Shown: positions 1 to 64,000 of the stretch, piece after piece
Position numbering within the stretch: the first letter of the stretch is position 1
Layout of the letters: every line of letters begins with the position of its first letter
Origin: Candidatus Pacearchaeota archaeon
GTDB lineage: Archaea > Nanobdellota > Nanobdellia > Pacearchaeales > JAPDKA01
NCBI GenBank assembly: GCA_038890875.1
Contig: JAWAFA010000001.1
Span: 258,617-322,616, forward strand
DNA length: 64,000 bases
Reading direction: 5' to 3'
The notes under the pieces: generated by a model
Seen by the model: the letters and a program-made list of their open reading frames with translations, nothing else
What the model was told of the DNA's origin: nothing
Databases searched by the model: none
Made by a program: the position numbers and the translations under genes

Positions 1-7
1 TGATTAT

Positions 8-1945
8 GTGCCGCCAGGAAATGCAGAAAATGGAAGAGTCGGCTCAAGTCATCACGCTTTTTATTGTAGAGATGGCAATATTGAAGAAGTTAGTGTCGGA
101 GAATTAGTTACGAGAGGCAAAATATGTACTCAAACTGGTGAATTTATTAAACTATCAATAAATTTCTACAACGAATGTCTTAAATTAAACACTGAAGACG
201 AATGCAATAACTTTCGACCAAGCGGCCTTAGTATATGTAACTGGAGCGGTATAGGTTGCATTCCTAAATATCCTTATGGCGGCGCTGATTGTTCTTTAGC
301 TGATAATACAACAATAGTTTCTATTAATAATTGTAACATCAATAATTATCAGCAAAATTTTACTGAATGTATTAAGAATCAAAATTTAGAGTGGATTAAC
401 AAACAAATTCAAAGATGCTCAGCAATTGGTGATTGTGGCAACAGTGCTCATTTTTTAAATGAAATCAAAATTGAACCAGGTTATAGTTTTATAGCATCTC
501 CTTTAAATGAAACACACGCATTACTTATGTTTAGATGTGAGAAAGTCGTTAGTAGCTATGATATTTCTGGTAGTAATTGTGAAAAGTGCAACAACTCAGC
601 ATATTTTGGTTATAATCGAATATGCTCTCAATATGAGTGTGAAAGCCTTGGAAGTAACTGTATATCTGATCAGGATCAATGCAAAGCAAATTATGACTTT
701 ACTCCTATAGAATTAAATGAGTTTACTGTAAGAACAAATCAAGTAGAATGCTCAGCTATAAAGCCAAATATTACCACAACAGGAAAAATAGAATGTGTAA
801 CATCAAGTAAATGTATTCCTCCACAAATACCCTTAACATTAGCCTACAGTACAAATAAAGAAACAATATGTAAAATAGCTATTTATCCAAAAGGTCAAAG
901 TTTAACTGTTGACTGGCTTAACATGACAAATGCAGATAATACTGGAAATGTATTTAGTAAGCGGCATAAATGGGATATCCCTTCTTTTATTTTTCCATTA
1001 ATTAATCCAAGTACAACCTTTGAAGCAACAGCTTATCTTGTTTGCAAGGATAAGTTCAATTTAACTCAAACCTATAAAGCTGAGTTTTGTATAGCGAATC
1101 AAGATGTGGTAGCGCCAATAATAACCTCCTCTATTGAAAATGGAGCCAGGCTTCTTCCAGGAAATCAAAAGATGAAAATATATGTAAATGAACCAATAAA
1201 AGAATGTACATATAGCTATGGTTCAAAATCAGAAACATTGCAGCAATCAAGCTTTTCTCTTGATGCTTTAGGAAGATGGACAACTGAGGTAAACTTTGAA
1301 ATGTTAACTACACCATTAACATTTTCAATTGCATGTACTGATCTTAGTAATAATCAAGGCTCTTTAAGCCTGAACTTAATCCCAGCTTTAGGCAGTTTCA
1401 ATTTAGAAATAAAATCCCCTATTAACAATAGTGCAATCGTTGGTTGTGGAGACATGGTATCTGTTAACCTAAAAGTTGTAACCAGTGGTGATGCTGGAGA
1501 TGGAAAAGGAAATAGTAACTGCTATTATTCAAGTGATAATACAAATTGGGATATTATTCCTCCTTCTTCAAGTAATGAACATGAAATACAACTTTTACTT
1601 GGTACAGGAGATTATACTTATTATGTTAAATGCAATGATGCATATGGCCAAGGTCTTACAGCTTCAAGTACTGTGAACTTCAATGTTAATACAAACAAAA
1701 GAGGCCCACTTGTTACAAGAATTTATAAAGAAGGCGATGAGCTTGTGCTGCATACAGATAAGGTTGGTAGCTGTTATAAGCTAAGTTACTGTGAACAGCC
1801 AATTACTTCTTTTATTACCAAGCTGACAGAAAAAGCACAGAATATATTTAGTCTACCATGGCAACTCATTCCTTTAAATATAAGGTGTATTGATAATTGT
1901 AATAATAAAGGTGAATGTATCGTAATAAATCCACTTGAAATTTAA
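8..1945 (+). CDS. Cys-rich, NxS/T-sequon-rich secreted/surface protein. Probably 5'-partial: the reading frame is open to the window edge and no signal peptide is seen.
   Basis: 645-aa ORF with very high Cys/Asn/Thr content and many N-x-S/T sequons. No stop upstream in frame. Overlaps the next surface-protein gene by 11 nt. Confidence 0.5.
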   Translation: MPPGNAENGRVGSSHHAFYCRDGNIEEVSVGELVTRGKICTQTGEFIKLSINFYNECLKLNTEDECNNFRPSGLSICNWSGIGCIPKYPYGGADCSLADNTTIVSINNCNINNYQQNFTECIKNQNLEWINKQIQRCSAIGDCGNSAHFLNEIKIEPGYSFIASPLNETHALLMFRCEKVVSSYDISGSNCEKCNNSAYFGYNRICSQYECESLGSNCISDQDQCKANYDFTPIELNEFTVRTNQVECSAIKPNITTTGKIECVTSSKCIPPQIPLTLAYSTNKETICKIAIYPKGQSLTVDWLNMTNADNTGNVFSKRHKWDIPSFIFPLINPSTTFEATAYLVCKDKFNLTQTYKAEFCIANQDVVAPIITSSIENGARLLPGNQKMKIYVNEPIKECTYSYGSKSETLQQSSFSLDALGRWTTEVNFEMLTTPLTFSIACTDLSNNQGSLSLNLIPALGSFNLEIKSPINNSAIVGCGDMVSVNLKVVTSGDAGDGKGNSNCYYSSDNTNWDIIPPSSSNEHEIQLLLGTGDYTYYVKCNDAYGQGLTASSTVNFNVNTNKRGPLVTRIYKEGDELVLHTDKVGSCYKLSYCEQPITSFITKLTEKAQNIFSLPWQLIPLNIRCIDNCNNKGECIVINPLEI

Positions 1946-4172
1946 AATGAAAAAACAAAATTTAATCTTGTTTATTTTTTTCACCTTTATTTTAATTACT
2001 CCACTAATCTTAAGTCAAACAGAAGAGATAACTAAAATAAAAAAAGCCTATTCTTGGCTCAGAACAGAAGGAATAGAAAAATTTAACACTCTTACAGAAA
2101 AGCAGGCCTCTTTTACTATCTTTGCTTTAAAGGAAAAATTGACTGTTGATAAAGCAAGACTTATGCACAAAATATTGCTTGAAAAAAGTTATGACAATGG
2201 GACTTGCTGGCCAGGACCAAATGAAAATGATTGTAATGCTTTAACAACTGCTATCGTAAAACTTGCTCTTGATTCTCTTAGTAAAGATACAAGTAAGGCA
2301 AGTGCTTGGCTTCTAAAGAACTCTTTTTCAGTCCAAACAATCAATATTAAATCTTTTTTACAGGTCATTCCTATCACAGCTGAAACGATAAACTGTCAAA
2401 TAAAAACAAATACATCAACAGGGATAGTTAGTTTTAGCGCTGAAGGATTGGTTAATTCAATTGATAGCGAATTGACTTCATGTTTTGCTAGTACAATTTA
2501 TTCACTTCAACTTAATCAAAGTTGCTTAAATGATATTTTTAGAATAACATGTGACAAAGATGTAAAAGTTAATTTTATTTATAAGAAAAGTGAAGGACAA
2601 GAATGGTATGTGACCAATAAACTAGATTTTGTTAGTGCAATGCAAGAAAAAGAAATACAGCCCTTGAAAGCACTATGCATAGCCAAAGGACAAGTATGTG
2701 ATTATGAAGCTAGTTTATGGGCAGCCATTGCTTTTAAAAATTCTAATCTAAGTGTTGCCAAAAGCTTTCTCCTTTATCTTATTTCAGAAGCCTCAGTTAA
2801 TGAGCAGTACTTACCAGAAGCATTTTTGTATGCTTTAACTAATGCAAGTGATTATACTAATCAAGTTATCAAACTGCAAAGGTTTGATGGACTTTTTGTT
2901 GCCCCTAACACAGCTTATAACGAATATTACGATACTGGACTCGCAGGAGTAATGGGAAGTTTGAATAAATTAAATTTAACTGTAACAAAATCAACCTTGC
3001 TCAACAATCAAACGAGAGAAGGATTTTGGAGCGCAAGCAATAATGTTGATGCTATCAGAGATACTGCCCTGATTCTAGCAGGAATATGGCCTACTTTTAC
3101 AGGAGTTTCAACTTGCGAACAGCAAGGCTACAGCTGTGTTCAAAATTGTAGCGCAATTAATGGAGCATTAGTTGCATTATCTTGCTATACGGGAGAATGT
3201 TGCAATATAAATAGTATTGAAGGAGCTTGTGAGCTTAAGGCAGGGAACTGTACTGATACCACTACATGCCCTTCAAACACAACTCAGGTTCCTTATGCTT
3301 GTTCCCAAGGAAAATGCTGCAAACAAATAACTAAGTCCCTATGTGCAGCAGAAATTAATGGAACAATCTGTCAACCTAATCAAAAATGTTTGGTGAATGG
3401 TACTATTGTTCCTTTTATTAGCTCAAGTGATAGTGCTTACTGCTGTATTGGAAATTGTATAAGTTCAACAAAAGCATGTGCTGAACAAGGAGGTGAAATA
3501 TGCGACCCACAGCAAAAATCATGTCAAAATAAATGGTTATTTGCAAGTGATACGAGCTATTGTTGCCAGCAAGGTTTTTGCGCAGATGTTTTATTGACTT
3601 GCCAACAAATGGGAGGAGTAATATGCGAGGCAGATCAAGATTGTAAAGGAGGTTATCTTGTTACAGCGAGCAATACTGCTGGTAAGGCAACTTGTTGTGT
3701 TCAAGGAGGGACTTGCCTAAAGAAGACTTGTGAGCACAATAAATGTGAATCAGATGAAACTTGCAATGGAAATTCTTATGAGACAAGCGATGCTTTAAAG
3801 TGTTGTGAAGGTAATTGTGAAAAGCCATGCTCTTCTTTAGGTGGTAATGTTTGCCCCGAAAATTATAAATGTAAGGGGGAAGTCCTAAATTCTTCAGACA
3901 CAACATCATGTTGCATTGGTGATTGTGTTGAAAAGAAAGGCCTTCCATTCTTTATTATAATCATTTTGATTATTGTGATCATTTTCATAATTTTATTCTT
4001 TTTAATAAAGAAAGGTTATATTTCTAAATTAAAATCTAAATTTAAAAAGAAGCCTACTGCCCCTTCAGTACCAACATTAAAAACAATGCCAACGTTGACA
4101 AAAACAACTAGGCTAGCCTCTAAACCTATGCCGCCAACCCAACCAATTCAACCAAGACAAATCCAAAAATGA
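1935..4172 (+). CDS. Surface-anchored cysteine-rich repeat protein. It has a signal peptide, tandem CC-motif modules, a C-terminal TM helix and a basic/Pro-Thr cytoplasmic tail.
   Basis: N-terminal hydrophobic signal (LILFIFFTFILITPLILS). At least six ~35-40 aa repeats carry the CC motif (YCCIGNC, YCCQQGFC, TCCVQGGTC, KCCEGNC, SCCIGDC). The C-terminus has FFIIIILIIVIIFIILFFLI followed by KKGY... and a PT-rich tail. Confidence 0.6.
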   Translation: MKFKMKKQNLILFIFFTFILITPLILSQTEEITKIKKAYSWLRTEGIEKFNTLTEKQASFTIFALKEKLTVDKARLMHKILLEKSYDNGTCWPGPNENDCNALTTAIVKLALDSLSKDTSKASAWLLKNSFSVQTINIKSFLQVIPITAETINCQIKTNTSTGIVSFSAEGLVNSIDSELTSCFASTIYSLQLNQSCLNDIFRITCDKDVKVNFIYKKSEGQEWYVTNKLDFVSAMQEKEIQPLKALCIAKGQVCDYEASLWAAIAFKNSNLSVAKSFLLYLISEASVNEQYLPEAFLYALTNASDYTNQVIKLQRFDGLFVAPNTAYNEYYDTGLAGVMGSLNKLNLTVTKSTLLNNQTREGFWSASNNVDAIRDTALILAGIWPTFTGVSTCEQQGYSCVQNCSAINGALVALSCYTGECCNINSIEGACELKAGNCTDTTTCPSNTTQVPYACSQGKCCKQITKSLCAAEINGTICQPNQKCLVNGTIVPFISSSDSAYCCIGNCISSTKACAEQGGEICDPQQKSCQNKWLFASDTSYCCQQGFCADVLLTCQQMGGVICEADQDCKGGYLVTASNTAGKATCCVQGGTCLKKTCEHNKCESDETCNGNSYETSDALKCCEGNCEKPCSSLGGNVCPENYKCKGEVLNSSDTTSCCIGDCVEKKGLPFFIIIILIIVIIFIILFFLIKKGYISKLKSKFKKKPTAPSVPTLKTMPTLTKTTRLASKPMPPTQPIQPRQIQK

Positions 4173-4708
4173 TTATTAATGCAAAAAAACAAAAAAAAGC
4201 AAAAAAAGCATTTGAGCTTAGTTTTACTTTTCTCTTTTCTTTAATTTTAATTGCTGTTTTTATTTTTGTAGCAATATGGGCAATAAAAAATTTTCTAGAG
4301 TTAAAAGATTCAACAATGATAAGAACATCAATAAATGATATAAATACGGTTGTTATTGAAGTCTGGCAAGCAGAAGAAGCTCAAAGAATAGAAACCTTTA
4401 TATTTCCGACAACAGTCACACAAATTTGTTTTGCCAATTTATCCGAACTAATAACAACAACATCAACAGACTTAACATCAACAGACTTAGATCCCTATAA
4501 ATCATTATACAAAAACACTGACAAAAATCTTTTTGTTTTGCCATTTAAGCTACGCAATAAATACAACTTAGAAGGTGCCTATGCTATAAAATGTGGAGAG
4601 GTAAATTGTTTAAATTTTACAAATCCAACTTGTTTTAATGTTGTTAAGGGAAAGGTAACTCTAACATTTGTAGGAATGCCTGAAGGTAAGGTTAGGATAA
4701 GCAAATAA
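4169..4708 (+). CDS. Pilin-like protein with an archaeal class III (type IV prepilin-like) signal peptide.
   Basis: N-terminus is MIINAKKQKKAKKA/FELSFTFLFSLILIAVFIFVAIW: a Lys-rich n-region, then K-K-A, then a long hydrophobic stretch. Start overlaps the stop of the upstream gene (ATGA). Confidence 0.45.
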   Translation: MIINAKKQKKAKKAFELSFTFLFSLILIAVFIFVAIWAIKNFLELKDSTMIRTSINDINTVVIEVWQAEEAQRIETFIFPTTVTQICFANLSELITTTSTDLTSTDLDPYKSLYKNTDKNLFVLPFKLRNKYNLEGAYAIKCGEVNCLNFTNPTCFNVVKGKVTLTFVGMPEGKVRISK

Positions 4709-4709
4709 T

Positions 4710-5102
4710 CTAAAATAATACCTTGTTATTTATAATAAAGTGCTCTACTTCTATTTGTTTGTTTTTAAATTCTCCTTTTATAATAGTTTTGATATCCTTA
4801 TTTTTATCATAATCATACATTACATATGCATCAGTAACTTGATCAATTATCTCTGAAGTTAGTTGAGAAGGCTTAGCGGTCCCATAAACAACTAAAGAAT
4901 ATAAGCTATAGGGCTCGCCTTTCCAGCATTCAAATCTTAGCTCTTTGCTACCTGAAACAAAGCAAATATTAGTAGTAACTTCAATTTTTTTTCCTTCATA
5001 TCTTTTAGGATTTTTTACGAGATCTTCGATAGAGACCTCTTTATAATTGCAAGAGGAAAAAGTTAAAAGAGCTAAAGCAGCTAAGATATTTTTTATTTTC
5101 AT
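4710..5102 (-). CDS. Small secreted lipoprotein-like protein.
   Basis: Signal peptide with a lipobox-like FSSC motif (MKIKNILAALALLTFSSCNYK). 130 aa, no recognisable catalytic motif. Confidence 0.4.
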   Translation of the reverse strand: MKIKNILAALALLTFSSCNYKEVSIEDLVKNPKRYEGKKIEVTTNICFVSGSKELRFECWKGEPYSLYSLVVYGTAKPSQLTSEIIDQVTDAYVMYDYDKNKDIKTIIKGEFKNKQIEVEHFIINNKVLF

Positions 5103-5185
5103 TTTAATTTTTTATTTTCATTTTAATTTTGTTTTCATTAATATAAAAGTTTTAAACTTAATAATCCTTTATAAATTTAATTAAT

Positions 5186-6136
5186 ATGAAAAATAAAAAA
5201 AGAGGTAAAAAAGAAAAAGGTATAAAGGCGCAGCTGCCGGCTTTTGCCTGGATATTTAGTATTATTATCGGCGCCGTTATCTTGTTTTTCGCATTTTTCT
5301 TTGTTACTCAATACGGCAAGCAAGTTGCCGAGCCAACGAGGGCTGCAGGCATAGAAAGCGGGATAGCGATTTTACTTGAACCATTTGCCGCAGTTGGCTC
5401 TCTTGTTGAAGCTCAAGGAAGCATTCTTGAATTTCCGGCAGGAAGCTATATAGAATTTGGTTGTAATATTGATAATGATTACAGTGAAATAAAGGCAAGA
5501 AATATTAAAGAAAAAACTTTTTCATTAACAAAAAAAGTCTATGATAAGTATCTCTTCAGTCAACCGATAACAACAAGGAACAAGGCAAAGCTTTTTGCTT
5601 TTTCTATGCCAATCAAAGAACCTTTTTACATTGCAACTCCGATTGTGATCGTTAATGGCAAATATTGCTTTAGCTCATTGCCATTACAATACAAAAACAC
5701 TTTAGAAAAAATTTCAGAAAAGATAAATGAGACAGATTCTGCTTTTAACTTTACAAGTTGTCCTTCAGGTTATATACAGGTTAATATTGATTGGTGTGAT
5801 TCAGCTTGTAATTATGGGTATATAGGAAAAAAATATTGGTTTGGTGATTTAATATTTCCTGCAATTTTTTCAGATGAATTAACATATAATTGTAATCTTG
5901 ATAGAATGTTGGAAAGGGAAAAAGTTCTTATATCCATTTATAAAAAGAAAGTAGAAAACTTAGGAAATAAAGGATGCCCTACAGCAGGGATGTCATCAGC
6001 TTTAGATAATTTTAAAACACAGGTTGATAATTTTCAAAAAAATAAAAATATCAACAATCTTGCATCTCTTTATAATTCAATTAAGCAAATAGAAAATTTA
6101 AATGCAGGCCTTCCGTCTGATTGTAAAATAATATGA
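5186..6136 (+). CDS. Pilin-like / class III signal peptide protein (large pilin or pilus-associated adhesin).
   Basis: N-terminus MKNKKRGKKEKGIKAQ/LPAFAWIFSIIIGAVILFFAFFFV. The rest of the protein is Cys-containing and extracellular-like. Confidence 0.45.
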   Translation: MKNKKRGKKEKGIKAQLPAFAWIFSIIIGAVILFFAFFFVTQYGKQVAEPTRAAGIESGIAILLEPFAAVGSLVEAQGSILEFPAGSYIEFGCNIDNDYSEIKARNIKEKTFSLTKKVYDKYLFSQPITTRNKAKLFAFSMPIKEPFYIATPIVIVNGKYCFSSLPLQYKNTLEKISEKINETDSAFNFTSCPSGYIQVNIDWCDSACNYGYIGKKYWFGDLIFPAIFSDELTYNCNLDRMLEREKVLISIYKKKVENLGNKGCPTAGMSSALDNFKTQVDNFQKNKNINNLASLYNSIKQIENLNAGLPSDCKII

Positions 6137-6675
6137 TTAAAAAGACAGAAAGCAAAGTTAAACAAGCACAAATCCAGTTTCAAGAAATGGCTTTTGTATT
6201 AGTTGGACTAATTCTTTTTTTTGCTTTGCTTCTAACTTTTTTCAGCATTTTTCAATCAGCAAAAATAAAGCAATTAGCAACAGAAACAAGAAGAGAGGAA
6301 ACTATTGCAAAACTCGAAAGTATTGCTAATATGCCAGAATTTTCTTGCAGGGAAGCTTTTTGCATTGATGAAGAGAAATTGATAGGTTTTCTAAATCTAC
6401 CATTGCAGCAACAAGAAAAATATTTTGAGGCCTGGGAAAAATCAAATTTAATCTTAATAAAAGTTGAAAGGATTTGGCCTGAAAAAAGTGGGAAATGTAA
6501 TGAACAAAATGTTGGCGAGTGCAAGTTTTATGAAATTTTTAATAAAACAATAGGTAAGAACTATGAAGCACATTCAACTTTTATGCCACTATGCTACTAT
6601 TCATCAACACAATGGTACCAAGGATATAGATGCGATATAGGTAAAATTATCGTTGGGTTTGAAATAGCAAAATGA
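6133..6675 (+). CDS. Pilin-like protein with a class III signal peptide.
   Basis: N-terminus ...KVKQAQ/IQFQEMAFVLVGLILFFALLLTFF. Overlapping start/stop with both neighbours (ATGA), which suggests an operon. Confidence 0.45.
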   Translation: MIKKTESKVKQAQIQFQEMAFVLVGLILFFALLLTFFSIFQSAKIKQLATETRREETIAKLESIANMPEFSCREAFCIDEEKLIGFLNLPLQQQEKYFEAWEKSNLILIKVERIWPEKSGKCNEQNVGECKFYEIFNKTIGKNYEAHSTFMPLCYYSSTQWYQGYRCDIGKIIVGFEIAK

Positions 6676-7184
6676 AAGCTAAAACAAAAAAAGCGCAACA
6701 AGAGATTTTTGGTTTCGTAATAATCATTTTACTAGTTATTGTAATTGGTATAATTATTTTAACATTTTCTTTGCAACGAAGCTTAAGAAAGCCAACATTT
6801 GTTATCGATGTAAAAGTAAATGATTTGTTAAATGCTGTAATGCATTATACAACCGGATGCAAAAATAAGAAGATCAGTGAAATAATAGGAATAGTGGTAG
6901 TAAATAGTAATGAAAAATGTGATGGCGAGAATGCAAAAACTTATCTTGAAAATATTCTTAAAAATATTTTAAATGCAAGTTTTCCTGGTTTGGAATATGG
7001 TTATTTGAATGGTTATAATCTAACTATTTTTACCCAACCGCTAATTTCAATTACATCTGGTAAGCTGGAAGGAAATGTTGTTGTCGGTTCTTATATAATC
7101 CCTGTTTTTACAGAAGGTCAAGCAAGCAATATTGAAGCTAGGCTTTATCTTTATTATAGTGGCAAAAAGAGTGAAAAAGCTTAA
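6672..7184 (+). CDS. Pilin-like protein with a class III signal peptide.
   Basis: N-terminus MKAKTKKAQ/QEIFGFVIIILLVIVIGIIIL. This is the classic K-K-A-Q followed by a hydrophobic helix. Confidence 0.5.
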   Translation: MKAKTKKAQQEIFGFVIIILLVIVIGIIILTFSLQRSLRKPTFVIDVKVNDLLNAVMHYTTGCKNKKISEIIGIVVVNSNEKCDGENAKTYLENILKNILNASFPGLEYGYLNGYNLTIFTQPLISITSGKLEGNVVVGSYIIPVFTEGQASNIEARLYLYYSGKKSEKA

Positions 7185-7186
7185 TA

Positions 7187-8110
7187 TCAAATGTCGAATA
7201 TGTTTGTTAAAATTATTGGTTTTTCTTTAATTATAATTGTTGTTTCGGCCTGGCTCACTTTTGCTCCTGTTTTTTCGACGAGCTCTGGATAATTATAAAC
7301 CAGGCCTTGGCTCTCGAAAAGCTTTAGCGCAATACTTGCGTTTTCAAACTTAAGCCATCGCTGCGAGAAGGGAAAACTGTTAAAATTTTTGTTTATCCAT
7401 TCATAAATCTCTCGATGTGTCCGTGGCTTTTGGAGTTTTTTTAAAATCCAAATTGCGCTAGGTTTTCCATTAACAACCGAGCCACTTGCATTTGGCAATG
7501 TTACAAATGGCTCAATCGCAATTACATCATTTTCTTCTAACTTTGTTTTATCATTATTGTTATAGTTAGGGATTGTTTTTCCTCCATGTAGGCTTGTTTT
7601 ACTTATTTCATGTCCTGTAAGATTGTATATTGGTCTAAACCCAAACTCATTAATTTTTTCTTCTATAGCTTTACCAATTTCACAAACTTCAACTTCAGGC
7701 TTTGCAACTTGTAACGCGGCCTTTAAAGCTTCCTTAGCAGTTTTTATTAGCTCTTTATTTTTCTCAGAACCTTCAAGATCAAGGCTTATAGCCGCATCAG
7801 CAATACAATCGTTAACTCTAACTCCTATATCAACTTTTAATAAACCTGAAGCTACGGTTGTATCATTTGTAAATGGGCTATAATGAGCAGCTATTTCATT
7901 AATACTTAAATTTGGTGGGAATGCAAGCGCAGCACGAATGGCACGGCTCTTTTCAATAAAGTTCTCAAGCTGTTCAGCTATCTTAAGAAGTAAGACTTCT
8001 TTTTTACAAATTTTCTTCGCTAAGCTTAAAGTTTGCTCAAGTAGCTTACCAGCAGTTTTATAATCTTTGATTTCACCTTTTCCCTCAACTTTTCCCTCAA
8101 CTTTTCCCAT
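7187..8110 (-). CDS. map: Methionine aminopeptidase, type 2 (archaeal).
   Basis: Pita-bread fold signature regions (…IAAHYSPF…, VDIGVRVNDCIADAA…, HGGKTIPNY). Length 307 aa is typical of archaeal MetAP2. Confidence 0.7.
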   Translation of the reverse strand: MGKVEGKVEGKGEIKDYKTAGKLLEQTLSLAKKICKKEVLLLKIAEQLENFIEKSRAIRAALAFPPNLSINEIAAHYSPFTNDTTVASGLLKVDIGVRVNDCIADAAISLDLEGSEKNKELIKTAKEALKAALQVAKPEVEVCEIGKAIEEKINEFGFRPIYNLTGHEISKTSLHGGKTIPNYNNNDKTKLEENDVIAIEPFVTLPNASGSVVNGKPSAIWILKKLQKPRTHREIYEWINKNFNSFPFSQRWLKFENASIALKLFESQGLVYNYPELVEKTGAKVSQAETTIIIKEKPIILTNIFDI

Positions 8111-8115
8111 AAATT

Positions 8116-9795
8116 TTATCTTTTGCGCTTTATTTTATATACCATTCTTACAATTTTGTAAATTATAATTGCAATAAAAATAGCTGTTAAAATTAACGTT
8201 GAATAGAAAATTTTTTGATAGGCATAAGGATAAACAGCCGGTTTTTCTGTTGGCAATACTTTTAAAATGAATGGAATCTCTTTAATTTCAATAGGGATTT
8301 TTTTATAAACAATCCTTGTATCATTAGCAATTATTCTTATCCAAAAGTCGTATGTTCCTTTTTTTATCTCTTTTTCACTACTAACATTTATTATTGTTTT
8401 TAACAAATTCTTTTTTTCTAAAAACTTCTTACTTACTACTTCCTGGCTTAGATTAAATAAACTTTCATTATCTCTTGGTTTTTCTATTAAAATTAATAAA
8501 TTCTGAAGATCTTGAAGAGGAACAAAATCAATTTCAATTTCAAATTGCTCTCCTTGGTAAATTTTTTTTGGAGCAAGTATGGTAAGTTCGTAACCTTCAA
8601 TCGCCACAGCCTCTTTAATTTCACAAGCTTTTATAACTTTCCGACCTAGAAAATAGGAGGGGCATTCGCAATAAATAAAAGAACTTTCCTGCCACCCACT
8701 GCATGCCCCGCTAATATCACAACTTCGAACAGCCCATTTTACTAACCGTGTTTCATTGAAAACAAGAATTTTCGGACTAGTTACATTACTTTCTATTACC
8801 CCCTCTAATTTAAATTCATCATAACAGGCCTGGCCTTCACTATCAAAATTTGCCGATTGCCATTCAAATCTTACCTCTTCGTTGCATACATTTTGTATTA
8901 CTGTTAAATTTGGTTTTGGGCAAGGCAAATTTTGTACACTGAAAGTATCAGTTGCCCAATCACTACATTGCCAAAAATCACAAGCACGAACTTTCCATTC
9001 ATGTAAGCCAAAGCTGAGTCCTTCAACAAGTTGAGGACTGGTTACATTTTCTCTAAGCTCAGAATCAATCATAAAGTCATAGCTTATAGGATCATTATCA
9101 GAGTCACTTGAATTTTGCCATTGTAACAGAACTGTATTATTGTTAGTATTTTGTTGGTCAATCAAAACAGGGGTAGTTGGTATAGAATTTAAAATTGTAA
9201 AGTTATCATAAGCGTCATCAGAACAGCATTGTGTATTGCAAGTCTTTACTTTCCATTCATGAAAACCTATAGCAAGATTGATTCTTGTTGCAGGACTTGT
9301 TATATTTTGCCAAATTCCATCTAGATAAAACATATCATAAGTTGGCAAGCCATTAGGATCTATTCCAGATGTCCAAGCAAAAGTAACATTATATGTTTTA
9401 TTCATAGGATGAAAATTGTTGACAGGTTGTAAAATAGGTACTGAAGGAGCCTCGCATAATGTTAAATTCAAACTTAAAACACCATATTCGTCCGCTTGCC
9501 CGATACCTCTTGCATAAAAGTTTCCTTTTTTGGCTTCAACCTCCCCATAGCTGTAAGGTTCGAGTGCAAGATTAGCTACAATATAATAACCATTATCTTG
9601 AGTCAACGTCTGTCGATTGCAATATTGTGAAGGTGCGGTACAGTTTATTATTAAAATATTAACAATTGCATTACTAGCATTAGTTCCATTAGAATAAAAA
9701 ACAAATCCATCAGCAACTCCGAGATAGATTTGTGCTTTTGCATTAATTAAGAGAATAAAAAAAGCTAAAATAGCAGCCAAAACTTCCTTTCTCAT
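8116..9795 (-). CDS. Surface protein with a signal peptide, repeated W/C-rich ~90-aa modules and a C-terminal TM anchor.
   Basis: N-terminal signal (AAILAFFILLINAKAQ). Repeated motifs HEWKVKTCNTQCCSD / HEWKVRACDFWQCSDW / VKWAVRSCDISGACSGW. C-terminal TM (LILTAIFIAIIIYKIV) plus a basic tail. Many NxS/T sequons. Confidence 0.5.
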   Translation of the reverse strand: MRKEVLAAILAFFILLINAKAQIYLGVADGFVFYSNGTNASNAIVNILIINCTAPSQYCNRQTLTQDNGYYIVANLALEPYSYGEVEAKKGNFYARGIGQADEYGVLSLNLTLCEAPSVPILQPVNNFHPMNKTYNVTFAWTSGIDPNGLPTYDMFYLDGIWQNITSPATRINLAIGFHEWKVKTCNTQCCSDDAYDNFTILNSIPTTPVLIDQQNTNNNTVLLQWQNSSDSDNDPISYDFMIDSELRENVTSPQLVEGLSFGLHEWKVRACDFWQCSDWATDTFSVQNLPCPKPNLTVIQNVCNEEVRFEWQSANFDSEGQACYDEFKLEGVIESNVTSPKILVFNETRLVKWAVRSCDISGACSGWQESSFIYCECPSYFLGRKVIKACEIKEAVAIEGYELTILAPKKIYQGEQFEIEIDFVPLQDLQNLLILIEKPRDNESLFNLSQEVVSKKFLEKKNLLKTIINVSSEKEIKKGTYDFWIRIIANDTRIVYKKIPIEIKEIPFILKVLPTEKPAVYPYAYQKIFYSTLILTAIFIAIIIYKIVRMVYKIKRKR

Positions 9796-10445
9796 TTTTT
9801 ATTCAATATAAGTTTACTTCTATTATAAATTAAAAGGTGTGGTTGAGTAGCCAGTATAAATTGTCCCTCTCCGACAAAAATTTCATCAAATGGATTTGAC
9901 TGAGCTAAAGGTGAATAAATTTCAAATTCTTGGCTTTGTTTGTTCCATTTCATCAAATATTTATGCAATGAGGCATTGAAATATTTTATTATGCTTGCAT
10001 TAAACTCGTAAGGCCAAGAGGGAGCATTCCAACCGGCATTCATACTTATTTCAAGATCACTGTTATTTGCTCCTCCAAAACCGATACTTGTCACATTATC
10101 AACTAATATAAAATAGGATTCATTTAAATTTGTTAAATTAAAAGGATTATCTAAAGCGCGCGGGCTATAAACTTGAAATTCTGTACCATTCCATTTAAGT
10201 ATATAACGAAAATTAGTTTGTTCATAGTTAAAAATCTCATTTATCGATCCAGTTTTGTTCGTACAAACTGAAACAAAATTCCATCCTGGAACAAGATCAG
10301 AACTGCATTTTGGAACAATAAAAAAAGAAAGCCAGCCATAAGCTACTGCCTTTGTCGTAATAATACTGGAAGTATCTAATGCACTAATTAAGGATAAATC
10401 AAGAAATAAGCATAAAGCAAAAGCAAATAAAAATTTTGATTTCAT
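9792..10445 (-). CDS. Secreted protein with an internal domain duplication.
   Basis: Signal peptide. Two homologous halves: YILKWNGTEFQVYSPRALDNPF vs YLMKWNKQSQEFEIYSPLAQSNPF. Translationally coupled (ATGA) to the upstream surface-protein gene. Confidence 0.45.
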   Translation of the reverse strand: MKSKFLFAFALCLFLDLSLISALDTSSIITTKAVAYGWLSFFIVPKCSSDLVPGWNFVSVCTNKTGSINEIFNYEQTNFRYILKWNGTEFQVYSPRALDNPFNLTNLNESYFILVDNVTSIGFGGANNSDLEISMNAGWNAPSWPYEFNASIIKYFNASLHKYLMKWNKQSQEFEIYSPLAQSNPFDEIFVGEGQFILATQPHLLIYNRSKLILNKK

Positions 10446-10909
10446 CTTTCTTCTTTATTTTCTTTTATTCTCCTTTCTTTTGGTGTATAATTTAAAATTT
10501 TTATATATTTATTTTTTTTAATAAGTCCACATCCTAAAAAATCATTATTATGTTTTAAAACAATAAAACCTTCCTCTTTTGCTTCTTTCTTTTCTTTTTT
10601 TAAACTTAAACCTTGCATCCATTTCGCAAATTCATCATCATTGATGCTAATAAACTTTTTTATCTGAGTTGCGAAGAGTTGTGTAGCATCAAAACTTAAT
10701 CTAAACCCGCCATGCTCAAGCTTGCCAAGATAAAATCCAGCTCGTATAGCTAAAGGTAAAAAGTTTACACTTTCTCTTGGTGCGATAAAAATTTTTTTCT
10801 CAGCTCTTAAAAATACAAAATTAGGAGAAATTTTAATTCCATATTCCGCAAGAAAATTAACAATCTGTTTTTCTTCTTTTTTTCCAATAATTTTAAATTT
10901 TATTCTCAT
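10442..10909 (-). CDS. PUA-domain protein (Nip7-like). Likely partner of the adjacent NOP2/Sun RNA methyltransferase.
   Basis: C-terminal GFIVLKHNNDFLGCGL resembles the PUA G-x-V-x-V...LG-x-G pattern. Gene is adjacent to and co-oriented with the nop2/sun gene, which is a known archaeal neighbourhood. Confidence 0.4.
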   Translation of the reverse strand: MRIKFKIIGKKEEKQIVNFLAEYGIKISPNFVFLRAEKKIFIAPRESVNFLPLAIRAGFYLGKLEHGGFRLSFDATQLFATQIKKFISINDDEFAKWMQGLSLKKEKKEAKEEGFIVLKHNNDFLGCGLIKKNKYIKILNYTPKERRIKENKEER

Positions 10910-10914
10910 GTTTT

Positions 10915-11919
10915 TTATTTTTCAAGTTTTAGTTTTGCAATGAAAAAACCTTCGCTATTAAAATCTTGGGGCATAATTCTTACTGCTTTTTTTAATTCTT
11001 TATTATAACTTTTTCCTTCCCATTCGCAAATACCTTGCCTTGTTGGAATTTTTAATTTTATTTTTTCAATTTTCAAAGGAAATCTTTTTAGCACGTAATC
11101 AATAACTCCCTCATTTTCTTCATGACTTAAAGTGCATGTTGAATAGACAAGAATGTTATCGTTTCTTAAAAGAGGTATTATATTCATAAGAATTTTTTTC
11201 TGAATCCAACTAAGCCGTCTTATAGTTTTTAAATTCCAGGTTTTAAAAAGCGCAATATTTTTTCTTATTGCTCCTTCATTGCTACATGGGACATCGGCTA
11301 AGATATAGTCAAAAGTTTTTTGTCTAATTTCTTTTGCAAGCTTTTTAATGGGCATTATTGTAACTAATGTATTGATTACTCCGCATCTTTGTAAATTACT
11401 CGCTAAAGCTATTCCTCTCTCCCAATTTGCATCATTAGCTATCATCAAGCCAGTATTTTTCATTAAAGCAGCTAGATGTGTTGTCTTTGATCCAGGAGCT
11501 GCACAGCAATCAAGAACAAGTGAGTACTCGGATGGCATTAACACTTTTGCAGGAAGCATTGAACTAAGCGATTGTGCATAATAATAGCCAAGCAAATGCT
11601 CAGGAGCATTTCCAAGCTCTCCAGAAGTAAGCTGCGTTTTTATTACAAAAGCCTCCTCTAAACCATATTTTTGCATTTGCTCAATATCCCATTTTTCTTC
11701 AAGTCGCGCTTTCAGTTTTTCAATAGAAATTTTTAAAGTATTAGCTCTAATGCTAAATAACATTGGTTCATAACATTTATCAAAAAATTTTTCAATGTCA
11801 TTTTTATTTTTTAAAATTTTAGAAATGCGTAAAAAAAACTCAAGCTTTGGTTTATAATCTTTATTTTGATATTTTTCAAGAATTTTTTCATAAAGTTCAT
11901 TAGTTTTATCATTTATCAT
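10915..11919 (-). CDS. NOL1/NOP2/Sun-family RNA (cytosine-C5)-methyltransferase.
   Basis: Motifs GYYYAQSLSS, DCCAAPGSKT (SAM site), DVPCSNEG and YSTCTLSHEENE (catalytic Cys pair). Confidence 0.85.
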   Translation of the reverse strand: MINDKTNELYEKILEKYQNKDYKPKLEFFLRISKILKNKNDIEKFFDKCYEPMLFSIRANTLKISIEKLKARLEEKWDIEQMQKYGLEEAFVIKTQLTSGELGNAPEHLLGYYYAQSLSSMLPAKVLMPSEYSLVLDCCAAPGSKTTHLAALMKNTGLMIANDANWERGIALASNLQRCGVINTLVTIMPIKKLAKEIRQKTFDYILADVPCSNEGAIRKNIALFKTWNLKTIRRLSWIQKKILMNIIPLLRNDNILVYSTCTLSHEENEGVIDYVLKRFPLKIEKIKLKIPTRQGICEWEGKSYNKELKKAVRIMPQDFNSEGFFIAKLKLEK

Positions 11920-11976
11920 TTTCTTTATTTTCTTTCAATAAATTTAAATGTTTCTTAGGGAAAAGTATCAAAATTA

Positions 11977-14433
11977 TCAAAATTCGGAAAGCTTTTTTTG
12001 TTTTTTTATAATCTCCTCGCTTCCAAAATTAAAAACTGCAAAAATGCTTTCAACAGCAGGAATGATTTGATTATTTATATAGTAGTCAGCATCATATTCT
12101 TTGTCTTTCAACTCGTCAGGCATCTTAACTTTTTCTCTTATTCTTGCTTTTTTCTCTTTTGTTTCACAAACAATCCATTCAGCAAGGCTTCCTGGCCTTA
12201 CTGGAATCCCTCGTGCCCGCATCCTTTGCGCTATTTCAACATGGGGAGTAAAAGCTTCATAAGCTTCTACCTCTTTTTTTATCTGTGTTCTTATAATAAG
12301 CTTTTCAATTTCTACTTGCTTTTTCTTTAATTTTTCAATCACCTCTCTAACATATTCGAGCGCTTTCTCTGGTTTTTCTTCCTCAAGAATAATACGTAGC
12401 ACTTTGTCCTGAACCTCTTTTGCTAAGCTACACCAATCTCGTCTTACAGTTTCAAAGCCTCTAACTTTTAATTCATGTCTTTCATTTATTAATGCATATT
12501 TTTTCTTAGCTCCAATTTCTCCTTTTCTTGTTGTCACAAAAAGCCCTCTTAAATAAAAATCCTCTAGCTCAAGCTCCATTCCTTTTGGCAACTCAGCATT
12601 TACTCTTTTTAACCATTCCATTGTCTGGGCTTTTGTTTTGTCGTTTAATAGAACAGCAAGGCTATCCGTGTCAGCGTAAATAACATCAAAGCCAGCCTTT
12701 TTTGCTTTTTCAATCATTTCTTTTATGTGCCATCTTCCCAATGCTGTTATGCTAGCGGCGCATTCTCTGCTATAATATCTCGCCCCAAAAAAACCAAAGT
12801 AACCATAATGCGCATTTGCAAGTGTTTTTAGAGCAAGATCTCTTGCTTCGAGCAATGGACTAGGCTTAAGTTTTTTCTCCTGCTTCACTTTTTTCCTTGC
12901 TTCAATAAGATCTTTGAGTAGTAAAGGAATAAAACTTGGCTTTTCTTCAAAATAAAAATGCACTTTTTTTCTATCGAGCTCAAATTCAGGAGTAGCAAGA
13001 GCTGTTTTTTTTGTTGTAATTGTGGCAGGACTTATATTATAACTAACTATAATGCTAGGATAAAGGCTACGAAAATCGAAAACAGCGAGATTTTCATAAA
13101 AGCCAGGTTTTGGCTCAAGAACAAAAGCACCAGCATATTTCGGTAGCATTTTTCTTTTTGCAATAACATCTTGGAATGGCCTATGCTCAGCTATTTCATT
13201 AAAGCGCTTTAGTCCATGTATAATATAACTTTCTACAAGCTGGCTGAATGAACTACGAGTTACATTGAAAAGAGGTTCTTGAGCAATCTTTGCTAACTCA
13301 AAGAGTTGAGGCCATAGTTTATGGAAAAGCTTGTAAACAAGAATGCTATCTTGCAAGTTATAGAGGGCAAATTTTTCAAGCTCGCTATGCTTATCACTTT
13401 TAAGAGTTTCAAAGCTGACTTTTAACTTTTCTTCTCCGAGGAGCTGTGATGCAACTTCGTTAAGTGTTAATGTTTCCGTACGCAAAGATGGAGCAACAAA
13501 GTTTTCAATAAATCTAAAAAGATCTATGTGACAAATTCCTGCAATTTTTGCTGATGTAATCTTACCCCTTTGTAAAACAACTTCACTTCCGTCAAGACCA
13601 ATATTGAACCTTATCTTGTTTGCTTTCGCCCTTTCTTTTAAATAAGGCATATCAAAACCATCACTAAAATAACCAACAAGATAATCTGGTTTTTCAGCAT
13701 TTACAATTTCAATAAATCGTTTTATAAGTTCAGCTTCATCTCTTACAAACTCAATGCTTTTTTCCTTTGTAATAAACTTTTTCCATGTTAGAACTTTTTT
13801 TAGCTTATTCCCGACAATACTAATCATCATTATTTGCCCCTTACCTATTTCAAACTCACTCGCTTCGATATCAAAAGCAATAATTTTTGGTTCATACTCA
13901 TAGCGCTTTGTATTAAGTTTAATATTTTTTACAAATCCAATGATATCAGCCTTAATCGACGAAAGCTCAGAAGAGCTTTCGATTTCTATTTCAACATCAT
14001 ACCAAAAAAGCGGCTTAACATCTTTTTCTGTAATATAACGAGTAACAAAATTTATATCGTCTTCTTTATGCTCATGCTCAACACTTTCAGGAAATAATTT
14101 TATTTTATCTTTTATTGGTATTATATCTTTATGATTATAGACAAAAATCTGCAAAGCTTCAACGACCTTACCAATAAAATTTTTTTTTACAAGTAAAACA
14201 TCTTTAACTTTTACTTTCCTACCTGCATACTCAAAAGAAATATTTTTTATTTTTTCAATATATTTTTCAATTTGTGCCTTGCTTAAACTAGGTTTAAAGA
14301 ACTGATAATAATATTTCTCACAGTTATCAAGCAAGCAAACAACTTTGTTTCCACTTCTTCCCCAAAGCCTTATATAATCTTTCTCGCCAATATCAAAATA
14401 ATCTATGTCAGTTAAAAAAAACTCAAACTTCAT
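11977..14433 (-). CDS. polB: DNA polymerase, family B.
   Basis: Exo I (IIAFDIEA) and Exo II (LYNLQDSILVY) motifs. Polymerase motif C is IYADTDS (YGDTDS-type). 818 aa. Confidence 0.9.
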   Translation of the reverse strand: MKFEFFLTDIDYFDIGEKDYIRLWGRSGNKVVCLLDNCEKYYYQFFKPSLSKAQIEKYIEKIKNISFEYAGRKVKVKDVLLVKKNFIGKVVEALQIFVYNHKDIIPIKDKIKLFPESVEHEHKEDDINFVTRYITEKDVKPLFWYDVEIEIESSSELSSIKADIIGFVKNIKLNTKRYEYEPKIIAFDIEASEFEIGKGQIMMISIVGNKLKKVLTWKKFITKEKSIEFVRDEAELIKRFIEIVNAEKPDYLVGYFSDGFDMPYLKERAKANKIRFNIGLDGSEVVLQRGKITSAKIAGICHIDLFRFIENFVAPSLRTETLTLNEVASQLLGEEKLKVSFETLKSDKHSELEKFALYNLQDSILVYKLFHKLWPQLFELAKIAQEPLFNVTRSSFSQLVESYIIHGLKRFNEIAEHRPFQDVIAKRKMLPKYAGAFVLEPKPGFYENLAVFDFRSLYPSIIVSYNISPATITTKKTALATPEFELDRKKVHFYFEEKPSFIPLLLKDLIEARKKVKQEKKLKPSPLLEARDLALKTLANAHYGYFGFFGARYYSRECAASITALGRWHIKEMIEKAKKAGFDVIYADTDSLAVLLNDKTKAQTMEWLKRVNAELPKGMELELEDFYLRGLFVTTRKGEIGAKKKYALINERHELKVRGFETVRRDWCSLAKEVQDKVLRIILEEEKPEKALEYVREVIEKLKKKQVEIEKLIIRTQIKKEVEAYEAFTPHVEIAQRMRARGIPVRPGSLAEWIVCETKEKKARIREKVKMPDELKDKEYDADYYINNQIIPAVESIFAVFNFGSEEIIKKQKKLSEF

Positions 14434-14574
14434 GAAATTATAGGGTTTGATTTTTTAAATATTTTTGATCCAATTAAACTCAAAGTAGCGCAAAAACTTA
14501 CCTTTAGCTTATCAAATTCGCTTAAATCGACTTCTCATTTGCTCGATTAAAACTTCTAAAACTTGCAAAATTAA

Positions 14575-14595
14575 AAACCAAAAAAATATAAAAAT
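14575..14595 (+). promoter_or_regulatory. Putative archaeal TATA box (AAAAATATAAAAAT) about 25 nt upstream of the fen ATG. This fits a leaderless transcript in the divergent polB/fen intergenic region.
   Basis: A/T-rich TATA-like octamer preceded by a purine-rich BRE-like stretch. Its spacing to the ATG at 14615 is typical for archaeal leaderless mRNAs. Confidence 0.3.
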
Positions 14596-14614
14596 CACGG
14601 GCTTGTTAAGAATA

Positions 14615-15643
14615 ATGGGCGTTGACATAGGCAAAATTGTGCCAAAGCACGAGATAAGTCTTGATGATTTGAAAGGTAAGATAATAGCCATTGATGCCTA
14701 CAATTCATTGTATCAATTTTTAACTACAATAAGACAACCAGACGGTAGCTTACTGACAGATAGGCAAGGCAATATCACTAGTCATCTTAGTGGACTTTAT
14801 TATCGAACAATGAACTTACTTTACAAAAATATAAAGCCAATCTACATCTTTGATGGTAAGAGCCCTGAACAAAAATATAGCGAGAAAGAAAAACGAGAGA
14901 GAATAAAGCAAGAAGCAAGTAGAAAGTATGTAGAGGCAAAAGAAAAAGGAGAAATTGAGGAAGCGGCGAAATATGCAAAAATGACAGCAAAGCTAACGAG
15001 TGACATGGTTGAAGAAGCAAAAAAATTAATCGAGGCCATGGGGCTATGTTATGTCCAAGCGCCAAGTGAGGGAGAAGCACAAGCAGCATTCATGACCAGA
15101 AAAGATAAATCAATTTATGCTGTCGCTAGTCAAGATTATGATTCACTTATTTTTGGTGCAACGAGGCTTATACTAAATTTAACACTAGCAAAGAAACGCA
15201 AGCTGGCAAGTGGTGCTGTTGTACAGGTAAATCCTCAACTTGTTATGCTCGATGAAGTGCTTAATAATCTTCACATTGATTATGATATGCTTGTTTCTCT
15301 TGCTATACTTATAGGCACAGATTTTAATGCTGGTGTGAAAGGGATAGGTCCAATAAAAGGTTTAAAGCTAATAAGACAGTTTAAAAATCCTTATGAGCTT
15401 TTTAAATGGGTAGAAAAAAATTTTACCATAGATTTTGATTGGCAAGAAATCTTTCAAATTTTTAAAAAACCGAATGTAAAAAAAGATTTTACTTATTCCT
15501 TTGGAAAGCCAAATAAACAAAAATTAATAGAGTTGTTATGTAACAAGCATGATTTTTCAGAAGAGCGCGTTATTTCTGCTTTTGAAAAACTAGAGAAAGA
15601 AAAAGAAAAGTCTAGCCAGGAAAGCCTCGGAAAATTTCTGTAG
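14615..15643 (+). CDS. fen: Flap endonuclease 1 (FEN-1).
   Basis: N-terminus MGVDIGKIV...IAIDAYNSLYQFL (XPG-N) and the I-domain ...GTDFN... The ORF track starts at an upstream TTG; the ATG at 14615 gives the canonical MGV start. Confidence 0.9.
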   Translation: MGVDIGKIVPKHEISLDDLKGKIIAIDAYNSLYQFLTTIRQPDGSLLTDRQGNITSHLSGLYYRTMNLLYKNIKPIYIFDGKSPEQKYSEKEKRERIKQEASRKYVEAKEKGEIEEAAKYAKMTAKLTSDMVEEAKKLIEAMGLCYVQAPSEGEAQAAFMTRKDKSIYAVASQDYDSLIFGATRLILNLTLAKKRKLASGAVVQVNPQLVMLDEVLNNLHIDYDMLVSLAILIGTDFNAGVKGIGPIKGLKLIRQFKNPYELFKWVEKNFTIDFDWQEIFQIFKKPNVKKDFTYSFGKPNKQKLIELLCNKHDFSEERVISAFEKLEKEKEKSSQESLGKFL

Positions 15644-15644
15644 A

Positions 15645-16706
15645 ATGGCAATTATAATGCATATTGACATGGATGCCTTCTTTGCATCTATCGAAGAAAG
15701 AGAGCATAAATTGCATGGAGTTCCAGTAATTGTAGGTGCTCCTCCAAAAAATGGCAAAGGTAGAGGTGTTGTTAGTACAGCTAATTATGAAGCGAGAAAA
15801 TATGGCATAAAGTCTGGAATGTCGATAGCTAAGGCATGGAAACTTTGTAAACATGCTGTTTTTTTGCAACCAAGATTTGAACTTTATGAAAAAGAAAGCG
15901 AAAAAATAATGAAAATAATTAAAAATTATAGTGATGCTTTTGAACAAGTTAGTATTGATGAGGCTTTTATTGATGTAAGTAAGAGATGCAAAAATTTTGA
16001 AGAAGCAAAGGCGATGGCATATCTTATAAAAAATAAGATTTTCGAGGCTACTGGATTAACTTGTAGTGTTGGGATAGCAAATAACAAGTTGCTTGCTAAA
16101 ATTGCAAGCAGTATGAAAAAGCCAGATGGTCTGACTATAATAGAGAACAATGGAAAATTTTTAGCTAAGCTTAAACCTGATAAAATTCCTGGAATAGGGA
16201 AAAAAACAAAAGTATACTTGAGAAAACTTGGAATAAAAACAATTGGAGATATGCAAAAGAAAGACAGCTTTTGGTTTCTTGAAAATTTTGGTAAAATGGG
16301 AATTTATTATCACAATGCAGCTTTTGGTATAGACAAGAGCAAAGTTGGTGAAAAGTATGAAATAAAATCAGTAGGAAAAGAAATAACATTTGAGCATGAT
16401 ACTCTTGATAGGGAATTTATTTTTTTCAACCTTTCACAACTCTGCAAAAAGGTTTGGCAAGAACTAAAAAAAGAAAAAATTTATTTCAAGACAATAGAGT
16501 TAAAAGTTAGGTATAGTAACTTTGAAACGCACACTCATGAGCAGAGTTTCATTGTACCAATTGATAATCTAGGCATATTTAAAGAAAAAGCAAAAATGAT
16601 GCTTGCTCCATTATTAATAAGACCAATTAGACTAATTGGAATTCGTGCAAAAAATTTTATTAAAGAAAAACAATTAAAGTTACATAGCATAAATCATTTA
16701 TTCTAA
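15645..16706 (+). CDS. dinB: Y-family DNA polymerase IV (Dpo4/DinB-like).
   Basis: N-terminus IMHIDMDAFFASIEEREHKLHGVPVIVG (the DxD...FFA...E signature of Y-family polymerases). 353 aa. Confidence 0.85.
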   Translation: MAIIMHIDMDAFFASIEEREHKLHGVPVIVGAPPKNGKGRGVVSTANYEARKYGIKSGMSIAKAWKLCKHAVFLQPRFELYEKESEKIMKIIKNYSDAFEQVSIDEAFIDVSKRCKNFEEAKAMAYLIKNKIFEATGLTCSVGIANNKLLAKIASSMKKPDGLTIIENNGKFLAKLKPDKIPGIGKKTKVYLRKLGIKTIGDMQKKDSFWFLENFGKMGIYYHNAAFGIDKSKVGEKYEIKSVGKEITFEHDTLDREFIFFNLSQLCKKVWQELKKEKIYFKTIELKVRYSNFETHTHEQSFIVPIDNLGIFKEKAKMMLAPLLIRPIRLIGIRAKNFIKEKQLKLHSINHLF

Positions 16707-16707
16707 A

Positions 16708-17502
16708 ATGTATGAACAAATCGGAAACATAGCAATAATTGATATCAAAAAAGCAGAGAAATTAAATTTAAAAAGACTTAAGAATCTTGCAAAAAAAATC
16801 CTTAGTAAACATATTAAGACAGTAATTTTAAAACAAAAAAAAATTAAAGGAAGATTTCGCAAAGCAAATTATAAGTTTCTGGCAGGAGAAAAATGCTTTG
16901 AAACATTCCACAAAGAGAATGGATGTATTTTTAAATTAAATATCAAAGATGTTTATTTTTCTTCCCGATTAGCATCAAATAGGTTATGGTTAGCAAAAAA
17001 AATTTTAGATTTAACAAAAAAAAAGAAAAGAAAAAAAATAAAAATATTAGTAGGCTTTGCAGGAGTTGGAGCATATGGAATTGTTATAGCTAGAGAACTT
17101 AAGTTAGCAGGAATAGATTTTGAGATGGCAATGGTAGAGATTAATAGAAAAGCAGTAGAGTATATGAAAGAAAACATTTTGCTGAACAAGCTCAATATAA
17201 AAATAATACAAGGAGATGTAAGAGAAGTTTTTCCTAAACTAAATAAATTTGATTTTATAATTATGCCAAGACCGCAACTTGCTTATGATTTTTTTAATGA
17301 ATGTTTTATCAATGCAAAAAAAGACAGCATTGTTTTTTATTTTGATTTTTTACTTGAACAAGAAATAGAGAAAAGAAGGCAAGAGCTTGAAAGCAAGGCA
17401 AAAGTGCTAGGAAAAAAAATAAAAATTCTGGAAATAAAGAAGGCTGGAGAAATTGGGGTTAGAAAATGGCGCGTTGTTGTTGTTTTTGAAATTAGTAACT
17501 AA
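16708..17502 (+). CDS. Met-10+/Trm5/Taw2-family class I SAM-dependent tRNA methyltransferase.
   Basis: IGNIAIID N-terminal region, SAM motif VGFAGVGAYGI (DxFAGxGxF-type) and a downstream IMPRP segment (NLP-loop-like). Confidence 0.5.
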   Translation: MYEQIGNIAIIDIKKAEKLNLKRLKNLAKKILSKHIKTVILKQKKIKGRFRKANYKFLAGEKCFETFHKENGCIFKLNIKDVYFSSRLASNRLWLAKKILDLTKKKKRKKIKILVGFAGVGAYGIVIARELKLAGIDFEMAMVEINRKAVEYMKENILLNKLNIKIIQGDVREVFPKLNKFDFIIMPRPQLAYDFFNECFINAKKDSIVFYFDFLLEQEIEKRRQELESKAKVLGKKIKILEIKKAGEIGVRKWRVVVVFEISN

Positions 17503-17529
17503 TTCACGACTAATTTTAGTCTAATTTTT

Positions 17530-18645
17530 TTAGTGATAGTTAATTTTTATATCCTCTGGTTTTACCCCTTTAATTTCTATAGTTATGTTTCCGTATTTTA
17601 TTTTAAAAGTTTCATCGGTTTTGTTTTCAATTTTTGTTTCTATTTCTTTTATTTCCACTTTTTCTTGCTTAACCTCTTTTTTCCTTTCTCTTTTTTCTAA
17701 TGTTTGTTCTTTTTTCTTGTTAATCTTTTCAAGTGTTGTTTTTATTTCATCAAGTGAGGAGGCAATTTTTGAAATTTCAAATCCTTGTTTTTTAAGTCTC
17801 TCAAATTTTCTCTTGTAAATAGCTTCTACTTTTTCTTCAAGGGTAGCTTTTTCTCCAAGTTGACAATTTTTTGGTAGCAGAACTATTTGACCCTTTTTAA
17901 GGTACCCTCTTGTTATTTGTGGGTTTAATCTATTAATGAGATGATTATTACAAACTTTTCTAAGATTATATAAATCATTATTCGAGCTAGCATAATAGAT
18001 TTTAGCTTCTGAGAAGATGTCTTTGTCAGTTATTCTTTCTTCAATTTTCTTACATGAGTGAATTGTTTTTAAAATATTATTTATATAATTTCTAATAGTC
18101 TCTACTTTGTTTAACTTTCCAACTTTATCCTCTCCAGCAACATAAGCTACTAAAGCATCTTCTAGCCTCCTATATTTTTCTATCAAATCTCTTATTTCTT
18201 CAACTCCGGCAATGATGCTGAATGGCGAGAATCTCCAATCTTCATAATAGTTAATATTTAAGCCATGCCTCCTTGCAGTTGACTTCATAAGTTGCATTAC
18301 TCCAGCAGCCCATTTTGGGGAAAGTGCATAAGGATTTCCTTTTGATTCAACAAGAATCACTGCGGCAATAGTGCAAAAGTCAATCCCAAAGACATCAGCT
18401 GCAAAATCAATTATTTTTTTATATTCCTCTATATTACTTACCGCATCAATATAGCTTGAATAACAACTATTATCATTACAATAACTTTCAACTTCATTCG
18501 CTACTATTTTCACAATTTTGTTCCCACCAATGAGCCCCCCTCCCTCTAATCCATCCCCTTTAAAACTAGAAACGTTTATATTAAGCAGTGAAGAGAGTAT
18601 AAGAGTAGATAACAACTTTTTGTTATTTTTTATAATTTTTATCAT
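17530..18645 (-). CDS. Secreted lytic transglycosylase (Slt/family-1 SLT domain) with a Lys/Glu-rich coiled-coil C-terminus.
   Basis: Signal peptide. SLT motif I is VILVESKGNPYALSPKWAAGVMQLM (ES-GNP-A-S-AGA-G-MQLM). The C-terminal ~90 aa are a KE-rich coiled coil. Confidence 0.7.
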   Translation of the reverse strand: MIKIIKNNKKLLSTLILSSLLNINVSSFKGDGLEGGGLIGGNKIVKIVANEVESYCNDNSCYSSYIDAVSNIEEYKKIIDFAADVFGIDFCTIAAVILVESKGNPYALSPKWAAGVMQLMKSTARRHGLNINYYEDWRFSPFSIIAGVEEIRDLIEKYRRLEDALVAYVAGEDKVGKLNKVETIRNYINNILKTIHSCKKIEERITDKDIFSEAKIYYASSNNDLYNLRKVCNNHLINRLNPQITRGYLKKGQIVLLPKNCQLGEKATLEEKVEAIYKRKFERLKKQGFEISKIASSLDEIKTTLEKINKKKEQTLEKRERKKEVKQEKVEIKEIETKIENKTDETFKIKYGNITIEIKGVKPEDIKINYH

Positions 18646-18824
18646 TTTGAAATGATATCATTAAGCTTTAAAAATCTTTCTTAAGATGGTACTGTTAATT
18701 TATTGTAGGCGATGATTCTAACAAACAAACCATAAAGCAGTGCCTTTGCGTATCTGATCTTAATTAATTCACAATAGGATAGTGTTCATAAAGTGACTTC
18801 ATCAAGAAATTTATAGCTTAAAAA

Positions 18825-19478
18825 TTATTTTTCAACTATAAACAGTTGTTTTTTCTTTAAAGCCCTTTCTATAATCTCTTTTTCCCTCTCGGTTACTATT
18901 GTATGATAAAAAATTGCATGTCCAAGGTTAACTGCCTTTCCTAAATTTTTAACATTTTTGAGGTATGCACTCGAAAGGTCTGCTCCCCAAAGGTCTGCTC
19001 CCCAAAGGTCTGCTCTCCAAAGGTATGCTCCCGAAAGGTCTGCTCCCGAAAGGCATGCTCTCCAAAGGTATGCTCCCGAAAGGTCTGCTCCCGAAAGGCA
19101 TGCTCTCCAAAGGTCTGCTCCCGAAAGGTCTGCTCCCAAAAGGTCTGCTCCCCAAAGGTTTGCTTCTTTTCCTCTAAAAAATGGTAAATAAAGATTTCTT
19201 GCCACAACACCTCGAAGCTTAGAATTATCCATGATTATAGGATCTAAATCAAGGTTAGCGTTTGTTAAATACTTTTGCAGTTCTTCAAAAGATTCATGAT
19301 CAGCAAGATTAAAACCTTCTTCTAATTCTATTCTAGAAAAATCCCTTTCTCCAGCTAAGATTTTTTTTACAAGTTCGTCTCCTTTCATTGGTATAAGTTG
19401 TGTTACCATATTAATTAAATAAAGATTAAGGTTTATAAATCTTTCGGTTCTTTGACTACTCTTAAGATACGACATCAA
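18825..19478 (-). CDS. Pentapeptide-repeat protein.
   Basis: About 17 consecutive A(D/N)L(S/W)GA pentapeptides (ANLWGADLLGADLSGADLWRACLSGADL...). Confidence 0.8.
   Translation of the reverse strand: MMSYLKSSQRTERFINLNLYLINMVTQLIPMKGDELVKKILAGERDFSRIELEEGFNLADHESFEELQKYLTNANLDLDPIIMDNSKLRGVVARNLYLPFFRGKEANLWGADLLGADLSGADLWRACLSGADLSGAYLWRACLSGADLSGAYLWRADLWGADLWGADLSSAYLKNVKNLGKAVNLGHAIFYHTIVTEREKEIIERALKKKQLFIVEK
18966..19170. repeat. Tandem ~15-bp direct repeat (aaaggtctgctcccc-type, ~13 copies) that encodes the pentapeptide repeats.
   Basis: Visible nucleotide periodicity of 15 bp with minor variants (ggtctgctcccc / ggcatgctctcc / ggtatgctcccg). It produces open frames in five of six frames, which are the ORF-track artefacts at 18941-19210. 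Confidence 0.8.
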
Positions 19479-19829
19479 CCTCTAAAAGACACTATCCCTC
19501 GCGACTTTGATTTTTGCCTTTTGAATGTTGCACGTATTCGGGAGAGATTAACAGCGATTATGTTCAATAAAATCGGCTCTGTGAAAATGTGGTAAGATGT
19601 AGCATTTATAAATGAAAACATTGTAATGAACCATTCTGTCGTTATTTATTTCATCAACAAGAAGCAGAAAGATGGTTACTGATTTGGAAAAATAAATTAG
19701 ACGCAGAATTAGTTGAATATAAAAGAAAAGAGACGATAGAAAAGAAGTTGGTGTAAGAAATGATTCACCTCGCCGATTTTACTTTGCTATCGCAATCGGC
19801 TAACGCCGAGAATATAACACCAATTATGT

Positions 19830-20609
19830 CTAATTGCTCGGCGGCGCTTTCGCTATTTTCCATAGAACCTCAAATTGTTTTATATAAAGGTCAGCTACCT
19901 CTTCACTTTCAATTCTTATAACCAATGGTTTTAATGTAAAAATAAAATAAATAATTTTGTTTCCATAAATAGAATGAACAACTTTATTGTTGAAATATTC
20001 TTTAGGTAAAATTTTAACTTTTACATATGGGTGTTTTGTAATTGATTTTCCTTCTGCAAATAATTGTCTTGAAAAAATTTTGTATTTTTCTCTTAAATTC
20101 CAAAATCTTTTCCATATATATTCAGGAACTTGTTTAATAAATTCTTCTTTTGAAAATGAATTCATTACAAGAATTTCTTTATATTTTCGTTCAATTCCAT
20201 CTTTAATTATATCATTCAAAATATACCTTATTCCTTCTATTCCCTCATAAACTTCAACTTTTGATGTTGTTATTATTTCTTTTTCTTTTAAATCTGCTAT
20301 TTTTTCCTTCAATCTTTGTTTTTGTTTTTCCAGGTATTCTTCCTTTGCCTCTAAAATATTAATCAAATTATTGGGGTCAGTTATTCTAAACAGCTTTATC
20401 TTTCCCTTTATTATATAATTTATCAAGCCTTTTCCTAACAAAGAATTTAAAGAATCATAAACATGGGCTCTTGATATTGTTGTATATCTTGCAATATCAT
20501 AAGCTTTTGCTTCCTTTAATTTCAAGAGGATAAGATAAACTTCAGCCTCATTATTTGTCAATCCCAATTCAATTAAATCCGCTTTTTGTAGCATATTATT
20601 ATTAAACAC
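19830..20609 (-). CDS. TrmB-family transcriptional regulator.
   Basis: N-terminal HTH: LGLTNNEAEVYLILLKLKEAKAYDIARYTTISRAHVYDSLNSLLGKGLI. Full TrmB-like length (259 aa) with a C-terminal effector domain. Divergent from the rSAM gene. Confidence 0.7.
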   Translation of the reverse strand: MFNNNMLQKADLIELGLTNNEAEVYLILLKLKEAKAYDIARYTTISRAHVYDSLNSLLGKGLINYIIKGKIKLFRITDPNNLINILEAKEEYLEKQKQRLKEKIADLKEKEIITTSKVEVYEGIEGIRYILNDIIKDGIERKYKEILVMNSFSKEEFIKQVPEYIWKRFWNLREKYKIFSRQLFAEGKSITKHPYVKVKILPKEYFNNKVVHSIYGNKIIYFIFTLKPLVIRIESEEVADLYIKQFEVLWKIAKAPPSN

Positions 20610-20734
20610 ATTTTCCTTATAAATCTTTCTTTTTTCGTCCTTTAAATGGACAAATAAAATATTTAAATCTTTGAATAATAGTTATAACATGAAAAAAAAT
20701 AATTATAGCATGAAAAAACAGAGAAAAGAAAGAA

Positions 20735-22114
20735 ATGAGAATGGAATCAAAATTACAAAAATCACAGAACCAGTCAGAATCACAAATTTATCAAAAAAAC
20801 ATAAAGGCTTATCCGCAGGATGCACAGTCTGTATTTAATTATCACAAATTACCAACCATACCATTAAAAGACTCTTACTTAATTTATTCTCCTTTTGCTA
20901 GAGAATTTGCTTTAATAAAAAGACATTTACTAAATGAAAAAATACTTTTGAGAAAACTAAAAAAGAGGGGTTTTTTTAATTCAAACCCTTTTCCTCAAGA
21001 AAAAAATACGCTTAAGGTTGGTTTAATAACTACTACTGCTTGTAATCAAAAATGTGCCTACTGCGCTACTTGCGCTGAATTTATAGGAAATAAAAAGATT
21101 TATTCAAAAAAACTTTTTATGGATGAAGACGCCGTTATTTTAACTTTAGATAAATTGCTTAAAAAGTATAAAATAGAAGCGATTAATTTTATGGGCGGGG
21201 AACCTACTTTAAATATGCCTATTATAAAAAAAGTCATAGATTTAATAAATAATAAAAGTAAAAAGACACTATTCTCTATTCAAACAAATGGAGTAATTAA
21301 TAAAGAAGATTTGAATTATCTAATTAGTAAGGGAATCGTTTTCTCGATTTCATGGGATGGAATAGAAAATGATAAATTTAGAGCTTCATCTAAAATTATA
21401 AAGAAAAATATATTAAAACTTGTAAAAAAAGGGGCCTTATTCAAAATTCGTATGACTGTTGGAAAGTGGAATTCAAGCAATATCATAAAGTCTATTAGAT
21501 GGCTTTTAAAAAATGGTGTTAAGTTTATACAACTTGAACCGATGTTACCGGAAGGAAGGGGAAGCAAATTATCTGATCAAAGTTTAACCCCTCAAGAATT
21601 TAAAACAATTTTCTTTAATACCTTAAAAATTGTGGAGAAGAAAAAATGTTTTTTAATAAATTATGCCTTTGCAAATCTTTTTTCACCTAAGCTCTTTTTT
21701 TGTGATTCTGCAGCAGGCAAAAAAATTATATTGAATGCAGACGGAAGTATCTCTTCATGTTACAAAGTCCAAAGAAGAAAAGACCCTCTTTCAGAAAATT
21801 TTATAATTGGGGAATATAATTTTAAAAAAATCAAATTTAAAAAATCAAATTTTAATGTAAATTCTTATCCAACATGTAAGAAATGTGCTTTTTATTACCT
21901 GTGTTCTGGTGCCTGTCCATTTGAAAATATAAAATCTAATGAAGGAGTGGACAAATATTTATGCGACTTAAGAAGTTCTTTATTGATGAGCGGTATTCTT
22001 CATTTGTATAGTTGTAAATTAAAGAAAAATATGTGTAGTTTAGAAGGTCTTTATATTATGGGAAGAATTGCCATGAAAAGAAAATATGATCGTTTGCCAA
22101 ATTTTATGATTTAA
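20735..22114 (+). CDS. Radical SAM enzyme with a C-terminal SPASM/twitch Cys-rich domain and a ~90-aa N-terminal extension.
   Basis: CxxxCxxC radical-SAM motif (TTTACNQKCAYCATC). Auxiliary cluster cysteines follow (CDSAAGK...SSCYK...CKKCAFYYLCSGACPF). Confidence 0.8.
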   Translation: MRMESKLQKSQNQSESQIYQKNIKAYPQDAQSVFNYHKLPTIPLKDSYLIYSPFAREFALIKRHLLNEKILLRKLKKRGFFNSNPFPQEKNTLKVGLITTTACNQKCAYCATCAEFIGNKKIYSKKLFMDEDAVILTLDKLLKKYKIEAINFMGGEPTLNMPIIKKVIDLINNKSKKTLFSIQTNGVINKEDLNYLISKGIVFSISWDGIENDKFRASSKIIKKNILKLVKKGALFKIRMTVGKWNSSNIIKSIRWLLKNGVKFIQLEPMLPEGRGSKLSDQSLTPQEFKTIFFNTLKIVEKKKCFLINYAFANLFSPKLFFCDSAAGKKIILNADGSISSCYKVQRRKDPLSENFIIGEYNFKKIKFKKSNFNVNSYPTCKKCAFYYLCSGACPFENIKSNEGVDKYLCDLRSSLLMSGILHLYSCKLKKNMCSLEGLYIMGRIAMKRKYDRLPNFMI

Positions 22115-22224
22115 AATGAAAGAAGAAATACTAAATTCTTTAAAAGAAAGAGTTAAAATCCATACAAATCATAAAACTTACAAACATGTTTCTTTAAAAA
22201 TTATGGATTAAGAAACTTTGAGAT

Positions 22225-22470
22225 TTATGAAGGCGTTTTTAGATCAGATCATCTCGACCGACAATAGAAATATGCGAATATCTTGTAAATAATCTAAGGC
22301 TATGTTGCAGATATTGGATGTGGAACAGGTATTTATTCAATTTTATGGCAAAACATGGTGCATCTTCGGTTACAGCAATTGATATTGATCCCCGAGCTTG
22401 TAAAAATGTAAAAGAAAATGCTCATCGCAACAAGTTTCTATCGCAAAATGGCCCCCCATCCGAGTGCTGA
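22225..22470 (+). pseudogene. Frameshifted remnant of a PrmA/HemK-like class I SAM methyltransferase.
   Basis: Frame a reads ...VADIGCGTGIYSILWQNMVHL... then a stop. The +1 frame continues as ...KHGASSVTAIDIDPRACKNVKENAHRNKF, which are MTase motifs I and II/III. Locally GC-richer than the flanks, with no intact ORF. Confidence 0.5.
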
Positions 22471-22502
22471 TGGGTATCCTTGACTTCGTCAAGAAGAAAT
22501 TA

Positions 22503-24155
22503 TTATTTTTTGAAGATAGAATATTTCCTTTCTAAAATTTCTTTTGCTTTATCAATTTCTGCTCTAATCTGCTCATCAGTCAAACTATTAGGAGTAGTAT
22601 AAACTTTTCTGAATTCTCTAGGAACATTTTGCAAATTTTGACTTTTTTCTGGAATTCCTAAATATACTGATACATCAGCAGGAGAATATCTTCTAATTTT
22701 ACTGTATGCTTTTTCTAAAGTTTTTCCTGTTCTAACATCATCTTCAATAAGTAGTGTGTGCTTACCCCTAATCACACTTATATCATCTAATTCTTTATAT
22801 GGTCTGTTTTCGGTTCTGCAATATTCGTCTATATAGATATTTCTTATTGGTAAACCCAATAGTTCAAACATACTTGCATATACAAAACCTTCTGGTCCAA
22901 TCGCTACTCCAATATCTACCATACCTTCATCCATGACTTTTCTAACTGAAGAAAAAGAAACAAGTAAATCATGTGGAAAATGTTGTATCTGTAAATTACG
23001 CCTGGCAAAATAATCTAGTGCTTCTTTTTTTAATAGCTCATCTACAACTCTACCGAGAATTTCATATTTTTGAGCTTCTTGGTCTCTACTTCTTAATATA
23101 TTTCTCGTTCCTTCTGGATTTATTAGCAAGGTTTGCCTAAAATTTATTAACTCTTGTTCGATTGTGTGATAAAAATGTTGTACCAATTCATCCATTGGAG
23201 CATAAGAATTATCCAATAATTCAATAAATCTGGTTCTCTGAACAAGTCTTTCTGAGATTTCATCTAAAAGAGCTTCATCTTGAAATGGGATAAAAACAGG
23301 TCTAAGAGCATCTTTAACCCTACCTTCCAGTTTGTCACGCGCTTTCATACAACTTAGCTTGCTCTCTAAAAAATATTTAGCTATTCGTCTAGCAGCAGCA
23401 CTTCCCTTTAACTCATCTTCTTCTAAAAAAGGATTTGAGGTATATAAAGCCACATCACTAGGTATTAATCCTTTTTTATATGGAAGTGTGCTTCTAATTG
23501 TGCTTAATCCAGAAGTTCTGCCTTTCCAAAAAGTATCAAAATTTACAGTATCATTGCCAATGAAAAATTCTTCAGATTTCTCAGATTTCATTCCAGGCCA
23601 TCTGAATAAACCAATATACGCCCCATTAACTTTAACATCCTTTTCTCTTAAGTATCTTGTAACTTCTCTTAATGCTTTACCTGTAACGAAGTCAATATCT
23701 GTAAGCAATACTGATTTCTTGTCACGTAATTGTTTTACTTTTTCATCGTCTATTTGTGGTTCTTTCATATCTCTTTTACGGTGCGAATAATCAATCTCAA
23801 ATATTGGAAAACCTACCATTTCAAAAATTTGTGCATACGGGATTCCTGCATTTTTTATGCCAACAACGGCATCATAATTTTGTCTTAATTGTAAAGCCGC
23901 ATCTACATGAGAAATTAATGGAGAGTCTAAATATCTTTTCCATTGTTCTCTTGCTTTCCATTGCGATAATAGAAATGCTTCTGTGTGTAAAATTCGATCA
24001 TGCGGACTAAGTTCTTCTTTTAATAGAACTTTAGCTAAACTAGCTAAATCTCCTTCAATCCTAGCTGCTTCTTCAGTTATTTCTGGGTTTCTAATTGGTG
24101 AATGAGGTTGAACTATCCGTAGCTCCAATCTTAAACCACAACCGCACATTGTCAT
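22503..24155 (-). CDS. Hypothetical protein with two phosphoribosyltransferase (PRT type I)-like domains in tandem.
   Basis: Two PRPP-binding-loop-like motifs: VLLTDIDFVTGKAL (~residue 150) and TLLIEDDVRTGKTL (~residue 470). 550 aa. Higher GC than the surrounding genes. Confidence 0.45.
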   Translation of the reverse strand: MTMCGCGLRLELRIVQPHSPIRNPEITEEAARIEGDLASLAKVLLKEELSPHDRILHTEAFLLSQWKAREQWKRYLDSPLISHVDAALQLRQNYDAVVGIKNAGIPYAQIFEMVGFPIFEIDYSHRKRDMKEPQIDDEKVKQLRDKKSVLLTDIDFVTGKALREVTRYLREKDVKVNGAYIGLFRWPGMKSEKSEEFFIGNDTVNFDTFWKGRTSGLSTIRSTLPYKKGLIPSDVALYTSNPFLEEDELKGSAAARRIAKYFLESKLSCMKARDKLEGRVKDALRPVFIPFQDEALLDEISERLVQRTRFIELLDNSYAPMDELVQHFYHTIEQELINFRQTLLINPEGTRNILRSRDQEAQKYEILGRVVDELLKKEALDYFARRNLQIQHFPHDLLVSFSSVRKVMDEGMVDIGVAIGPEGFVYASMFELLGLPIRNIYIDEYCRTENRPYKELDDISVIRGKHTLLIEDDVRTGKTLEKAYSKIRRYSPADVSVYLGIPEKSQNLQNVPREFRKVYTTPNSLTDEQIRAEIDKAKEILERKYSIFKK

Positions 24156-24345
24156 ACATATTGATTAACTTGCAAGTTTATAAAGCTTTCTATTAATTAG
24201 TAATTTATAAATAGTAACATGGCAAGCTCCAGGAAAGGCTCTCCAACAAAAACTCCTCCAAGTTAATTCTGTATAAATGAGACAAAAAAGATTTTAATGT
24301 TTAATACATCAACAATAAGTTAACAAAACCCTTAAGATAAACGAC

Positions 24346-25053
24346 CTATAAGCTTAATTTTTCGTACTTATTAACAATTGCATACAATATTCCCTTATTT
24401 GTTTTTTCAAAGTCACGAAGAAATTTTTTAGTGATCTCTTTATTGCCGCCTTCTTTTTTAGGAATCTCAGAAATTTCAGGAATCTTTATTTTATTTAGTA
24501 GACAATAAATTTTATTTTCTTCTTCCTTGCAAAAATAAAGAGGCCTTATTATCTTAATTTTTTTCTTCTCTATAGGGTGGATTATCTCTTTTTCTCCATT
24601 AAAGAAATAATTTAATATACTTACAGCAGCATCATTAAGGCATTCCCCCCTAGCAATTATAGTTTTTAATTTTAATGCAAATTTTTTAATTATTTTCTCT
24701 TCAAAAATTGATTTAGGACTTTGGCTTACAGCAAAATCAATCTTCTTCTTTACACAATAATCTCGAATATATTTGTAATCTTTTCTTTGAGAATATTGAA
24801 TAAATAATGCTATAATATTTATCTTTCTTTGTTGGCAGTATCTATGAAAAAAGTGAAGCAAAGCAAAGTCATTTTTATTACCTTCTCTGACAACAATAAG
24901 GACCTTATCTTTCTTAGGTTTTGTTTTTATCATTTCATAAGCTCTTATCGTTCGTAAGATTTTTTTCTCATAAAACCTAATAAAGTGTCTAGCACATAGT
25001 TTTTTCCCGCTTATATCAGTATAAACTGGCTTTGCATCACATTGCTTGCACAT
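24346..25053 (-). CDS. TtuA/TtcA/NcsA-like PP-loop-superfamily protein with an N-terminal zinc finger and a degenerate PP-loop.
   Basis: N-terminus C-KQ-C...C-AR-H (TtuA-type CxxC...CxxH). C-terminal conserved IIRPLYFCKEEE (the RPL motif). The expected SGGKDS is replaced by VVREGNKND. Confidence 0.35.
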   Translation of the reverse strand: MCKQCDAKPVYTDISGKKLCARHFIRFYEKKILRTIRAYEMIKTKPKKDKVLIVVREGNKNDFALLHFFHRYCQQRKINIIALFIQYSQRKDYKYIRDYCVKKKIDFAVSQSPKSIFEEKIIKKFALKLKTIIARGECLNDAAVSILNYFFNGEKEIIHPIEKKKIKIIRPLYFCKEEENKIYCLLNKIKIPEISEIPKKEGGNKEITKKFLRDFEKTNKGILYAIVNKYEKLSL

Positions 25054-25094
25054 GTAAAAATTTTAAATAAAAGATATTTAAAATTATTGGAAAA

Positions 25095-25697
25095 TTGGAA
25101 AAGATGAAAAAAGTGAAGGAAAAAGAGAAAAAAAGTGAAGTGATAAAAAGCGAAGTTCAGATACCATTTACTTTTGCTATTTTAGTTATTTTTATTTTTG
25201 TATCTTTCTTTTGGCTTGATAAAATAAAAATTCCGAGAAGTTCTACTCTTGATAGCTTGCTCGCTCCATTTTTTGGGGCTTACAGCTATATCAGCCTGGT
25301 CTTTTTAATTTTCCTCGCTGGGGTTTTCTTTAACAGGATTTATAAATCAAACCTAAAGAAAGAGGCAAGTGCTTTGATTATAGCAATTTTGCTTGGCTTC
25401 TTGTTAAAAGCCATTGTTGGAAGAGCAAGACCTACTGAAGGCTTTTATCTTAGCAGTTCTTTTCCGAGCAATCATACTATAGCTATTTTTTCACTACTTA
25501 CATTTTTCCAAGGACTTGCTTTGATTGTTTGGCTTTTGCTAAGCTTGCTAGTTGCTTTTTCAAGAGTTTATTGGGGCTATCATTATTTTAGTGATATTGC
25601 CTTTGGCGCTTTTCTTGGCTATCTCGTCGGGTTTTTGATGAATAAAATATTAAAATCGAAGAAGGAAGGGGAAGCTAGAGCAAAGTCAAGCCAATGA
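25095..25697 (+). CDS. PAP2-family (type 2 phosphatidic acid phosphatase) integral membrane phosphatase.
   Basis: Three PAP2 motifs are present: KAIVGRARP, PSNHT and SRVYWGYHYFSD. Multiple TM helices. Confidence 0.8.
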   Translation: MEKMKKVKEKEKKSEVIKSEVQIPFTFAILVIFIFVSFFWLDKIKIPRSSTLDSLLAPFFGAYSYISLVFLIFLAGVFFNRIYKSNLKKEASALIIAILLGFLLKAIVGRARPTEGFYLSSSFPSNHTIAIFSLLTFFQGLALIVWLLLSLLVAFSRVYWGYHYFSDIAFGAFLGYLVGFLMNKILKSKKEGEARAKSSQ

Positions 25698-25781
25698 GTG
25701 AAGCAAATGAGTGAGAACATAATTTTGATTAGTAGAATAGTAAGTAGTTAGAAAATGCGCTAAAGAAGCAATAACTTTTGC

Positions 25782-26507
25782 TTATAGTAATTTCCAGATT
25801 AATTCAAATATTTTTTTTTGAGTTTGCGCAATATCTTTATTTTTTATTATAACTCCAATTAATTTTTCTTTGTTCATTGTTAGAAACGCTACGTTTTCAT
25901 TATAAATATAAGTCATTGTGTTTATTTTTATTTCTTTTGGAAGAAATTTGGTTTTAGTATAGGTTTTATTTCTTAATTTAAGTTCTTTATTAATTTTGTC
26001 CGTTTTTTCTTGTATTATTCTACAAAATATTTTTTCTTTTATTCTCTTTTCACTCCAGTGAGGAAAATAAAATTCCAAGGTTTTAAATATTTCATCACAT
26101 TCTATTACTAGAATTTCTTCGGGCTTTATTTTTAATATATTTTCTAATATTGTTTTTATTCCTTCAACTCCTTCATAAATTTCTATTTCTGGTTTTTCTT
26201 CTACTGTCTTTTTTATTTGCTCTAATTTTGGAATTATAGATTTAATAGTATTTAATTTTTCTTCTTCTATTTTTAAAACTCTTTTTGGATCAACTGCCTC
26301 AAAATATCTAGTTCCTGATTTGATAGTATAAAAAACAAGTCCTTTTTTTAATAAAGAATTCAAAATACTATAAATTGTTGTCCTAGGAAGATTTAATCTT
26401 TTTGATATTTCATTAACTTTAGAATTACCTAATTTTAATAATTCTATATAGATCTCTGCTTCTTTATCATTTAGTCCTATTTTTTTTAAAGCATATTTTT
26501 CTTCCAT
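25782..26507 (-). CDS. TrmB-family transcriptional regulator, paralogous to the one at 19830-20609.
   Basis: HTH IGLNDKEAEIYIELLKLGNSKVNEISKRLNLPRTTIYSILNSLLKKGLV. Divergently oriented to the three-gene unknown cluster. Confidence 0.65.
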   Translation of the reverse strand: MEEKYALKKIGLNDKEAEIYIELLKLGNSKVNEISKRLNLPRTTIYSILNSLLKKGLVFYTIKSGTRYFEAVDPKRVLKIEEEKLNTIKSIIPKLEQIKKTVEEKPEIEIYEGVEGIKTILENILKIKPEEILVIECDEIFKTLEFYFPHWSEKRIKEKIFCRIIQEKTDKINKELKLRNKTYTKTKFLPKEIKINTMTYIYNENVAFLTMNKEKLIGVIIKNKDIAQTQKKIFELIWKLL

Positions 26508-26756
26508 TTTATTATAATTTTTTCTTTTTTATAAATCTTTTTTATAGTCCATTTTTGACAACAAAAATATAAATAATACAACTACTAAGGAGAGAGTATA
26601 AGAGATTAAAGAAAATGACAAAGGAAAAATATGAAAAAGAAAAAAGATATGTAGAAAGTTATGAAGATTTAGCAAAATATCCTTCATTGTCAGAAGGAAA
26701 GAATGAATTAGAAATCATGTTCAACAAAATAAATCGAACACGACGCGATGAAGTAA

Positions 26757-27650
26757 ATGGAGGGGGTGGAGAAAATGGAATTTGAAAAAATAATTTTGCA
26801 AAAACCAAAAAGAGAAAATTTACCTGAAATGCCAGAGTTAGTTAAACAATATTGTGATTTAAAAAGTTATAAGCCTGCTGGAAAGGTTTTTAGCATAGAA
26901 ATTAAACATAAGAGTAGGGATTCAAAAACAGACGGCATGGCTTATTTCAATGAGCTAGTAGTGAATAAAGAAAATAAAGTAGTCTATAGTAGTGGAATGA
27001 TGAAATATAGAGGAGCTTATAACTGGGAAATTGATAATCACGACACCCAGTTGTTTGATCCTTCAATTTTAGAAGAAAAAAGTAATGAAGTAGTATTTGG
27101 ATTAAGAACTGGTGCAGGAAACATAAAAATATACAGATTAAAGGGAAATGAACTAAAAGAACTTTACACCTTTGACATCGATGGTTATAGGAAAAAGAAG
27201 AAAAGAAATGAATTAATTAAAAAGATTCTTGAAGATCCAGATGAATGGGTGAAGTACATTGAAAATGAGCAAGGGCATCATTGGTATATTGATTCTTCGA
27301 GAATGCGTGATTTGAAAAATGAAAAAGAAAAGGGAAATGAATGGAGGGACGATTACCAAATTCTTGATGACGGAAATTTGATTATAGCACTAGCGAAACA
27401 TTACGATAGAGACTATGATCCTATCGTAGATTGTTATTATGTGTACTTTTGGAAAAAAAGGGTTGGTATGGCAAAATCAAAAACTTACTATACAGGACTT
27501 TGCCACCCTTGGGGAAAATTTTATATAATTGAGGTTAGATTTTTAGAACCAGCATCTTATGATAAAGATAAACAGATAGTTATAGCAAAAATAGGAAATA
27601 AGGGGCAAAACAAAGTAATAGAACACAAATTTAAGTTAGAAGAAAAATAA
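26757..27650 (+). CDS. Hypothetical cytoplasmic protein (cluster gene 1). The true start is probably the ATG at 26775, after a GGAGGGGGTGG SD.
   Basis: 297 aa with no signal peptide or TM and no recognisable motif. Shares a conserved upstream leader with the next gene. Confidence 0.45.
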   Translation: MEGVEKMEFEKIILQKPKRENLPEMPELVKQYCDLKSYKPAGKVFSIEIKHKSRDSKTDGMAYFNELVVNKENKVVYSSGMMKYRGAYNWEIDNHDTQLFDPSILEEKSNEVVFGLRTGAGNIKIYRLKGNELKELYTFDIDGYRKKKKRNELIKKILEDPDEWVKYIENEQGHHWYIDSSRMRDLKNEKEKGNEWRDDYQILDDGNLIIALAKHYDRDYDPIVDCYYVYFWKKRVGMAKSKTYYTGLCHPWGKFYIIEVRFLEPASYDKDKQIVIAKIGNKGQNKVIEHKFKLEEK

Positions 27651-27736
27651 GGAGTTAGAAAATTGAAAGAAGTATAATAACAAAAACAAAAGCCAATCGA
27701 GCACGACGCGATGAAGTAAATGGAGAGGTGAAGAAA

Positions 27737-28519
27737 ATGAAAAATTTCGAAAAGTATGTGGAAGAAGCGAAAGAAGGGAAGAAAATGATAATATATGTGT
27801 CTGACTCGTGTTATTCTGATATCCGTATTCCTCTTGAATATTATAAGTCTAAACTAGAAAGAATGATTTCACTTGATCAGTATACTGAAGATATTGCTAG
27901 TTTTCTATTGCTAATAGATAATGAAAGGACTTTGAGAGGTATTGTACAAGACTATTTATGCGAGTTTGGAAAAGATGAGTTTGGCTTAGTAGAAGCACTA
28001 AAGAAGTTAGTTCCAGAAAAAGATGAAAAATCATCTAAAGTTCTTTTGTATCATGGTCTTTGCAGTGAGTTTAGAAAAGGATTAAAAAAAGAAGAACTAA
28101 AAAAACTTGGAATAGAATATGCCGTAGATTTTCATCATTATCCAGACAATCCATTTGCATACGAATTAGAAGAAACTATAAAAAGTTTGGATTCGAAAAA
28201 ATATGATAACTTAATGAAAGTGATAAATGACACAAAGAAAAGAGAAGAAGAAATTTTGAAACAAGTAAATGAAAAGATTCCTATAAAGTATACAAGTGAT
28301 TTTATTAAAGTAGGAGAGTTTCTAAAAGAGTTAGATTTATCAAAGCAACATTTTTGTTTAAATTATATCATAGGAAAAATCACTGATACAGATTATATGA
28401 GAGGATTCATTTATCTTGGTGCTGGAGAATTAGATGCAGCTAAAAAAATGGCAGACATGACAAACTCTGCCTTTAATAAAGAATGGTTATTAAAAGAAAT
28501 CGAAAAACGAAAAAAGTGA
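27737..28519 (+). CDS. Hypothetical cytoplasmic protein (cluster gene 2).
   Basis: The ORF track uses the GTG at 27728. The ATG at 27737 lies 8 nt after a GGAGAGGTGA SD. No recognisable domain. Confidence 0.45.
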   Translation: MKNFEKYVEEAKEGKKMIIYVSDSCYSDIRIPLEYYKSKLERMISLDQYTEDIASFLLLIDNERTLRGIVQDYLCEFGKDEFGLVEALKKLVPEKDEKSSKVLLYHGLCSEFRKGLKKEELKKLGIEYAVDFHHYPDNPFAYELEETIKSLDSKKYDNLMKVINDTKKREEEILKQVNEKIPIKYTSDFIKVGEFLKELDLSKQHFCLNYIIGKITDTDYMRGFIYLGAGELDAAKKMADMTNSAFNKEWLLKEIEKRKK

Positions 28520-28540
28520 ACGAATGGGTGGTTGAAGAAA

Positions 28541-29209
28541 ATGACAAAACCACTGGAAATATTGGTTGTGGAAGATGGTGTTGAAAATTTAGAAAATTGT
28601 AAAAAAGCATATGAACCACTGATGAAAGAGGGGCTCATTATACCTTATTACGCCACTAATTACAAAGAAGCAGAGCCTTTAATTGATAAAGTGAATGCAG
28701 GAATTTTAGATCTTTATTTTCCAGCAGAAAATGGGGAAGAGATGATCAAAGAATTTGCTAGAAAATACGATAGAGGTAGTGGGTTTCCTAAAGAAGTAAA
28801 AGCTAATGATATGTATCCTATGGGCCTAATCATTGCTGATAAACTTGCTGAACAAGGAAAACCATCAATATTTGTAAGTCCAATTGCTAGTGGCCATGGA
28901 TCACATAACAATCCATTTTATCCATTGAGATATGCTATAGATAGTGAAAAAATACCTAAAGAAATAAAAATAGCATGGTCTGCTTGTGAGAATCCATACA
29001 GTTTTGAGGAATATGGCAGTCCTACATTTGTATCTTATATGTTAAGAGTAGATTCACAATGGTTTAGAGATTACATAGAAAAGATACCAGAAGTATGGCT
29101 TGCTTCTGTTAAAGCAATAGCCGCACTCTTAAAAAGAGAAGATATTTACAATAAAATAAAAGTTGATAAACTTGTAGAAAAAAATATAGAGGAATTTTAT
29201 AAAAAATAG
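28541..29209 (+). CDS. Hypothetical protein whose N-terminus looks like a response-regulator receiver domain (cluster gene 3).
   Basis: LEILVVEDGVENLENCKKAYEPLMKEGLII...AGILDLYFPAENGEEMIKEF was aligned by eye to the REC pattern (acidic pair, a phosphoacceptor-position Asp in ILDL, then a ...P..G.E helix). The C-terminal ~130 aa are unknown. The ORF track uses the TTG at 28532. Confidence 0.4.
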   Translation: MTKPLEILVVEDGVENLENCKKAYEPLMKEGLIIPYYATNYKEAEPLIDKVNAGILDLYFPAENGEEMIKEFARKYDRGSGFPKEVKANDMYPMGLIIADKLAEQGKPSIFVSPIASGHGSHNNPFYPLRYAIDSEKIPKEIKIAWSACENPYSFEEYGSPTFVSYMLRVDSQWFRDYIEKIPEVWLASVKAIAALLKREDIYNKIKVDKLVEKNIEEFYKK

Positions 29210-29511
29210 TAACTTATGGAGATAGAAAGAATCAAATATTTTGATAGCCGTCGGCCAATTTTTATAAAAATAAAAGTTTATTAGATAAATCAAAATTTTT
29301 GAATAATAAGAAAGTATTTTTTAAAAGTTTATTTAAAGATTTAAAAAAAAGATAAGCAAAAAAGCCAGGTAGTTGGATTTTTAGATAAATTTTATTTAAA
29401 AGATCAGTTAGATAGCCACATTTTTGACAGAAAAAAATATTAAAGTTTCAATAAGAATATACAAAAATATAAAAATTAATGAAATAAAAGCTTCGATAGT
29501 TGAGCTACTAA

Positions 29512-29823
29512 ATGACATCTTCCGACATGTTCAAAATTTATAATCAAAAAGATGAATGGCTGTGTGGTTTTCTTGTAGGAAAAAATATAATGCATGTTTA
29601 TTTATATCCAAAAAGAAATTGGAAGAGTAATTTTAAAAGTAATTTACTTTACGAATTTGGCACTGTATACAACCTTATTTTCGAACATTTAATTGCTGAA
29701 GGTTTAGCAGAAAGTATGGAAAAAAATTATTCTTTTCATAAAGCTCTATTCTTCGGAAATAGAATATCCTTTATGGAGTGGATACACACAGTAGAGGACA
29801 TATTAAAAGGGAAGAAAAAATAA
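29512..29823 (+). CDS. Hypothetical small protein inside an otherwise non-coding ~820-bp AT-rich gap.
   Basis: 103-aa ORF with no motif. Coding status is uncertain. Confidence 0.25.
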   Translation: MTSSDMFKIYNQKDEWLCGFLVGKNIMHVYLYPKRNWKSNFKSNLLYEFGTVYNLIFEHLIAEGLAESMEKNYSFHKALFFGNRISFMEWIHTVEDILKGKKK

Positions 29824-30033
29824 ACTGGAAAGAAATATTAAGAAAAAATCCTTTTAGCTTCAAAAATAAATTAAAGAATTGGTTCTATTAGAAACATAAA
29901 TTAGTAAACGTAAAACATGCCTCAAGTACATGCAGGTTTTTTAAGCTTTTGCTCACGTTCATCATCAACATTGAGTTAAAAGCAAAGAAATAAAAATATT
30001 AACAAGCATATATTAGAAGCAAAAAGAGGTCAA

Positions 30034-31344
30034 ATGCCAGACATATGGATTGGAAGAAGTGAAGAGGATAGAAAAAAATTTGGCGATAAGGGCTTGATTT
30101 ATATTGGAAAACTTTGGGTTAGGATGGAACATCTTGTCAATTTAAGTAATCTCGTCTTACTTGATCTTGCAAGAAGTCATATAATAATGGTTTGTGGAAA
30201 AAGAGGTAGTGGAAAGTCATATACGCTTGGAGTTATTGCTGAAGGTATAACAGATATGCCTGAAGAAGTAAAAAGTAACATAGCTCCTCTTATCTTTGAT
30301 ACAATGGGTATTTACTGGAGTATGGCCTATAGAAATGATAAAGAAATAGAACTTTTGCGAGAGTGGCAGCTTAAGCCAAAAGTATTACCTGTCAGAATAT
30401 TTGTACCATATGCTTATTACGACGAATTTGTAAAGCGTGGCATAGGCAAAATCTTACCATTCGCTTTAAAGGTTTCTGATGTTAGCCATGAGGACTGGCT
30501 TATAACTTTTGATTTGGGTTTCACTGATCCAGTAGGAATAGTTATCCAAAAAGCGATAATAAAGTTACGCGAGAAGAAGACTGACTATGACATTGATGAT
30601 ATAATCACTCTAATCAAAGCTGATGAAGAAAGTGAGAAGCAGCATAAGCTAGCTGCTATAAATATATTTGAAGCTGCTAAAGCTTGGGGAATTTTTGCAA
30701 CTAAAGAACAAAAAGCAACAACGTCGAGAGAATTACTAGAGGCAGGTGTAACAACTGTGCTTGATTTGAGTATGTACAGTAGTGTAGGGGCTTATAATGT
30801 TAGAGCTCTTGTTATTGGTCTTCTATGTAAAAAAATTTTCAATGAGCGCATGCTTGCAAGAAAACTTGAAGAAGTAGAAGCAGTAAGAAGAGGGCTTGAG
30901 TATCTTTATTTCAAAGAAAAACGAGAATTGCCACTTGTTTGGATTTTTATCGATGAGATGCATGAATTTTTGCCACGAGAAGGAAAAACAGCAGCAAGCG
31001 ATGCATTAATCCAATTGCTGCGAGAAGGGAGGCAGCCAGGCATAAGTCTTGTGTTTGCTACTCAACAACCAGGAAAACTTCATACAGATGCTATAACTCA
31101 AGCCGACATTATAATTAGCCATAGACTTACAGCAAAGCCTGATTTAGATGCATTAAGTGAAATAATGCAAAGTTACCTTGCCGAAGATATAATTGCTTAC
31201 ATGAATAATCTTCCTCGTTATAGAGGCTCCGCTCTTGTTCTTGATGATAATAGTGAGAGAATATATAGCATCCGTGTTAGACCACGCTTCACTTGGCATG
31301 GTGGAGAAGCACCAACTGCAGTAAAAGTTGAAAAACGAGAATAA
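30034..31344 (+). CDS. HerA/FtsK-superfamily P-loop ATPase (DUF87-like).
   Basis: Walker A VCGKRGSGKSYTLG. Walker B VWIFIDEMHEF. A HerA/VirB4-type ...LVFATQQPGKL...ADIIISHRLT segment. No TM. Confidence 0.65.
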   Translation: MPDIWIGRSEEDRKKFGDKGLIYIGKLWVRMEHLVNLSNLVLLDLARSHIIMVCGKRGSGKSYTLGVIAEGITDMPEEVKSNIAPLIFDTMGIYWSMAYRNDKEIELLREWQLKPKVLPVRIFVPYAYYDEFVKRGIGKILPFALKVSDVSHEDWLITFDLGFTDPVGIVIQKAIIKLREKKTDYDIDDIITLIKADEESEKQHKLAAINIFEAAKAWGIFATKEQKATTSRELLEAGVTTVLDLSMYSSVGAYNVRALVIGLLCKKIFNERMLARKLEEVEAVRRGLEYLYFKEKRELPLVWIFIDEMHEFLPREGKTAASDALIQLLREGRQPGISLVFATQQPGKLHTDAITQADIIISHRLTAKPDLDALSEIMQSYLAEDIIAYMNNLPRYRGSALVLDDNSERIYSIRVRPRFTWHGGEAPTAVKVEKRE

Positions 31345-31442
31345 CTAATCTTATTTGTTCTGAAAGCAAAAAAGTGCAATTTTTTAAAAACATAATATTT
31401 TTAAATCTAAAAATATTAACTTAATAGTAGTAAAGTTTAAAA

Positions 31443-32411
31443 ATGAAAAACCATCTTAAAAAAATAATCAATTTTTTGCTTGCCTCAAGTATTTTTTTTA
31501 CTTATACTGCCGCAGCCGTACCTAAATCAGTTGAGTCGATCAAACCTATCCCAAAAGAAATTAAGGACATCTCTATGTATCAGGAATGGCTTGATCGATA
31601 TGAATTGAATAATTATAATTATTCAAGTGAAAATTTTTATTCTTGTTTTCAGAGAATGGAAAAATATAGGAATATAATAGAAAAAGCAGCAAAAGAGTCA
31701 AGATTGCCTGTTTGCGAGTTAGAAGCTTTAATAGCGATTGAATCTTGCGGTTTGTTAAAAGCACATTCAAAAGCTGGAGCAAGTGGACCAGCACAATTAA
31801 TGTATGGAAAAGCTAAAGAATTTGGAATAAAAATAACTAGTACTGAAGATTGGAGATATAGTGTAGATTCGATTTTTCCAGCGGCTAAATATTTCGCAAA
31901 GGTGAAAAAAAATTATGGATTGGAGAATGCACTAATAGCTTATAATGCTGGTGAGAGTAAAGCTAACAACATTAATCATCTTGAAGAGTGGGAAGATAAG
32001 AGGGATTATATACCATATGAAACACAAAAGTATGTTCCAAGATTTATGAATGCGGCTGTCCAATGCCTTGAATATGAAGAAGAGAGAAAAAATCATGTAA
32101 AAATAGCTCAAAAAGGAGATACATTATGGAAAATAGCTAAAGAATGTAAAAGTAATGTAGAAAAAATAAAAAAAATTAATGGAATTTCCGGTAAAAAGAT
32201 ATTCTCTGGGCAAAAAATAGTGTGCAGTGAAGATTATTTTGACATATTTGCTAAAGCAACCTTTTATACTGTTAAAACAAATGATACTATGGCAAAGATA
32301 GCTAGAAAATATGGAATTTCACCAGAGCTGTTAAAATATCTAAATCCACAGATAAAAAAATTTTCCAACTTAACTCCAGGAATGAAAATAAGAATAATAA
32401 AAAGTGAATAA
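31443..32411 (+). CDS. Secreted lytic transglycosylase (SLT domain) with two C-terminal LysM domains.
   Basis: Signal peptide. SLT motif IAIESCGLLKAHSKAGASGPAQLM with a downstream AYNAG. LysM 1 is VKIAQKGDTLWKIAKECKSNVEKIKKINGI. LysM 2 is YTVKTNDTMAKIARKYGISPELLKYLNP. Confidence 0.75.
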   Translation: MKNHLKKIINFLLASSIFFTYTAAAVPKSVESIKPIPKEIKDISMYQEWLDRYELNNYNYSSENFYSCFQRMEKYRNIIEKAAKESRLPVCELEALIAIESCGLLKAHSKAGASGPAQLMYGKAKEFGIKITSTEDWRYSVDSIFPAAKYFAKVKKNYGLENALIAYNAGESKANNINHLEEWEDKRDYIPYETQKYVPRFMNAAVQCLEYEEERKNHVKIAQKGDTLWKIAKECKSNVEKIKKINGISGKKIFSGQKIVCSEDYFDIFAKATFYTVKTNDTMAKIARKYGISPELLKYLNPQIKKFSNLTPGMKIRIIKSE

Positions 32412-32461
32412 TAAAAGCAACCAAATAGTAATATTTAAAAAGAAAAAAAATTAAGTAAAAC

Positions 32462-33880
32462 ATGCAAAAAAAATTAATTATTTTTCTTATTGCTTTAGCA
32501 ATTATTGCAATAGTAATTGCTTCAATTATTAAATTTTCCTCGCCTAATGTAATAAGTGAATCAAGCGGAAAAAGAATCAAAGTTGGATATATTATTTACG
32601 TCAATAATTCAGTTTATGAAAGTTCAGAATTAAGTTTTGAGGATAGTTTTTCCAAACAGCTTGGCCTGGTTGGTAATAAAGCTGATAGTTACTTTGATAA
32701 TGTCAAAGTTAGTGATGAGTTTAACATAAGCCTTAAAGCTGAGGAAGCTTATGGTAATTATAATGAGAGCTTGCGAAAGATTGTTAATCGAACAATGAGT
32801 GATAAAAGAATTATTGAATTGAACTTAGGAGGAGAAATCACTCAGGATCAATTTTATCAAGTTTTTAATCAACTACCAATCGTAAACCAAACATATTCAT
32901 CTACTCTCTTACCTTTCAAGATAAAAGTTACTAGAGTTGATAATAACAATGTTAACTTTGTCTTTGATGTTAAGATCAATGATCAAACAGCAAAAGATCA
33001 AAATGGATTTTGGTTAAAAGTAGTTAAGGTAGATGAAAAAAATAATTTAATGCAACTTAAACTTGAAGGTGAGCCAAAAAAAATTGCAACTGAAAAAGGT
33101 CTTATTGATATTTGGTTTGATGAAGAAAATATCTATTATAAACTTACACCGAAAATAGGAGATAGCATTGAATGGCATAATGAGTATGGTAAAGTTGCAA
33201 GTTACAATGAAACTCATATTATTTTCGATAACAACCATCCTCTTGCTGGCAAGGATATAGTAATAACTATCAGAGTACTTGATGTTTCGAGTGAAATTAT
33301 TAAAGCTTCATGTAAGGCAAATTCCGGTCCAACATTTGATGTTTTTATTATGAGCTATTGCCCATTCGGTATACAATTTGTTAAAGGCTTGCTTCCTGTT
33401 TGGAAAGCGCTTGAAAATGATGCCAATATCAATGTTAGATTTGTAAGTTATACGATGCATGGTCAAAAAGAAGCTAATGAAAATGCAAGAATGGTTTGTA
33501 TAAGGGAGGAACAATGCGAAAGCTATCGCGCATATCTTGAGTGTTTTGTGCAAAGTGGCGATTCTGAAAGTTGTATAAATAAACTTAATATAGATAAAAC
33601 CAAACTTGATGAGTGTATGGCAAAAAAAGCACAGAGTTATCTTGAATATGATGCCCAGCTTAATGAAAAGTATGGCGTGAAAGGAAGTCCGACGGTGGTG
33701 CTCAATGGAAAACAGATTGAAGTTTGGCCAAGAAGCCCAGCCAATATAGCAAGAATACTTTGTGAATCATTCACTTCAGAACCAAGTGCATGCTCACAGC
33801 GCTTTAGTGATGAAAATCCTGGCCCTGGCTTTGGCACTTCATCAACTTCATCAAACTTAGGGAGTTGTGGGGCAGCTTAA
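32462..33880 (+). CDS. Membrane-anchored extracellular protein with a C-terminal DsbA/thioredoxin-like domain (atypical CPFG active site).
   Basis: N-terminal TM. FDVFIMSYCPFGIQF (CxxC position reads C-P-F-G). A cis-Pro region GSPTVVLNGKQI typical of DsbA-like folds. Additional paired cysteines near the C-terminus. Confidence 0.45.
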   Translation: MQKKLIIFLIALAIIAIVIASIIKFSSPNVISESSGKRIKVGYIIYVNNSVYESSELSFEDSFSKQLGLVGNKADSYFDNVKVSDEFNISLKAEEAYGNYNESLRKIVNRTMSDKRIIELNLGGEITQDQFYQVFNQLPIVNQTYSSTLLPFKIKVTRVDNNNVNFVFDVKINDQTAKDQNGFWLKVVKVDEKNNLMQLKLEGEPKKIATEKGLIDIWFDEENIYYKLTPKIGDSIEWHNEYGKVASYNETHIIFDNNHPLAGKDIVITIRVLDVSSEIIKASCKANSGPTFDVFIMSYCPFGIQFVKGLLPVWKALENDANINVRFVSYTMHGQKEANENARMVCIREEQCESYRAYLECFVQSGDSESCINKLNIDKTKLDECMAKKAQSYLEYDAQLNEKYGVKGSPTVVLNGKQIEVWPRSPANIARILCESFTSEPSACSQRFSDENPGPGFGTSSTSSNLGSCGAA

Positions 33881-33916
33881 CGCTTAACTAAACTAAAATT
33901 GTTTTCTTATTTTATA

Positions 33917-34366
33917 TTATTTTGTGAGCAAGAAATTTTCAATAACTTTGATAAAATTTTCAAAATTTTTTTGAATCTCTTCGAACTTTTGCATATTTAC
34001 TGTTAAAACCTCTTCATTAATAAAAATTTTTAGCGTTATACCTTTCCTGAATTCTTTTTCTGTAATCTTTTTATACTTATCTATATTTCTAATTATTTCA
34101 TAGAATTCCAAAAATTCGATGACTTCTTTATCTTTTTTAAAAATTTTCCTTATAGCATCTAATTGTTCAAGAGGTGTTTTTGGCACAACAGTGATTAATT
34201 TCCTCTTTTTTGCATGTTGTAAAGCAAGTTCAATACTTAGTTTTGTTACATCAACCATTTTTTTCATTACACTTACTATAAGCTCCCCTGTTTTGGTATA
34301 CTTGAAACTAGTATAAAATAAATGCTGCTCTTGCCTTTTCTCTCGCTCAATTTTTTTTAAAGGCAT
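33917..34366 (-). CDS. Hypothetical protein.
   Basis: 149-aa ORF, lysine-rich, with no recognisable motif. Confidence 0.35.
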   Translation of the reverse strand: MPLKKIEREKRQEQHLFYTSFKYTKTGELIVSVMKKMVDVTKLSIELALQHAKKRKLITVVPKTPLEQLDAIRKIFKKDKEVIEFLEFYEIIRNIDKYKKITEKEFRKGITLKIFINEEVLTVNMQKFEEIQKNFENFIKVIENFLLTK

Positions 34367-34389
34367 TTTTTCACCTTTTTTTATTTAAA

Positions 34390-34869
34390 CTAGTTTTTTA
34401 AGTACTTTGACATTAATAAATCTTTTCTAAACTTTTCTTCGAGTTTTGCCTGGATTTTTTTTAATTCATATGAACTTTTTTTGACGTCATCAATACTGAA
34501 ATTAAGAAAGTTACCGTTATTTTTCAGCACAATATAACTATCTTGTTTTAAAAAATCAACACTTGCTTTTTCTATTTCTTCACTTTTTTGAATATGCTCT
34601 TCAATAAGCTTAATCTCATACGTACTCAGATATTTTGTAGCTATTTTTTTAAAAATTTCAAGATTAATTTTTTTTTCAGGAATTCGTTTATATAAGAACT
34701 CATAAAGAATAAGTGCTTCAACAATCTGCTTCATGCATCTAACTAAGTCAAGAAAAATTTTTTGTAACATTTTTTTGTCTCTTATTCGTGGGTAAAGTAT
34801 TTCAGCAAAATAATCAACCCGTTTTAAGTTTTCTTTACTTTTATTAAATAAATCAGCAACCTCTCGCAT
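34390..34869 (-). CDS. Hypothetical protein.
   Basis: 159-aa ORF with no recognisable motif. Confidence 0.35.
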   Translation of the reverse strand: MREVADLFNKSKENLKRVDYFAEILYPRIRDKKMLQKIFLDLVRCMKQIVEALILYEFLYKRIPEKKINLEIFKKIATKYLSTYEIKLIEEHIQKSEEIEKASVDFLKQDSYIVLKNNGNFLNFSIDDVKKSSYELKKIQAKLEEKFRKDLLMSKYLKN

Positions 34870-34918
34870 TTATTTTTTATTATAAGGATAAATATAAAGG
34901 TTTCGCACTTGCTTAAAA

Positions 34919-35071
34919 TTAGAGAATATTGAGCAACAACTCAATCACAATAAAGAAAATTATCACTACCAAAACAAGACTTGGCTTTATCTCGATTTTA
35001 CTTTTATATTCCTCAAAATAACGCGTTAGCCCGCCAAAGCTCGGTGGTAGCATTATTCTTTCGTCTGCCAT
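34919..35071 (-). CDS. secG: Preprotein translocase subunit SecG / Sec61-beta. A 50-aa protein missing from the ORF track.
   Basis: Minus-strand ORF MADERIMLPPSFGGLTRYFEEYKSKIEIKPSLVLVVIIFFIVIELLLNIL. This matches the archaeal Sec61-beta hallmark (...GL.RY.EE...I.I.P..V. plus a single C-terminal TM). Confidence 0.6.
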   Translation of the reverse strand: MADERIMLPPSFGGLTRYFEEYKSKIEIKPSLVLVVIIFFIVIELLLNIL

Positions 35072-35119
35072 AAAATCTTATTATCTTACAATTTAAAAGA
35101 TTTTTGAATAAAGACTTTA

Positions 35120-35360
35120 AAGGAAGGTGTAAGCAGGTATAAGCCTCCTTTTGTCGCTCGATATTGAGCGTTCAGCATTCTACTAAGCGGCTCAGAGCGA
35201 GCCTTGCACGCTTAGGCTGGCCGTTTCATCCACAAGCAAGCTCGTGGTCTCGTTTCTGTGCCAGAGCCGTGCCTTTCGACACGTGCTTTTCAGCACTAAG
35301 CGTTTTATGTGGGAGGACTTTCCTCTCGTAAAACGAGACAGCTGAGCCCTGCTTACATAA
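35120..35360 (-). ncRNA. rnpB: Probable RNase P RNA, minimal/compact form (~235 nt).
   Basis: A GC-rich island in the AT-rich intergenic region. The minus-strand transcript has a 9-bp terminal P1 stem (GUAAGCAGG / CCUGCUUAC). Just downstream of P1 is GAGAGGAAAGUCCUCC (CR-I, the P4 5' strand). Near the 3' end is ACAAAAGGAGGCUUAU (the ACAGAA-CCGGCUUAU-like CR-V, P4 3' strand). There is an internal GGCACAGAAAC. Confidence 0.55.
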
Positions 35361-35399
35361 TAAAAAAGAATTTAAAATTTAAAAACTTTTTTACATGGT

Positions 35400-35472
35400 G
35401 CCTCGGTAGCTCAGCTGGTAGAGCAATCGCTTCGTAAGCGATGGGTCATGGGTTCAAATCCCATCCGAGGCT
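35400..35472 (+). tRNA. tRNA-Thr (anticodon CGU).
   Basis: Manual fold. Acceptor GCCUCGG/CCGAGGC. D-arm GCUC-AGCUGGUA-GAGC. Anticodon stem AUCGC/GCGAU with loop UUCGUAA. T-arm AUGGG-UUCAAAU-CCCAU. No encoded CCA. Confidence 0.85.
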
Positions 35473-35473
35473 T

Positions 35474-36754
35474 TTATTTTTTAATTTTTTTAATAAGTTC
35501 ATTTTCTTTTAACATTTCCTCCTTGCCAGAAATCATGTTCTTTAATCTAAACTTTCCTTGCTTCAGTTCATTCTCACCAATAATTAAACAAAACTCTATA
35601 CCTTCTTTGTTTGCATAATCAAGTGCTTTACTTAAACTTTTATCAGAAATATCAACACTAATTCCAGCACTTCTCAGCTTTTGTGCTATCTTTAGTGATT
35701 CCTCCAGAGTATTGATTGGAATTACGAGCACTTGTGGGATTTTTTTTATTTCTTTGAGGCTTCCTTTTACAGCTTCATAAATAACATCAAGACCAAAACT
35801 AATCCCTGTCGCAGGATAATTTTTATTAGTTTTTAAGAATTTACTTATCAGGTTGTCCCATCGACCTCCAGCAGCAACACTTCTTTTTATTTTTGATTTT
35901 TTTAAATAAACTTCCCATATTGGGCCAGTATAATAAGCTAAGCCTCTTGCCAATCTTGGCTCAAATATAATGTCTTTCAAATTTAAAATTTTGCAAAGCC
36001 TTAAAATCTCATCAAGGCTTTTTAAACCTTCTAATGCTAACTTATTTTTTAAATTTTTTTTGAAAAAATTTATTTTTTCCTCATTACTTTTCATCTTTAT
36101 CTTATCAAAAAAATAAAATATCTTCATTATACTCTCATCCTTAATCCCTTTATCTTTAAGCTCTTTAATAACATTCTGTTTTCCATATTTTTCAAGTTTG
36201 TCTATGCTTAAAATAGCAGAAATTATCTTTTCTTTTTCAACCCCACATTCTTCTAACAAGCCTGAAAGAAATTTTCTATCATTTAGTAAAATAAAAATGT
36301 CTAAATTAAGCTCATTAAAAACATCAAAAGTTAAGGCAAGAATTTCCGTATCAAAAATAAGATTTTCACTACCAACGCAGTCAATATCACATTGGGTGAA
36401 TTCACGAAATCTTGCAGATGTTGTTGGACCATCTCTGAAAACCTTTCCGATTTCATAACGCTTAAAAGGCATTCTCAAGCTTGGATTTAAACCAATTAAT
36501 TTTGCTAATTTGAAAGTCAACTCATAACGTAAACAAAGATCACGATTGCCCCTATCTCTTAATCGATAAATTTCATTTATAATCTCATTTCCAGCCTTGC
36601 TCGAAGCAAGTTCATAAAAATCAAGGATAGATGTTTCGATAGGCTTATAGCCATATTTTTCAAAATTTTTTTTCAAAATTTTTATAATAGCTTCTCTGAC
36701 AATTTGCTCTTCTGGTAAATAATCCTTTGTTCCTTTCAGCACTTTTAATTCCAT
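35474..36754 (-). CDS. hisS: Histidyl-tRNA synthetase.
   Basis: N-terminus LKGTKDYLPEE, class II motifs 1-3, a ...GGRWDNL... segment and a C-terminal anticodon-binding domain. 426 aa. Confidence 0.9.
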   Translation of the reverse strand: MELKVLKGTKDYLPEEQIVREAIIKILKKNFEKYGYKPIETSILDFYELASSKAGNEIINEIYRLRDRGNRDLCLRYELTFKLAKLIGLNPSLRMPFKRYEIGKVFRDGPTTSARFREFTQCDIDCVGSENLIFDTEILALTFDVFNELNLDIFILLNDRKFLSGLLEECGVEKEKIISAILSIDKLEKYGKQNVIKELKDKGIKDESIMKIFYFFDKIKMKSNEEKINFFKKNLKNKLALEGLKSLDEILRLCKILNLKDIIFEPRLARGLAYYTGPIWEVYLKKSKIKRSVAAGGRWDNLISKFLKTNKNYPATGISFGLDVIYEAVKGSLKEIKKIPQVLVIPINTLEESLKIAQKLRSAGISVDISDKSLSKALDYANKEGIEFCLIIGENELKQGKFRLKNMISGKEEMLKENELIKKIKK

Positions 36755-36815
36755 ACAATATGTAATAAAACAAATTTTTAAATGTAAGCAAAAAATAAAG
36801 TGAGAAATATTTTTA

Positions 36816-38060
36816 TTACATTTTCTTTACTATCCTTTCGACATCACTATCCATCCCCTTTTTTTTATAATATTCAATAACTTTCTGGTATAACTCTCTA
36901 GCTTTTTCGATCATGCCAGCATCGTTGGCCATATCAGCTATTTTTTCATAGTTTTCAATAACTTTCTTATACAACTCTTCAACCTTCTCTTCCATACCAT
37001 ATTCACTCGCTAATTTGAAGGCATTATCAAACATCCCCGCTTTTTCATAAATCTCGACAGCCTTTTCACCCATTTTTGCCTCAATTGCAATTCTTACAGC
37101 ATCATCAATCCTTCCTTTTTTCTCATAATCTTCAATAGCCTCCTTATACAACTCTTTTGCTTTTTCTTCATTTCCCTTCTCTTTAGCTAATCTAGCAGCA
37201 ACATCTTTAAATCCTGCTTCTTCATAATCCTTAATTGCTCTCTCTATCATATTAGCTTCAAGAGCTATCTTTGCAGCATAAACAAACATTCCTTTTTTCT
37301 CATAATCTTCAATAGCCTCCTTATACAACTCTTTTGCTTTTTCTTCATTTCCCTTCTCTTTAGCTAATCTAGCAGCAACATCTTTAAATCCTGCTTCTTC
37401 ATAATCCTTAATTGCTCTCTCTATCATATTAGCTTCAAGAGCTATCTTTGCAGCATAAACAAACATTCCTTTTTTCTCATAATCTTCAATAGCTTTAAGA
37501 TAAAATTGCTGAGCTATACCTTTAATACCTGCCTCAAGAGCTATCTTTGCAGCCTCATAAAACCTCTTTTTGTCCTTATACCCCTCAATAACTTTCTTAT
37601 ATAACTCTTCAGCCTTATCCTTCATACCATGCTCACTAGCAACTTTAGCAGCAATATAAGTTAACCCTGCTTTTTCATAAATCTCGACAGCCTTTTCACC
37701 CATTTTTGCCTCAATTGCAATTCTTACAGCATCATCAATCCTTCCTTTTTTCTCATAATCTTCAATAGCCTTTAGATACAACTCTTTTGCTTTTTCTTTC
37801 ATCTCAATTTTACTTGCTATCTTTGCACTATCATAAAACTTCCCTTTACTTTCATAATACTTAATAACTACTTGATAGAGTTTTTTAGCTATTTCTTTCA
37901 TCCCTAAATTAAGAGCAATAGTAGCGGCTTCTTCGCAATCTTTAATAATTTCCGCACGTAACTTTTCGGCTCTCTCAGTCATCCCTATTGAAAGCGCAAA
38001 TTTAACTGATTTTTCACGTTCTTTAATAGATTTAAGCATTTGCTCTAGGTCGGCTTTCAT
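36816..38060 (-). CDS. Alpha-helical tandem-repeat protein (~38-aa Sel1/TPR-like units).
   Basis: Repeats of A.KIA.EA.M.E.A...YEKAG...AA.LA.E.G.EEKA.ELYK.AIEDYEKKG, with two 59-aa blocks that are identical at the protein level. Confidence 0.55.
   Translation of the reverse strand: MKADLEQMLKSIKEREKSVKFALSIGMTERAEKLRAEIIKDCEEAATIALNLGMKEIAKKLYQVVIKYYESKGKFYDSAKIASKIEMKEKAKELYLKAIEDYEKKGRIDDAVRIAIEAKMGEKAVEIYEKAGLTYIAAKVASEHGMKDKAEELYKKVIEGYKDKKRFYEAAKIALEAGIKGIAQQFYLKAIEDYEKKGMFVYAAKIALEANMIERAIKDYEEAGFKDVAARLAKEKGNEEKAKELYKEAIEDYEKKGMFVYAAKIALEANMIERAIKDYEEAGFKDVAARLAKEKGNEEKAKELYKEAIEDYEKKGRIDDAVRIAIEAKMGEKAVEIYEKAGMFDNAFKLASEYGMEEKVEELYKKVIENYEKIADMANDAGMIEKARELYQKVIEYYKKKGMDSDVERIVKKM
37140..37495. 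repeat. Near-perfect tandem duplication (~177-bp unit x2) within the helical-repeat gene.
   Basis: The sequence ...ttcaatagcctccttatacaactcttttgctttttcttcatttcccttctctttagctaatctagcagcaacatctttaaatcctgc... recurs identically starting ~177 bp later. Confidence 0.8.
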
Positions 38061-38179
38061 AACTAAATTAAAAATAAATTATTTATAAATCTTTTTGCTA
38101 CTCTAAATTAGTAACTTAATCAAAATCAATAAAAACAATCGAGCATAAAAATTTAAATGTAAACTCTAAGTATATAATA

Positions 38180-38506
38180 ATGAAAAATAAAAAGGCGATT
38201 TCATTCCTTTTTCAGATAATCATAGAAATCTTAATAATAACTATTGTTTTTGCTTTATTAGCTTTTTTTGTTGTTTCTTCCCAAGGACTTGATACAAAAA
38301 AAGTAGCATTATCAGAGCTTAGCTTTTTTGTTTCAATGTTTGACGACGTCGAAGTTAATATAAATTCAAGTGAATTTAATGTTAGCGAGCTTAGCTATGA
38401 AACCAACTCTTTTGTTCTATCAATTTCTCCGATTATAAAATATAGAAGCCCTGTCTATGTAAAGAAAGAGATAGATTTAATTGATGGCAATCTAAGAATA
38501 AAATGA
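38180..38506 (+). CDS. Pilin-like protein with a class III signal peptide.
   Basis: N-terminus MKNKKA/ISFLFQIIIEILIITIVFALLAFFVV. First gene of a four-gene overlapping operon. Confidence 0.45.
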   Translation: MKNKKAISFLFQIIIEILIITIVFALLAFFVVSSQGLDTKKVALSELSFFVSMFDDVEVNINSSEFNVSELSYETNSFVLSISPIIKYRSPVYVKKEIDLIDGNLRIK

Positions 38507-38901
38507 AAGAAAAAAAAGCACAACTTCTTGGAAGCGAATACTTGTTATGGATTTATAGATTCTTTTTAATCTCTCTTGTTGCTTTAGGTACCGTTATCAT
38601 AGTTGCTAAATATAATAGCATTGAGCTTGATAAAAAACCTCTAATAGCAAGCCAGCTGCTCAATGCAGTTCTTGAATGTAAAGAAGAAAATAAATTAAAC
38701 TGTATTTTTTATAATCAAATTTATGATATTTATGTTTCTTACGATAAAAAAGAAATTGGTAAAAAAGATTTAATTATTTTGTGCGAGGCTAAAGAATCTG
38801 GAGTTGAAATACCAAATATAGATTTATTCTGTAAGAACTATAAAATAATTGTTGCTAATAAAATAAAAAATTTAAAGATAGCAATAGCAAGTGAAAAATG
38901 A
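38503..38901 (+). CDS. Pilin-like protein with a class III signal peptide.
   Basis: N-terminus MKEKKAQ/LLGSEYLLWIYRFFLISLVALGTVII. ATGA overlap with both neighbours. Confidence 0.45.
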   Translation: MKEKKAQLLGSEYLLWIYRFFLISLVALGTVIIVAKYNSIELDKKPLIASQLLNAVLECKEENKLNCIFYNQIYDIYVSYDKKEIGKKDLIILCEAKESGVEIPNIDLFCKNYKIIVANKIKNLKIAIASEK

Positions 38902-39383
38902 AAACAGCAAAAAAAGCCAAAAGAGCACAAACAAGCGTCTTTGGTTTAATTTTAGCAACTTTTATTCTTATCTTTTTAATAATCATTTACCTTCTTTTTT
39001 CAGTATTCTATAAAGGAATAAATGAGAAAAAAAATTTAAAAATAACTGAACAGCTTGATGAAAAAATTTTATCTTACTATTTACTTGATGCAATGTTCAC
39101 TGAACTAGATGCAAGCACAATGCAAAAAATTTATGATCAGAGTAAGATGAAATATAATTTGTCTAACTTTGCCGAGCTATTTTATGCATACTATTCATCT
39201 AAAGATGATGAAAAGCTTATAGAAAATATAATTAATAAAAAGCTTGATGAGTTGGAACTTTCTGATTATACTTTACAATTTGAAATTATTAAAATCGATA
39301 AAATTGATAAGAGAGAAGGAGCAAGAGTTTTTCTTCCTTTTTCAAATTCAAGCGTAATCGAAATTAATCTAATAAAAAAATAA
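38898..39383 (+). CDS. Pilin-like protein with a class III signal peptide.
   Basis: N-terminus MKTAKKAKRAQ/TSVFGLILATFILIFLIIIYLLF. Confidence 0.5.
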   Translation: MKTAKKAKRAQTSVFGLILATFILIFLIIIYLLFSVFYKGINEKKNLKITEQLDEKILSYYLLDAMFTELDASTMQKIYDQSKMKYNLSNFAELFYAYYSSKDDEKLIENIINKKLDELELSDYTLQFEIIKIDKIDKREGARVFLPFSNSSVIEINLIKK

Positions 39384-39390
39384 ACTTAAA

Positions 39391-40134
39391 ATGAAAAGCA
39401 AAAACAAGGAAGGAGGCAAAAGAGGATTTGCACTTTTTCCTTGGTTAATTATAATAGTTGCCCTGGTAATATTTAATATTGCTTCTTTTATTCTTCTTGA
39501 AAAAACAAAGGAAAAGATAAAAAGTATAGAAAATCTTGATGAAGTTATTGATTACTCTTGGTTTATCAAAAATTATGAGAGATTTTTAAATTTATCTTAT
39601 GAACTAGCTTATGCTCAAGCTTTGAACGATCTTTCTCATATGCCCAGTTTTGATTGTGAAATTATCCAAATTAGTGGCGAAACTTTTTTTTCTCTTGAGA
39701 AGTGTAAGTTAGATCAAGATTTATTTCTCAACAATTTTAAACAGAGATTTAATGAGCACATTAATTCATTTTCTACTCTTACCAATGCTAAAAGTGAATG
39801 TAATTTTGATAATAATAAGGTAGATTGTCAATTAACTTTTAATAAAACATTTGAGCTAAATTTTTTAAATCTGACAACAAAAAAAGTTGTTAAATTTGAA
39901 AGAGCGATTGATCTTAGCTATATAAACAACCTAGAAGAAGCGAGAAAAGAAGTTCTTGAAAAAATAAAAGCAATAAAAATAGCCGAAACAGAGCAATCTA
40001 TACCTAAAAAATATTCCATTAAAATTGAATTAATTTCAGGAAGGCAGAAGATTACATTTTTAACAAAAAAATTTTTCTTGGTTGAAAATGACAAAGTTTT
40101 ATATAAGGAAATTCCTTTAATTTTTATTTATTAA
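39391..40134 (+). CDS. Pilin-like protein with a class III signal peptide (largest subunit, possibly a tip or minor pilin).
   Basis: N-terminus MKSKNKEGGKRG/FALFPWLIIIVALVIFNIASFILL. This is a textbook [KR]-G-[F]-hydrophobic prepilin-peptidase site. Confidence 0.55.
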   Translation: MKSKNKEGGKRGFALFPWLIIIVALVIFNIASFILLEKTKEKIKSIENLDEVIDYSWFIKNYERFLNLSYELAYAQALNDLSHMPSFDCEIIQISGETFFSLEKCKLDQDLFLNNFKQRFNEHINSFSTLTNAKSECNFDNNKVDCQLTFNKTFELNFLNLTTKKVVKFERAIDLSYINNLEEARKEVLEKIKAIKIAETEQSIPKKYSIKIELISGRQKITFLTKKFFLVENDKVLYKEIPLIFIY

Positions 40135-40135
40135 A

Positions 40136-41077
40136 ATGATAAATGCAAAAATTGATGAGATTATTGAGAAAATAGCAAAGATTGCAAAGACTGATAAAGA
40201 GGAAGTTAAACGAAGAATCGAAGCTAAGAAGGCAGCACTTAGTGGGCTTATAAGCTACGAGGGAGCAGCCCAGATTGTTGCTGCCGAGCTCGGAATAAAG
40301 TTTGATAGTATAAAACTAAACATTGCTGATTTGCTTCCTGGAATGAGGCATATCAATGTGATTGGTAAAATTATTGAGCTTTACAAAATTCAAAAATTTG
40401 TTAGAGGTGGTAAAGAGCAAAAACTTGCTTCCTTTCTTTTTGCTGATGCTACAGATTGCATTCGTGTTGTTCTCTGGGATACGAAACATATTGCTTTGAT
40501 CGAAGAAGGAAAATTAAAAGAAGGAGATACTGTAGAGATTAGTAAAGCATATGTTAGAGGGGATGTTAACAGCAAAGAGTTACATTTAACTGGCATTTCC
40601 GATATTTCTTTATCAAGTATCAAGCTAGAACAAACAATTAACAAAGAAACAAGACCATTTCGTTTTATAAATCAATTAACAACAAACTCAAGGGTTAAGA
40701 TAAAAGCAAATATTGTTCATGCTTTCAAACCAATGATTTATGATTTTTGCCCTATTTGTAACAAAAAAGCAGGAAATTGTGAGCATGAAAGCTTTGAAAA
40801 ACGTATTGTTTTTGCCTTTATTGTTGATGATGGTACTAGTAATATTAGATGCATTGCATTTACACCAATAGCAATGAAAATTTTAGGTTTAGCAAACAAA
40901 ATCGAAGATCTCGAAGTTGAAGCAAGGCTTGTTGATTTACTTGGCGAGGAATTTTGGCTTACTGGTCGCGTGCGAAAAAATACTTTTCGTGATGCTCTCG
41001 AACTAGTAGTTGAAGATGCCGAGCAAGTTGATGTTAAAGAATTAATTGAAAAGCTGCAGAGTTCGTCTCTAAAATGA
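40136..41077 (+). CDS. rpa: RPA-like single-stranded-DNA-binding protein (OB folds plus a C4-type zinc ribbon).
   Basis: OB-fold-like segments (…HINVIGKIIELYKIQKF…ASFLFADATDCIRVVLWD…GDTVEISKAYVRG). Zinc motif CPICNKKAGNCEHE. Confidence 0.5.
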   Translation: MINAKIDEIIEKIAKIAKTDKEEVKRRIEAKKAALSGLISYEGAAQIVAAELGIKFDSIKLNIADLLPGMRHINVIGKIIELYKIQKFVRGGKEQKLASFLFADATDCIRVVLWDTKHIALIEEGKLKEGDTVEISKAYVRGDVNSKELHLTGISDISLSSIKLEQTINKETRPFRFINQLTTNSRVKIKANIVHAFKPMIYDFCPICNKKAGNCEHESFEKRIVFAFIVDDGTSNIRCIAFTPIAMKILGLANKIEDLEVEARLVDLLGEEFWLTGRVRKNTFRDALELVVEDAEQVDVKELIEKLQSSSLK

Positions 41078-41379
41078 AAATTGCTTTAGTTGGAACTCAT
41101 GGAGTAGGAAAAACAACTGCAGCCCATGAAATTGTTGCTTTACTGAAAAAGAATTCTCTTGATGCAGGTTACCTAGAAGAAGTAGCAAGGAAATGTCCTT
41201 TACCGATAAACGAAGAAACAACTAAAGAAAGTCAAAAATGGATTTTTTATACACATTTAGCTTATGAGATAGAGCTTAAAACAAGATATTCTATTCTAGT
41301 ATGTATAGATCATTACTTGACATTTATGCCTATTATTTCAGAAAATTTGGCAGCAATAAAGCTATGGAATCTGTTTTAA
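41074..41379 (+). CDS. P-loop NTPase, THEP1-like (N-terminal part), possibly frameshifted into the next ORF.
   Basis: Walker A MKIALVGTHGVGKTT at the extreme N-terminus, as in archaeal ~175-aa NTPases. Only 101 aa before the stop. Confidence 0.5.
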   Translation: MKIALVGTHGVGKTTAAHEIVALLKKNSLDAGYLEEVARKCPLPINEETTKESQKWIFYTHLAYEIELKTRYSILVCIDHYLTFMPIISENLAAIKLWNLF

Positions 41380-41600
41380 GAGAAAATCTTCCTTCTTATG
41401 ATTCTCTCTTCTATATACCATTAAAAAAATTCAAAAGAGAACCACAAAAAGATAAAGCAAGATCGACTAATAAAAAATTTCAGGAAGAAATTGATATAAT
41501 AATAAGAAATTTTTTTGAAAAGTTTAAGGTTGACTATTCAGAATATAAAAATGCAGAAGATGCAGTAGAGAAAATAAAAGCTACTCTTCTTTGTCACTAA
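41301..41600 (+). CDS. Hypothetical ORF overlapping the NTPase ORF in a different frame. Possible C-terminal part of the same frameshifted gene.
   Basis: 99-aa ORF overlaps 41301-41379 with the upstream gene. The combined length (~175 aa) matches a single small NTPase. Confidence 0.3.
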
Positions 41601-42549
41601 CTCCATACTGAGTTATAAAAAAAACTGTTTCATTATCGGGAAGATTTGGGCTATCTATAAGCTTAACTATTCTACTATTTGATTTGCCGCGCCTAAAATA
41701 AAGCCTGTAAGTTGAGGCATGCCCAACTATATGGCCACCTATAGCTCTTGTTGGATCACCAAACATCATTGCTGGATCAGCCATAACTTGGTTTGTAACA
41801 TAAACAGCAAGATTATATTGTTCAGCTAGTCGCATTAAAATATGTAAATATTTGTTTAATTTTTGCTGTCTATCAGCGAGAGTACCTCGTCCTGTATATT
41901 CAGCTCTAAAATGACTTGTCAATGAATCTACAATGACTAATTTAATTGGCTCACCTTCTCTCAACATTTCTTGAACTTTATCAAGCAACAATATTTGATG
42001 GTCACTATTAAAAGCCCGAGCAACATAAATATTATTAAGAGTTTTTTCAGGATCAAGGCCTTTAGCTAGAGCCATTTGTTTAATCCGCTCTGGTCTAAAT
42101 GTACCTTCAGTATCTATATAAATTGCCTTTCCATTTGCTCCTCCTTCTTCGAGTGACATTTGCACATTGACAGCAAGTTGATGGGCGACTTGTGTTTTGC
42201 CAGAACCAAAAGCACCAAAAGCTTCAGTTATTGCTTTAGTCTCAACACCTCCTCCTAATAAATTATCAAAGTTCTTGCTATTTGTTGTTATTTTTATTAT
42301 CTCTTTTCTTCTTCTCTCATAAGCAACACCAGTATCGAAATCAAGTTTTAACAACTTTCTTGCTGCAGCAATAATCTTTCGCGCCACTCCTTCAGAAACA
42401 TCAATAGCAGTTCCGAGTTCTGCTGGCGGCATTACTGCAATTGCCATCAGATCAGTAAAACCAGCATCTTCGAGCTTTTTAGCAATAGTGCTTCCAACTC
42501 CAGGCAAATCTTTTATTTCATACTCCTTTTCTTTTGCCTTTTCAGCCAT
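41581..42549 (-). CDS. radA: DNA repair and recombination protein RadA.
   Basis: N-terminal HhH ([17 protein letters not shown]). Walker [10 protein letters not shown]. RecA-fold core. 322 aa. Confidence 0.9.
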
Positions 42550-42612
42550 AACTCAAAAAAACTCTTTTTATTTATAAAGCTTGTTTATTTTTTTCGCTAC
42601 CATACATGAATA

Positions 42613-43638
42613 TCATTTATGCCTCTTTTTCTTTCTATTTTTGGTTTTTTTATATCTGCAATAGCCTTTTTTTCCCTCATTTTTTACTAGCATCATTGCT
42701 TCATCGGCATGTTTTAAGAGCTCTAGCATAGAATTGGCATCATAGCCATAGGTCGCACAACCTACACTAACTCCTATTTTGCCTCTGAACTCTCGCACTT
42801 CTTTCGCAAATTCAATTGTTGCATAATTACTGACCTCTTTGACAATTCTTCGTGCAATTTTATCAACTTCTTTTGGAGAAGCTTCTGGGATGATAATTAC
42901 AAACTCATCCCCTCTGTAACGCCTTCCTAAAGTATCTATAGAACGACAATATTTTCTTAAACCTTCAGCAATTAACTTTAATGCTAGATCGCCTCTTAGA
43001 TGATTATAGTTATCATTTATAGCTTTAAAATTATCAACATCTATGAAAAGAAGTGAGACATATTTTTTCTTTTTGCTTCTTTTTGCTCGCTCTACTTCTT
43101 TTTTTAATTGTTCGATTATATATCTTTCATTAAACAAGCCTGTTAATGAGTCAATCATCACCTCACGCTTCAATGATTCGATTTCTTTTGTTTGTCTTGC
43201 TCCAAGAAGATGTACTAATTTCTCAATTCTTTTCATTTCTTTTAGTACTTCATAGGCTTCTACCCTACTTTTCTTAAAAAAATAAAACTTTAATTTTGAT
43301 ATCCCATCAGTAATTTTTGGAGCAACATAACTTAACATTATATCTGCAAATTGGTTTTTCCTTGCCCTTTCTTCTTCATGATTATTTGAATCTATTTCTG
43401 ACATTAGGGTATACTGCCTTTTCATTATTGTTCTAAGATTGCCTATAAGCTCTCTAAGCATTATTCTAGCATTTATATAATCTTCATAAGTAAATTTTTT
43501 AGAGTAGTGTGCATACTGCATATTCAAACTATCACTCTCTTCTTGGATGCCCTTTAATTCCTTCAAAAATCTTTCTACATAAATTCTTACTTTTTTGTCT
43601 GCACTTTTTAACATCTCTTCAAAAACCTTATTTTTCAT
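42613..43638 (-). CDS. GGDEF-domain protein (diguanylate-cyclase fold) with a degenerate active-site motif and an N-terminal coiled-coil region.
   Basis: DSLTGLFNERYI..., FIDVDNFKAINDNYNHLRGDLAL, and RYRGDEFVII where RYGGEEF is expected (the first Gly is replaced by Arg). No TM. Confidence 0.65.
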   Translation of the reverse strand: MKNKVFEEMLKSADKKVRIYVERFLKELKGIQEESDSLNMQYAHYSKKFTYEDYINARIMLRELIGNLRTIMKRQYTLMSEIDSNNHEEERARKNQFADIMLSYVAPKITDGISKLKFYFFKKSRVEAYEVLKEMKRIEKLVHLLGARQTKEIESLKREVMIDSLTGLFNERYIIEQLKKEVERAKRSKKKKYVSLLFIDVDNFKAINDNYNHLRGDLALKLIAEGLRKYCRSIDTLGRRYRGDEFVIIIPEASPKEVDKIARRIVKEVSNYATIEFAKEVREFRGKIGVSVGCATYGYDANSMLELLKHADEAMMLVKNEGKKGYCRYKKTKNRKKKRHK

Positions 43639-43714
43639 TTTTTTATAAAAGTTAAATTTAATTTTATTTATAAATTTTTTGCTTAATTACTATCTAATAA
43701 TGATAACAAAATCA

Positions 43715-43786
43715 TGCCCCCACGAGGATTCGAACCTCGATTTCAGGCTCCGCAAGCCCGCGTTCTATCCGTTGAACTATGGGGGC
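43715..43786 (-). tRNA. tRNA-Arg (anticodon GCG).
   Basis: Reverse complement folds as follows. Acceptor GCCCCCA/UGGGGGC. D-arm GUUC-AACGGAUA-GAAC. Anticodon stem CGGGC/GCCUG with loop UUGCGGA. T-arm CGAGG-UUCGAAU-CCUCG. Confidence 0.85.
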
Positions 43787-43921
43787 TGAAGCTCTGCCGG
43801 CTCGAAACCTGAACAATAGCTGACTAAATTTAAAGGCATTAAACTTTAAAAATGCGAGCAGTATTTTTCTTTTTTTCATTTTGAATAAAGTATGTCATAA
43901 TCCCAAAAGATATTAAAAATA

Positions 43922-44407
43922 TTAAAACTCTGAGGAGTTTTCATAGCACAACAAGCCCAACAAGCCTTTTGTGCCTATAGCAATAAAATTAACGATAAAT
44001 ACAATAAGCATGCTTAGTGTTAATAAATCAACTATGAAGCAATATCTACATATCGCCTTTATTACAAAAAACTGCAAAAATAAAAGATAGAGCGAGAATA
44101 ATGACATAGCGACTAGGAGAAAAAATATGGTTTTATTTTTAACATTGCTTGGATTTTTTATTTGGGCAGCACTTAATAAGACTAAAATTAAAAATGCAAG
44201 CATCCCTAAAACGCTTAAAGGTAGTCCTGCTATATCAGAGAAAGCGCTTGCATCAACAATTGCACAACCTCCCCCAATAAAACAAGAATCACTGGGCTTA
44301 ATTTTATTAATCTCTATATAGCCAGAAATAACTAGACTTATTATTGAAACAATTAATATGTATACTAGTGCAATTTTTTTTCTTTTTTTTGGTTCCGAGT
44401 ATTTCAT
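43922..44407 (-). CDS. Vitamin K epoxide reductase (VKOR)-family membrane thiol oxidoreductase.
   Basis: Polytopic membrane protein. A loop Cys pair (SDSCFIGGGCAIV) comes first, followed by an intramembrane CxxC (AICRYCFIV). This order is diagnostic of VKOR rather than DsbB. Confidence 0.55.
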   Translation of the reverse strand: MKYSEPKKRKKIALVYILIVSIISLVISGYIEINKIKPSDSCFIGGGCAIVDASAFSDIAGLPLSVLGMLAFLILVLLSAAQIKNPSNVKNKTIFFLLVAMSLFSLYLLFLQFFVIKAICRYCFIVDLLTLSMLIVFIVNFIAIGTKGLLGLLCYENSSEF

Positions 44408-44601
44408 ATAACTCTATGATTTTTAACTTTTTAAGCATTTTGGAAAAATTTGAAAATTATTACTATAGAGGTAATATAAAAATTAAGTAAATATAACGAA
44501 GCATATAAAAAATGAAAATGACAAAACTCAAACCGAAAGATTTATGAATTGTTACTACTTAGTAATAATATAAAATTAACAACGCGTAAATAAAAATAAA
44601 A

Positions 44602-45420
44602 ATGAGAATGAAAAAACTAAGCAATCTCATTACTGCGACTAGTCTAGCTGCTTTATTAGGTTATGCGCCGCTTTTGGCTGGTAATGGCTTTAGCAATGCC
44701 TTTGAAAAAGCTACACACTTTTTTATTAATTCAAATTCGCTACAATATGCAACTCAGAATGTAACTCAGAAAAGAAGCGATGGTGAAAAAGATTTAAGCC
44801 AATTTAACCAATTTAACTATTTAGACAGCAATTTAGGTGGAAAAAGCAAGCATTATTATGTTGATGCAAGCAGAGAGGAGAGCGAAGAAGAGCTAAAAAA
44901 GTTAATGTATAATGAATATGGAGTTGAGGAGGCATGGTTTTATGTTAAGGGCAGACTTCATGATGGCAAGCTCATTGAAAGATGGTTTGAATGTGGCGGA
45001 GATGAAACAGCTTTATTAATAAAAAAAATAATTAATCCAGGATTAGTAATAGATTACTTTACTAGCATAGAGAATTTTGTTAGTTACCATATTCATCCAG
45101 CCTGCGAGGCTAAGGAATTTTGCACGAGCAATTTTCCAAGCATGAAAGATCTTTATGCAGCCCTTTGGCTCAAGCAAATTATAACTTCAGAAGCCAAAAA
45201 GCGAGGAGTTTCAATTAAGAGCATAAGCTTTAGTATTGTGACACCGATTGGAATTTATGATATCGATGCCCCTGAAATTAATGATAATAATAAAGAAGAA
45301 ATAAAGTCAAGAATAATAAGTTATGGAGCAGAGCTTTTATTAAATAGCCCGGCTGATAATGAAAAAAATTTGGATAACTTACTAAGAAAATTGAGCTGGA
45401 TTGAGCTAAGGAAGCATTAA
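44602..45420 (+). CDS. Secreted hypothetical protein.
   Basis: Signal peptide (LITATSLAALLGYAPLLAG). 272 aa with no recognised domain. Confidence 0.4.
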   Translation: MRMKKLSNLITATSLAALLGYAPLLAGNGFSNAFEKATHFFINSNSLQYATQNVTQKRSDGEKDLSQFNQFNYLDSNLGGKSKHYYVDASREESEEELKKLMYNEYGVEEAWFYVKGRLHDGKLIERWFECGGDETALLIKKIINPGLVIDYFTSIENFVSYHIHPACEAKEFCTSNFPSMKDLYAALWLKQIITSEAKKRGVSIKSISFSIVTPIGIYDIDAPEINDNNKEEIKSRIISYGAELLLNSPADNEKNLDNLLRKLSWIELRKH

Positions 45421-45657
45421 AAATAAAAGAGTTGCCGCAGGCGGATTAGTTGCTTTGTTGGGTTGTGCACATATCAAAGCAAAACCGCCGATGGCATTAG
45501 CTTGCCAGCATGAATGAAAAATAAACAAGGCACATTTACACGCCATTATTTATCACAGTGCGCCATTTCTCGCCATTTATTGCCATTTATTGCATTGCTT
45601 AACTTACAAAATTGCTTAATTTACAAAAGTTTTTTAATTTGGTTTTTTTCTTTATTT

Positions 45658-47136
45658 ATGGAAAAGCTTGAATTGATAAATGGAATAGCATTAAAGCGAG
45701 GCTTTTTTATGCCATCAGCAGAGATTTATAAAGGAAAAGCTGAAATTGGGGGACTTTATTTTTATGGTCATCTTGGCAAAGCAGTTAAGCTAAAATTTGA
45801 GAATCTTTGGCGTAAATTTTTTCTTAGTATTCACGACAATTTTCACGAAATAGAAGGAACTTGCATACTACCAAGACAAGTTTTTGAGGCAAGTGGCCAT
45901 CTCGAGCATTTCAATGACCCATTAATAGAATGTCAAAAATGTCATTTTCGTTTTCGTGCAGACCATTTTATTGAAGATAGCCTAAACATTTCTATCGAAG
46001 GTTTAAGTTTGGATGATATGACAAAGCTGATAAAACAAAATAAACTAAAATGTCCTAAATGCAAATCAGAAAAATTAGGTGATGTAAATTTTTATAATAT
46101 GATGTTTCCTCTCAACCTGGGTGCTATAAATAAAAACGAGACTAATGCTTATTTAACCCCAGAAACAGCCCAGCAAAGTTATCTTGCTTTTTCTCGCGAG
46201 TTTGAAGCTCTTCGAAAACAGCTTCCTCTCGGCCTAGCTGTTATCGGCAAGGTTTTTAGAAATGAAATAAGTCCAAGACAGCTTTTTTTTCGCCTTCGTG
46301 AGTTTACCCAAGCTGAGCTCCAAGTTTTTATAGCTCCTGAAATGCTTGATTCTGATATCTTTGGCGAATGGAACAGAATTAAAGATAAGAAAATTCCTAT
46401 AAAGCGAGCAAAAGAAAAGACAATGAAAGAGTATAAGCTAGAAGAGCTTTCTAAAGAGTATGGCAAACTATACCTCTTTTTTCTTTCCAAAATTTATGAA
46501 TTTTATGTTGAAAAGTTAAAAATTCCACGAGATAAATTTAGATTTAGGGAGCTAAGCAAGGAAGAGCGCGCTTTCTATAATAAAGCACACTTTGATATCG
46601 AGCTTAACATAGAGAGCCTTGGTGGTTTTAAAGAAGTTGCTGGTTTACATTACCGAAGTGATTATGATCTTGGCAGACATCAACAGCATAGTAAAGAAAA
46701 GCTCGAAGTGTTTTGGAACAATAAAAAAGTCATTCCTCATGTTATCGAGCTTAGTTTTGGTGTTGATAGAAATATTTTTGCTTTTCTTGACATTTTTTTT
46801 AAGCAGGAAAAAGAGCGAAACCTTTTTAGCTTTCCTGCTTCAATTGCGCCAATTGATATAGCAGTTTTTCCTCTTGTTAATAAAGATAAGCTTCCAGAAA
46901 AAGCAAAAGAAGTTTATAGCATGCTTAAAAGTTTGTTTGGATGTTACTATGATGAGGCTGACAGCATTGGCAGACGCTACAGAAGACAAGATGAAATAGG
47001 TACACCTTTTTGTATAACAATTGACTATCAAACACTCGAGGATAATAAAGTCACGATTCGCGATCGTGATACAATGAAGCAAGAACGAGTTGCTATAGAT
47101 AGGCTAATTGATTATTTTTGCAAAAAACTTTTCTAG
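45658..47136 (+). CDS. glyS: Glycyl-tRNA synthetase (archaeal/eukaryal alpha2 type).
   Basis: The N-terminal region reads ...RGFFMPSAEIYKGKAEIGGLYFYGHLG (aligned by eye to the eukaryal-type GlyRS N-terminus). Class II motifs and a C-terminal anticodon-binding domain. The ORF track extends upstream to 45514, but the ATG at 45658 (MEKLELING) is the plausible start. Confidence 0.85.
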   Translation: MEKLELINGIALKRGFFMPSAEIYKGKAEIGGLYFYGHLGKAVKLKFENLWRKFFLSIHDNFHEIEGTCILPRQVFEASGHLEHFNDPLIECQKCHFRFRADHFIEDSLNISIEGLSLDDMTKLIKQNKLKCPKCKSEKLGDVNFYNMMFPLNLGAINKNETNAYLTPETAQQSYLAFSREFEALRKQLPLGLAVIGKVFRNEISPRQLFFRLREFTQAELQVFIAPEMLDSDIFGEWNRIKDKKIPIKRAKEKTMKEYKLEELSKEYGKLYLFFLSKIYEFYVEKLKIPRDKFRFRELSKEERAFYNKAHFDIELNIESLGGFKEVAGLHYRSDYDLGRHQQHSKEKLEVFWNNKKVIPHVIELSFGVDRNIFAFLDIFFKQEKERNLFSFPASIAPIDIAVFPLVNKDKLPEKAKEVYSMLKSLFGCYYDEADSIGRRYRRQDEIGTPFCITIDYQTLEDNKVTIRDRDTMKQERVAIDRLIDYFCKKLF

Positions 47137-47185
47137 AGGTTAGAAAAGTAGAAAAAGTTTTAAACTTTGAAGTGGTATAAAAAGT

Positions 47186-47440
47186 ATGGATTTGGAAAAA
47201 AGAATTGGCTATGAAGAACAAGATGATGAAAGTGAAGGGTCAGCTCTTCATGCAGTTTCATATATGATTCCAATTTTTGGAGATATAGCTTTTTTATGCA
47301 ACATAAGAGAATTGATAAAGGAAAATAATCTTGCACGTGGTATGACGATTGGATTTCTGCTTGTTAAATATAGTTATTTGTCAACTCTTGCTTATGGTTG
47401 CTATAAATTAATAAATTTTATAGATAACAAACTTCTTTAG
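47186..47440 (+). CDS. Hypothetical small protein.
   Basis: 84-aa ORF with no motif. Confidence 0.3.
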   Translation: MDLEKRIGYEEQDDESEGSALHAVSYMIPIFGDIAFLCNIRELIKENNLARGMTIGFLLVKYSYLSTLAYGCYKLINFIDNKLL

Positions 47441-47727
47441 TCAACAGAAAAATATTTTTTCTCTCTTCCTTTCAGTTTCCAAAAACCAAGACGTGCTCCT
47501 GCATCAAGCCAGGCATGGCCATAATAAATAGCTGCGATTGCCCGCAAATAATCTTTTTGTTTAAAAAAATACATTGAATCGTTTAAATATGTTTCAGCCA
47601 TCTCAACAAATTCTCTAGCTTTTTCAAGCTTTGCCTTATCTTTAGTTAAATTTTTCTTCGCAATTGTCAAAGCTTTTTTGCTAAAATTAAACTCTTTTTT
47701 TATGTACTCAGTATTTCCTTTTTTCAT
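47437..47727 (-). CDS. Hypothetical small helical protein.
   Basis: 96-aa ORF, lysine-rich. A 4-nt overlap with the convergent neighbour. Confidence 0.3.
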   Translation of the reverse strand: MKKGNTEYIKKEFNFSKKALTIAKKNLTKDKAKLEKAREFVEMAETYLNDSMYFFKQKDYLRAIAAIYYGHAWLDAGARLGFWKLKGREKKYFSVD

Positions 47728-47812
47728 TAAATAGCATTGCTCTCAAAATTAAAAATCTTGGCTTTGCTCTCTATTCCCATATATTTTTAAAATTTGAAGA
47801 TTAAAAGATAAA

Positions 47813-48184
47813 ATGGAAGAAAGAGAAAGAGTAAAAAAAGAAAATTTAAAAAAGATGTTTAATGCTGAGAGAGGTGGAATGTATCATCTTTTGATGAGAG
47901 AGAGTGTTGGGGGAAATGCAGGTTACTATGAAGATAGGCCTTGTGTTGCCGCGAATTTTCTTTATAATGAAAAAGGCGAGATCGTGGAGTTTACAAATTA
48001 TCGAGAAGGCAGAGAAAAACTATACAAAGGAACTTTTAGAATTGTTGTGAATCCTAAAGGAAAAAAATCTTATAAGGAAATATATGAAAAAATAGTCGAC
48101 GTTTTTCTCGACAAAAATAGCCCGAAAGAAAGTCAAGAAATTATTAAAGAAAGTGCAAAAGAATATAATAAGCTCGAAGAGTAA
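47813..48184 (+). CDS. Hypothetical protein.
   Basis: 123-aa ORF with no motif. Confidence 0.35.
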   Translation: MEERERVKKENLKKMFNAERGGMYHLLMRESVGGNAGYYEDRPCVAANFLYNEKGEIVEFTNYREGREKLYKGTFRIVVNPKGKKSYKEIYEKIVDVFLDKNSPKESQEIIKESAKEYNKLEE

Positions 48185-48255
48185 AAAACAGTGAAAGATG
48201 AACTAAAAGATACTAAAAGATAAAATATTAAAAAACTAAAGATATGCTTCTTTGT

Positions 48256-48327
48256 GGGCTCGTAGTTCAATGGTAGAACGCTCCCTTGGCTAGGGAGAGG
48301 TTCCGGGTTCAAGTCCCGGCGAGTCCA
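48256..48327 (+). tRNA. tRNA-Ala (anticodon GGC).
   Basis: Acceptor GGGCUCG/CGAGUCC with the G3:U70 alanine identity pair. D-arm GUUC-AAUGGUA-GAAC. Anticodon stem CUCCC/GGGAG with loop UUGGCUA. T-arm CCGGG-UUCAAGU-CCCGG. Confidence 0.85.
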
Positions 48328-48334
48328 TCTAAAA

Positions 48335-48796
48335 ATGTCAGAAATAGCGGTCGCAATTTTACTTAGTTTATCTCCTATAAGTGAATTAAGGGGAGGAATT
48401 ATTTATGCTATTGCTTCAGGCATAAATCCTCTTGTATCTTTTTTTGTTTGTGTCATGGCTAACATGCTAATATCTCCGGCTTTATTTTTCTTTTTATCAA
48501 CCCTGCATTTATCACTTTATAAAATGAAAACATACCAAATGTTATTTGATAGACATATTAAAAGTCTTGATAGAAAAGTTAGGGCATACGAAAAAAGGCA
48601 TAAAGTATGGGGTTATCTTGCCTTAACTTTTTTTGTTGCAGTTCCCCTTCCTTTTACAGGGGCGTGGACAGGAAGTTTCATAGCTTGGATACTCGGCTTA
48701 AATAGAAAAAAAAGTATCTTTGCGATCAGTGTTGGTGTTATTATAGCCGGGATTATTATTACAGCATTAGTTTTATCAGGTATTGCTTTGTTATAA
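48335..48796 (+). CDS. Small polytopic membrane protein (possibly small multidrug-export family).
   Basis: 153 aa with four predicted TM segments. The N-terminal LSLSPISELRGGIIYAI resembles COG2426-type proteins. Confidence 0.4.
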   Translation: MSEIAVAILLSLSPISELRGGIIYAIASGINPLVSFFVCVMANMLISPALFFFLSTLHLSLYKMKTYQMLFDRHIKSLDRKVRAYEKRHKVWGYLALTFFVAVPLPFTGAWTGSFIAWILGLNRKKSIFAISVGVIIAGIIITALVLSGIALL

Positions 48797-49451
48797 AATA
48801 AGCAAACAAGCACAAAATAAAATGGAAGCTAGTAAGGAAAAAGCGAGAAAAGCAATTTGGCAGTTAAAGAAAATTGCTAAGATCATTAGCAATAATAAAA
48901 TAAGACTAGCAGCTGAATGGCGTGAGCCATGGAAAGTATTAATTGCAACTATCTTATCTGCTCAAAGCAGGGATGAAAAAACAATCGAAGTAGCGCAAAG
49001 ACTTTTTAAAGCTTATAACTCATTAAAAGCTCTTGCTAATGCTAAAATAAGCAAGGTAGAAAAAATTATTCGTGAAATAAATTTTTATAGGACAAAGGCA
49101 AGGGCCATAGTAAGAACAGCGCGAATAATAATTAAAAAATATAAAGGCAAAATTCCTGCTCAGCGAGAAGAGCTTATGAAGCTGCCAGGTGTAGGGCGAA
49201 AAGTTGCAAATGTTTATCTTGTTGTTGTTCATAAAGCAAATGCTATCGGTGTAGATACGCACGTAGCTTTCCTATCACAAGTACTTGGATGGACAAAAAA
49301 CAAAAGCCAGAGCAAAATAGAAAAAGACCTTGAAGCTTTATTTCCAAAACGCTATTGGAATGAAATCAATTATGTTCTTGTTAGATTTGGCAGGCTTTAT
49401 AGGACAAGAAAGATGCAAGTAGAAAAGTTAAAATCGGATGGCGTTATTTAA
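48783..49451 (+). CDS. HhH-GPD-superfamily DNA glycosylase (endonuclease III-like), lacking the C-terminal [4Fe-4S] Cys cluster.
   Basis: Helix-hairpin-helix LMKLPGVGRKVANVYL with the catalytic Lys, and GVDTHVAF with the catalytic Asp. No CX6CX2CX5C motif. An alternative start is the Met at 48822. Confidence 0.65.
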   Translation: MLCYKISKQAQNKMEASKEKARKAIWQLKKIAKIISNNKIRLAAEWREPWKVLIATILSAQSRDEKTIEVAQRLFKAYNSLKALANAKISKVEKIIREINFYRTKARAIVRTARIIIKKYKGKIPAQREELMKLPGVGRKVANVYLVVVHKANAIGVDTHVAFLSQVLGWTKNKSQSKIEKDLEALFPKRYWNEINYVLVRFGRLYRTRKMQVEKLKSDGVI

Positions 49452-49458
49452 ATTATGA

Positions 49459-50346
49459 TTAGAAGCAACCAGCCTTTTCCAGAGCTTCTTTAATTTTTTC
49501 TCTGCTTAGGCTTTTTACTTTGGCAGTCGCAGGATATTGTTTACCTTTATACTCTACAAGAAGATTGATTTCACTCTCTTCAAGATTTTTATATGCTTCT
49601 CTTAAATTACATACACTTTCAAACATTTTAACTTCCTCTCTTTTAATGAATTCCTCATAGCTAATTCCTACTGCGGCTAAAATGTTAAAATATGCTATTC
49701 CTTTTTCATCTGTTTTGGCAGGATTAATTGGTTTTAGTTCTGGCGAATAAACTTTGAGCTGAACATCTGCAAGAGGTAATGTCCTTTCAGAAATTTCATT
49801 TGTCGGCACTAGTCTTACTTTACTTTCTTTTTCATAACGAGCCTCTATGAGCTCTGTTTTCCTAGTTCCATTCTTAGCTAGCTCCGTCCCACAGCCAACA
49901 CTACCTGCTATGCTTGAAGCAGTTACAATGCTACCAACAACTGCCCCACCAGCGTCTCCTTTGGAGGCAGCGAGAGGAATAAGCACAAGTCCAAGAAGGC
50001 TGTTAACTATGGCTAACGGAAGGATTATCTTACAATCGGACCATGCCTCATATTCCTTAGTTGCATATTCTTCTATTTTAATTTCTGTAATCTCATTTTC
50101 TTTCTTGAATTTCTCTTCACGTCTTTTTACTTCACCAACTATTTCTAGCTTTTTTCCTTCAATTTTAGCCTCGAACCTTATCGATTCTTCTTTTTTAGTA
50201 AAATAGCCTACATCCTCATAACTTTTTCCTATTGGAATTACCTTTTTTTCAGCGTCCAAAAATTTCCAATAACCACAGCCATCAAGCCAGCTAGAAAGCA
50301 TGCCTGCCAAGCTTAAAGCCAAAATTTTTTCAAGTTGCTTTTTCAT
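49459..50346 (-). CDS. Lipoprotein-like hypothetical protein.
   Basis: N-terminus MKKQLEKILALSLAGMLSSWLDGCGY (signal plus Cys). An internal hydrophobic Gly/Ala-rich segment. Confidence 0.4.
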   Translation of the reverse strand: MKKQLEKILALSLAGMLSSWLDGCGYWKFLDAEKKVIPIGKSYEDVGYFTKKEESIRFEAKIEGKKLEIVGEVKRREEKFKKENEITEIKIEEYATKEYEAWSDCKIILPLAIVNSLLGLVLIPLAASKGDAGGAVVGSIVTASSIAGSVGCGTELAKNGTRKTELIEARYEKESKVRLVPTNEISERTLPLADVQLKVYSPELKPINPAKTDEKGIAYFNILAAVGISYEEFIKREEVKMFESVCNLREAYKNLEESEINLLVEYKGKQYPATAKVKSLSREKIKEALEKAGCF

Positions 50347-50470
50347 CTTTACTAAATTTTTACAAAATTTTTAAAAATTTCCTTGATTTTTCATCATAAC
50401 TTAATAATAAAATTAAAGAAGTAAAAAGTTAAACTTAAAAAATCTAAAAATCAAAAGTAAAATAGTAAAA

Positions 50471-50959
50471 ATGATACAACGAACACTTGTTTTGTTAAAG
50501 CCTGATGCAGTGAAGCGAGGTTTGATTGGCAGAATTATACAGCGCTTCGAAGATGCTGGGCTCAAAATTGTTGCTTGCAAAATGGTTTGGGTAAGCAAAG
50601 AGCATGCTGCTAAGCATTATTATGATCTCGGTAAGAGACGAGGAGAGCATGTTAAAGAAAAAATGGTTGATTTTCTTACACAAGGTCCTATTCTTGCTCT
50701 TGTTTTAGAAGGCATCGAAGCCGTTGATGTTGTTAGAAAAATGGTTGGCGGTACAGAACCAAAAACAGCACAACCAGGAACAATTCGCGGAGATTTTGCA
50801 CATCTAAGCTTTATGCATGCTGATACTAAAGGCAAAGCGGTTCCTAATTTGATCCATGCTTCAGGAAAAGTCAAAGAAGCAAAGCAAGAAATAAAGCTCT
50901 GGTTTAAGGATAAAGAGATTCATAGCTATAAAACTGTTCACGAAGAGTTTGTTTTTTAA
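50471..50959 (+). CDS. ndk: Nucleoside diphosphate kinase.
   Basis: QRTLVLLKPDAVKRGLIGRII...GTEPKTAQPGTIRGDFA...NLIHAS (catalytic His region). Confidence 0.9.
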   Translation: MIQRTLVLLKPDAVKRGLIGRIIQRFEDAGLKIVACKMVWVSKEHAAKHYYDLGKRRGEHVKEKMVDFLTQGPILALVLEGIEAVDVVRKMVGGTEPKTAQPGTIRGDFAHLSFMHADTKGKAVPNLIHASGKVKEAKQEIKLWFKDKEIHSYKTVHEEFVF

Positions 50960-51584
50960 AATGGAAGAAGTTGCAAGAGGGGCTGAAGCCGTGCTTTACA
51001 AAAAAGCAGACAAGCTATTAAAAGTACGTGTGAAAAAGGACTATAGACATAACGAGCTTGATTTTGAATTGAGAAAGTATCGGACAAGGCGCGAAGCAAA
51101 AATTATGCAGAGACTTTCTCATATAATCCCTGTGCCGATTGTCTATAAGGTGAGTGAAGAGAGTAGTAAGATTGTGATGGAATTTATCGAAGGAAAAAAG
51201 TTAAGTGAGGCCTTAGAAAGTTTTAGTCAGGCAAAGCGAGAGCTTATTGCTAAGCAAATAGGAGAAAGCATTGCATTAATGCACAATATAGGCATTATCC
51301 ATGGTGATCTCACAACGAGCAACCTAATCTACAAAGAAGGAAAAGTCTACTTTATTGATTTTGGTCTTGCTTTTCATAGCAGTAGGATAGAGGATAAAGC
51401 AGTTGATATCTATTTGCTTATTCAAGCTTTAAAAGCAAAGCACTATAAAATATGGCATGCCTTGGCTGAAGCTATCTTAAAAGCTTATTTTAAAAAAGTC
51501 GATGATGCCAAAGCAATAAAGACACAACTGGAAAAAGTTGAAGCTCGACGAAGATATAAGGGAAAGCAGCTAAAGAAGGCATAG
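50949..51584 (+). CDS. bud32: Bud32/Kae1-associated serine/threonine kinase (KEOPS subunit).
   Basis: GAEAVLYK Gly-loop, catalytic IIHGDLTTSNLIY, and DFGLA. 211 aa. Confidence 0.75.
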   Translation: MFFKMEEVARGAEAVLYKKADKLLKVRVKKDYRHNELDFELRKYRTRREAKIMQRLSHIIPVPIVYKVSEESSKIVMEFIEGKKLSEALESFSQAKRELIAKQIGESIALMHNIGIIHGDLTTSNLIYKEGKVYFIDFGLAFHSSRIEDKAVDIYLLIQALKAKHYKIWHALAEAILKAYFKKVDDAKAIKTQLEKVEARRRYKGKQLKKA

Positions 51585-51933
51585 GCATTGAAAGATCGAA
51601 AAGCATTAACAATTTTAAGGCTAAACTATTTTCTAGTTGAAGCCAGACTACAACTTTTTTATCTTTTCTCTTAACTCCAAGCCTCCGCTCCCCATAAATT
51701 AGTTCCTTCCTCAAAACATTCATTCTCTAGTCTTTTCTTAGTTTTTTAGACTTTTAAAGATTTTGCGAGAAATCAGTCCTTAGCTGATTTATATGTGAAA
51801 GATATTAATAAAGATGTTAATATTATGCAAGTATAAAGTGATTTTGGATGAAGAAAATTGCAAGAGCATGCATCATTAATAGGAGACGATTTAATTAAGT
51901 TTTTAAAATTCCTGGCGCTTTTATAATAAGCAT

Positions 51934-52006
51934 AGCCCCGTGGTGTAGCGGTCAAGCATACAGGCCTTTGGAGCCTGTGACGTCGGTTCGAATCCGGCCG
52001 GGGCTA
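51934..52006 (+). tRNA. tRNA-Gln (anticodon UUG).
   Basis: Acceptor AGCCCCG/CGGGGCU. Anticodon stem CAGGC/GCCUG with loop CUUUGGA. T-arm GUCGG-UUCGAAU-CCGGC. Confidence 0.8.
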
Positions 52007-52025
52007 TTAAAGTAAAAAAGTCAAG

Positions 52026-55000
52026 ATGATAAGTCGAAGAAAAATTTTCCTAATATGTTTTTTCATTCTTTTAGCTTTTCTTCTTCTTTTTATTTTTTTT
52101 ACAACTAAATCGATTACTATTTTCACGATAGCTCAGCCAAAAAAAGCAAGCCAAGAAGTTAATGAAGCTTTAGAAAAGCAGGAAAAAGTACGCATCGTGC
52201 TTATGCTAGAAGATGATAAAAAAGTGAAGGTAATAACAGATGAAGTTTCAAATCAAGTAGAAGATATTCTTGGAAAGGGCAAGATTAAACACAAGTTTCC
52301 AGGAGCAATAACTCTTGAGATTACAAAAAATGATCTTGAAGTTTTGCAAAGAATAACCAAAATAAAAAAAATAGAAAAAATAAAAGCGAGACAAATATTT
52401 TTACAAGATAGTATCGGAATAACTAATGCAACACAAGTATGGAATTTGCAAGTTAATAATGTAAACATTACTGGGGCTGGAGAGGCCATTTGTATTGTTG
52501 ATACTGGAATAAATTATTTACACGCTGATTTAGGTGGTTGCTTTGGAACTGGATGTAAAGTTATTGGTGGTTATGATTACTGTGCTGATGATACCAACTG
52601 CCTAACAAGCGACGCTGATCCTATGGATATTAATGGTCATGGTACTCATGTAGCAGGCATTGCCGCTGCTAAAGGAAATATCAAAGGCGTAGCTCCTGAC
52701 GCTAAGCTTATTGCTTTAAAAGTTTGCAATGCTACAGGAATTTGTTGGGATGATGATATAAAAGCAGGAATTGATTGGTGTATAAACAATGCGGCGCTAT
52801 TTAACATTTCTGTAATAAGTTTAAGTTTGGGCGGGGGTTTATATAACGACTATTGTGATAATGTTGATGATCCAATGAATATAACAGGAAGCATCAACAA
52901 TGCCATTGCCAAAAACATTTCAGTAATTGCGGCAACAGGAAATCAAGGAAATTATACACACATCGCTAGTCCTGCTTGCATAGAAAATGTAACTGCTGTG
53001 GCAGCTACAACGAAGAGTGATGCAATCGCAAGTTTGAGTAATAGAAATAGCATAACCGATCTTATCGCGCCTGGTGAAAATATTAATTCAACTTGCATTA
53101 ATGGAGGCTATTGTATAAAATCAGGAACAAGCATGTCAGTGCCTCATATCTCTGGAGCTTTCGCTTTGCTTCAGCAATTTAAAAAGCTTGAAAAAGGCAA
53201 GATTTTAAAGCCTCAAGAAATTCAAAATGCGCTTAAGGCAACAGGAAAACAAATATATGATAGTGCGAGTGGCCTGAATTTTTCGCGAATTAATATTTAT
53301 GCAGCAATTTTAAGCCTTGATGAAACTCCACCAGAACTTTATTTTATTGAGCCTACAGAAACTTCTAGCTCAATTCTTACTAGAAAATATATTCAAATTA
53401 ATGTCACAGCAAGAGATAACATAAGCGGAATAAAAAATTTAACAGTTTATTTTTACAACTCAACCTCTCTTCTTAACATAACAAGTGGGGCAAGCCCCTT
53501 ATTTATTAATTTTACAGATCTTGTTGATGATACTTATTATTTCAATGCTACGGCTTATGATGCTGTCGACAATCACAATTCAACAGAAACGAGAAACATA
53601 ACAATTGATACAATCTTACCTTCAATTACAATCATTTCTCCGGAAAACATAACTTACACAACTTCGACAATAAGTTTTAATATTAGTGGTAATGAAATCT
53701 TGGACTTTTGCCAATACTCAATTAATGAATGGATAACGAATGTTACCATGGTAAAATATAACTCAACTTACTTCTACAATCTAACAAATTTAAGTGATGG
53801 AAGTTACATAGCAAGATTTTGGTGCAATGATACTGCTGGAAATATTAATAACACTGAATTAGTTTGGTTTAGTGTAAATGCAACTCCACCTTCAATAGCA
53901 ATTATAAACCCACAGAACACAACTTATAATAATGCAACAATTCTTGTTAATATCTCAGCTTATGATCAAAATTTAGATAAGGTATGGTATAATTGGAATG
54001 GAACAAATGTAACCTATACTGATCCAGTTTATATAACATTCAATGAAGGAAGCAATACACTTTATGCCTGGGCAAATGATAGTGCTGGCAACATCAATTC
54101 AACAAATGTAACATTTACAATCGATATTCTAGCTCCAGACATCATCAATGTGAGTGCAACGAGCATAACAGCATCAAGTGCAACAATAATATGGCTAACA
54201 AGTGAGCCAAGTAATTCAACCATTCATTATGGAACTAATTTGAACTTAACGAGTAATAAGAGCAGTCCCAGCTTTGTCTTAAATCACAGTCTAACAATAA
54301 CTGGCCTTTTAGCTTCAACTTTATATTATTTTGATATAATGAGTTGCGATGTTGCTGGAAATTGCAATACTACTGCCCCCTTCAATTTTACAACTCTTGC
54401 ATCCGGTGGTGGAGGGGGAACTGGTGGAGGAGGAAGTGGTAGTGGAAAAGCTATTGGAGTTAATATTATTAACAAGACTTTTGAGAAAAAAGAAGAAAAA
54501 GAGAGAGAAACTGTAGTTTATGATATAAGTCAAGATCTAATGAGGTCTAATTCCTTAGAAATAAACCTAAAACAAAATGATAAAGTTGTTTTTAACTTCA
54601 ACGATGAAATCCATTCTTTGGTTGTAGATGTTATAAGTGAGAATTATGTTGAGCTTACAATGATGAGCTATCAAATAAAAACAAAAATATATGTTAAGGA
54701 AACGAAGAAGTTTGATCTCAATAATGATAGCATGAATGATATTCTTATAACTTTAAAAGAAATTAAGAATGCTAGTGCACTGATCTATATCTCATATGCT
54801 TGCGAATGTTTTGGATGCAGTGAATGGAGTGCTTGCGTTAATGGTAGTCAAATACAACAATGCTATAAATGCCTGGCTGGAAAATGTATAACTTCTTCTC
54901 AAACCCGAGAATGTCAAATTCGAACTGAAAAAATACTAATGAAGTTGATATTATTAATTATTATTTTAATTTCTTTAATCATTATAGGAATTATAAGGAA

Positions 55001-55046
55001 AATATTGAAGGATAAGATTTTTAAAATGCCAAAAGAAAATTTCTAA
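52026..55046 (+). CDS. Subtilisin-like serine protease (S8) with a long glycosylation-sequon-rich stalk, a Gly-rich linker, a Cys-rich module and a C-terminal TM anchor.
   Basis: N-terminal signal anchor. Catalytic triad regions ICIVDTGI (Asp), HGTHVAGIAA (His) and GTSMSVPHISG (Ser). SGGGGGTGGGGSGSG linker. Cys-rich CECFGCSEWSACVNGSQIQQCYKCLAGKC. C-terminal LILLIIILISLIIIGII. Confidence 0.85.
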   Translation: MISRRKIFLICFFILLAFLLLFIFFTTKSITIFTIAQPKKASQEVNEALEKQEKVRIVLMLEDDKKVKVITDEVSNQVEDILGKGKIKHKFPGAITLEITKNDLEVLQRITKIKKIEKIKARQIFLQDSIGITNATQVWNLQVNNVNITGAGEAICIVDTGINYLHADLGGCFGTGCKVIGGYDYCADDTNCLTSDADPMDINGHGTHVAGIAAAKGNIKGVAPDAKLIALKVCNATGICWDDDIKAGIDWCINNAALFNISVISLSLGGGLYNDYCDNVDDPMNITGSINNAIAKNISVIAATGNQGNYTHIASPACIENVTAVAATTKSDAIASLSNRNSITDLIAPGENINSTCINGGYCIKSGTSMSVPHISGAFALLQQFKKLEKGKILKPQEIQNALKATGKQIYDSASGLNFSRINIYAAILSLDETPPELYFIEPTETSSSILTRKYIQINVTARDNISGIKNLTVYFYNSTSLLNITSGASPLFINFTDLVDDTYYFNATAYDAVDNHNSTETRNITIDTILPSITIISPENITYTTSTISFNISGNEILDFCQYSINEWITNVTMVKYNSTYFYNLTNLSDGSYIARFWCNDTAGNINNTELVWFSVNATPPSIAIINPQNTTYNNATILVNISAYDQNLDKVWYNWNGTNVTYTDPVYITFNEGSNTLYAWANDSAGNINSTNVTFTIDILAPDIINVSATSITASSATIIWLTSEPSNSTIHYGTNLNLTSNKSSPSFVLNHSLTITGLLASTLYYFDIMSCDVAGNCNTTAPFNFTTLASGGGGGTGGGGSGSGKAIGVNIINKTFEKKEEKERETVVYDISQDLMRSNSLEINLKQNDKVVFNFNDEIHSLVVDVISENYVELTMMSYQIKTKIYVKETKKFDLNNDSMNDILITLKEIKNASALIYISYACECFGCSEWSACVNGSQIQQCYKCLAGKCITSSQTRECQIRTEKILMKLILLIIILISLIIIGIIRKILKDKIFKMPKENF

Positions 55047-55492
55047 TGGAAAAAGAAAACGAGAAAATAGAGAAAGAAAAACCAGTAAAAAAAATTCAGA
55101 AAAAGCAAGTATTAGTGGAAAAGAATAAAGCGGAGGTTAAAACTGGTAAAAGCTTAAAAGCAGGAACATTAAGTAAGGAAGAAGTAGAAAAGCTTATTCT
55201 CGAGCTATATAAACAAGGAAATAAACCAGAAATTATTGGCATGATTTTGCGTGATACCTATAGTGTTCCTAATGTAAAAGAAATTTGCGGCAAAAAAATT
55301 GTTAAAATTATCAGAGAGAAAATGCCTTATTTTCCTTCTGATCTCGAAGCTTTGCAAGAAAAAATAAAAAAATTACGAGCACATCTTGAAAAAAATCGCC
55401 ATGATTATAAATCAAAACGAAGTTTACAGATTCTTGAAGCAAGAATTAGGATCTTAAACGATTATTATAGGAAAAAGGGAATTCTAAAATAG
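55046..55492 (+). CDS. rps15: Ribosomal protein S15 (uS15).
   Basis: C-terminal ...SKRSLQILEARIRILNDYYRKKGIL... S15 signature. Archaeal N-terminal extension. Adjacent to the RecJ-like gene, a conserved archaeal neighbourhood. Confidence 0.8.
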   Translation: MEKENEKIEKEKPVKKIQKKQVLVEKNKAEVKTGKSLKAGTLSKEEVEKLILELYKQGNKPEIIGMILRDTYSVPNVKEICGKKIVKIIREKMPYFPSDLEALQEKIKKLRAHLEKNRHDYKSKRSLQILEARIRILNDYYRKKGILK

Positions 55493-55538
55493 TAAATTTT
55501 TTCATAAAACTTTTTAAACTAATTAAATTGTTAAAGTT

Positions 55539-56960
55539 ATGGAAATTTTAGATCATATAGAAAAAGAGGCACAAGATTTTCTCAAGTTTCAAGAAACACA
55601 GGAAAAGATGATAGCCATCTTTAGTCATTATGATGTTGATGGCTTAAGCTCAGCTGCAGTCCTTGCAAGAACATTCAAAAATCTAGACATTCCTTTTTTT
55701 ATTAGAATTTTTGACTCACTTGATAAAAACATAATAAAAGAAATAAAAGAAAAAAGCAAAAATTATGCTTGCATTTTTTTCCTTGATTTAGCCTCAAGTT
55801 TTATTCAAAATCTTGAAAATTTTGATTGCGAAGTTTATATAATCGATCATCATGAAATAGAAAAAGAAAAATGGGGAAAGTCAAAGTTGCATTTAATTAA
55901 TTGGAGGATGTTTGATGATGATTATGCAACAAGCTCAAGTATTCTAACATATTTTTTCTCTTCAAGTTTAGCAAAAGCAAAAAATAAAAATTCTGAGGAG
56001 AATGAAAACGGAAAGAATGAAAAAATAGCCCTTCTTGGTCTTATTGGAGATTCCATGGACAAAGAATTAAGTAAACTTAGCAGTTTATTTTTAAAAATTG
56101 CAAGAGAAAAAGGAGCAATTGAAATTAAAAGAGGCCTGAGATTTTTTTCTTACTCAAAACCTATTCATAAGGCAATAGAATTTGGTTCTGTTTACATTCC
56201 CAAAATAACTGGAGATAGTGCAAATGTTATTGAATTTTTACACAATCTTGGAATAGATATCAAAAATGGTTCAGGATATAGAACTCTCAATGATCTTAAT
56301 AAGGATGAGCTTTCAAAACTAACCACAGCCGTTATAACTTCCTTTAGTGATGAAAAAAGTAAGAGCATCGACTTGGTTGGGAATATCTATCTAATAAAAC
56401 TTTTTGACACTGTCGAAGATGCTAAAGAGCTAGCAACAATAATAAACGCTTGCGGTAGATTGGGAAAAAGCTTTGTTATTTTGGCCTTTTTGCTAGGAAA
56501 AAGAAAAGCTCGAGAAATAGCAGAGCAATATTATGCCAAATACAAATATGAAATTTTTAATGGTTTAAAATATGTAAGTAGATGTATTGAAAATAAAGAA
56601 AATGTGATAAAGGGGGAGAATTTTATTATAATAAATGCGAAGAATGTGATTAGAACAAGTATAATTGGAGTTATCTGTTCAATGTTAGCTAATTCTTGCC
56701 TTTATGAGCAAGGTTTTGTTATAGTTGGGCTTGCCCATAAACAAGATAAAGCTAAAGTCAGTGTGCGCATTGTGGAAAGCGAAAATAAATTAAACGCTTT
56801 TAATTTACTGCAAAAAGTTAAAGAATTAAGTAAGCTTGAATTTGAAGTTGGCGGGCATGAAAGAGCTGCTGGAGCCTTGCTAAAAATAGAGCAAGAAAAA
56901 GAATTTTTGAAATATCTTGAAAAAGTGCTACAAGAAGAAAGCATGACGATAAAGATTTAG
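55539..56960 (+). CDS. recJ: RecJ-like DHH-family phosphoesterase (archaeal Cdc45/GAN-type).
   Basis: DHH motifs I (SHYDVDGLSSAAV) and III (IIDHHE). DHHA1 GGH motif (EFEVGGHERAAG). Confidence 0.7.
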   Translation: MEILDHIEKEAQDFLKFQETQEKMIAIFSHYDVDGLSSAAVLARTFKNLDIPFFIRIFDSLDKNIIKEIKEKSKNYACIFFLDLASSFIQNLENFDCEVYIIDHHEIEKEKWGKSKLHLINWRMFDDDYATSSSILTYFFSSSLAKAKNKNSEENENGKNEKIALLGLIGDSMDKELSKLSSLFLKIAREKGAIEIKRGLRFFSYSKPIHKAIEFGSVYIPKITGDSANVIEFLHNLGIDIKNGSGYRTLNDLNKDELSKLTTAVITSFSDEKSKSIDLVGNIYLIKLFDTVEDAKELATIINACGRLGKSFVILAFLLGKRKAREIAEQYYAKYKYEIFNGLKYVSRCIENKENVIKGENFIIINAKNVIRTSIIGVICSMLANSCLYEQGFVIVGLAHKQDKAKVSVRIVESENKLNAFNLLQKVKELSKLEFEVGGHERAAGALLKIEQEKEFLKYLEKVLQEESMTIKI

Positions 56961-57045
56961 CAAAAATCTTGGCCAAAAGTTTTAAAAATCACATAAACGA
57001 AATAATATAAACAAAATAATAAATAAAAATTTAAAAAAAGAGAAA

Positions 57046-57771
57046 ATGCCTGATGGCGATTTTCAAAGTCAGTTAATGGGGTACGATAGAGCTAGCACTC
57101 TCTTTAGCCCTGAAGGTAGAATATTTCAAGTAGAGTATGCTGAGAAAACTGTTAGACTCGGAGCAAGCAGTATTGGATTTGTTTGCAAAGATGGAGTTGT
57201 AATTGTTGCTGATAAAAGAGTTGTCGAAAAACTTCTCGTGGCAGGGAGTATTTACAAAATTTATGAAATTGATGATCACATTATTGCAAGCGCAGCAGGA
57301 ATTTTAAGTGATGCACGCGTGTTAATCGAAAGGGCACAGCTTTATGCACAACAACATCGTATAACTTTTAATGATGATGTTGAAATCGAATCTGTTGTTA
57401 GAGATATCTGTAATATAAAGCAAGCATTTACTCAATACGGGGGAGCTAGGCCATTTGGCGTACAAATAATGTTTGCTGGAATTAATGTTGATAGTTCAAA
57501 AAAGCTGTATGTTACTGATGTTACTGGGAATTATAATGCCTATCATGCTATTGCAATCGGTGAACATGATGAGAAAATTAAGGAAATCTTACATAAAGAA
57601 TATCAGGAAAATATGAGTATTAATGATGCCATCAAGCTTGGTTTAAAAATCTTTAAGAAACTTCTTAGTAAAGATTTTAATTTTGAGCGAATTGATGTTG
57701 TCTATGTTAAGGAAAAAGAAAGAAAGCCTGTAAGATTAAGTCCTGAAGAGATAAAAAAAGTGGAAAAATAA
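57046..57771 (+). CDS. psmA: Proteasome alpha subunit.
   Basis: N-terminal YDRASTLFSPEGRIFQVEYA alpha-subunit signature. 241 aa. Confidence 0.9.
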   Translation: MPDGDFQSQLMGYDRASTLFSPEGRIFQVEYAEKTVRLGASSIGFVCKDGVVIVADKRVVEKLLVAGSIYKIYEIDDHIIASAAGILSDARVLIERAQLYAQQHRITFNDDVEIESVVRDICNIKQAFTQYGGARPFGVQIMFAGINVDSSKKLYVTDVTGNYNAYHAIAIGEHDEKIKEILHKEYQENMSINDAIKLGLKIFKKLLSKDFNFERIDVVYVKEKERKPVRLSPEEIKKVEK

Positions 57772-57775
57772 TTCT

Positions 57776-58525
57776 ATGGAACATCAACATTTTGAATCAA
57801 GCATAGCAAGAATAAAAAAACTTGGAAAAGAATTTGAAATCTTGGTTTCTGATGCAGAAAAAGCTCTACAATTAAAAGAAAAATTGAAGAAAATAAGGCA
57901 AGAGAAGAAGATTATAGAAAAAGCCGAACTTATTGAAAACTTACAAAAAATCTGTCAAGTTAATCATATTTTTTATGATGAAAAAAAAGGTTTAAAGCCT
58001 ACTGAATCAGAACTTCAAACAGCATTTGGTACAACTGACTTTTTTGATATTGCAGCCGAAATTATTGAAACTGGAGAAATAGTACTGCCTTCAGAGCTAA
58101 GAAAAAAATTGAGGGAACAAAAATTAAAACAAATGATTGATTTTCTTTCGAAAAATGCTGTTGATCCGCGCACAAAAAGCTTGCATCCACCTGAAAGAAT
58201 TGAAGCAGCATTAAAACAAGTTGGTGCTAAAATAGATGAGTTTAAAAGCATCGATGAACAACTTCAATCAATAATAAATCAACTTGCCAGGATTTTACCG
58301 ATAAAATTGGAAATTAGAAAACTTGAAGTTATTATTCCTGCAGCCTTCACTGGCAAAGCCTATAGCTTTCTCGCCAAATATAATAAACAACAAGAAGAAT
58401 GGTTGGATGATGGTAGTTTAAAAGTAATTCTTAATTTACCAACAGCTTTGCAACCGGAATTTTTTGATAAGCTGAATAAAATAACAAACGGAACTTCACT
58501 TACTAAAGACCTTGGTGAGGCTTAG
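57776..58525 (+). CDS. sdo1: SBDS/Sdo1-family ribosome maturation protein.
   Basis: N-terminal SIARIKKLGKEFEILVSDAEKA (FYSH domain). Located between psmA and the exosome genes, as in the archaeal exosome superoperon. Confidence 0.7.
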   Translation: MEHQHFESSIARIKKLGKEFEILVSDAEKALQLKEKLKKIRQEKKIIEKAELIENLQKICQVNHIFYDEKKGLKPTESELQTAFGTTDFFDIAAEIIETGEIVLPSELRKKLREQKLKQMIDFLSKNAVDPRTKSLHPPERIEAALKQVGAKIDEFKSIDEQLQSIINQLARILPIKLEIRKLEVIIPAAFTGKAYSFLAKYNKQQEEWLDDGSLKVILNLPTALQPEFFDKLNKITNGTSLTKDLGEA

Positions 58526-58593
58526 CATTTGAGCATAAACCTTATAAATTTTAAAACAAATAATAAATAAAATAAAAAAGAGGAAAAAGAAAA

Positions 58594-59004
58594 ATGATAG
58601 ATGATATTTTTGAAAAGATGGCTAAAATTATGAGTGAATTTGAGAGGGGCTTCGGGAGGTTTGAGAGAGAGATGAGAATACCAATCGCTGATCTAAGGGA
58701 AACAGATAATGAATTTATTGCCATAATCGAGTTGCCAGGAGTTGATAAAAAAGATATAGAACTTTTACTTACTGAAGATACTTTAGAAGTTAGAGCAGAG
58801 AAGAAAAAAGAAACCAAGATGGAGAAAGAAGGATATATAAGGGCAGAGAGAGCTTATAAGGGATTCCATCGTTTAATGAGCTTGCCTGCGCGTATTATTC
58901 CTGAACAAGCTAAAGCAACTTACAAAGAAGGTATACTTGAAGTTATAATGCCAAAAGCAGAGAAAAAATTAGTAAAGAAAGGCAAGAGAATTGAGGTTAA
59001 ATAG
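58594..59004 (+). CDS. hsp20: Small heat-shock protein (Hsp20/alpha-crystallin).
   Basis: Alpha-crystallin domain (DLRETDNEFIAIIELPGVDKKDIEL...GILEVIMPK). Confidence 0.85.
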   Translation: MIDDIFEKMAKIMSEFERGFGRFEREMRIPIADLRETDNEFIAIIELPGVDKKDIELLLTEDTLEVRAEKKKETKMEKEGYIRAERAYKGFHRLMSLPARIIPEQAKATYKEGILEVIMPKAEKKLVKKGKRIEVK

Positions 59005-59115
59005 CTTAGAAAAAGAGAAAAGAATTTTGCTTTTACTTAATTACAAAGATTTTTAAAGTCTTTCTTTCTTAGAAAAGGATAAGATGAAAGGAAAAAAAGG
59101 AGGAATTAGATTAAA

Positions 59116-59823
59116 ATGCCGAAAAAAGAAATTAATGAGGGGTTAGAGAAAGAGAAAGAAGAAAGAAAGCTTGTTGTTCCTGGCGAAATTGTGGCCAAAG
59201 GATATGAGTATCTCACAGGAGAAGGTTGTATTCGCGAAGAAGAAAATATTGTTGCCATAAAATTTGGAATTTTAAGTTGTGAAAATAAGCTAGTAAAAGT
59301 TATCCCGATAAGTGGAGTTTATATGCCGCGCATTGGAAATGTTGTTATCGGTCAAGTGATTGATGTCTTATTTAATGGCTGGCTTGTTGATATCTATGCT
59401 CCTTATCAAGCATTTTTGCCAGCGTCTGATGTTACAAGTAATTTAGAAAATCTAACTAATTTTTATGATGTTGGCGATATCATCATTGCAAAAATAAAAA
59501 CTGCACAAAGAAGGAGTGTAACCCTAACAATGAAGGGAGCTGGACTGATGAAAATTAATTTTGGCCTTATAATAAAAGTTGGGCCTTCTAAAGTTGCAAG
59601 AATTATAGGAAAGCAAGGAAGTATGGTAAATGTTATAAAAGAAGCCACGAAAACAAAAATTGTTGTTGGGCAAAACGGCTTAATTTGGGTTAAAGGCGAA
59701 GATGCAGAGTCAGAGTTACTAGCTAAAGAAGCTATTGAAATGGTAGCAAAAAACCCATTGCTTGATGGACTAACAGAAAAAGTAAAATCATTTTTGGAAA
59801 AGAAAACTAAAGAAGAAAGATAA
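59116..59823 (+). CDS. rrp4: Exosome RNA-binding subunit Rrp4 (N-terminal, S1 and KH domains).
   Basis: S1 (YMPRIGNVVIGQVIDV) and KH with a GxxG loop (IIGKQGSMVNVIKEATKTKIVVGQNG). Directly upstream of rrp41/rrp42. Confidence 0.8.
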   Translation: MPKKEINEGLEKEKEERKLVVPGEIVAKGYEYLTGEGCIREEENIVAIKFGILSCENKLVKVIPISGVYMPRIGNVVIGQVIDVLFNGWLVDIYAPYQAFLPASDVTSNLENLTNFYDVGDIIIAKIKTAQRRSVTLTMKGAGLMKINFGLIIKVGPSKVARIIGKQGSMVNVIKEATKTKIVVGQNGLIWVKGEDAESELLAKEAIEMVAKNPLLDGLTEKVKSFLEKKTKEER

Positions 59824-59842
59824 TAAAAAATACAAAAATAAG

Positions 59843-60556
59843 ATGGCATATACAAAAAGGTTTGATGGTCGAGCTTTTGATGAGCCGAGGCCAATAAGAG
59901 CAGAAGTTGATATTATTGATAATGCCGATGGTAGCGCTCTTTTTGCTTTTGGTGATACTGTTGCTATTGCTGCTGTTTATGGTCCTCGTCAACTTTTTCC
60001 TCAGCATTTACAAAATCCAGAAAGAGCGCTATTAAGAGCATATTATGACATGCTTTCTTTTTCTGTCAAAGAAAGAAAAAAACCAGGCCCTTCTCGCCGG
60101 AGTCTTGAAATAAGTCATGTAACCACTCAAGCTCTTGAACCAGTTGTAATGCTCGATAAATTTCAAAATTGTGTTATTGATGTTTATATTCAAATTCTCC
60201 AAGCCAATGCTTCCACAAGAACTGCGGGAATAAACGCTGCAAGTATAGCTTTAGCTCATGCTGGCATCCCGATGCGTGATCTTGTTACAAGTGTTTCTGT
60301 TGGTAAAGTTGGTGGGAGCCTAATTGTTGATCTAACTAAAGAAGAAGAAGATTATAAAGAGAATGGGAAAAAAGCAGCTACAGATATTGCTTTGGCAATG
60401 GAAGCAAAGAGCAAAAAAATAGCCTTGCTCCAACTTGACGGAAATATAGCTCCAAAAGAATTATTGCAAGCAGTCGAACTAGCAACAGAAGCAAGCAAAA
60501 AAATTTATGAAGCACAAATAAAAGCATTAAAAGAAATAAATAAAAAATGGATTTAA
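59843..60556 (+). CDS. rrp41: Exosome catalytic subunit Rrp41 (RNase PH fold).
   Basis: RFDGRAFDEPRPIRAEVDIIDNADGSALFAFGDTVAIAAVYGPRQ. 237 aa. Confidence 0.85.
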   Translation: MAYTKRFDGRAFDEPRPIRAEVDIIDNADGSALFAFGDTVAIAAVYGPRQLFPQHLQNPERALLRAYYDMLSFSVKERKKPGPSRRSLEISHVTTQALEPVVMLDKFQNCVIDVYIQILQANASTRTAGINAASIALAHAGIPMRDLVTSVSVGKVGGSLIVDLTKEEEDYKENGKKAATDIALAMEAKSKKIALLQLDGNIAPKELLQAVELATEASKKIYEAQIKALKEINKKWI

Positions 60557-60557
60557 A

Positions 60558-61358
60558 ATGGAAACATCAAAAGTAATGTATAATACTTTACTAGGGTTGC
60601 TAAAGAAAGGGAAGAGGATTGATGAAAGAGGGCTTCTTGATTATCGGGAAATTGTTGTGAAACCAGATATTAGTAAAAATGCAGAAGGTAGCTGTGAAGT
60701 TAGAATTGGTAAAACTATTGTAGCTGTTGGAGTAAAAATTGATGTTGGTGAACCTTTTACTGATTCACCTGATGAAGGTATTCTAATTGTTAATGCTGAA
60801 CTTTTGCCTCTAGCTTATTCTGGTTTTGAACCAGGACCTCCAGGAATTGATGCTATCGAGCTAGCACGAACAATAGACAGAGGCCTAAGAGAAAGTGGTT
60901 TTATTGATTTAAAGGCTCTTTGTTTAGAGCCAGGGAAGCAAGTTTATAGCATTTTTATTGATATCTATCCTCTAAACTATGATGGGAATCTTGTTGATGC
61001 TAGTTTTTTAGCCAGTATTATAGCTTTAAAAAGAGCTTTTTTACCAAAAATCGTGAAAGAAAATGATATATGGAAAGTTGAATATGGAGAAAAAACTAAA
61101 CAACCTTTGCCAGTAAGTAAAAATATTCCTTTAATGTCAACAGTATACAAACTCGGTGAAAACTTTTTCCTCGACGCCTCTCTTGTCGAAGAAAAGGCAA
61201 GTGATGCAAAAATGAGCATTGGATTTACTTTTGGTAAAGAAACAATAATCAATGCCATACAAAAACTTGGCTCCGATACTATAACAAGCGAACAACTTAA
61301 AAAAATCATAGATCTTGCTGAGAAAGGCGCTCTCCATCTAAAAAAATTTTTAATTTAA
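60558..61358 (+). CDS. rrp42: Exosome subunit Rrp42 (RNase PH-like, non-catalytic).
   Basis: RNase PH-like fold. 266 aa. Immediately follows rrp41 with a 1-nt spacer. Confidence 0.8.
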   Translation: METSKVMYNTLLGLLKKGKRIDERGLLDYREIVVKPDISKNAEGSCEVRIGKTIVAVGVKIDVGEPFTDSPDEGILIVNAELLPLAYSGFEPGPPGIDAIELARTIDRGLRESGFIDLKALCLEPGKQVYSIFIDIYPLNYDGNLVDASFLASIIALKRAFLPKIVKENDIWKVEYGEKTKQPLPVSKNIPLMSTVYKLGENFFLDASLVEEKASDAKMSIGFTFGKETIINAIQKLGSDTITSEQLKKIIDLAEKGALHLKKFLI

Positions 61359-61386
61359 AGTTAATAAAAAATAGAAGGGCTGGCAG

Positions 61387-61830
61387 ATGAAAAAAGAAGA
61401 AAAAGGAGGAAAAGAAGGAAAAGAGAAGAAAGAAAAAATAGAAAGCTATACTAAATACGAAACTGCAAGAATAATAGCTGCGCGAGCATTGCAACTTAGT
61501 ATGAATGCTCCCATCTTATTAAAAATTCCCAAAGAACAACTTGAAGCAATTAATTATGATGTGATCAGAATAGCGGAAATGGAATTTAATGAAGGAATTT
61601 TGCCAATTACTGTTAGAAGGCCAAAACCAAGAAAACTACAATTTGTACCGATAGGCCGCGAGCTTGGCGAAATAATTGAAGAAAAAGAACCAGGAGTAGA
61701 AGAAGAAAAAGAAAAAGAAAAAATAGAACAAGTCACAGAAACGATTAGCGAAGAGCTTGAACAAGTTGAGCTTGAAGAGAAAGAAGAAGTTGAAGAGGAA
61801 GAAGAAAAAGAAGGTTATGAAGCCGATTGA
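61387..61830 (+). CDS. rpoK: DNA-directed RNA polymerase subunit K (Rpo6/RpoK), with unusual Lys-rich N-terminal and poly-Glu C-terminal extensions.
   Basis: Core TKYETARIIAARALQLSMNAPILL (the Rpb6/omega signature). C-terminal ~50 aa are E/K-rich (EEKEKEKIEQ...EEEEEKEGYEAD). Next to eno, as in the conserved rpoK-eno-rps2 cluster. Confidence 0.7.
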   Translation: MKKEEKGGKEGKEKKEKIESYTKYETARIIAARALQLSMNAPILLKIPKEQLEAINYDVIRIAEMEFNEGILPITVRRPKPRKLQFVPIGRELGEIIEEKEPGVEEEKEKEKIEQVTETISEELEQVELEEKEEVEEEEEKEGYEAD

Positions 61831-61845
61831 TTATTTTATCATTTT

Positions 61846-63069
61846 ATGAAGCCAGCCAATATCAAAGCTTCACAAGTTTATGATTCAAGAGGCAAGCCGA
61901 CAATAAAAGTTACAATTGTCTTTTCTGGTGGAGAAGTTTTTGCTATCGCCCCCAATGGAACTTCAACGGGAAGGAAAGAAGTGCGTGATTTTTCTATTAA
62001 AGGAATAGAATATAGCTTAATTCTAATTGACAAAATTGGAGAAGAACTAAAGAATGTAAACCTTGAAAGCTTTGAAAGTTTGCAAAAAGTTGAAGATATC
62101 GTAAAAAAGTATGACAACACTCAAGATTATCGCATTCTTGGAGGTAATGCACTTTATGCTCTTGAGGCAGCCTTAATTAAGGCAATCGCCAAATCTCAAG
62201 GTTTAGAACCATGGAGATTGTTAAGAGAAAGTGAAAAAATAAGGTTAAAGCTTAGAATGCCGATGCCTCTCGGCAATTGTATTGGTGGAGGGAAACATAG
62301 CACTATTGTCGGTTCGCCAGAATTTCAAGAGTTTTTGATTACACCAATAACAAAAAAATTTTTTGAAGCTTGCTTTATAAACATGCATGCATACAAAAAA
62401 GCAAAAGAGCTTTTGCAAAGATTAAATAAGCTAAAAGGAATAACTATTGAAAATGCACTCTGTGGAACTTTCAGTAATGAAGAGGCTATTGATTTTTTGA
62501 TAGAGGTTAGAGAAAATATAAAAGAAACATTTGGTATTGAACTTGATATCGGCATTGATGTGGCAGCAACAAGTTTTTTCAAGGCCAATACTTATCAATA
62601 CAAAACTAAACCTCTTTCGCTTTCAGCTTCATCACAACTAGAGTTTATAAAACAATTAATAAAGAAGCATAATCTTGTTTATGTCGAAGATCCTTTTTAT
62701 GAAGATGATTTTGAGAGTTTTGCAAGACTTACTTCACAAGTATCAAACTGTTTAGTTGTAGGTGATGACCTGACATGTACCAACCCTACCTACATAGAAA
62801 AGGCAATAAAGATGAGAGCAATAAATGGAGTTATAATAAAACCAAATCAAATTGGAAGTTTGCTTACAACAAAATATACTTTTGATTTAGCAAAGAAAGC
62901 AGGAATAAAATGTATAGTAAGTCATCGAAGTGGTGATACTATCGACGATTTTATTGCTGATCTTGCTGTTGGCTGGCAGGCAGATTTTATTAAAGCAGGA
63001 ATAACTGGAAGGGAAAGAGAGGCAAAGTTAAAAAGAATTATTGCCATAGAGAAATCGCTTATTGGTTAG
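61846..63069 (+). CDS. eno: Enolase.
   Basis: N-terminus VYDSRGKPTIKV. Metal and active-site region SHRSGDTIDDFIADLAVG (the SHRSGETED motif). 407 aa. Confidence 0.85.
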   Translation: MKPANIKASQVYDSRGKPTIKVTIVFSGGEVFAIAPNGTSTGRKEVRDFSIKGIEYSLILIDKIGEELKNVNLESFESLQKVEDIVKKYDNTQDYRILGGNALYALEAALIKAIAKSQGLEPWRLLRESEKIRLKLRMPMPLGNCIGGGKHSTIVGSPEFQEFLITPITKKFFEACFINMHAYKKAKELLQRLNKLKGITIENALCGTFSNEEAIDFLIEVRENIKETFGIELDIGIDVAATSFFKANTYQYKTKPLSLSASSQLEFIKQLIKKHNLVYVEDPFYEDDFESFARLTSQVSNCLVVGDDLTCTNPTYIEKAIKMRAINGVIIKPNQIGSLLTTKYTFDLAKKAGIKCIVSHRSGDTIDDFIADLAVGWQADFIKAGITGREREAKLKRIIAIEKSLIG

Positions 63070-63125
63070 CCAAAAAATAGCATATAGCATTTTAAAATTT
63101 TTAAACTTCTTTTCGCTTTATTTTT

Positions 63126-63995
63126 ATGTTTGAATTTTTGATAAATCCAAAGAAAGCTGAAAAGAAGCCATGGGAAATGTTTTTTATCGGCTTGCTTTAT
63201 AGCTTAATCGCTCTTCTTTTAGTCGATTTAGTTTTTATAAAAAATAATGTTTTCAAGAACTATGCCAGTATGATGATCATTTTGTTTGCTGTTATGCTTT
63301 GTATACCTTTTGTTTTTTACCTTTTCGCTTACGAAGAGCGTAAGGATCTTGTTTTGAAAAAAGAGAGAAAAATTCTGAAAGAGCATGGTAGAGCCCTTCT
63401 TGCATTAACTTTTCTGTTTTTAGGCATGCTTGTTGGTTTTTCACTTTCAGCACTTCTCTTGCCAACAGAGTATACTAAAATAAATTTTGAAAGTCAGATA
63501 CATACTTATTGTAATATAAATATGCCTTATGATATGAAAACATGCTTTGATTATTTGCCTGAAGGAAAAATTAGTAAGCCAAGTCCAACAATAACATTTA
63601 GTGCCGCTATGAACAGATTCTTCGGCATATTTATAAATAACATTTATGTTTTGCTTTTTACTATCATCTTTAGCTTTATTTTTGGTGCAGGTGCAATTTT
63701 TATTTTGACATGGAATGCAAGCGTTATTGCCATAGCCATAAGTAGCCTGGCAAAAGCAAGAAATTTCGGTTTAGCATTTACTCACTATATGCTTCATGGC
63801 ATACCAGAAATAATGGCTTATTTTGTCGCCGGTCTTGCAGGAGGAATAATAAGCATGGCAGTAATAAGACATGATTATGAAAGTAATGATTTTTGGATAA
63901 TTTTACAAGATAGTGTAGATTTAATCATAATTTCTGTTCTTATTTTAATTCTTGCAGCATTCATAGAAGTTTTCATTAGTCCATTCTTGCTTTAA
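63126..63995 (+). CDS. Polytopic integral membrane protein of unknown function.
   Basis: 289 aa with six or more hydrophobic helices. No catalytic motif recognised. Confidence 0.4.
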   Translation: MFEFLINPKKAEKKPWEMFFIGLLYSLIALLLVDLVFIKNNVFKNYASMMIILFAVMLCIPFVFYLFAYEERKDLVLKKERKILKEHGRALLALTFLFLGMLVGFSLSALLLPTEYTKINFESQIHTYCNINMPYDMKTCFDYLPEGKISKPSPTITFSAAMNRFFGIFINNIYVLLFTIIFSFIFGAGAIFILTWNASVIAIAISSLAKARNFGLAFTHYMLHGIPEIMAYFVAGLAGGIISMAVIRHDYESNDFWIILQDSVDLIIISVLILILAAFIEVFISPFLL

Positions 63996-64000
63996 AAATT

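Follow-up and report, generated by a model that had tools for sequence, protein, structure and literature searches.

A compact MltD-like lytic transglycosylase gene in a Pacearchaeota genome and its non-conserved adjacency to a HerA-fold ATPase gene

The 64-kb stretch of Candidatus Pacearchaeota DNA that we analysed (hereafter, the window) carries on its forward strand, at 31443..32411 and starting with ATG, an open reading frame for a 322-aa MltD-like lytic transglycosylase, referred to below as the SLT-LysM protein. An identical protein is held by NCBI under the label 'MAG: lytic transglycosylase [Candidatus Pacearchaeota archaeon]'. Upstream on the same strand lies the gene for a soluble 436-aa P-loop ATPase (30034..31344), separated from the SLT-LysM gene by an AT-rich spacer that measures 98 bp (31345..31442), close to the 100 bp of the original prediction. 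Downstream, after a gap of 50 bp, is the gene for a membrane-anchored 472-aa protein (32462..33880, forward strand) with sub-threshold DsbA/thioredoxin-like matches. The other neighbours are PAP2, TrmB, four soluble open reading frames without assignment, HisRS and an archaeal RNase P RNA (35129-35356, 145 bits); this RNA, the PolB, FEN1, RadA, proteasome and exosome genes and the organism name of the identical NCBI protein confirm the archaeal origin of the window. A second protein of the same kind, SLT2 (371 aa), which combines an SLT domain with one degenerate LysM repeat, is encoded on the reverse strand at 17530..18645.

Analysis of the domain layout of the SLT-LysM protein confirmed the predicted combination of an SLT domain with two LysM repeats, a peptidoglycan-binding and -cleaving architecture of the bacterial type in a DPANN archaeon. 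The Pfam match to SLT (PF01464) covers residues 78–189 and profile positions 2–116 of 117 and scores 51.2 bits (cut-off 21.3, E = 1.1e-13); LysM (PF01476), which matches in two stretches, reaches 82.3 bits (cut-off 20.9, E = 2.4e-23). The first repeat (residues ∼219–262, 32097..32228) has the beta-alpha-alpha-beta arrangement and is recognized by Pfam, the AF2 model and the alignment; it is an addition relative to most members of the archaeal clade described below and is shared with the closest ortholog, P0316. The second repeat (residues ∼273–318, 32259..32396) is closed by an LNPQI motif that is typical of the clade. With its peptidoglycan-cleaving and cell-wall-binding domains and its archaeal context, the protein fits the definition of modular archaeal peptidoglycan hydrolases by Strock et al. 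2025 (PMC12352652), which asks for one or more domains of each kind.

The catalytic domain (31674..32009) belongs to SLT/GH23 family 1 by its domain match, motifs and fold. The SLT motif IAIESCGLLKAHSKAGASGPAQLM is found at residues 97–120, the catalytic E100-S101 pair being encoded at 31740-31745, the GxxQ motif is formed by G115 and Q118, and AYNAG occupies residues 166–170. In alignments with bacterial MltD-like proteins, E100, S101, G115, Q118, A166, G170 and Y197 are invariant, and Y167 and N168 are invariant or almost so. The AF2 model (pLDDT 83.6) and its structural matches display the lysozyme-like helical fold with a substrate groove. Structurally, the model is closest to a Pseudomonas aeruginosa MltD that likewise has two LysM domains (8rhf; 318 aligned columns, E = 2e-11), and the next matches are Slt, MltE, MltF and MltC; the SLT domain superposes on Slt at ∼3.1–3.4 Å over ∼150 columns, and a sequence search of the PDB returned another MltD entry, 8rhe, as the best match of the catalytic domain.

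The protein begins with a lysine-rich N-terminus followed by a hydrophobic segment (residues 8–26) that ends in AAA|V (31443..31520). Hydropathy scans detected no further transmembrane-like segments, and the AF2 model places a helix at residues 2–17, followed by a low-confidence linker (residues 21–40, pLDDT < 50). This single segment is probably a Sec signal peptide or an N-terminal membrane anchor, so that the protein is probably exported, in agreement with the predicted secretion. The hydrophobic segment is not followed by a lipobox cysteine, the first cysteine of the protein being residue 68. Two other cysteines, C91 and C208, occur together in six of the eight members of the archaeal clade and are both substituted in the other two, and bacterial MltD has neither; their co-variation is compatible with a disulfide bond. 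The adjacent DsbA-like membrane protein is a possible candidate for a helper in the oxidative folding of exported cysteine-containing proteins.

The upstream ATPase has a Walker A motif (GKRGSGKS) at residue 55, a Walker B-like motif (VWIFIDE) at residue 302 and no detectable transmembrane segment. In Pfam, it matches DUF87/'HerA central' above the threshold (E = 2e-7), and its matches to FtsK, TrwB, Zot and HerA_C are all sub-threshold; no matches to the VirB4/CagE/TrbE families were found in Pfam or NCBIfam. The best 50 structural matches found with Foldseek are all of the HerA type (HerA, DndH-C and TdpA), with none to VirB4, VirD4 or A32, and the leading ones are HerA of T. kodakarensis, D. 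radiodurans and S. solfataricus and an anti-phage HerA (E values from 2e-16 to 1e-11, TMq ∼0.6). The ATPase was expected to be a cytoplasmic member of the HerA/VirB4 superfamily; its assignment to the HerA/FtsK superfamily and to the cytoplasm stands, and the VirB4/TrbE and A32-like folds that had been considered beside HerA do not. It is not captured by the NCBIfam HerA equivalog (37 bits against a cut-off of 970), and no NurA, Mre11 or Rad50 genes were found near it in the window or in other annotated neighbourhoods, nor did SIR2, DUF4297 or any other effector gene adjoin it in the annotated neighbourhoods. With more than 6000 relatives (56–88% identity among the matches listed) and at least 568 species-level genomes that encode it, the ATPase belongs to the conserved core of Pacearchaeota and Woesearchaeota and is cytoplasmic and of the housekeeping type; a literature search returned no title or abstract dealing with this conserved DPANN HerA-like ATPase.

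The proximity of the two genes had suggested that their products make up a wall-breaching apparatus for secretion, DNA uptake or host attack, comparable to the VirB4/VirB1 pair or to phage packaging and lysis. In its favour, the two genes are co-oriented and only 98 bp apart, and the ATPase is a member of the FtsK/HerA superfamily with weak matches of its P-loop region to the TrwB, Zot and terminase profiles. However, the spacer has a T6 run at 31379-31384 and, some 36–44 bp upstream of the SLT-LysM ATG, a TATA-like TTTTTAAAT, features that are compatible with separate transcription of the SLT-LysM gene. A scan for bacterial-type promoters and terminators gave the same counts as shuffled sequence, the model being bacterial and the host archaeal. 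The neighbours also fail to support such an apparatus, as there are no membrane-channel, pilus, type IV secretion system (T4SS), phage-structural or defence proteins among them. In the PHROGs database, eight neighbouring proteins have no matches; the ATPase resembles a terminase family in the generic P-loop part alone, and the similarity of the SLT-LysM protein to families of endolysins and lytic tail proteins is confined to their generic SLT and LysM portions. A prophage or defence island was also considered and dropped, as PHROGs and PADLOC returned nothing for the neighbours and the composition of the SLT-LysM gene is host-like.

The distribution of the gene pair across genomes also argues against the apparatus. 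In a survey that recovered seven of the seven positive controls, none of the 80 species-level genomes had an SLT gene within 6 kb of the ATPase gene, although the ATPase itself is widespread. Instead, genes for a TYW2 methyltransferase and for a DsbA-like membrane protein recur beside the ATPase at these 80 species-level loci. Among six other annotated ATPase neighbourhoods, five lack an SLT gene. One relative, L001, does encode an M23 peptidase and an SLT paralog one to two genes away from the ATPase, which is a point in favour of the apparatus and indicates that peptidoglycan-hydrolase genes recur in this region within a small clade, albeit in a different order and orientation. The closest ortholog with an SLT domain and two LysM repeats, P0316 (45% identity), comes from the same genome as L001 but is encoded on a different contig from the ATPase, between PolD and TctA, a region that is not within the window. 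In other relatives, the SLT-LysM gene adjoins PolB, aminoacyl-tRNA synthetase genes or a ribosomal protein gene.

Comparison of the gene orders showed that the o235-PAP2-ATPase segment is inverted and that the SLT-LysM gene is located at the junction. In the relatives, the counterpart of the 472-aa DsbA-like protein is encoded next to the ATPase gene, upstream and in divergent orientation. Thus, the ATPase adjoins the SLT-LysM gene because of a lineage-specific local inversion accompanied by insertions; a search for repeats at the inversion breakpoints gave only low-complexity AT-rich matches, none of them convincing. We conclude that the SLT-LysM enzyme is functionally independent of the ATPase and that their adjacency is an accident of rearrangement. 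The gene-neighbourhood comparison across DPANN genomes, in which the pair is not syntenic, largely refutes the apparatus, which we regard as very unlikely. With the HerA fold of the ATPase and the lack of nearby T4SS, phage or defence genes, the proposed VirB4/VirB1-like or phage-like pairing also has to be abandoned.

The view of the SLT-LysM gene as an imported module is misleading as well. Its GC content, GC3 and codon usage equal those of the housekeeping genes, and its relatives occur in archaeal gene contexts. In a neighbour-joining tree with a limited bacterial sample, in which long-branch effects are possible, the archaeal clade was separated from the sampled bacterial MltD-like proteins in 100 of 100 bootstraps, and the SLT-LysM protein was paired with P0316 in 98 of 100. 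The host-like codon usage and the membership in an archaeal clade with a paralog argue against recent import, and a recent horizontal transfer was dropped from consideration for these reasons. Contamination of the assembly was likewise dropped, as the same protein is found on an NCBI contig of up to 486 kb and the gene has a housekeeping-like composition. The clade is small: an exhaustive search gave only seven matches below 1e-30 and one full-length relative (45% identity). P0316 was found only by the exhaustive search; a word-indexed search, for which the archaeal SLT alignment served as the profile, returned only P0001, P0241 (the L001-type SLT) and P0242 (SLT2 of the window) and missed even P0002. 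SLT2 is an ortholog (49% identity) of the SLT gene located near the ATPase in L001. The SLT-LysM protein is a member of a small clade within DPANN, made up of short SLT+LysM proteins whose ultimate origin is of the bacterial MltD type; this genome encodes two paralogs of the clade.

In all likelihood, the SLT-LysM protein is a stand-alone exported MltD-like lytic transglycosylase that acts on bacterial cell walls, independently of the ATPase. Murein synthesis is not known from Pacearchaeota, which makes the walls of bacterial neighbours or hosts the likely substrate. The two LysM repeats would hold the enzyme on GlcNAc-containing glycan strands, and the SLT domain, with Glu100 as the single acid/base catalyst, would cut the MurNAc-beta-1,4-GlcNAc bond of peptidoglycan, leaving the 1,6-anhydroMurNAc end that is the expected product of the family. 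Such cleavage could locally thin or open the sacculus at the site of cell contact, eliminate competitors or make muropeptides available as nutrients.

A related possibility is that the enzyme serves nutrition, degrading free peptidoglycan debris, chitin or other GlcNAc polymers so that amino sugars and amino acids can be scavenged for a metabolically reduced cell. LysM domains can bind chitin too, and some GH23 enzymes act on it. Extracellular digestion would also fit the large secreted subtilase encoded at 52026-55046. Furthermore, Pacearchaeota have been described as metabolically limited scavengers, and peptidoglycan of dead bacteria has been proposed as a source of amino acids (PMC11537232, PMC8204110). 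However, no genes for uptake or catabolism of muropeptides or amino sugars were found in the 64-kb window, and the peptidoglycan-specific MltD is what both the motifs of the catalytic domain and the closest structure point to, which makes this purpose rather improbable. The chemistry would be the same as in an attack on bacterial walls and only the purpose would differ.

It appears extremely unlikely that the enzyme remodels an archaeal wall polymer such as pseudomurein, be it the archaeon's own or that of an archaeal host. Lytic transglycosylases of family 1 require a beta-1,4 bond and a MurNAc whose C6-OH is free, whereas pseudomurein contains beta-1,3-linked N-acetyltalosaminuronic acid. 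The 64-kb window contains no wall-synthesis genes, and only two of the surveyed archaeal peptidoglycan-hydrolase homologs came from pseudomurein-making classes (PMC12352652). On the other side, DPANN archaea are best known for being episymbionts of other archaea (PMC8204110), and binding of pseudomurein by an engineered LysM-type domain has been reported (reference 32 in PMC12352652).

Within the preferred reading, the action on bacterial walls, a more specific scenario can be put forward tentatively, although we consider it somewhat doubtful: the compact SLT+LysM proteins would constitute a Pacearchaeota/DPANN-specific clade, marked by Cys91 and Cys208 and diversified by duplication, that serves as a contact-site tool for breaching the walls of bacterial hosts. 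Two paralogs are encoded in the genome of the window, and two, together with the M23 peptidase, in the close relative. An even more speculative addition is that the adjacent DsbA-like membrane protein might oxidatively fold the exported SLT-LysM enzymes. Should the scenario hold, the presence of the clade would flag those Pacearchaeota lineages that parasitize bacteria rather than archaea.

The SLT-LysM enzyme is of a kind already known in these archaea and reveals no new apparatus. Murein-cleaving enzymes are the main genomic hint that some DPANN archaea may live on bacteria rather than on archaea, and the gene described here adds a well-preserved compact MltD-like example, along with a paralog, that could be expressed for testing on bacterial sacculi. 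The recognition of the adjacency as a rearrangement artefact also averts a false annotation of an 'archaeal VirB4/VirB1-like system'.

The suggestion that such a module had not been described for this lineage was incorrect, as murein or lytic transglycosylases have been reported in Pacearchaeota and Woesearchaeota (PMC8204110, PMC9723730, PMC11537232, PMC12352652), including large SLT-domain proteins (fam00969 of Castelle et al. 2021) and GH23 enzymes of Woesearchaeota (Vigneron et al. 2022). Modular peptidoglycan hydrolases are encoded in ∼5% of archaeal genomes, prominently in Nanoarchaeota, and the examples that were tested killed bacteria (Strock et al. 2025, PMC12352652). The SLT-LysM protein shares with the archaeal hydrolases the lineage, the SLT/GH23 family, the combination of catalytic and wall-binding domains, the patchy distribution and the occurrence of more than one hydrolase per genome. 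The proteins of Castelle et al. are very large (up to ∼3000 aa), in contrast to the compact 322-aa MltD-like form.

Among the systems that the ATPase calls to mind, HerA (HerA-NurA, SIR2-HerA and DUF4297-HerA) is similar in its fold, Walker A and B motifs and DUF87 domain, but is larger (∼500–700 aa against 436 aa); the ATPase stays far below the cut-off of the HerA equivalog model, and its conserved neighbours are TYW2 and the DsbA-like protein, not NurA, SIR2 or DUF4297. The VirB1/VirB4 pair of T4SS is similar in that an SLT enzyme and a P-loop ATPase from the wider FtsK/HerA/VirB4 assemblage are encoded side by side. The differences are the HerA fold of the ATPase, the lack of genes for VirB6/8/9/10 or coupling proteins beside the SLT-LysM gene and the unconserved adjacency; VirB1 proteins, moreover, are not known to carry LysM repeats.

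The closest known counterpart is MltD (family 1D, GH23; P. aeruginosa structures 8rhe, 8rhf and 8rhi). With this protein, sequence identity is only ∼20–30%, and the MltD equivalog of NCBIfam (NF008050) gives 55.9 bits against a cut-off of 508, with the best stretch in the LysM region (residues 216–318), so the SLT-LysM protein is MltD-like in architecture and not an MltD ortholog. At 322 aa it is much shorter than bacterial MltD (∼450–560 aa), whose long N-terminal region it lacks; it also carries a clade-specific insertion with C91, which co-varies with C208, and has no lipobox cysteine, unlike E. coli MltD, which is a lipoprotein. As the archaeon presumably has no murein of its own, the role of the enzyme, unlike that of MltD, could not be sacculus maintenance. 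Nevertheless, no structure matches the full-length model better than MltD, the nearest homologs from bacteria carry the MltD annotation, the E-S, GxxQ and AYNAG motifs are identical in the two proteins, and both have the same order of an export signal, the SLT domain and C-terminal LysM repeats.

The ORF at 31443..32411 (+), with an ATG start, encodes a 322-aa protein that carries an SLT domain at residues 78–189 (Pfam E 1.1e-13, 51.2 bits with a cut-off of 21.3) and two LysM stretches (Pfam E 2.4e-23). Its K-rich start is followed by a hydrophobic segment (residues 8–26, ending AAA|V), the only transmembrane-like stretch found in a hydropathy scan of the full protein. ORF call, Pfam and hydropathy agree with the original prediction of a secreted SLT protein with two LysM repeats; the motif quoted there covers residues 97–120. 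Alignment with bacterial MltD-like proteins revealed a complete family-1 lytic transglycosylase signature, comprising E100-S101 (E100 being the catalytic Glu), the 'GLMQ'-type motif (G115/Q118, here reading GPAQLM), the AYNAG motif (A166-Y167-N168-A169-G170) and Y197. In the AlphaFold2 model (mean pLDDT 83.6), a helix at the N-terminus and a disordered linker precede a helical core that resembles lysozyme, which is followed by two LysM modules of beta-alpha-alpha-beta form. Its top match among solved structures was Pseudomonas aeruginosa MltD with two LysM (8rhf, E 2e-11, 318 aligned columns), followed by Slt, MltE, MltF and MltC, and a PDB sequence search also matched the catalytic part to MltD (8rhe). 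Sequence and model together show an MltD-like lytic transglycosylase whose catalytic signature is intact and whose two LysM modules are of the glycan-binding type. It is not an MltD ortholog, as it scores only 55.9 bits against the NCBIfam equivalog cut-off of 508, is 130–240 residues shorter than the bacterial proteins aligned with it and has no lipobox.

A word-indexed search returned, beyond the protein itself, no match closer than 32% identity, and an exhaustive HMMER scan, which covered 1.84 billion representatives, recovered only 7 matches below 1e-30. The sole full-length relative among these 7 is P0316 (375 aa, 45% identity, SLT plus two LysM), which NCBI labels a Pacearchaeota protein. 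Shorter SLT+LysM relatives are found in archaeal gene contexts: P0002 adjoins a PolB 76% identical to that of the window, P0328 adjoins a Rad51/RadB-type gene and aminoacyl-tRNA synthetase genes, and P0369/P0462 lie near ribosomal protein L15e. In a quick neighbour-joining tree of a limited sample of 34 SLT domains, 100/100 bootstraps split the archaeal proteins, grouped with P0440 (source organism not assigned), from every bacterial MltD-like protein in the sample, and 98/100 paired the focal protein with P0316. The archaeal SLT+LysM clade shares a one-residue insertion with C91, which co-varies with C208 (both present in 6/8 members, both replaced in the other two); neither cysteine was found in the aligned bacterial MltD-like proteins. 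A C91–C208 disulfide is probable in this clade and, if formed, would suit an exported protein.

The window itself is archaeal, with an archaeal RNase P RNA (35129–35356, 145 bits), housekeeping genes for PolB, FEN1, a Y-family polymerase, RadA, HisRS, proteasome alpha, SBDS, exosome subunits and enolase, and a GC content of ∼ 31%. In GC (0.304), GC3 (0.207) and codon usage, the focal gene is like the housekeeping genes around it. This host-like composition, the archaeal clade and the presence of a paralog speak for a gene resident in DPANN and against a fresh import. The 'imported' part of the original prediction therefore holds only for ancestry: the gene goes back to the bacterial MltD type, and its diversification took place inside a small group of DPANN archaea.

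The paralog, SLT2 (17530–18645, −; 371 aa, SLT domain E 1e-19), has a degenerate LysM, sub-threshold in Pfam, with the same LNPQI ending as the focal protein, and a Lys/Glu-rich tail at its C-terminus. Its ortholog is the SLT gene of the related locus L001 (49% identity), which lies there beside an M23 peptidase. Since SLT2 is paralogous to the focal gene and orthologous to the L001 gene, the lineage has a small armoury of wall-degrading enzymes. A block of genes beside SLT2 was without tblastn match in the related loci; it includes a 217-aa pentapeptide-repeat protein (18825–19478, −), encoded by 15-nt tandem repeats of which 13 copies stand in register. In this Pacearchaeota group, SLT+LysM genes (L007 542–1390; L011 10001–11128; window 11977–18645) recur beside replication genes, namely PolB in L007, the PolD large subunit in L011 and a PolB-FEN1-DinB-TYW2 block in both the window and L001; conserved gene order probably makes this a coincidence.

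The upstream neighbour (30034..31344, +) encodes a soluble 436-aa P-loop ATPase with Walker A GKRGSGKS and Walker B-like VWIFIDE motifs. It passes the Pfam threshold for DUF87 ('HerA central'), with weak matches to FtsK, TrwB, Zot and HerA_C, and ends 98 bp before the focal gene, which bears out the HerA/FtsK-like ATPase placed about 100 bp upstream. The best structural matches of its model (pLDDT 76, pTM 0.82) were Thermococcus kodakarensis HerA-NurA, anti-phage HerA, HerA of D. radiodurans and S. solfataricus, DndH-C and TdpA; VirB4, VirD4 and A32 were absent from the best 50, so that of the folds initially considered the HerA type stands and VirB4 and A32 do not. It scores far under the HerA equivalog cut-offs, and no NurA-type partner adjoined it in any annotated neighbourhood examined. 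The ATPase is a highly conserved Pacearchaeota/Woesearchaeota gene: it has more than 6000 relatives, the 120 listed sharing at least 60% identity along their full length and coming mostly from Pacearchaeota and other DPANN bins, and one is encoded in at least 568 stretches of the species-representative genomes. A limited search found no literature specific to this 436-aa protein.

This ATPase does not travel with SLT genes. No SLT gene lies near it in L003, L005, L008, L009 or L010 (86%, 70%, 63%, 62% and 62% identity to the window ATPase, respectively). In L001 (88%), an opposite-strand M23 peptidase (268 aa, 9338–10144, −) stands between the ATPase and an SLT2-type paralog; the window region examined has no counterpart of this peptidase, a type of wall hydrolase also reported for Nanoarchaeia (Strock et al. 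2025, PMC12352652). The genome of L001 (GCA_038846035.1) also contains the P0316 gene, the closest relative of the focal gene; it is on a different contig from the ATPase, flanked by the genes for the PolD large subunit and for TctA. Across 80 loci of the ATPase at species level, 770 kb in all and with 1.5 kb or more of downstream sequence in 62 of them, neither tblastn with 37 SLT queries nor a profile HMM that recovered 7/7 positive controls detected any SLT domain. Recurring beside the ATPase are a convergent TYW2/Trm5 methyltransferase (56/80) and a membrane-anchored DsbA/thioredoxin-like protein of ∼ 470–500 aa, upstream and divergent (30/80), also seen in L005, L008 and L010. Compared with L001, L003 and L005, the o235-PAP2-ATPase segment is inverted in the window and additional genes are inserted at three places, which put the ATPase beside the focal gene; the latter lies at the junction between the ATPase 3' end and the DsbA-like gene (32462..33880, +).

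The neighbouring proteins had no PHROG or PADLOC matches, and no membrane-channel or pilus genes adjoin the focal gene or the ATPase. The spacer holds a T6 run and a TATA-like element, weakly compatible with separate transcription in this AT-rich genome. Given the absence of SLT from the 80 loci, the location of P0316, the inversion and the lack of associated machinery, the adjacency is incidental. The proposed ATPase-SLT unit is thus not supported and, with a HerA-type fold, neither is a VirB4/VirB1, packaging/lysis, DNA-uptake or secretion module. In L015, a 746-aa ATPase (4728–6968, +) lies one gene from a small SLT+2xLysM gene on an archaeal contig; unlike the window's HerA-fold protein, it is of the T2SSE/type-IV-pilus class, and this is a single case.

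The inserted block between PAP2 and the ATPase (25782–29823), missing at this position in L001, L003 and L005, encodes a TrmB-family regulator (−) and four soluble ORFs (297, 263, 225 and 103 aa) for which Pfam, PHROG and PADLOC gave no match. A GC-rich element of 31 nt, AATCGA(A/G)CACGACGCGATGAAGTAAATGGAG, occurs in exactly two copies (26732–26762 and 27695–27725, +; 0 expected from shuffles), each ending at the start codon of one of the consecutive ORFs 26757–27650 and 27728–28519, which share no protein similarity; its 3' part recurs as a weaker third copy before ORF 28532–29209. The ORFs may share it as a leader or a regulatory element.

Elsewhere in the window, four successive small ORFs (38180–40134, +; 108, 132, 161 and 247 aa), overlapping or abutting and without Pfam matches, each have a K/R-rich start and then a single long hydrophobic segment, a pattern that recalls type IV pilin-like proteins with class III signal peptides. 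Adjoining RadA is a protein with a GGDEF diguanylate-cyclase domain (42613–43638, −; E 1.5e-36); c-di-GMP signalling is, to our knowledge, unusual in archaea. A 1006-aa subtilase S8 with Ig-like domains (52026–55046, +) is probably a further extracellular degradative enzyme.

Judging from its hydrophobic N-terminus and from its family, the focal protein would be exported through Sec. Its LysM repeats, like other such domains, would dock it on GlcNAc-containing glycan strands, where Glu100 would catalyse intramolecular MurNAc-GlcNAc cleavage as in family-1 lytic transglycosylases. Since we know of no murein synthesis in Pacearchaeota, the target would most likely be bacterial peptidoglycan; chitin or pseudomurein is a less likely substrate. 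Cleavage of bacterial peptidoglycan might serve to open a host wall locally, to kill competitors or to release nutrients. Interaction with bacteria is favoured for such archaeal enzymes (PMC8204110, PMC9723730), and killing of bacteria by archaeal peptidoglycan hydrolases has been demonstrated (PMC12352652). The enzyme could also scavenge wall debris, as proposed for Pacearchaeota (PMC11537232).

The modestly new elements are a clade of compact, MltD-like proteins that bears a Cys pair and has few members in databases, two paralogs in one genome and the demonstration that the apparent ATPase link is false. The enzyme class had been described for this lineage: Rinke 2013 and Castelle 2015 (cited in PMC8204110) noted that Pacearchaeota and Woesearchaeota have lytic transglycosylase domains, and Castelle et al. 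2021 (PMC8204110) describe such proteins there as widespread, large and extracellular. Woesearchaeota GH23 has been tied to a 'vampiristic' lifestyle (Vigneron et al. 2022, PMC9723730). Modular peptidoglycan hydrolases are reported from ∼ 5% of archaeal genomes, with a patchy distribution, prominence and diversity in Nanoarchaeota and more than one such enzyme in 12% of the carrying genomes (PMC12352652). The identical NCBI protein, whose contig is up to 486 kb long, is already annotated as 'MAG: lytic transglycosylase [Candidatus Pacearchaeota archaeon]', and the focal gene agrees in every respect with this published archaeal picture.

What the first reader, a model, noticed from the sequence alone, without database searches (positions are those of the whole stretch)
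38180..40134. Operon B: a second four-gene pilin-like set with textbook prepilin cleavage motifs.
The N-termini are KKA/ISFLF, KKAQ/LLGSEY, KRAQ/TSVFGL and KRG/FALFPW, each followed by long hydrophobic helices. All four genes overlap by ATGA. Two distinct pilin operons in 64 kb indicate a strong investment in pili, possibly for attachment to host cells. The last gene is larger (247 aa) and could be a tip adhesin.
Basis: seen in the sequence. Interest (0 to 1): 0.55.

Follow-up and report, generated by a model that had tools for sequence, protein, structure and literature searches.

The report
Divergent pilin-like gene cluster, DPANN archaeon
Four small, tightly packed genes in a tiny symbiotic-type archaeon (Pacearchaeota) encode unannotated proteins with the leader-plus-hydrophobic-helix signature of type IV pilins; relatives carry the same genes inside complete pilus-assembly loci, so they are most likely accessory pilus subunits, which is an expected kind of system rather than a new one.

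Summary
The four ORFs exist as described: 38180-38506, 38503-38901, 38898-39383 and 39391-40134, here B1-B4. Each has a short basic leader ending in [KR][GA], followed directly by one N-terminal hydrophobic helix. Two details in the finding are wrong. Only B1/B2 and B2/B3 overlap by ATGA; B3/B4 are 7 nt apart. By analogy with characterised archaeal pilins, cleavage would fall before the Gln, not after it.

The window is from a Candidatus Pacearchaeota (DPANN) MAG. No curated pilin HMM matches any of the four. The pilin-like reading rests on comparative evidence:
- All four have orthologues in the same order in related Pacearchaeota and Woesearchaeota.
- In those genomes the B1-B3 orthologues sit among up to about ten similar genes, between a T2SSE/PilB-type ATPase with a polytopic membrane protein and a Peptidase_A24 prepilin peptidase.
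- The only feature shared by the four families is the leader K-N-K-[KR]-[GA].
- B3 has an invariant Gln at +1.
- B2 and B4 keep conserved cysteines.

The window itself holds no ATPase, platform protein, peptidase or obvious major pilin.

A confident B4 model (pLDDT 89) shows a 46-residue N-terminal helix plus an alpha/beta head. The head has no significant match in the PDB, so the adhesin idea is untested.

Verdict: probable minor-pilin module of a DPANN type IV pilus, a new member of a known kind.

The parts
38152..38158 (+). Candidate archaeal TATA-like element (TTTAAAT), about 25 nt upstream of the B1 ATG. It would give a leaderless or near-leaderless transcript.
   Evidence: Read directly from the sequence. 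This is inference only: the intergenic region is very AT-rich, so the match has little statistical weight.
38180..38506 (+). B1: 108-aa pilin-like protein. Leader MKNKKA, predicted cut before ISFLFQ.
   Evidence: ORF. Single N-terminal TM at 13-31. Nine orthologues in the same position in relatives. The Woesearchaeota-type orthologues have Glu at +5, and the window type has Gln in the aligned column. No Pfam or NCBIfam hit.
38503..38901 (+). B2: 132-aa pilin-like protein. Leader MKEKKA, predicted cut before QLLGSEY. It is a short, divergent member of a large uncharacterised DPANN family.
   Evidence: ORF with ATGA overlap to B1. The family has 924 proteins at E<=0.01, all 'hypothetical' and none with a Pfam domain. 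Four invariant Cys and one invariant Gly. G or A at -1 in every family member examined. The AF2 model is confident only for the N-terminal helix 6-39.
38898..39383 (+). B3: 161-aa pilin-like protein. Leader MKTAKKAKRA, predicted cut before QTSVFGL.
   Evidence: ORF with ATGA overlap to B2. Gln at +1 is invariant in 9 orthologues, preceded by [KRN][AG]. Single TM at 14-32.
39391..40134 (+). B4: 247-aa pilin-like protein. Leader MKSKNKEGGKRG, predicted cut before FALFPW. It is the largest and most narrowly distributed subunit.
   Evidence: ORF 7 nt after B3. Identical to NCBI QW244_01675, Candidatus Pacearchaeota. The family has only 31 representatives at 50% clustering. Two invariant Cys. AF2 pLDDT 89.2, pTM 0.77; helix 15-60, then an alpha/beta head. 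No significant PDB match.
40136..41077 (+). Replication protein A (OB-fold ssDNA-binding protein). It starts 1 nt after the B4 stop, so it is probably co-transcribed. It is not a pilus component but is a conserved neighbour.
   Evidence: NCBIfam replication factor A, E=1e-26; Pfam OB-fold. The same B1-B4 then RPA order is seen in L004, L005, L007 and L018.

Best explanation
B1-B4 are four unrelated families of divergent type IV pilin-like proteins with archaeal class III signal peptides, in a Pacearchaeota (DPANN) genome.

Proposed mechanism:
1. Each precursor is inserted into the membrane by its N-terminal hydrophobic helix.
2. An A24-family prepilin peptidase, encoded elsewhere in this genome, removes the short basic leader after the conserved K-N-K-[KR]-[GA] motif.
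3. The mature proteins are assembled through their N-terminal helices into a type IV pilus by a PilB/FlaI-type ATPase and a polytopic platform protein.

The four genes are a fixed-order, translationally coupled set that is conserved next to, but distinct from, the candidate major pilins of related loci. They therefore most likely form a minor-pilin module, either a priming or tip complex or decorating subunits, rather than the pilus shaft. B4 is the large, fast-evolving, disulfide-bonded member.

Shown: the ORFs, the motif, its conservation, and synteny with pilus machinery in relatives.
Inferred: cleavage, assembly, minor-pilin status, and any role in host attachment.
For: 1. Leader and H-domain. 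All four have a charged residue at -2 and G/A at -1, directly before a single N-terminal hydrophobic segment. These are the stated requirements for archaeal prepilin processing (PMC4371748).

2. Motif conservation.
- Across 77 of 80 proteins from these clusters the consensus is K(-5) N(-4) K(-3) K/R(-2) G/A(-1), with a median leader of 8 aa.
- Profile-profile comparison of the families aligns only this motif.
- G/A at -1 holds in every family member examined, 118 for B2 and 29 for B4.
- Gln at +1 is invariant in B3, as in the M. maripaludis pilins processed by the prepilin peptidase EppA.
- Glu at +5 is present in the Woesearchaeota-type B1 orthologues.

3. Synteny.
- L014 and L017 read: T2SSE ATPase, a 719-725-aa polytopic protein, about 9 small leader-bearing genes including B1, B2 and B3 orthologues in that order, Peptidase_A24, then RPA and RadA.
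- L006, L010, L012 and L016 carry the same pilin run next to Peptidase_A24 (PF01478, E=7.8e-9 for L006).
- L018 has the window-type order B1-B4, RPA, RadA, with a T2SSE ATPase 1.7 kb past RadA and six more leader-bearing ORFs upstream.

4. Extracellular hallmarks.
- Invariant Cys pairs in B2 and B4.
- Even Cys counts of 0, 4, 0 and 4 in B1-B4.
- N-glycosylation sequon density of 1.08 per 100 aa, against 0.30 in 12 cytosolic proteins of the window.
- VKOR and a DsbA-like gene are nearby.

5. The B4 model has a 46-residue N-terminal helix followed by a compact alpha/beta head, a lollipop architecture.

6. Literature. DPANN 'dark matter' proteins with signal peptides next to FlaI/TadC were already proposed to be diverse pilins (PMC6393860). 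Sets of 3-5 non-major class III proteins in archaeal T4P loci are read as minor pilins (PMC4858521).
Against: - No curated pilin or class III signal HMM matches any of the four, or any of 80 cluster proteins. The one exception is a Flp1_like hit on a single 46-aa ORF in L016.
- The B2 model is poor beyond the N-terminal helix. B1 and B3 were not modelled.
- The 64-kb window has no ATPase, platform protein, prepilin peptidase or clear major pilin (and the Pfam scans).
- None of the four window proteins has Glu at +5.
- About 21% of B2-family members lack a charged residue at -2.
- Cleavage and assembly were not observed. Minor-pilin status is argued by analogy only.
Confidence: 0.65

Rival explanations
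1. The same pilin-like proteins build a short pseudopilus or a DNA-uptake/exchange pilus, analogous to ComG or T2SS pseudopili or to Sulfolobus Ups pili, rather than a host-attachment pilus. The conserved adjacency to RPA and RadA would then reflect a functional link to ssDNA handling.
For: B4 and RPA are 1 nt apart, so they are probably co-transcribed. The neighbourhood of pilin cluster, optional A24-HIT-EF1beta segment, RPA and RadA is kept across loci whose RPA is only about 40% identical. No obvious major pilin accompanies B1-B4 in the window.
Against: In L014, L016 and L017 the pilin cluster and RPA are separated by unrelated genes on the opposite strand, so the linkage is a neighbourhood and not an operon. 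L016 lacks RPA there. No DNA-binding or ComEC-like component was seen. The anchor loci were chosen through RPA, which biases the count.
Confidence: 0.15
2. The four are ordinary single-pass (type II) membrane proteins with uncleaved signal anchors and extracytoplasmic domains. They happen to neighbour pilus genes in relatives but are not pilins.
For: No pilin HMM hit. No pilin fold hit for B4. No peptidase in the window. Basic residues before a TM helix are expected under the positive-inside rule.
Against: The positive-inside rule does not explain a near-invariant G/A at the last leader position, the shared K-N-K-[KR]-[GA] motif across four unrelated families, or the invariant Gln at +1 in B3. 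It also does not explain the repeated embedding between the T2SSE ATPase and Peptidase_A24.
Confidence: 0.08
3. One or more of B1-B4 is the major shaft pilin of this organism's pilus, not an accessory subunit.
For: No other candidate major pilin was found in the window. Archaeal major pilins can be encoded apart from the machinery (PMC4371748).
Against: Related loci carry separate small Cys-rich candidates (KRGQG|LSTN..., 123-151 aa; KRG|VEMN..., 123-124 aa) in addition to the B1-B4 orthologues. The fixed four-gene order and translational coupling suggest a stoichiometric complex. The B4 family is too narrowly distributed to be a core shaft subunit.
Confidence: 0.1

Closest known systems
Archaeal type IV pilin-like proteins with class III signal peptides (substrates of the prepilin peptidases PibD, FlaK and EppA), e.g. 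the Methanococcus maripaludis Epd minor pilins EpdA-D
   Same: A short basic leader, G/A at -1, a charged residue at -2, and an H-domain directly after the cut. B2 and B3 have Gln at +1, like the Epd sites RA|QI and KG|QV. Several non-major pilins are encoded together, and the relatives' loci contain an A24 peptidase, a PilB-type ATPase and a polytopic platform protein.
   Different: There is no detectable sequence similarity to any described pilin family or HMM. The leader has its own K-N-K-[KR]-[GA] consensus. The head domains are unrelated to anything in the PDB. The peptidases in relatives are 270-285 aa, and their type (PibD-like or EppA-like) was not determined.
Bacterial core minor-pilin sets (T2SS GspH-I-J-K; T4aP FimU-PilV-PilW-PilX) that prime pilus assembly and cap the tip
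   Same: Four contiguous, tightly coupled pilin-like genes of increasing size. The last is the largest and lacks Glu5. They are encoded separately from the major pilin.
DPANN 'dark matter' pilin loci described by Makarova, Wolf and Koonin 2019 (PMC6393860, Fig. 2A) and the archaeal T4P census of Makarova, Koonin and Albers 2016 (PMC4858521)
   Same: Unannotated small proteins with signal peptides that cluster with FlaI/TadC-type genes in DPANN genomes and are interpreted as diverse pilins.
   Different: Those papers do not define the B1-B4 ortholog groups, as far as the passages read here show.

Membership tests
Archaeal type IV pilin-like proteins (class III signal peptide) | G/A/S at -1 and a charged residue at -2, in a short N-terminal leader | tested here: met
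   B1 has K-A, B2 K-A, B3 R-A and B4 R-G. The feature is conserved in orthologues. Criteria are taken from PMC4371748.
Archaeal type IV pilin-like proteins (class III signal peptide) | The hydrophobic H-domain starts directly after the processing site and is the only TM segment | tested here: met
   One hydrophobic segment per protein, at residues 13-31, 17-35, 14-32 and 18-36. AF2 helices are 6-39 for B2 and 15-60 for B4.
Archaeal type IV pilin-like proteins (class III signal peptide) | Processing by an A24-family prepilin peptidase | not testable with these tools
   Only genomic association is available. Peptidase_A24 lies next to the orthologous clusters in L006, L008, L010, L012, L014, L016 and L017. 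None is in the window.
Archaeal type IV pilin-like proteins (class III signal peptide) | Genomic association with a PilB/FlaI-type ATPase and a TadC/FlaJ-type platform protein | tested here: inconclusive
   Met in relatives. T2SSE is present in L014, L017 and L018, followed by a 719-740-aa polytopic protein that has no Pfam match. Not met inside the 64-kb window. The rest of the 486-kb contig could not be read.
Archaeal type IV pilin-like proteins (class III signal peptide) | Match to a curated pilin, archaellin or class III signal model in Pfam or NCBIfam | tested here: not met
   No such family at E<=1 for B1-B4. None among 80 cluster proteins except Flp1_like on one 46-aa ORF of L016.
Archaeal type IV pilin-like proteins (class III signal peptide) | Pilin architecture: a long N-terminal helix carrying a globular, beta-rich head | tested here: inconclusive
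   The B4 model (pLDDT 89) has helix 15-60 plus an alpha/beta head with 8 strands. There is no significant match to solved pilins. The B2 head was not modelled confidently. B1 and B3 were not modelled.
EppA-type euryarchaeal pilins (Gln at +1) | Conserved Gln at +1 of the mature protein | tested here: met
   Applies to B2 and B3 only: KKA|Q and KRA|Q. Gln is invariant in 9 B3 orthologues. B1 (Ile) and B4 (Phe) do not have it.
EppA-type euryarchaeal pilins (Gln at +1) | A dedicated EppA-type peptidase in the genome | not tested
   The A24 peptidases of relatives were not classified. None is available from this genome.
Bacterial-type T4 pilins | Glu or Asp at +5 of the mature protein | tested here: not met
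   None of the four window proteins has it. B1 has Gln at +6 and B2 has Glu at +6. Woesearchaeota-type B1 orthologues do have Glu5. The feature is not required in archaea.
Minor-pilin tip/priming complex (GspHIJK-like) | Sequence or fold homology to GspH/I/J/K or PilV/W/X/FimU | tested here: not met

The most novel reading that the evidence does not exclude
B1-B2-B3, plus a clade-specific fourth subunit, form a conserved archaeal counterpart of the bacterial four-minor-pilin priming/tip complex. It would be specific to Pacearchaeota and Woesearchaeota and built from four protein families with no known relatives. B4, a fast-evolving disulfide-bonded head with a fold absent from the PDB, would be the host-recognition tip subunit. 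A further possibility is that the conserved linkage to RPA and RadA reflects pilus-mediated DNA uptake in these genome-reduced symbionts.
Probability: 0.2. Interest if true: 0.6.

Novelty: new member of a known kind. Interest (0 to 1): 0.35.

Why it matters
DPANN archaea depend on contact with host cells, and pili are the main candidates for making that contact. Their pilins, however, escape standard annotation.

This analysis adds four things:
- It assigns four 'hypothetical' families to the pilus system. One of them has at least 924 members across Pacearchaeota, Woesearchaeota and Nanoarchaeota.
- It gives a usable leader consensus, K-N-K-[KR]-[GA], for finding more of these proteins.
- It identifies a fixed-order B1-B2-B3 core module.
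- It singles out B4 as a variable head of unknown fold. B4 would be the first protein to test for host specificity.

The result refines annotation. It does not reveal a new kind of machine.

Tried and rejected
- Pfam and NCBIfam on B1-B4 and neighbours gave nothing for the four.
- Pfam on operon A gave nothing.
- Word-indexed homology search with B4 alone returned only B4 itself. With a 4-sequence profile it returned only 4 proteins.
- BLASTP of all eight pilin-like proteins against each other showed only N-terminal similarity.
- AF2 on window B2 with 118 homologues gave a poor model (pLDDT 53.8), usable only for the N-terminal helix. The window protein is a short, divergent member.
- The afdb50 library was unavailable.
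- hmmsearch of the B1, B2, B3 and B4 profiles against PDB sequences gave nothing significant. The best hit for B4 was the Geobacter geopilin N-terminal domain at E=0.12.
- tblastn of the relatives' A24 peptidase, T2SSE ATPase, platform protein and candidate major pilins against the window found none of them.
- BLASTP of operon A proteins against all fetched loci found no orthologues. Operon A is therefore not the missing half of the relatives' long pilin run.
- An attempt to walk upstream of operon A through exact-protein look-ups gave no new upstream sequence.
- The 6-TM protein at 63126-63995 was considered as a possible prepilin peptidase and rejected. It is a SpoIIM-family protein.
Full report
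**Observation.** The four + strand ORFs are real and lie at the stated coordinates:
- B1, 38180-38506, 108 aa
- B2, 38503-38901, 132 aa
- B3, 38898-39383, 161 aa
- B4, 39391-40134, 247 aa

Their N-termini read MKNKKA-ISFLFQIII, MKEKKA-QLLGSEYLLW, MKTAKKAKRA-QTSVFGLIL and MKSKNKEGGKRG-FALFPWLII. Each has exactly one hydrophobic segment, directly after this leader.

Two details of the finding do not hold. ATGA overlaps exist only at B1/B2 (38503-38506) and B2/B3 (38898-38901). B3 stops at 39383 and B4 starts at 39391, a 7-nt spacer. B4 is followed after a single nucleotide by the next gene at 40136. In characterised archaeal pilins the cut lies between G/A and Gln (RA|QI, KG|QV; PMC4371748).

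**Organism and surroundings.**
- B4 is identical to a hypothetical protein of a Candidatus Pacearchaeota MAG, on a 486-kb contig.
- The downstream gene is replication protein A, followed by RadA on the other strand.
- Pfam scans of essentially all larger ORFs of the window found no T2SSE ATPase, no TadC/FlaJ-like protein and no A24 peptidase.
- tblastn with those proteins from relatives was also negative.
- A second pilin-like set ('operon A', 4169-7184) exists. It is interrupted by one gene on the opposite strand and preceded by two very large Cys-rich surface proteins.
- Apart from their N-termini, the eight proteins are unrelated to each other.

**Direct family tests fail.** B1-B4 hit no Pfam or NCBIfam model. 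Of 80 proteins from these clusters in this and related genomes, none hits a pilin, archaellin or class III signal model. The one exception is a Flp1_like match on a 46-aa ORF of one relative. Profiles of the four families find nothing significant among PDB sequences.

**Comparative evidence.** I used the adjacent RPA as an anchor and fetched ten related loci.
- Four genomes (L004, L005, L007, and later L018) have orthologues of all four genes, in the same order, immediately upstream of RPA.
- In Woesearchaeota-type loci (L006, L008, L010, L012) a run of similar leader-bearing small genes is followed by a 270-278-aa polytopic protein. L006 and L010 have clear B1, B2 and B3 orthologues, L012 is a partial run, and L008 has only one such ORF. 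The L006 polytopic protein matches Peptidase_A24 (E=7.8e-9) and carries the two Asp motifs.
- A profile of B2 orthologues retrieved 924 proteins (E<=0.01). All are hypothetical, none has a Pfam domain, and those named by their sources are from Pacearchaeota, Nanoarchaeota or an unclassified archaeon.
- The contexts of four of these were read. L014 and L017 show: T2SSE ATPase, a 719-725-aa protein with about 8-9 hydrophobic segments, about nine small leader-bearing genes including B1, B2 and B3 orthologues in that order, Peptidase_A24, then HIT, EF-1beta, RPA and RadA.
- L016 shows the same pilin run with Peptidase_A24.
- L018 shows the window-type order B1-B4, RPA, RadA. It has a T2SSE ATPase 1.7 kb past RadA, and a 740-aa polytopic protein plus six more leader-bearing ORFs upstream.

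The window cluster is therefore the RPA-proximal end of a type IV pilus locus that is intact in relatives and dispersed in this genome.

**The leader.**
- In 77 of 80 cluster proteins the residues before the hydrophobic domain follow K(-5) N(-4) K(-3) K/R(-2) G/A(-1). The median leader length is 8 residues.
- Profile-profile comparison of B4 with B2, and of B1 with B3, aligns only this motif.
- G or A at -1 holds in every B2-family and B4-family member examined. In about a fifth of B2-family members the -2 residue is H, T or L rather than K or R.
- B3 orthologues have an invariant Gln at +1.
- Woesearchaeota-type B1 orthologues have Glu at +5. The window type has Gln in the aligned column.
- These are the features reported to be required for archaeal prepilin processing: G/A/S at -1, a charged residue at -2, and an H-domain after the cut.
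- A positive-inside signal anchor would not need them.

**Extracellular hallmarks.**
- B2 has four invariant cysteines and B4 has two.
- Cys counts in the eight window proteins are all even.
- N-glycosylation sequons are about 3.5 times denser in B1-B4 than in twelve cytosolic proteins of the window, although the numbers are small.
- VKOR and a weak DsbA-like gene lie nearby.

**Structure.**
- AF2 on window B2 was confident only for helix 6-39.
- B4 was modelled with 31 homologues found by an exhaustive profile search. The model is confident, with pLDDT 89.2 and pTM 0.77.
- It has helix 15-60, helix 62-83, a hairpin, and then two helix-plus-three-strand units. This is a lollipop shape compatible with a pilin.
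Its refutation criterion of 'no pilin-fold prediction' is neither met nor cleared.
- The B4 family is narrow (31 representatives, against at least 924 proteins for B2). In Woesearchaeota-type loci its position is taken by an unrelated 99-116-aa protein. This fits a rapidly changing exposed subunit but does not show it.

**Most likely mechanism.** Precursors insert through the H-domain. An A24 peptidase removes the K-N-K-[KR]-[GA] leader. The mature subunits are incorporated through their N-terminal helices into a filament built by a PilB-type ATPase and platform protein encoded elsewhere.

Three observations point to a stoichiometric accessory (minor-pilin) module, and by analogy to a priming or tip complex:
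- the fixed order of the genes;
- their translational coupling;
- the presence of separate small Cys-rich candidate major pilins in relatives.

Only the motif, its conservation and the synteny are shown. Processing, assembly, position in the filament and host attachment are inferred.

**Rivals.** I considered three alternatives:
- a pseudopilus or DNA-uptake role, suggested by the conserved RPA/RadA neighbourhood and the 1-nt B4-RPA spacing;
- uncleaved signal anchors;
- a major-pilin role.

They are weighed in their own section of this report.

**Comparison with what is known.** This is the kind of locus that Makarova and colleagues described in general terms: DPANN dark-matter proteins with signal peptides next to FlaI/TadC, read as diverse pilins (PMC6393860). 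Sets of non-major class III proteins in archaeal T4P loci are read as minor pilins (PMC4858521). It is a new member of a known kind. What is added here is the definition of four ortholog groups, their shared leader, their order, and a confident model of one head domain with no solved relative.

**Scores.** Interest is 0.35. Confidence in the pilin-like, minor-pilin explanation is 0.65.

Noticed in passing
window 4169-7184 (with 8-1945 and 1935-4172): 'Operon A' is four more leader-bearing pilin-like ORFs (KKA|FELSF, IKA|QLPAF, KQA|QIQFQE, KKA|QQEIF). They are interrupted by a lipoprotein-like gene on the opposite strand (4710-5102). They are preceded by two very large Cys-rich secreted proteins, the second with a C-terminal TM anchor. 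None has a Pfam hit, and none has an orthologue in the fetched loci.
   Followed up: partly
window 42613-43638 (-): A GGDEF-domain protein (PF00990, diguanylate-cyclase type) is encoded next to RadA in this archaeon. An orthologue sits in the same position in L004. From my own knowledge, c-di-GMP signalling is essentially undescribed in archaea.
   Followed up: no
window 17530-18645 (-) and 31443-32411 (+): Two secreted SLT lytic-transglycosylase proteins, the second with two LysM domains. These are murein-degrading enzymes in an archaeon and may be aimed at bacterial cell walls.
   Followed up: no
L018:7147-8412 and L007:1114-2361: Among the 80 cluster proteins scanned, two match the Pfam 3D domain (best E=2.3e-7), a MltA/RlpA-like cell-wall-cleaving fold. 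The output does not name them. I suspect the two 415-421-aa pilin-like proteins with a KKG| leader in the relatives' pilin runs. If so, a hydrolase could be carried on a pilin.
   Followed up: no
window 43922-44407 (-) and 32462-33880 (+): VKOR (E=1e-21) and a weak DsbA-like domain. This is extracytoplasmic disulfide-forming machinery, which fits the conserved Cys pairs in the pilin-like proteins.
   Followed up: no
window 40136-42549; L004, L005, L007, L014, L017, L018: A neighbourhood of pilin cluster, RPA and RadA is conserved across Pacearchaeota and Woesearchaeota whose RPA is about 40% identical. In the window B4 and RPA are 1 nt apart. In L014 and L017 RadA carries an intein (Intein_splicing, LAGLIDADG).
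   Followed up: partly
window 41074-41379 and 41301-41600 (+): A P-loop NTPase appears to be split into two overlapping ORFs (101 and 99 aa). This is a possible frameshift, pseudogene or assembly error. Gene callers on the Logan contigs also split it.
   Followed up: no
window 36816-38060 (-): A 414-aa TPR/SNAP-like helical-repeat protein directly upstream and divergent from B1. It contains an exact internal duplication of about 60 residues (AIEDYEKKGMFVYAAKIALEANMIERAIKDYEEAGFKDVAARLAKEKGNEEKAKELYKE appears twice).
   Followed up: no
window 26757-31344 (+): A HerA/FtsK-like ATPase (30034-31344) is preceded by four ORFs with no Pfam match. This may be a mobile-element, defence or secretion module.
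   Followed up: no
L014:11987-12545: A MazE/PemK toxin-antitoxin pair is inserted between the pilin run and the A24 peptidase in one relative.
   Followed up: no
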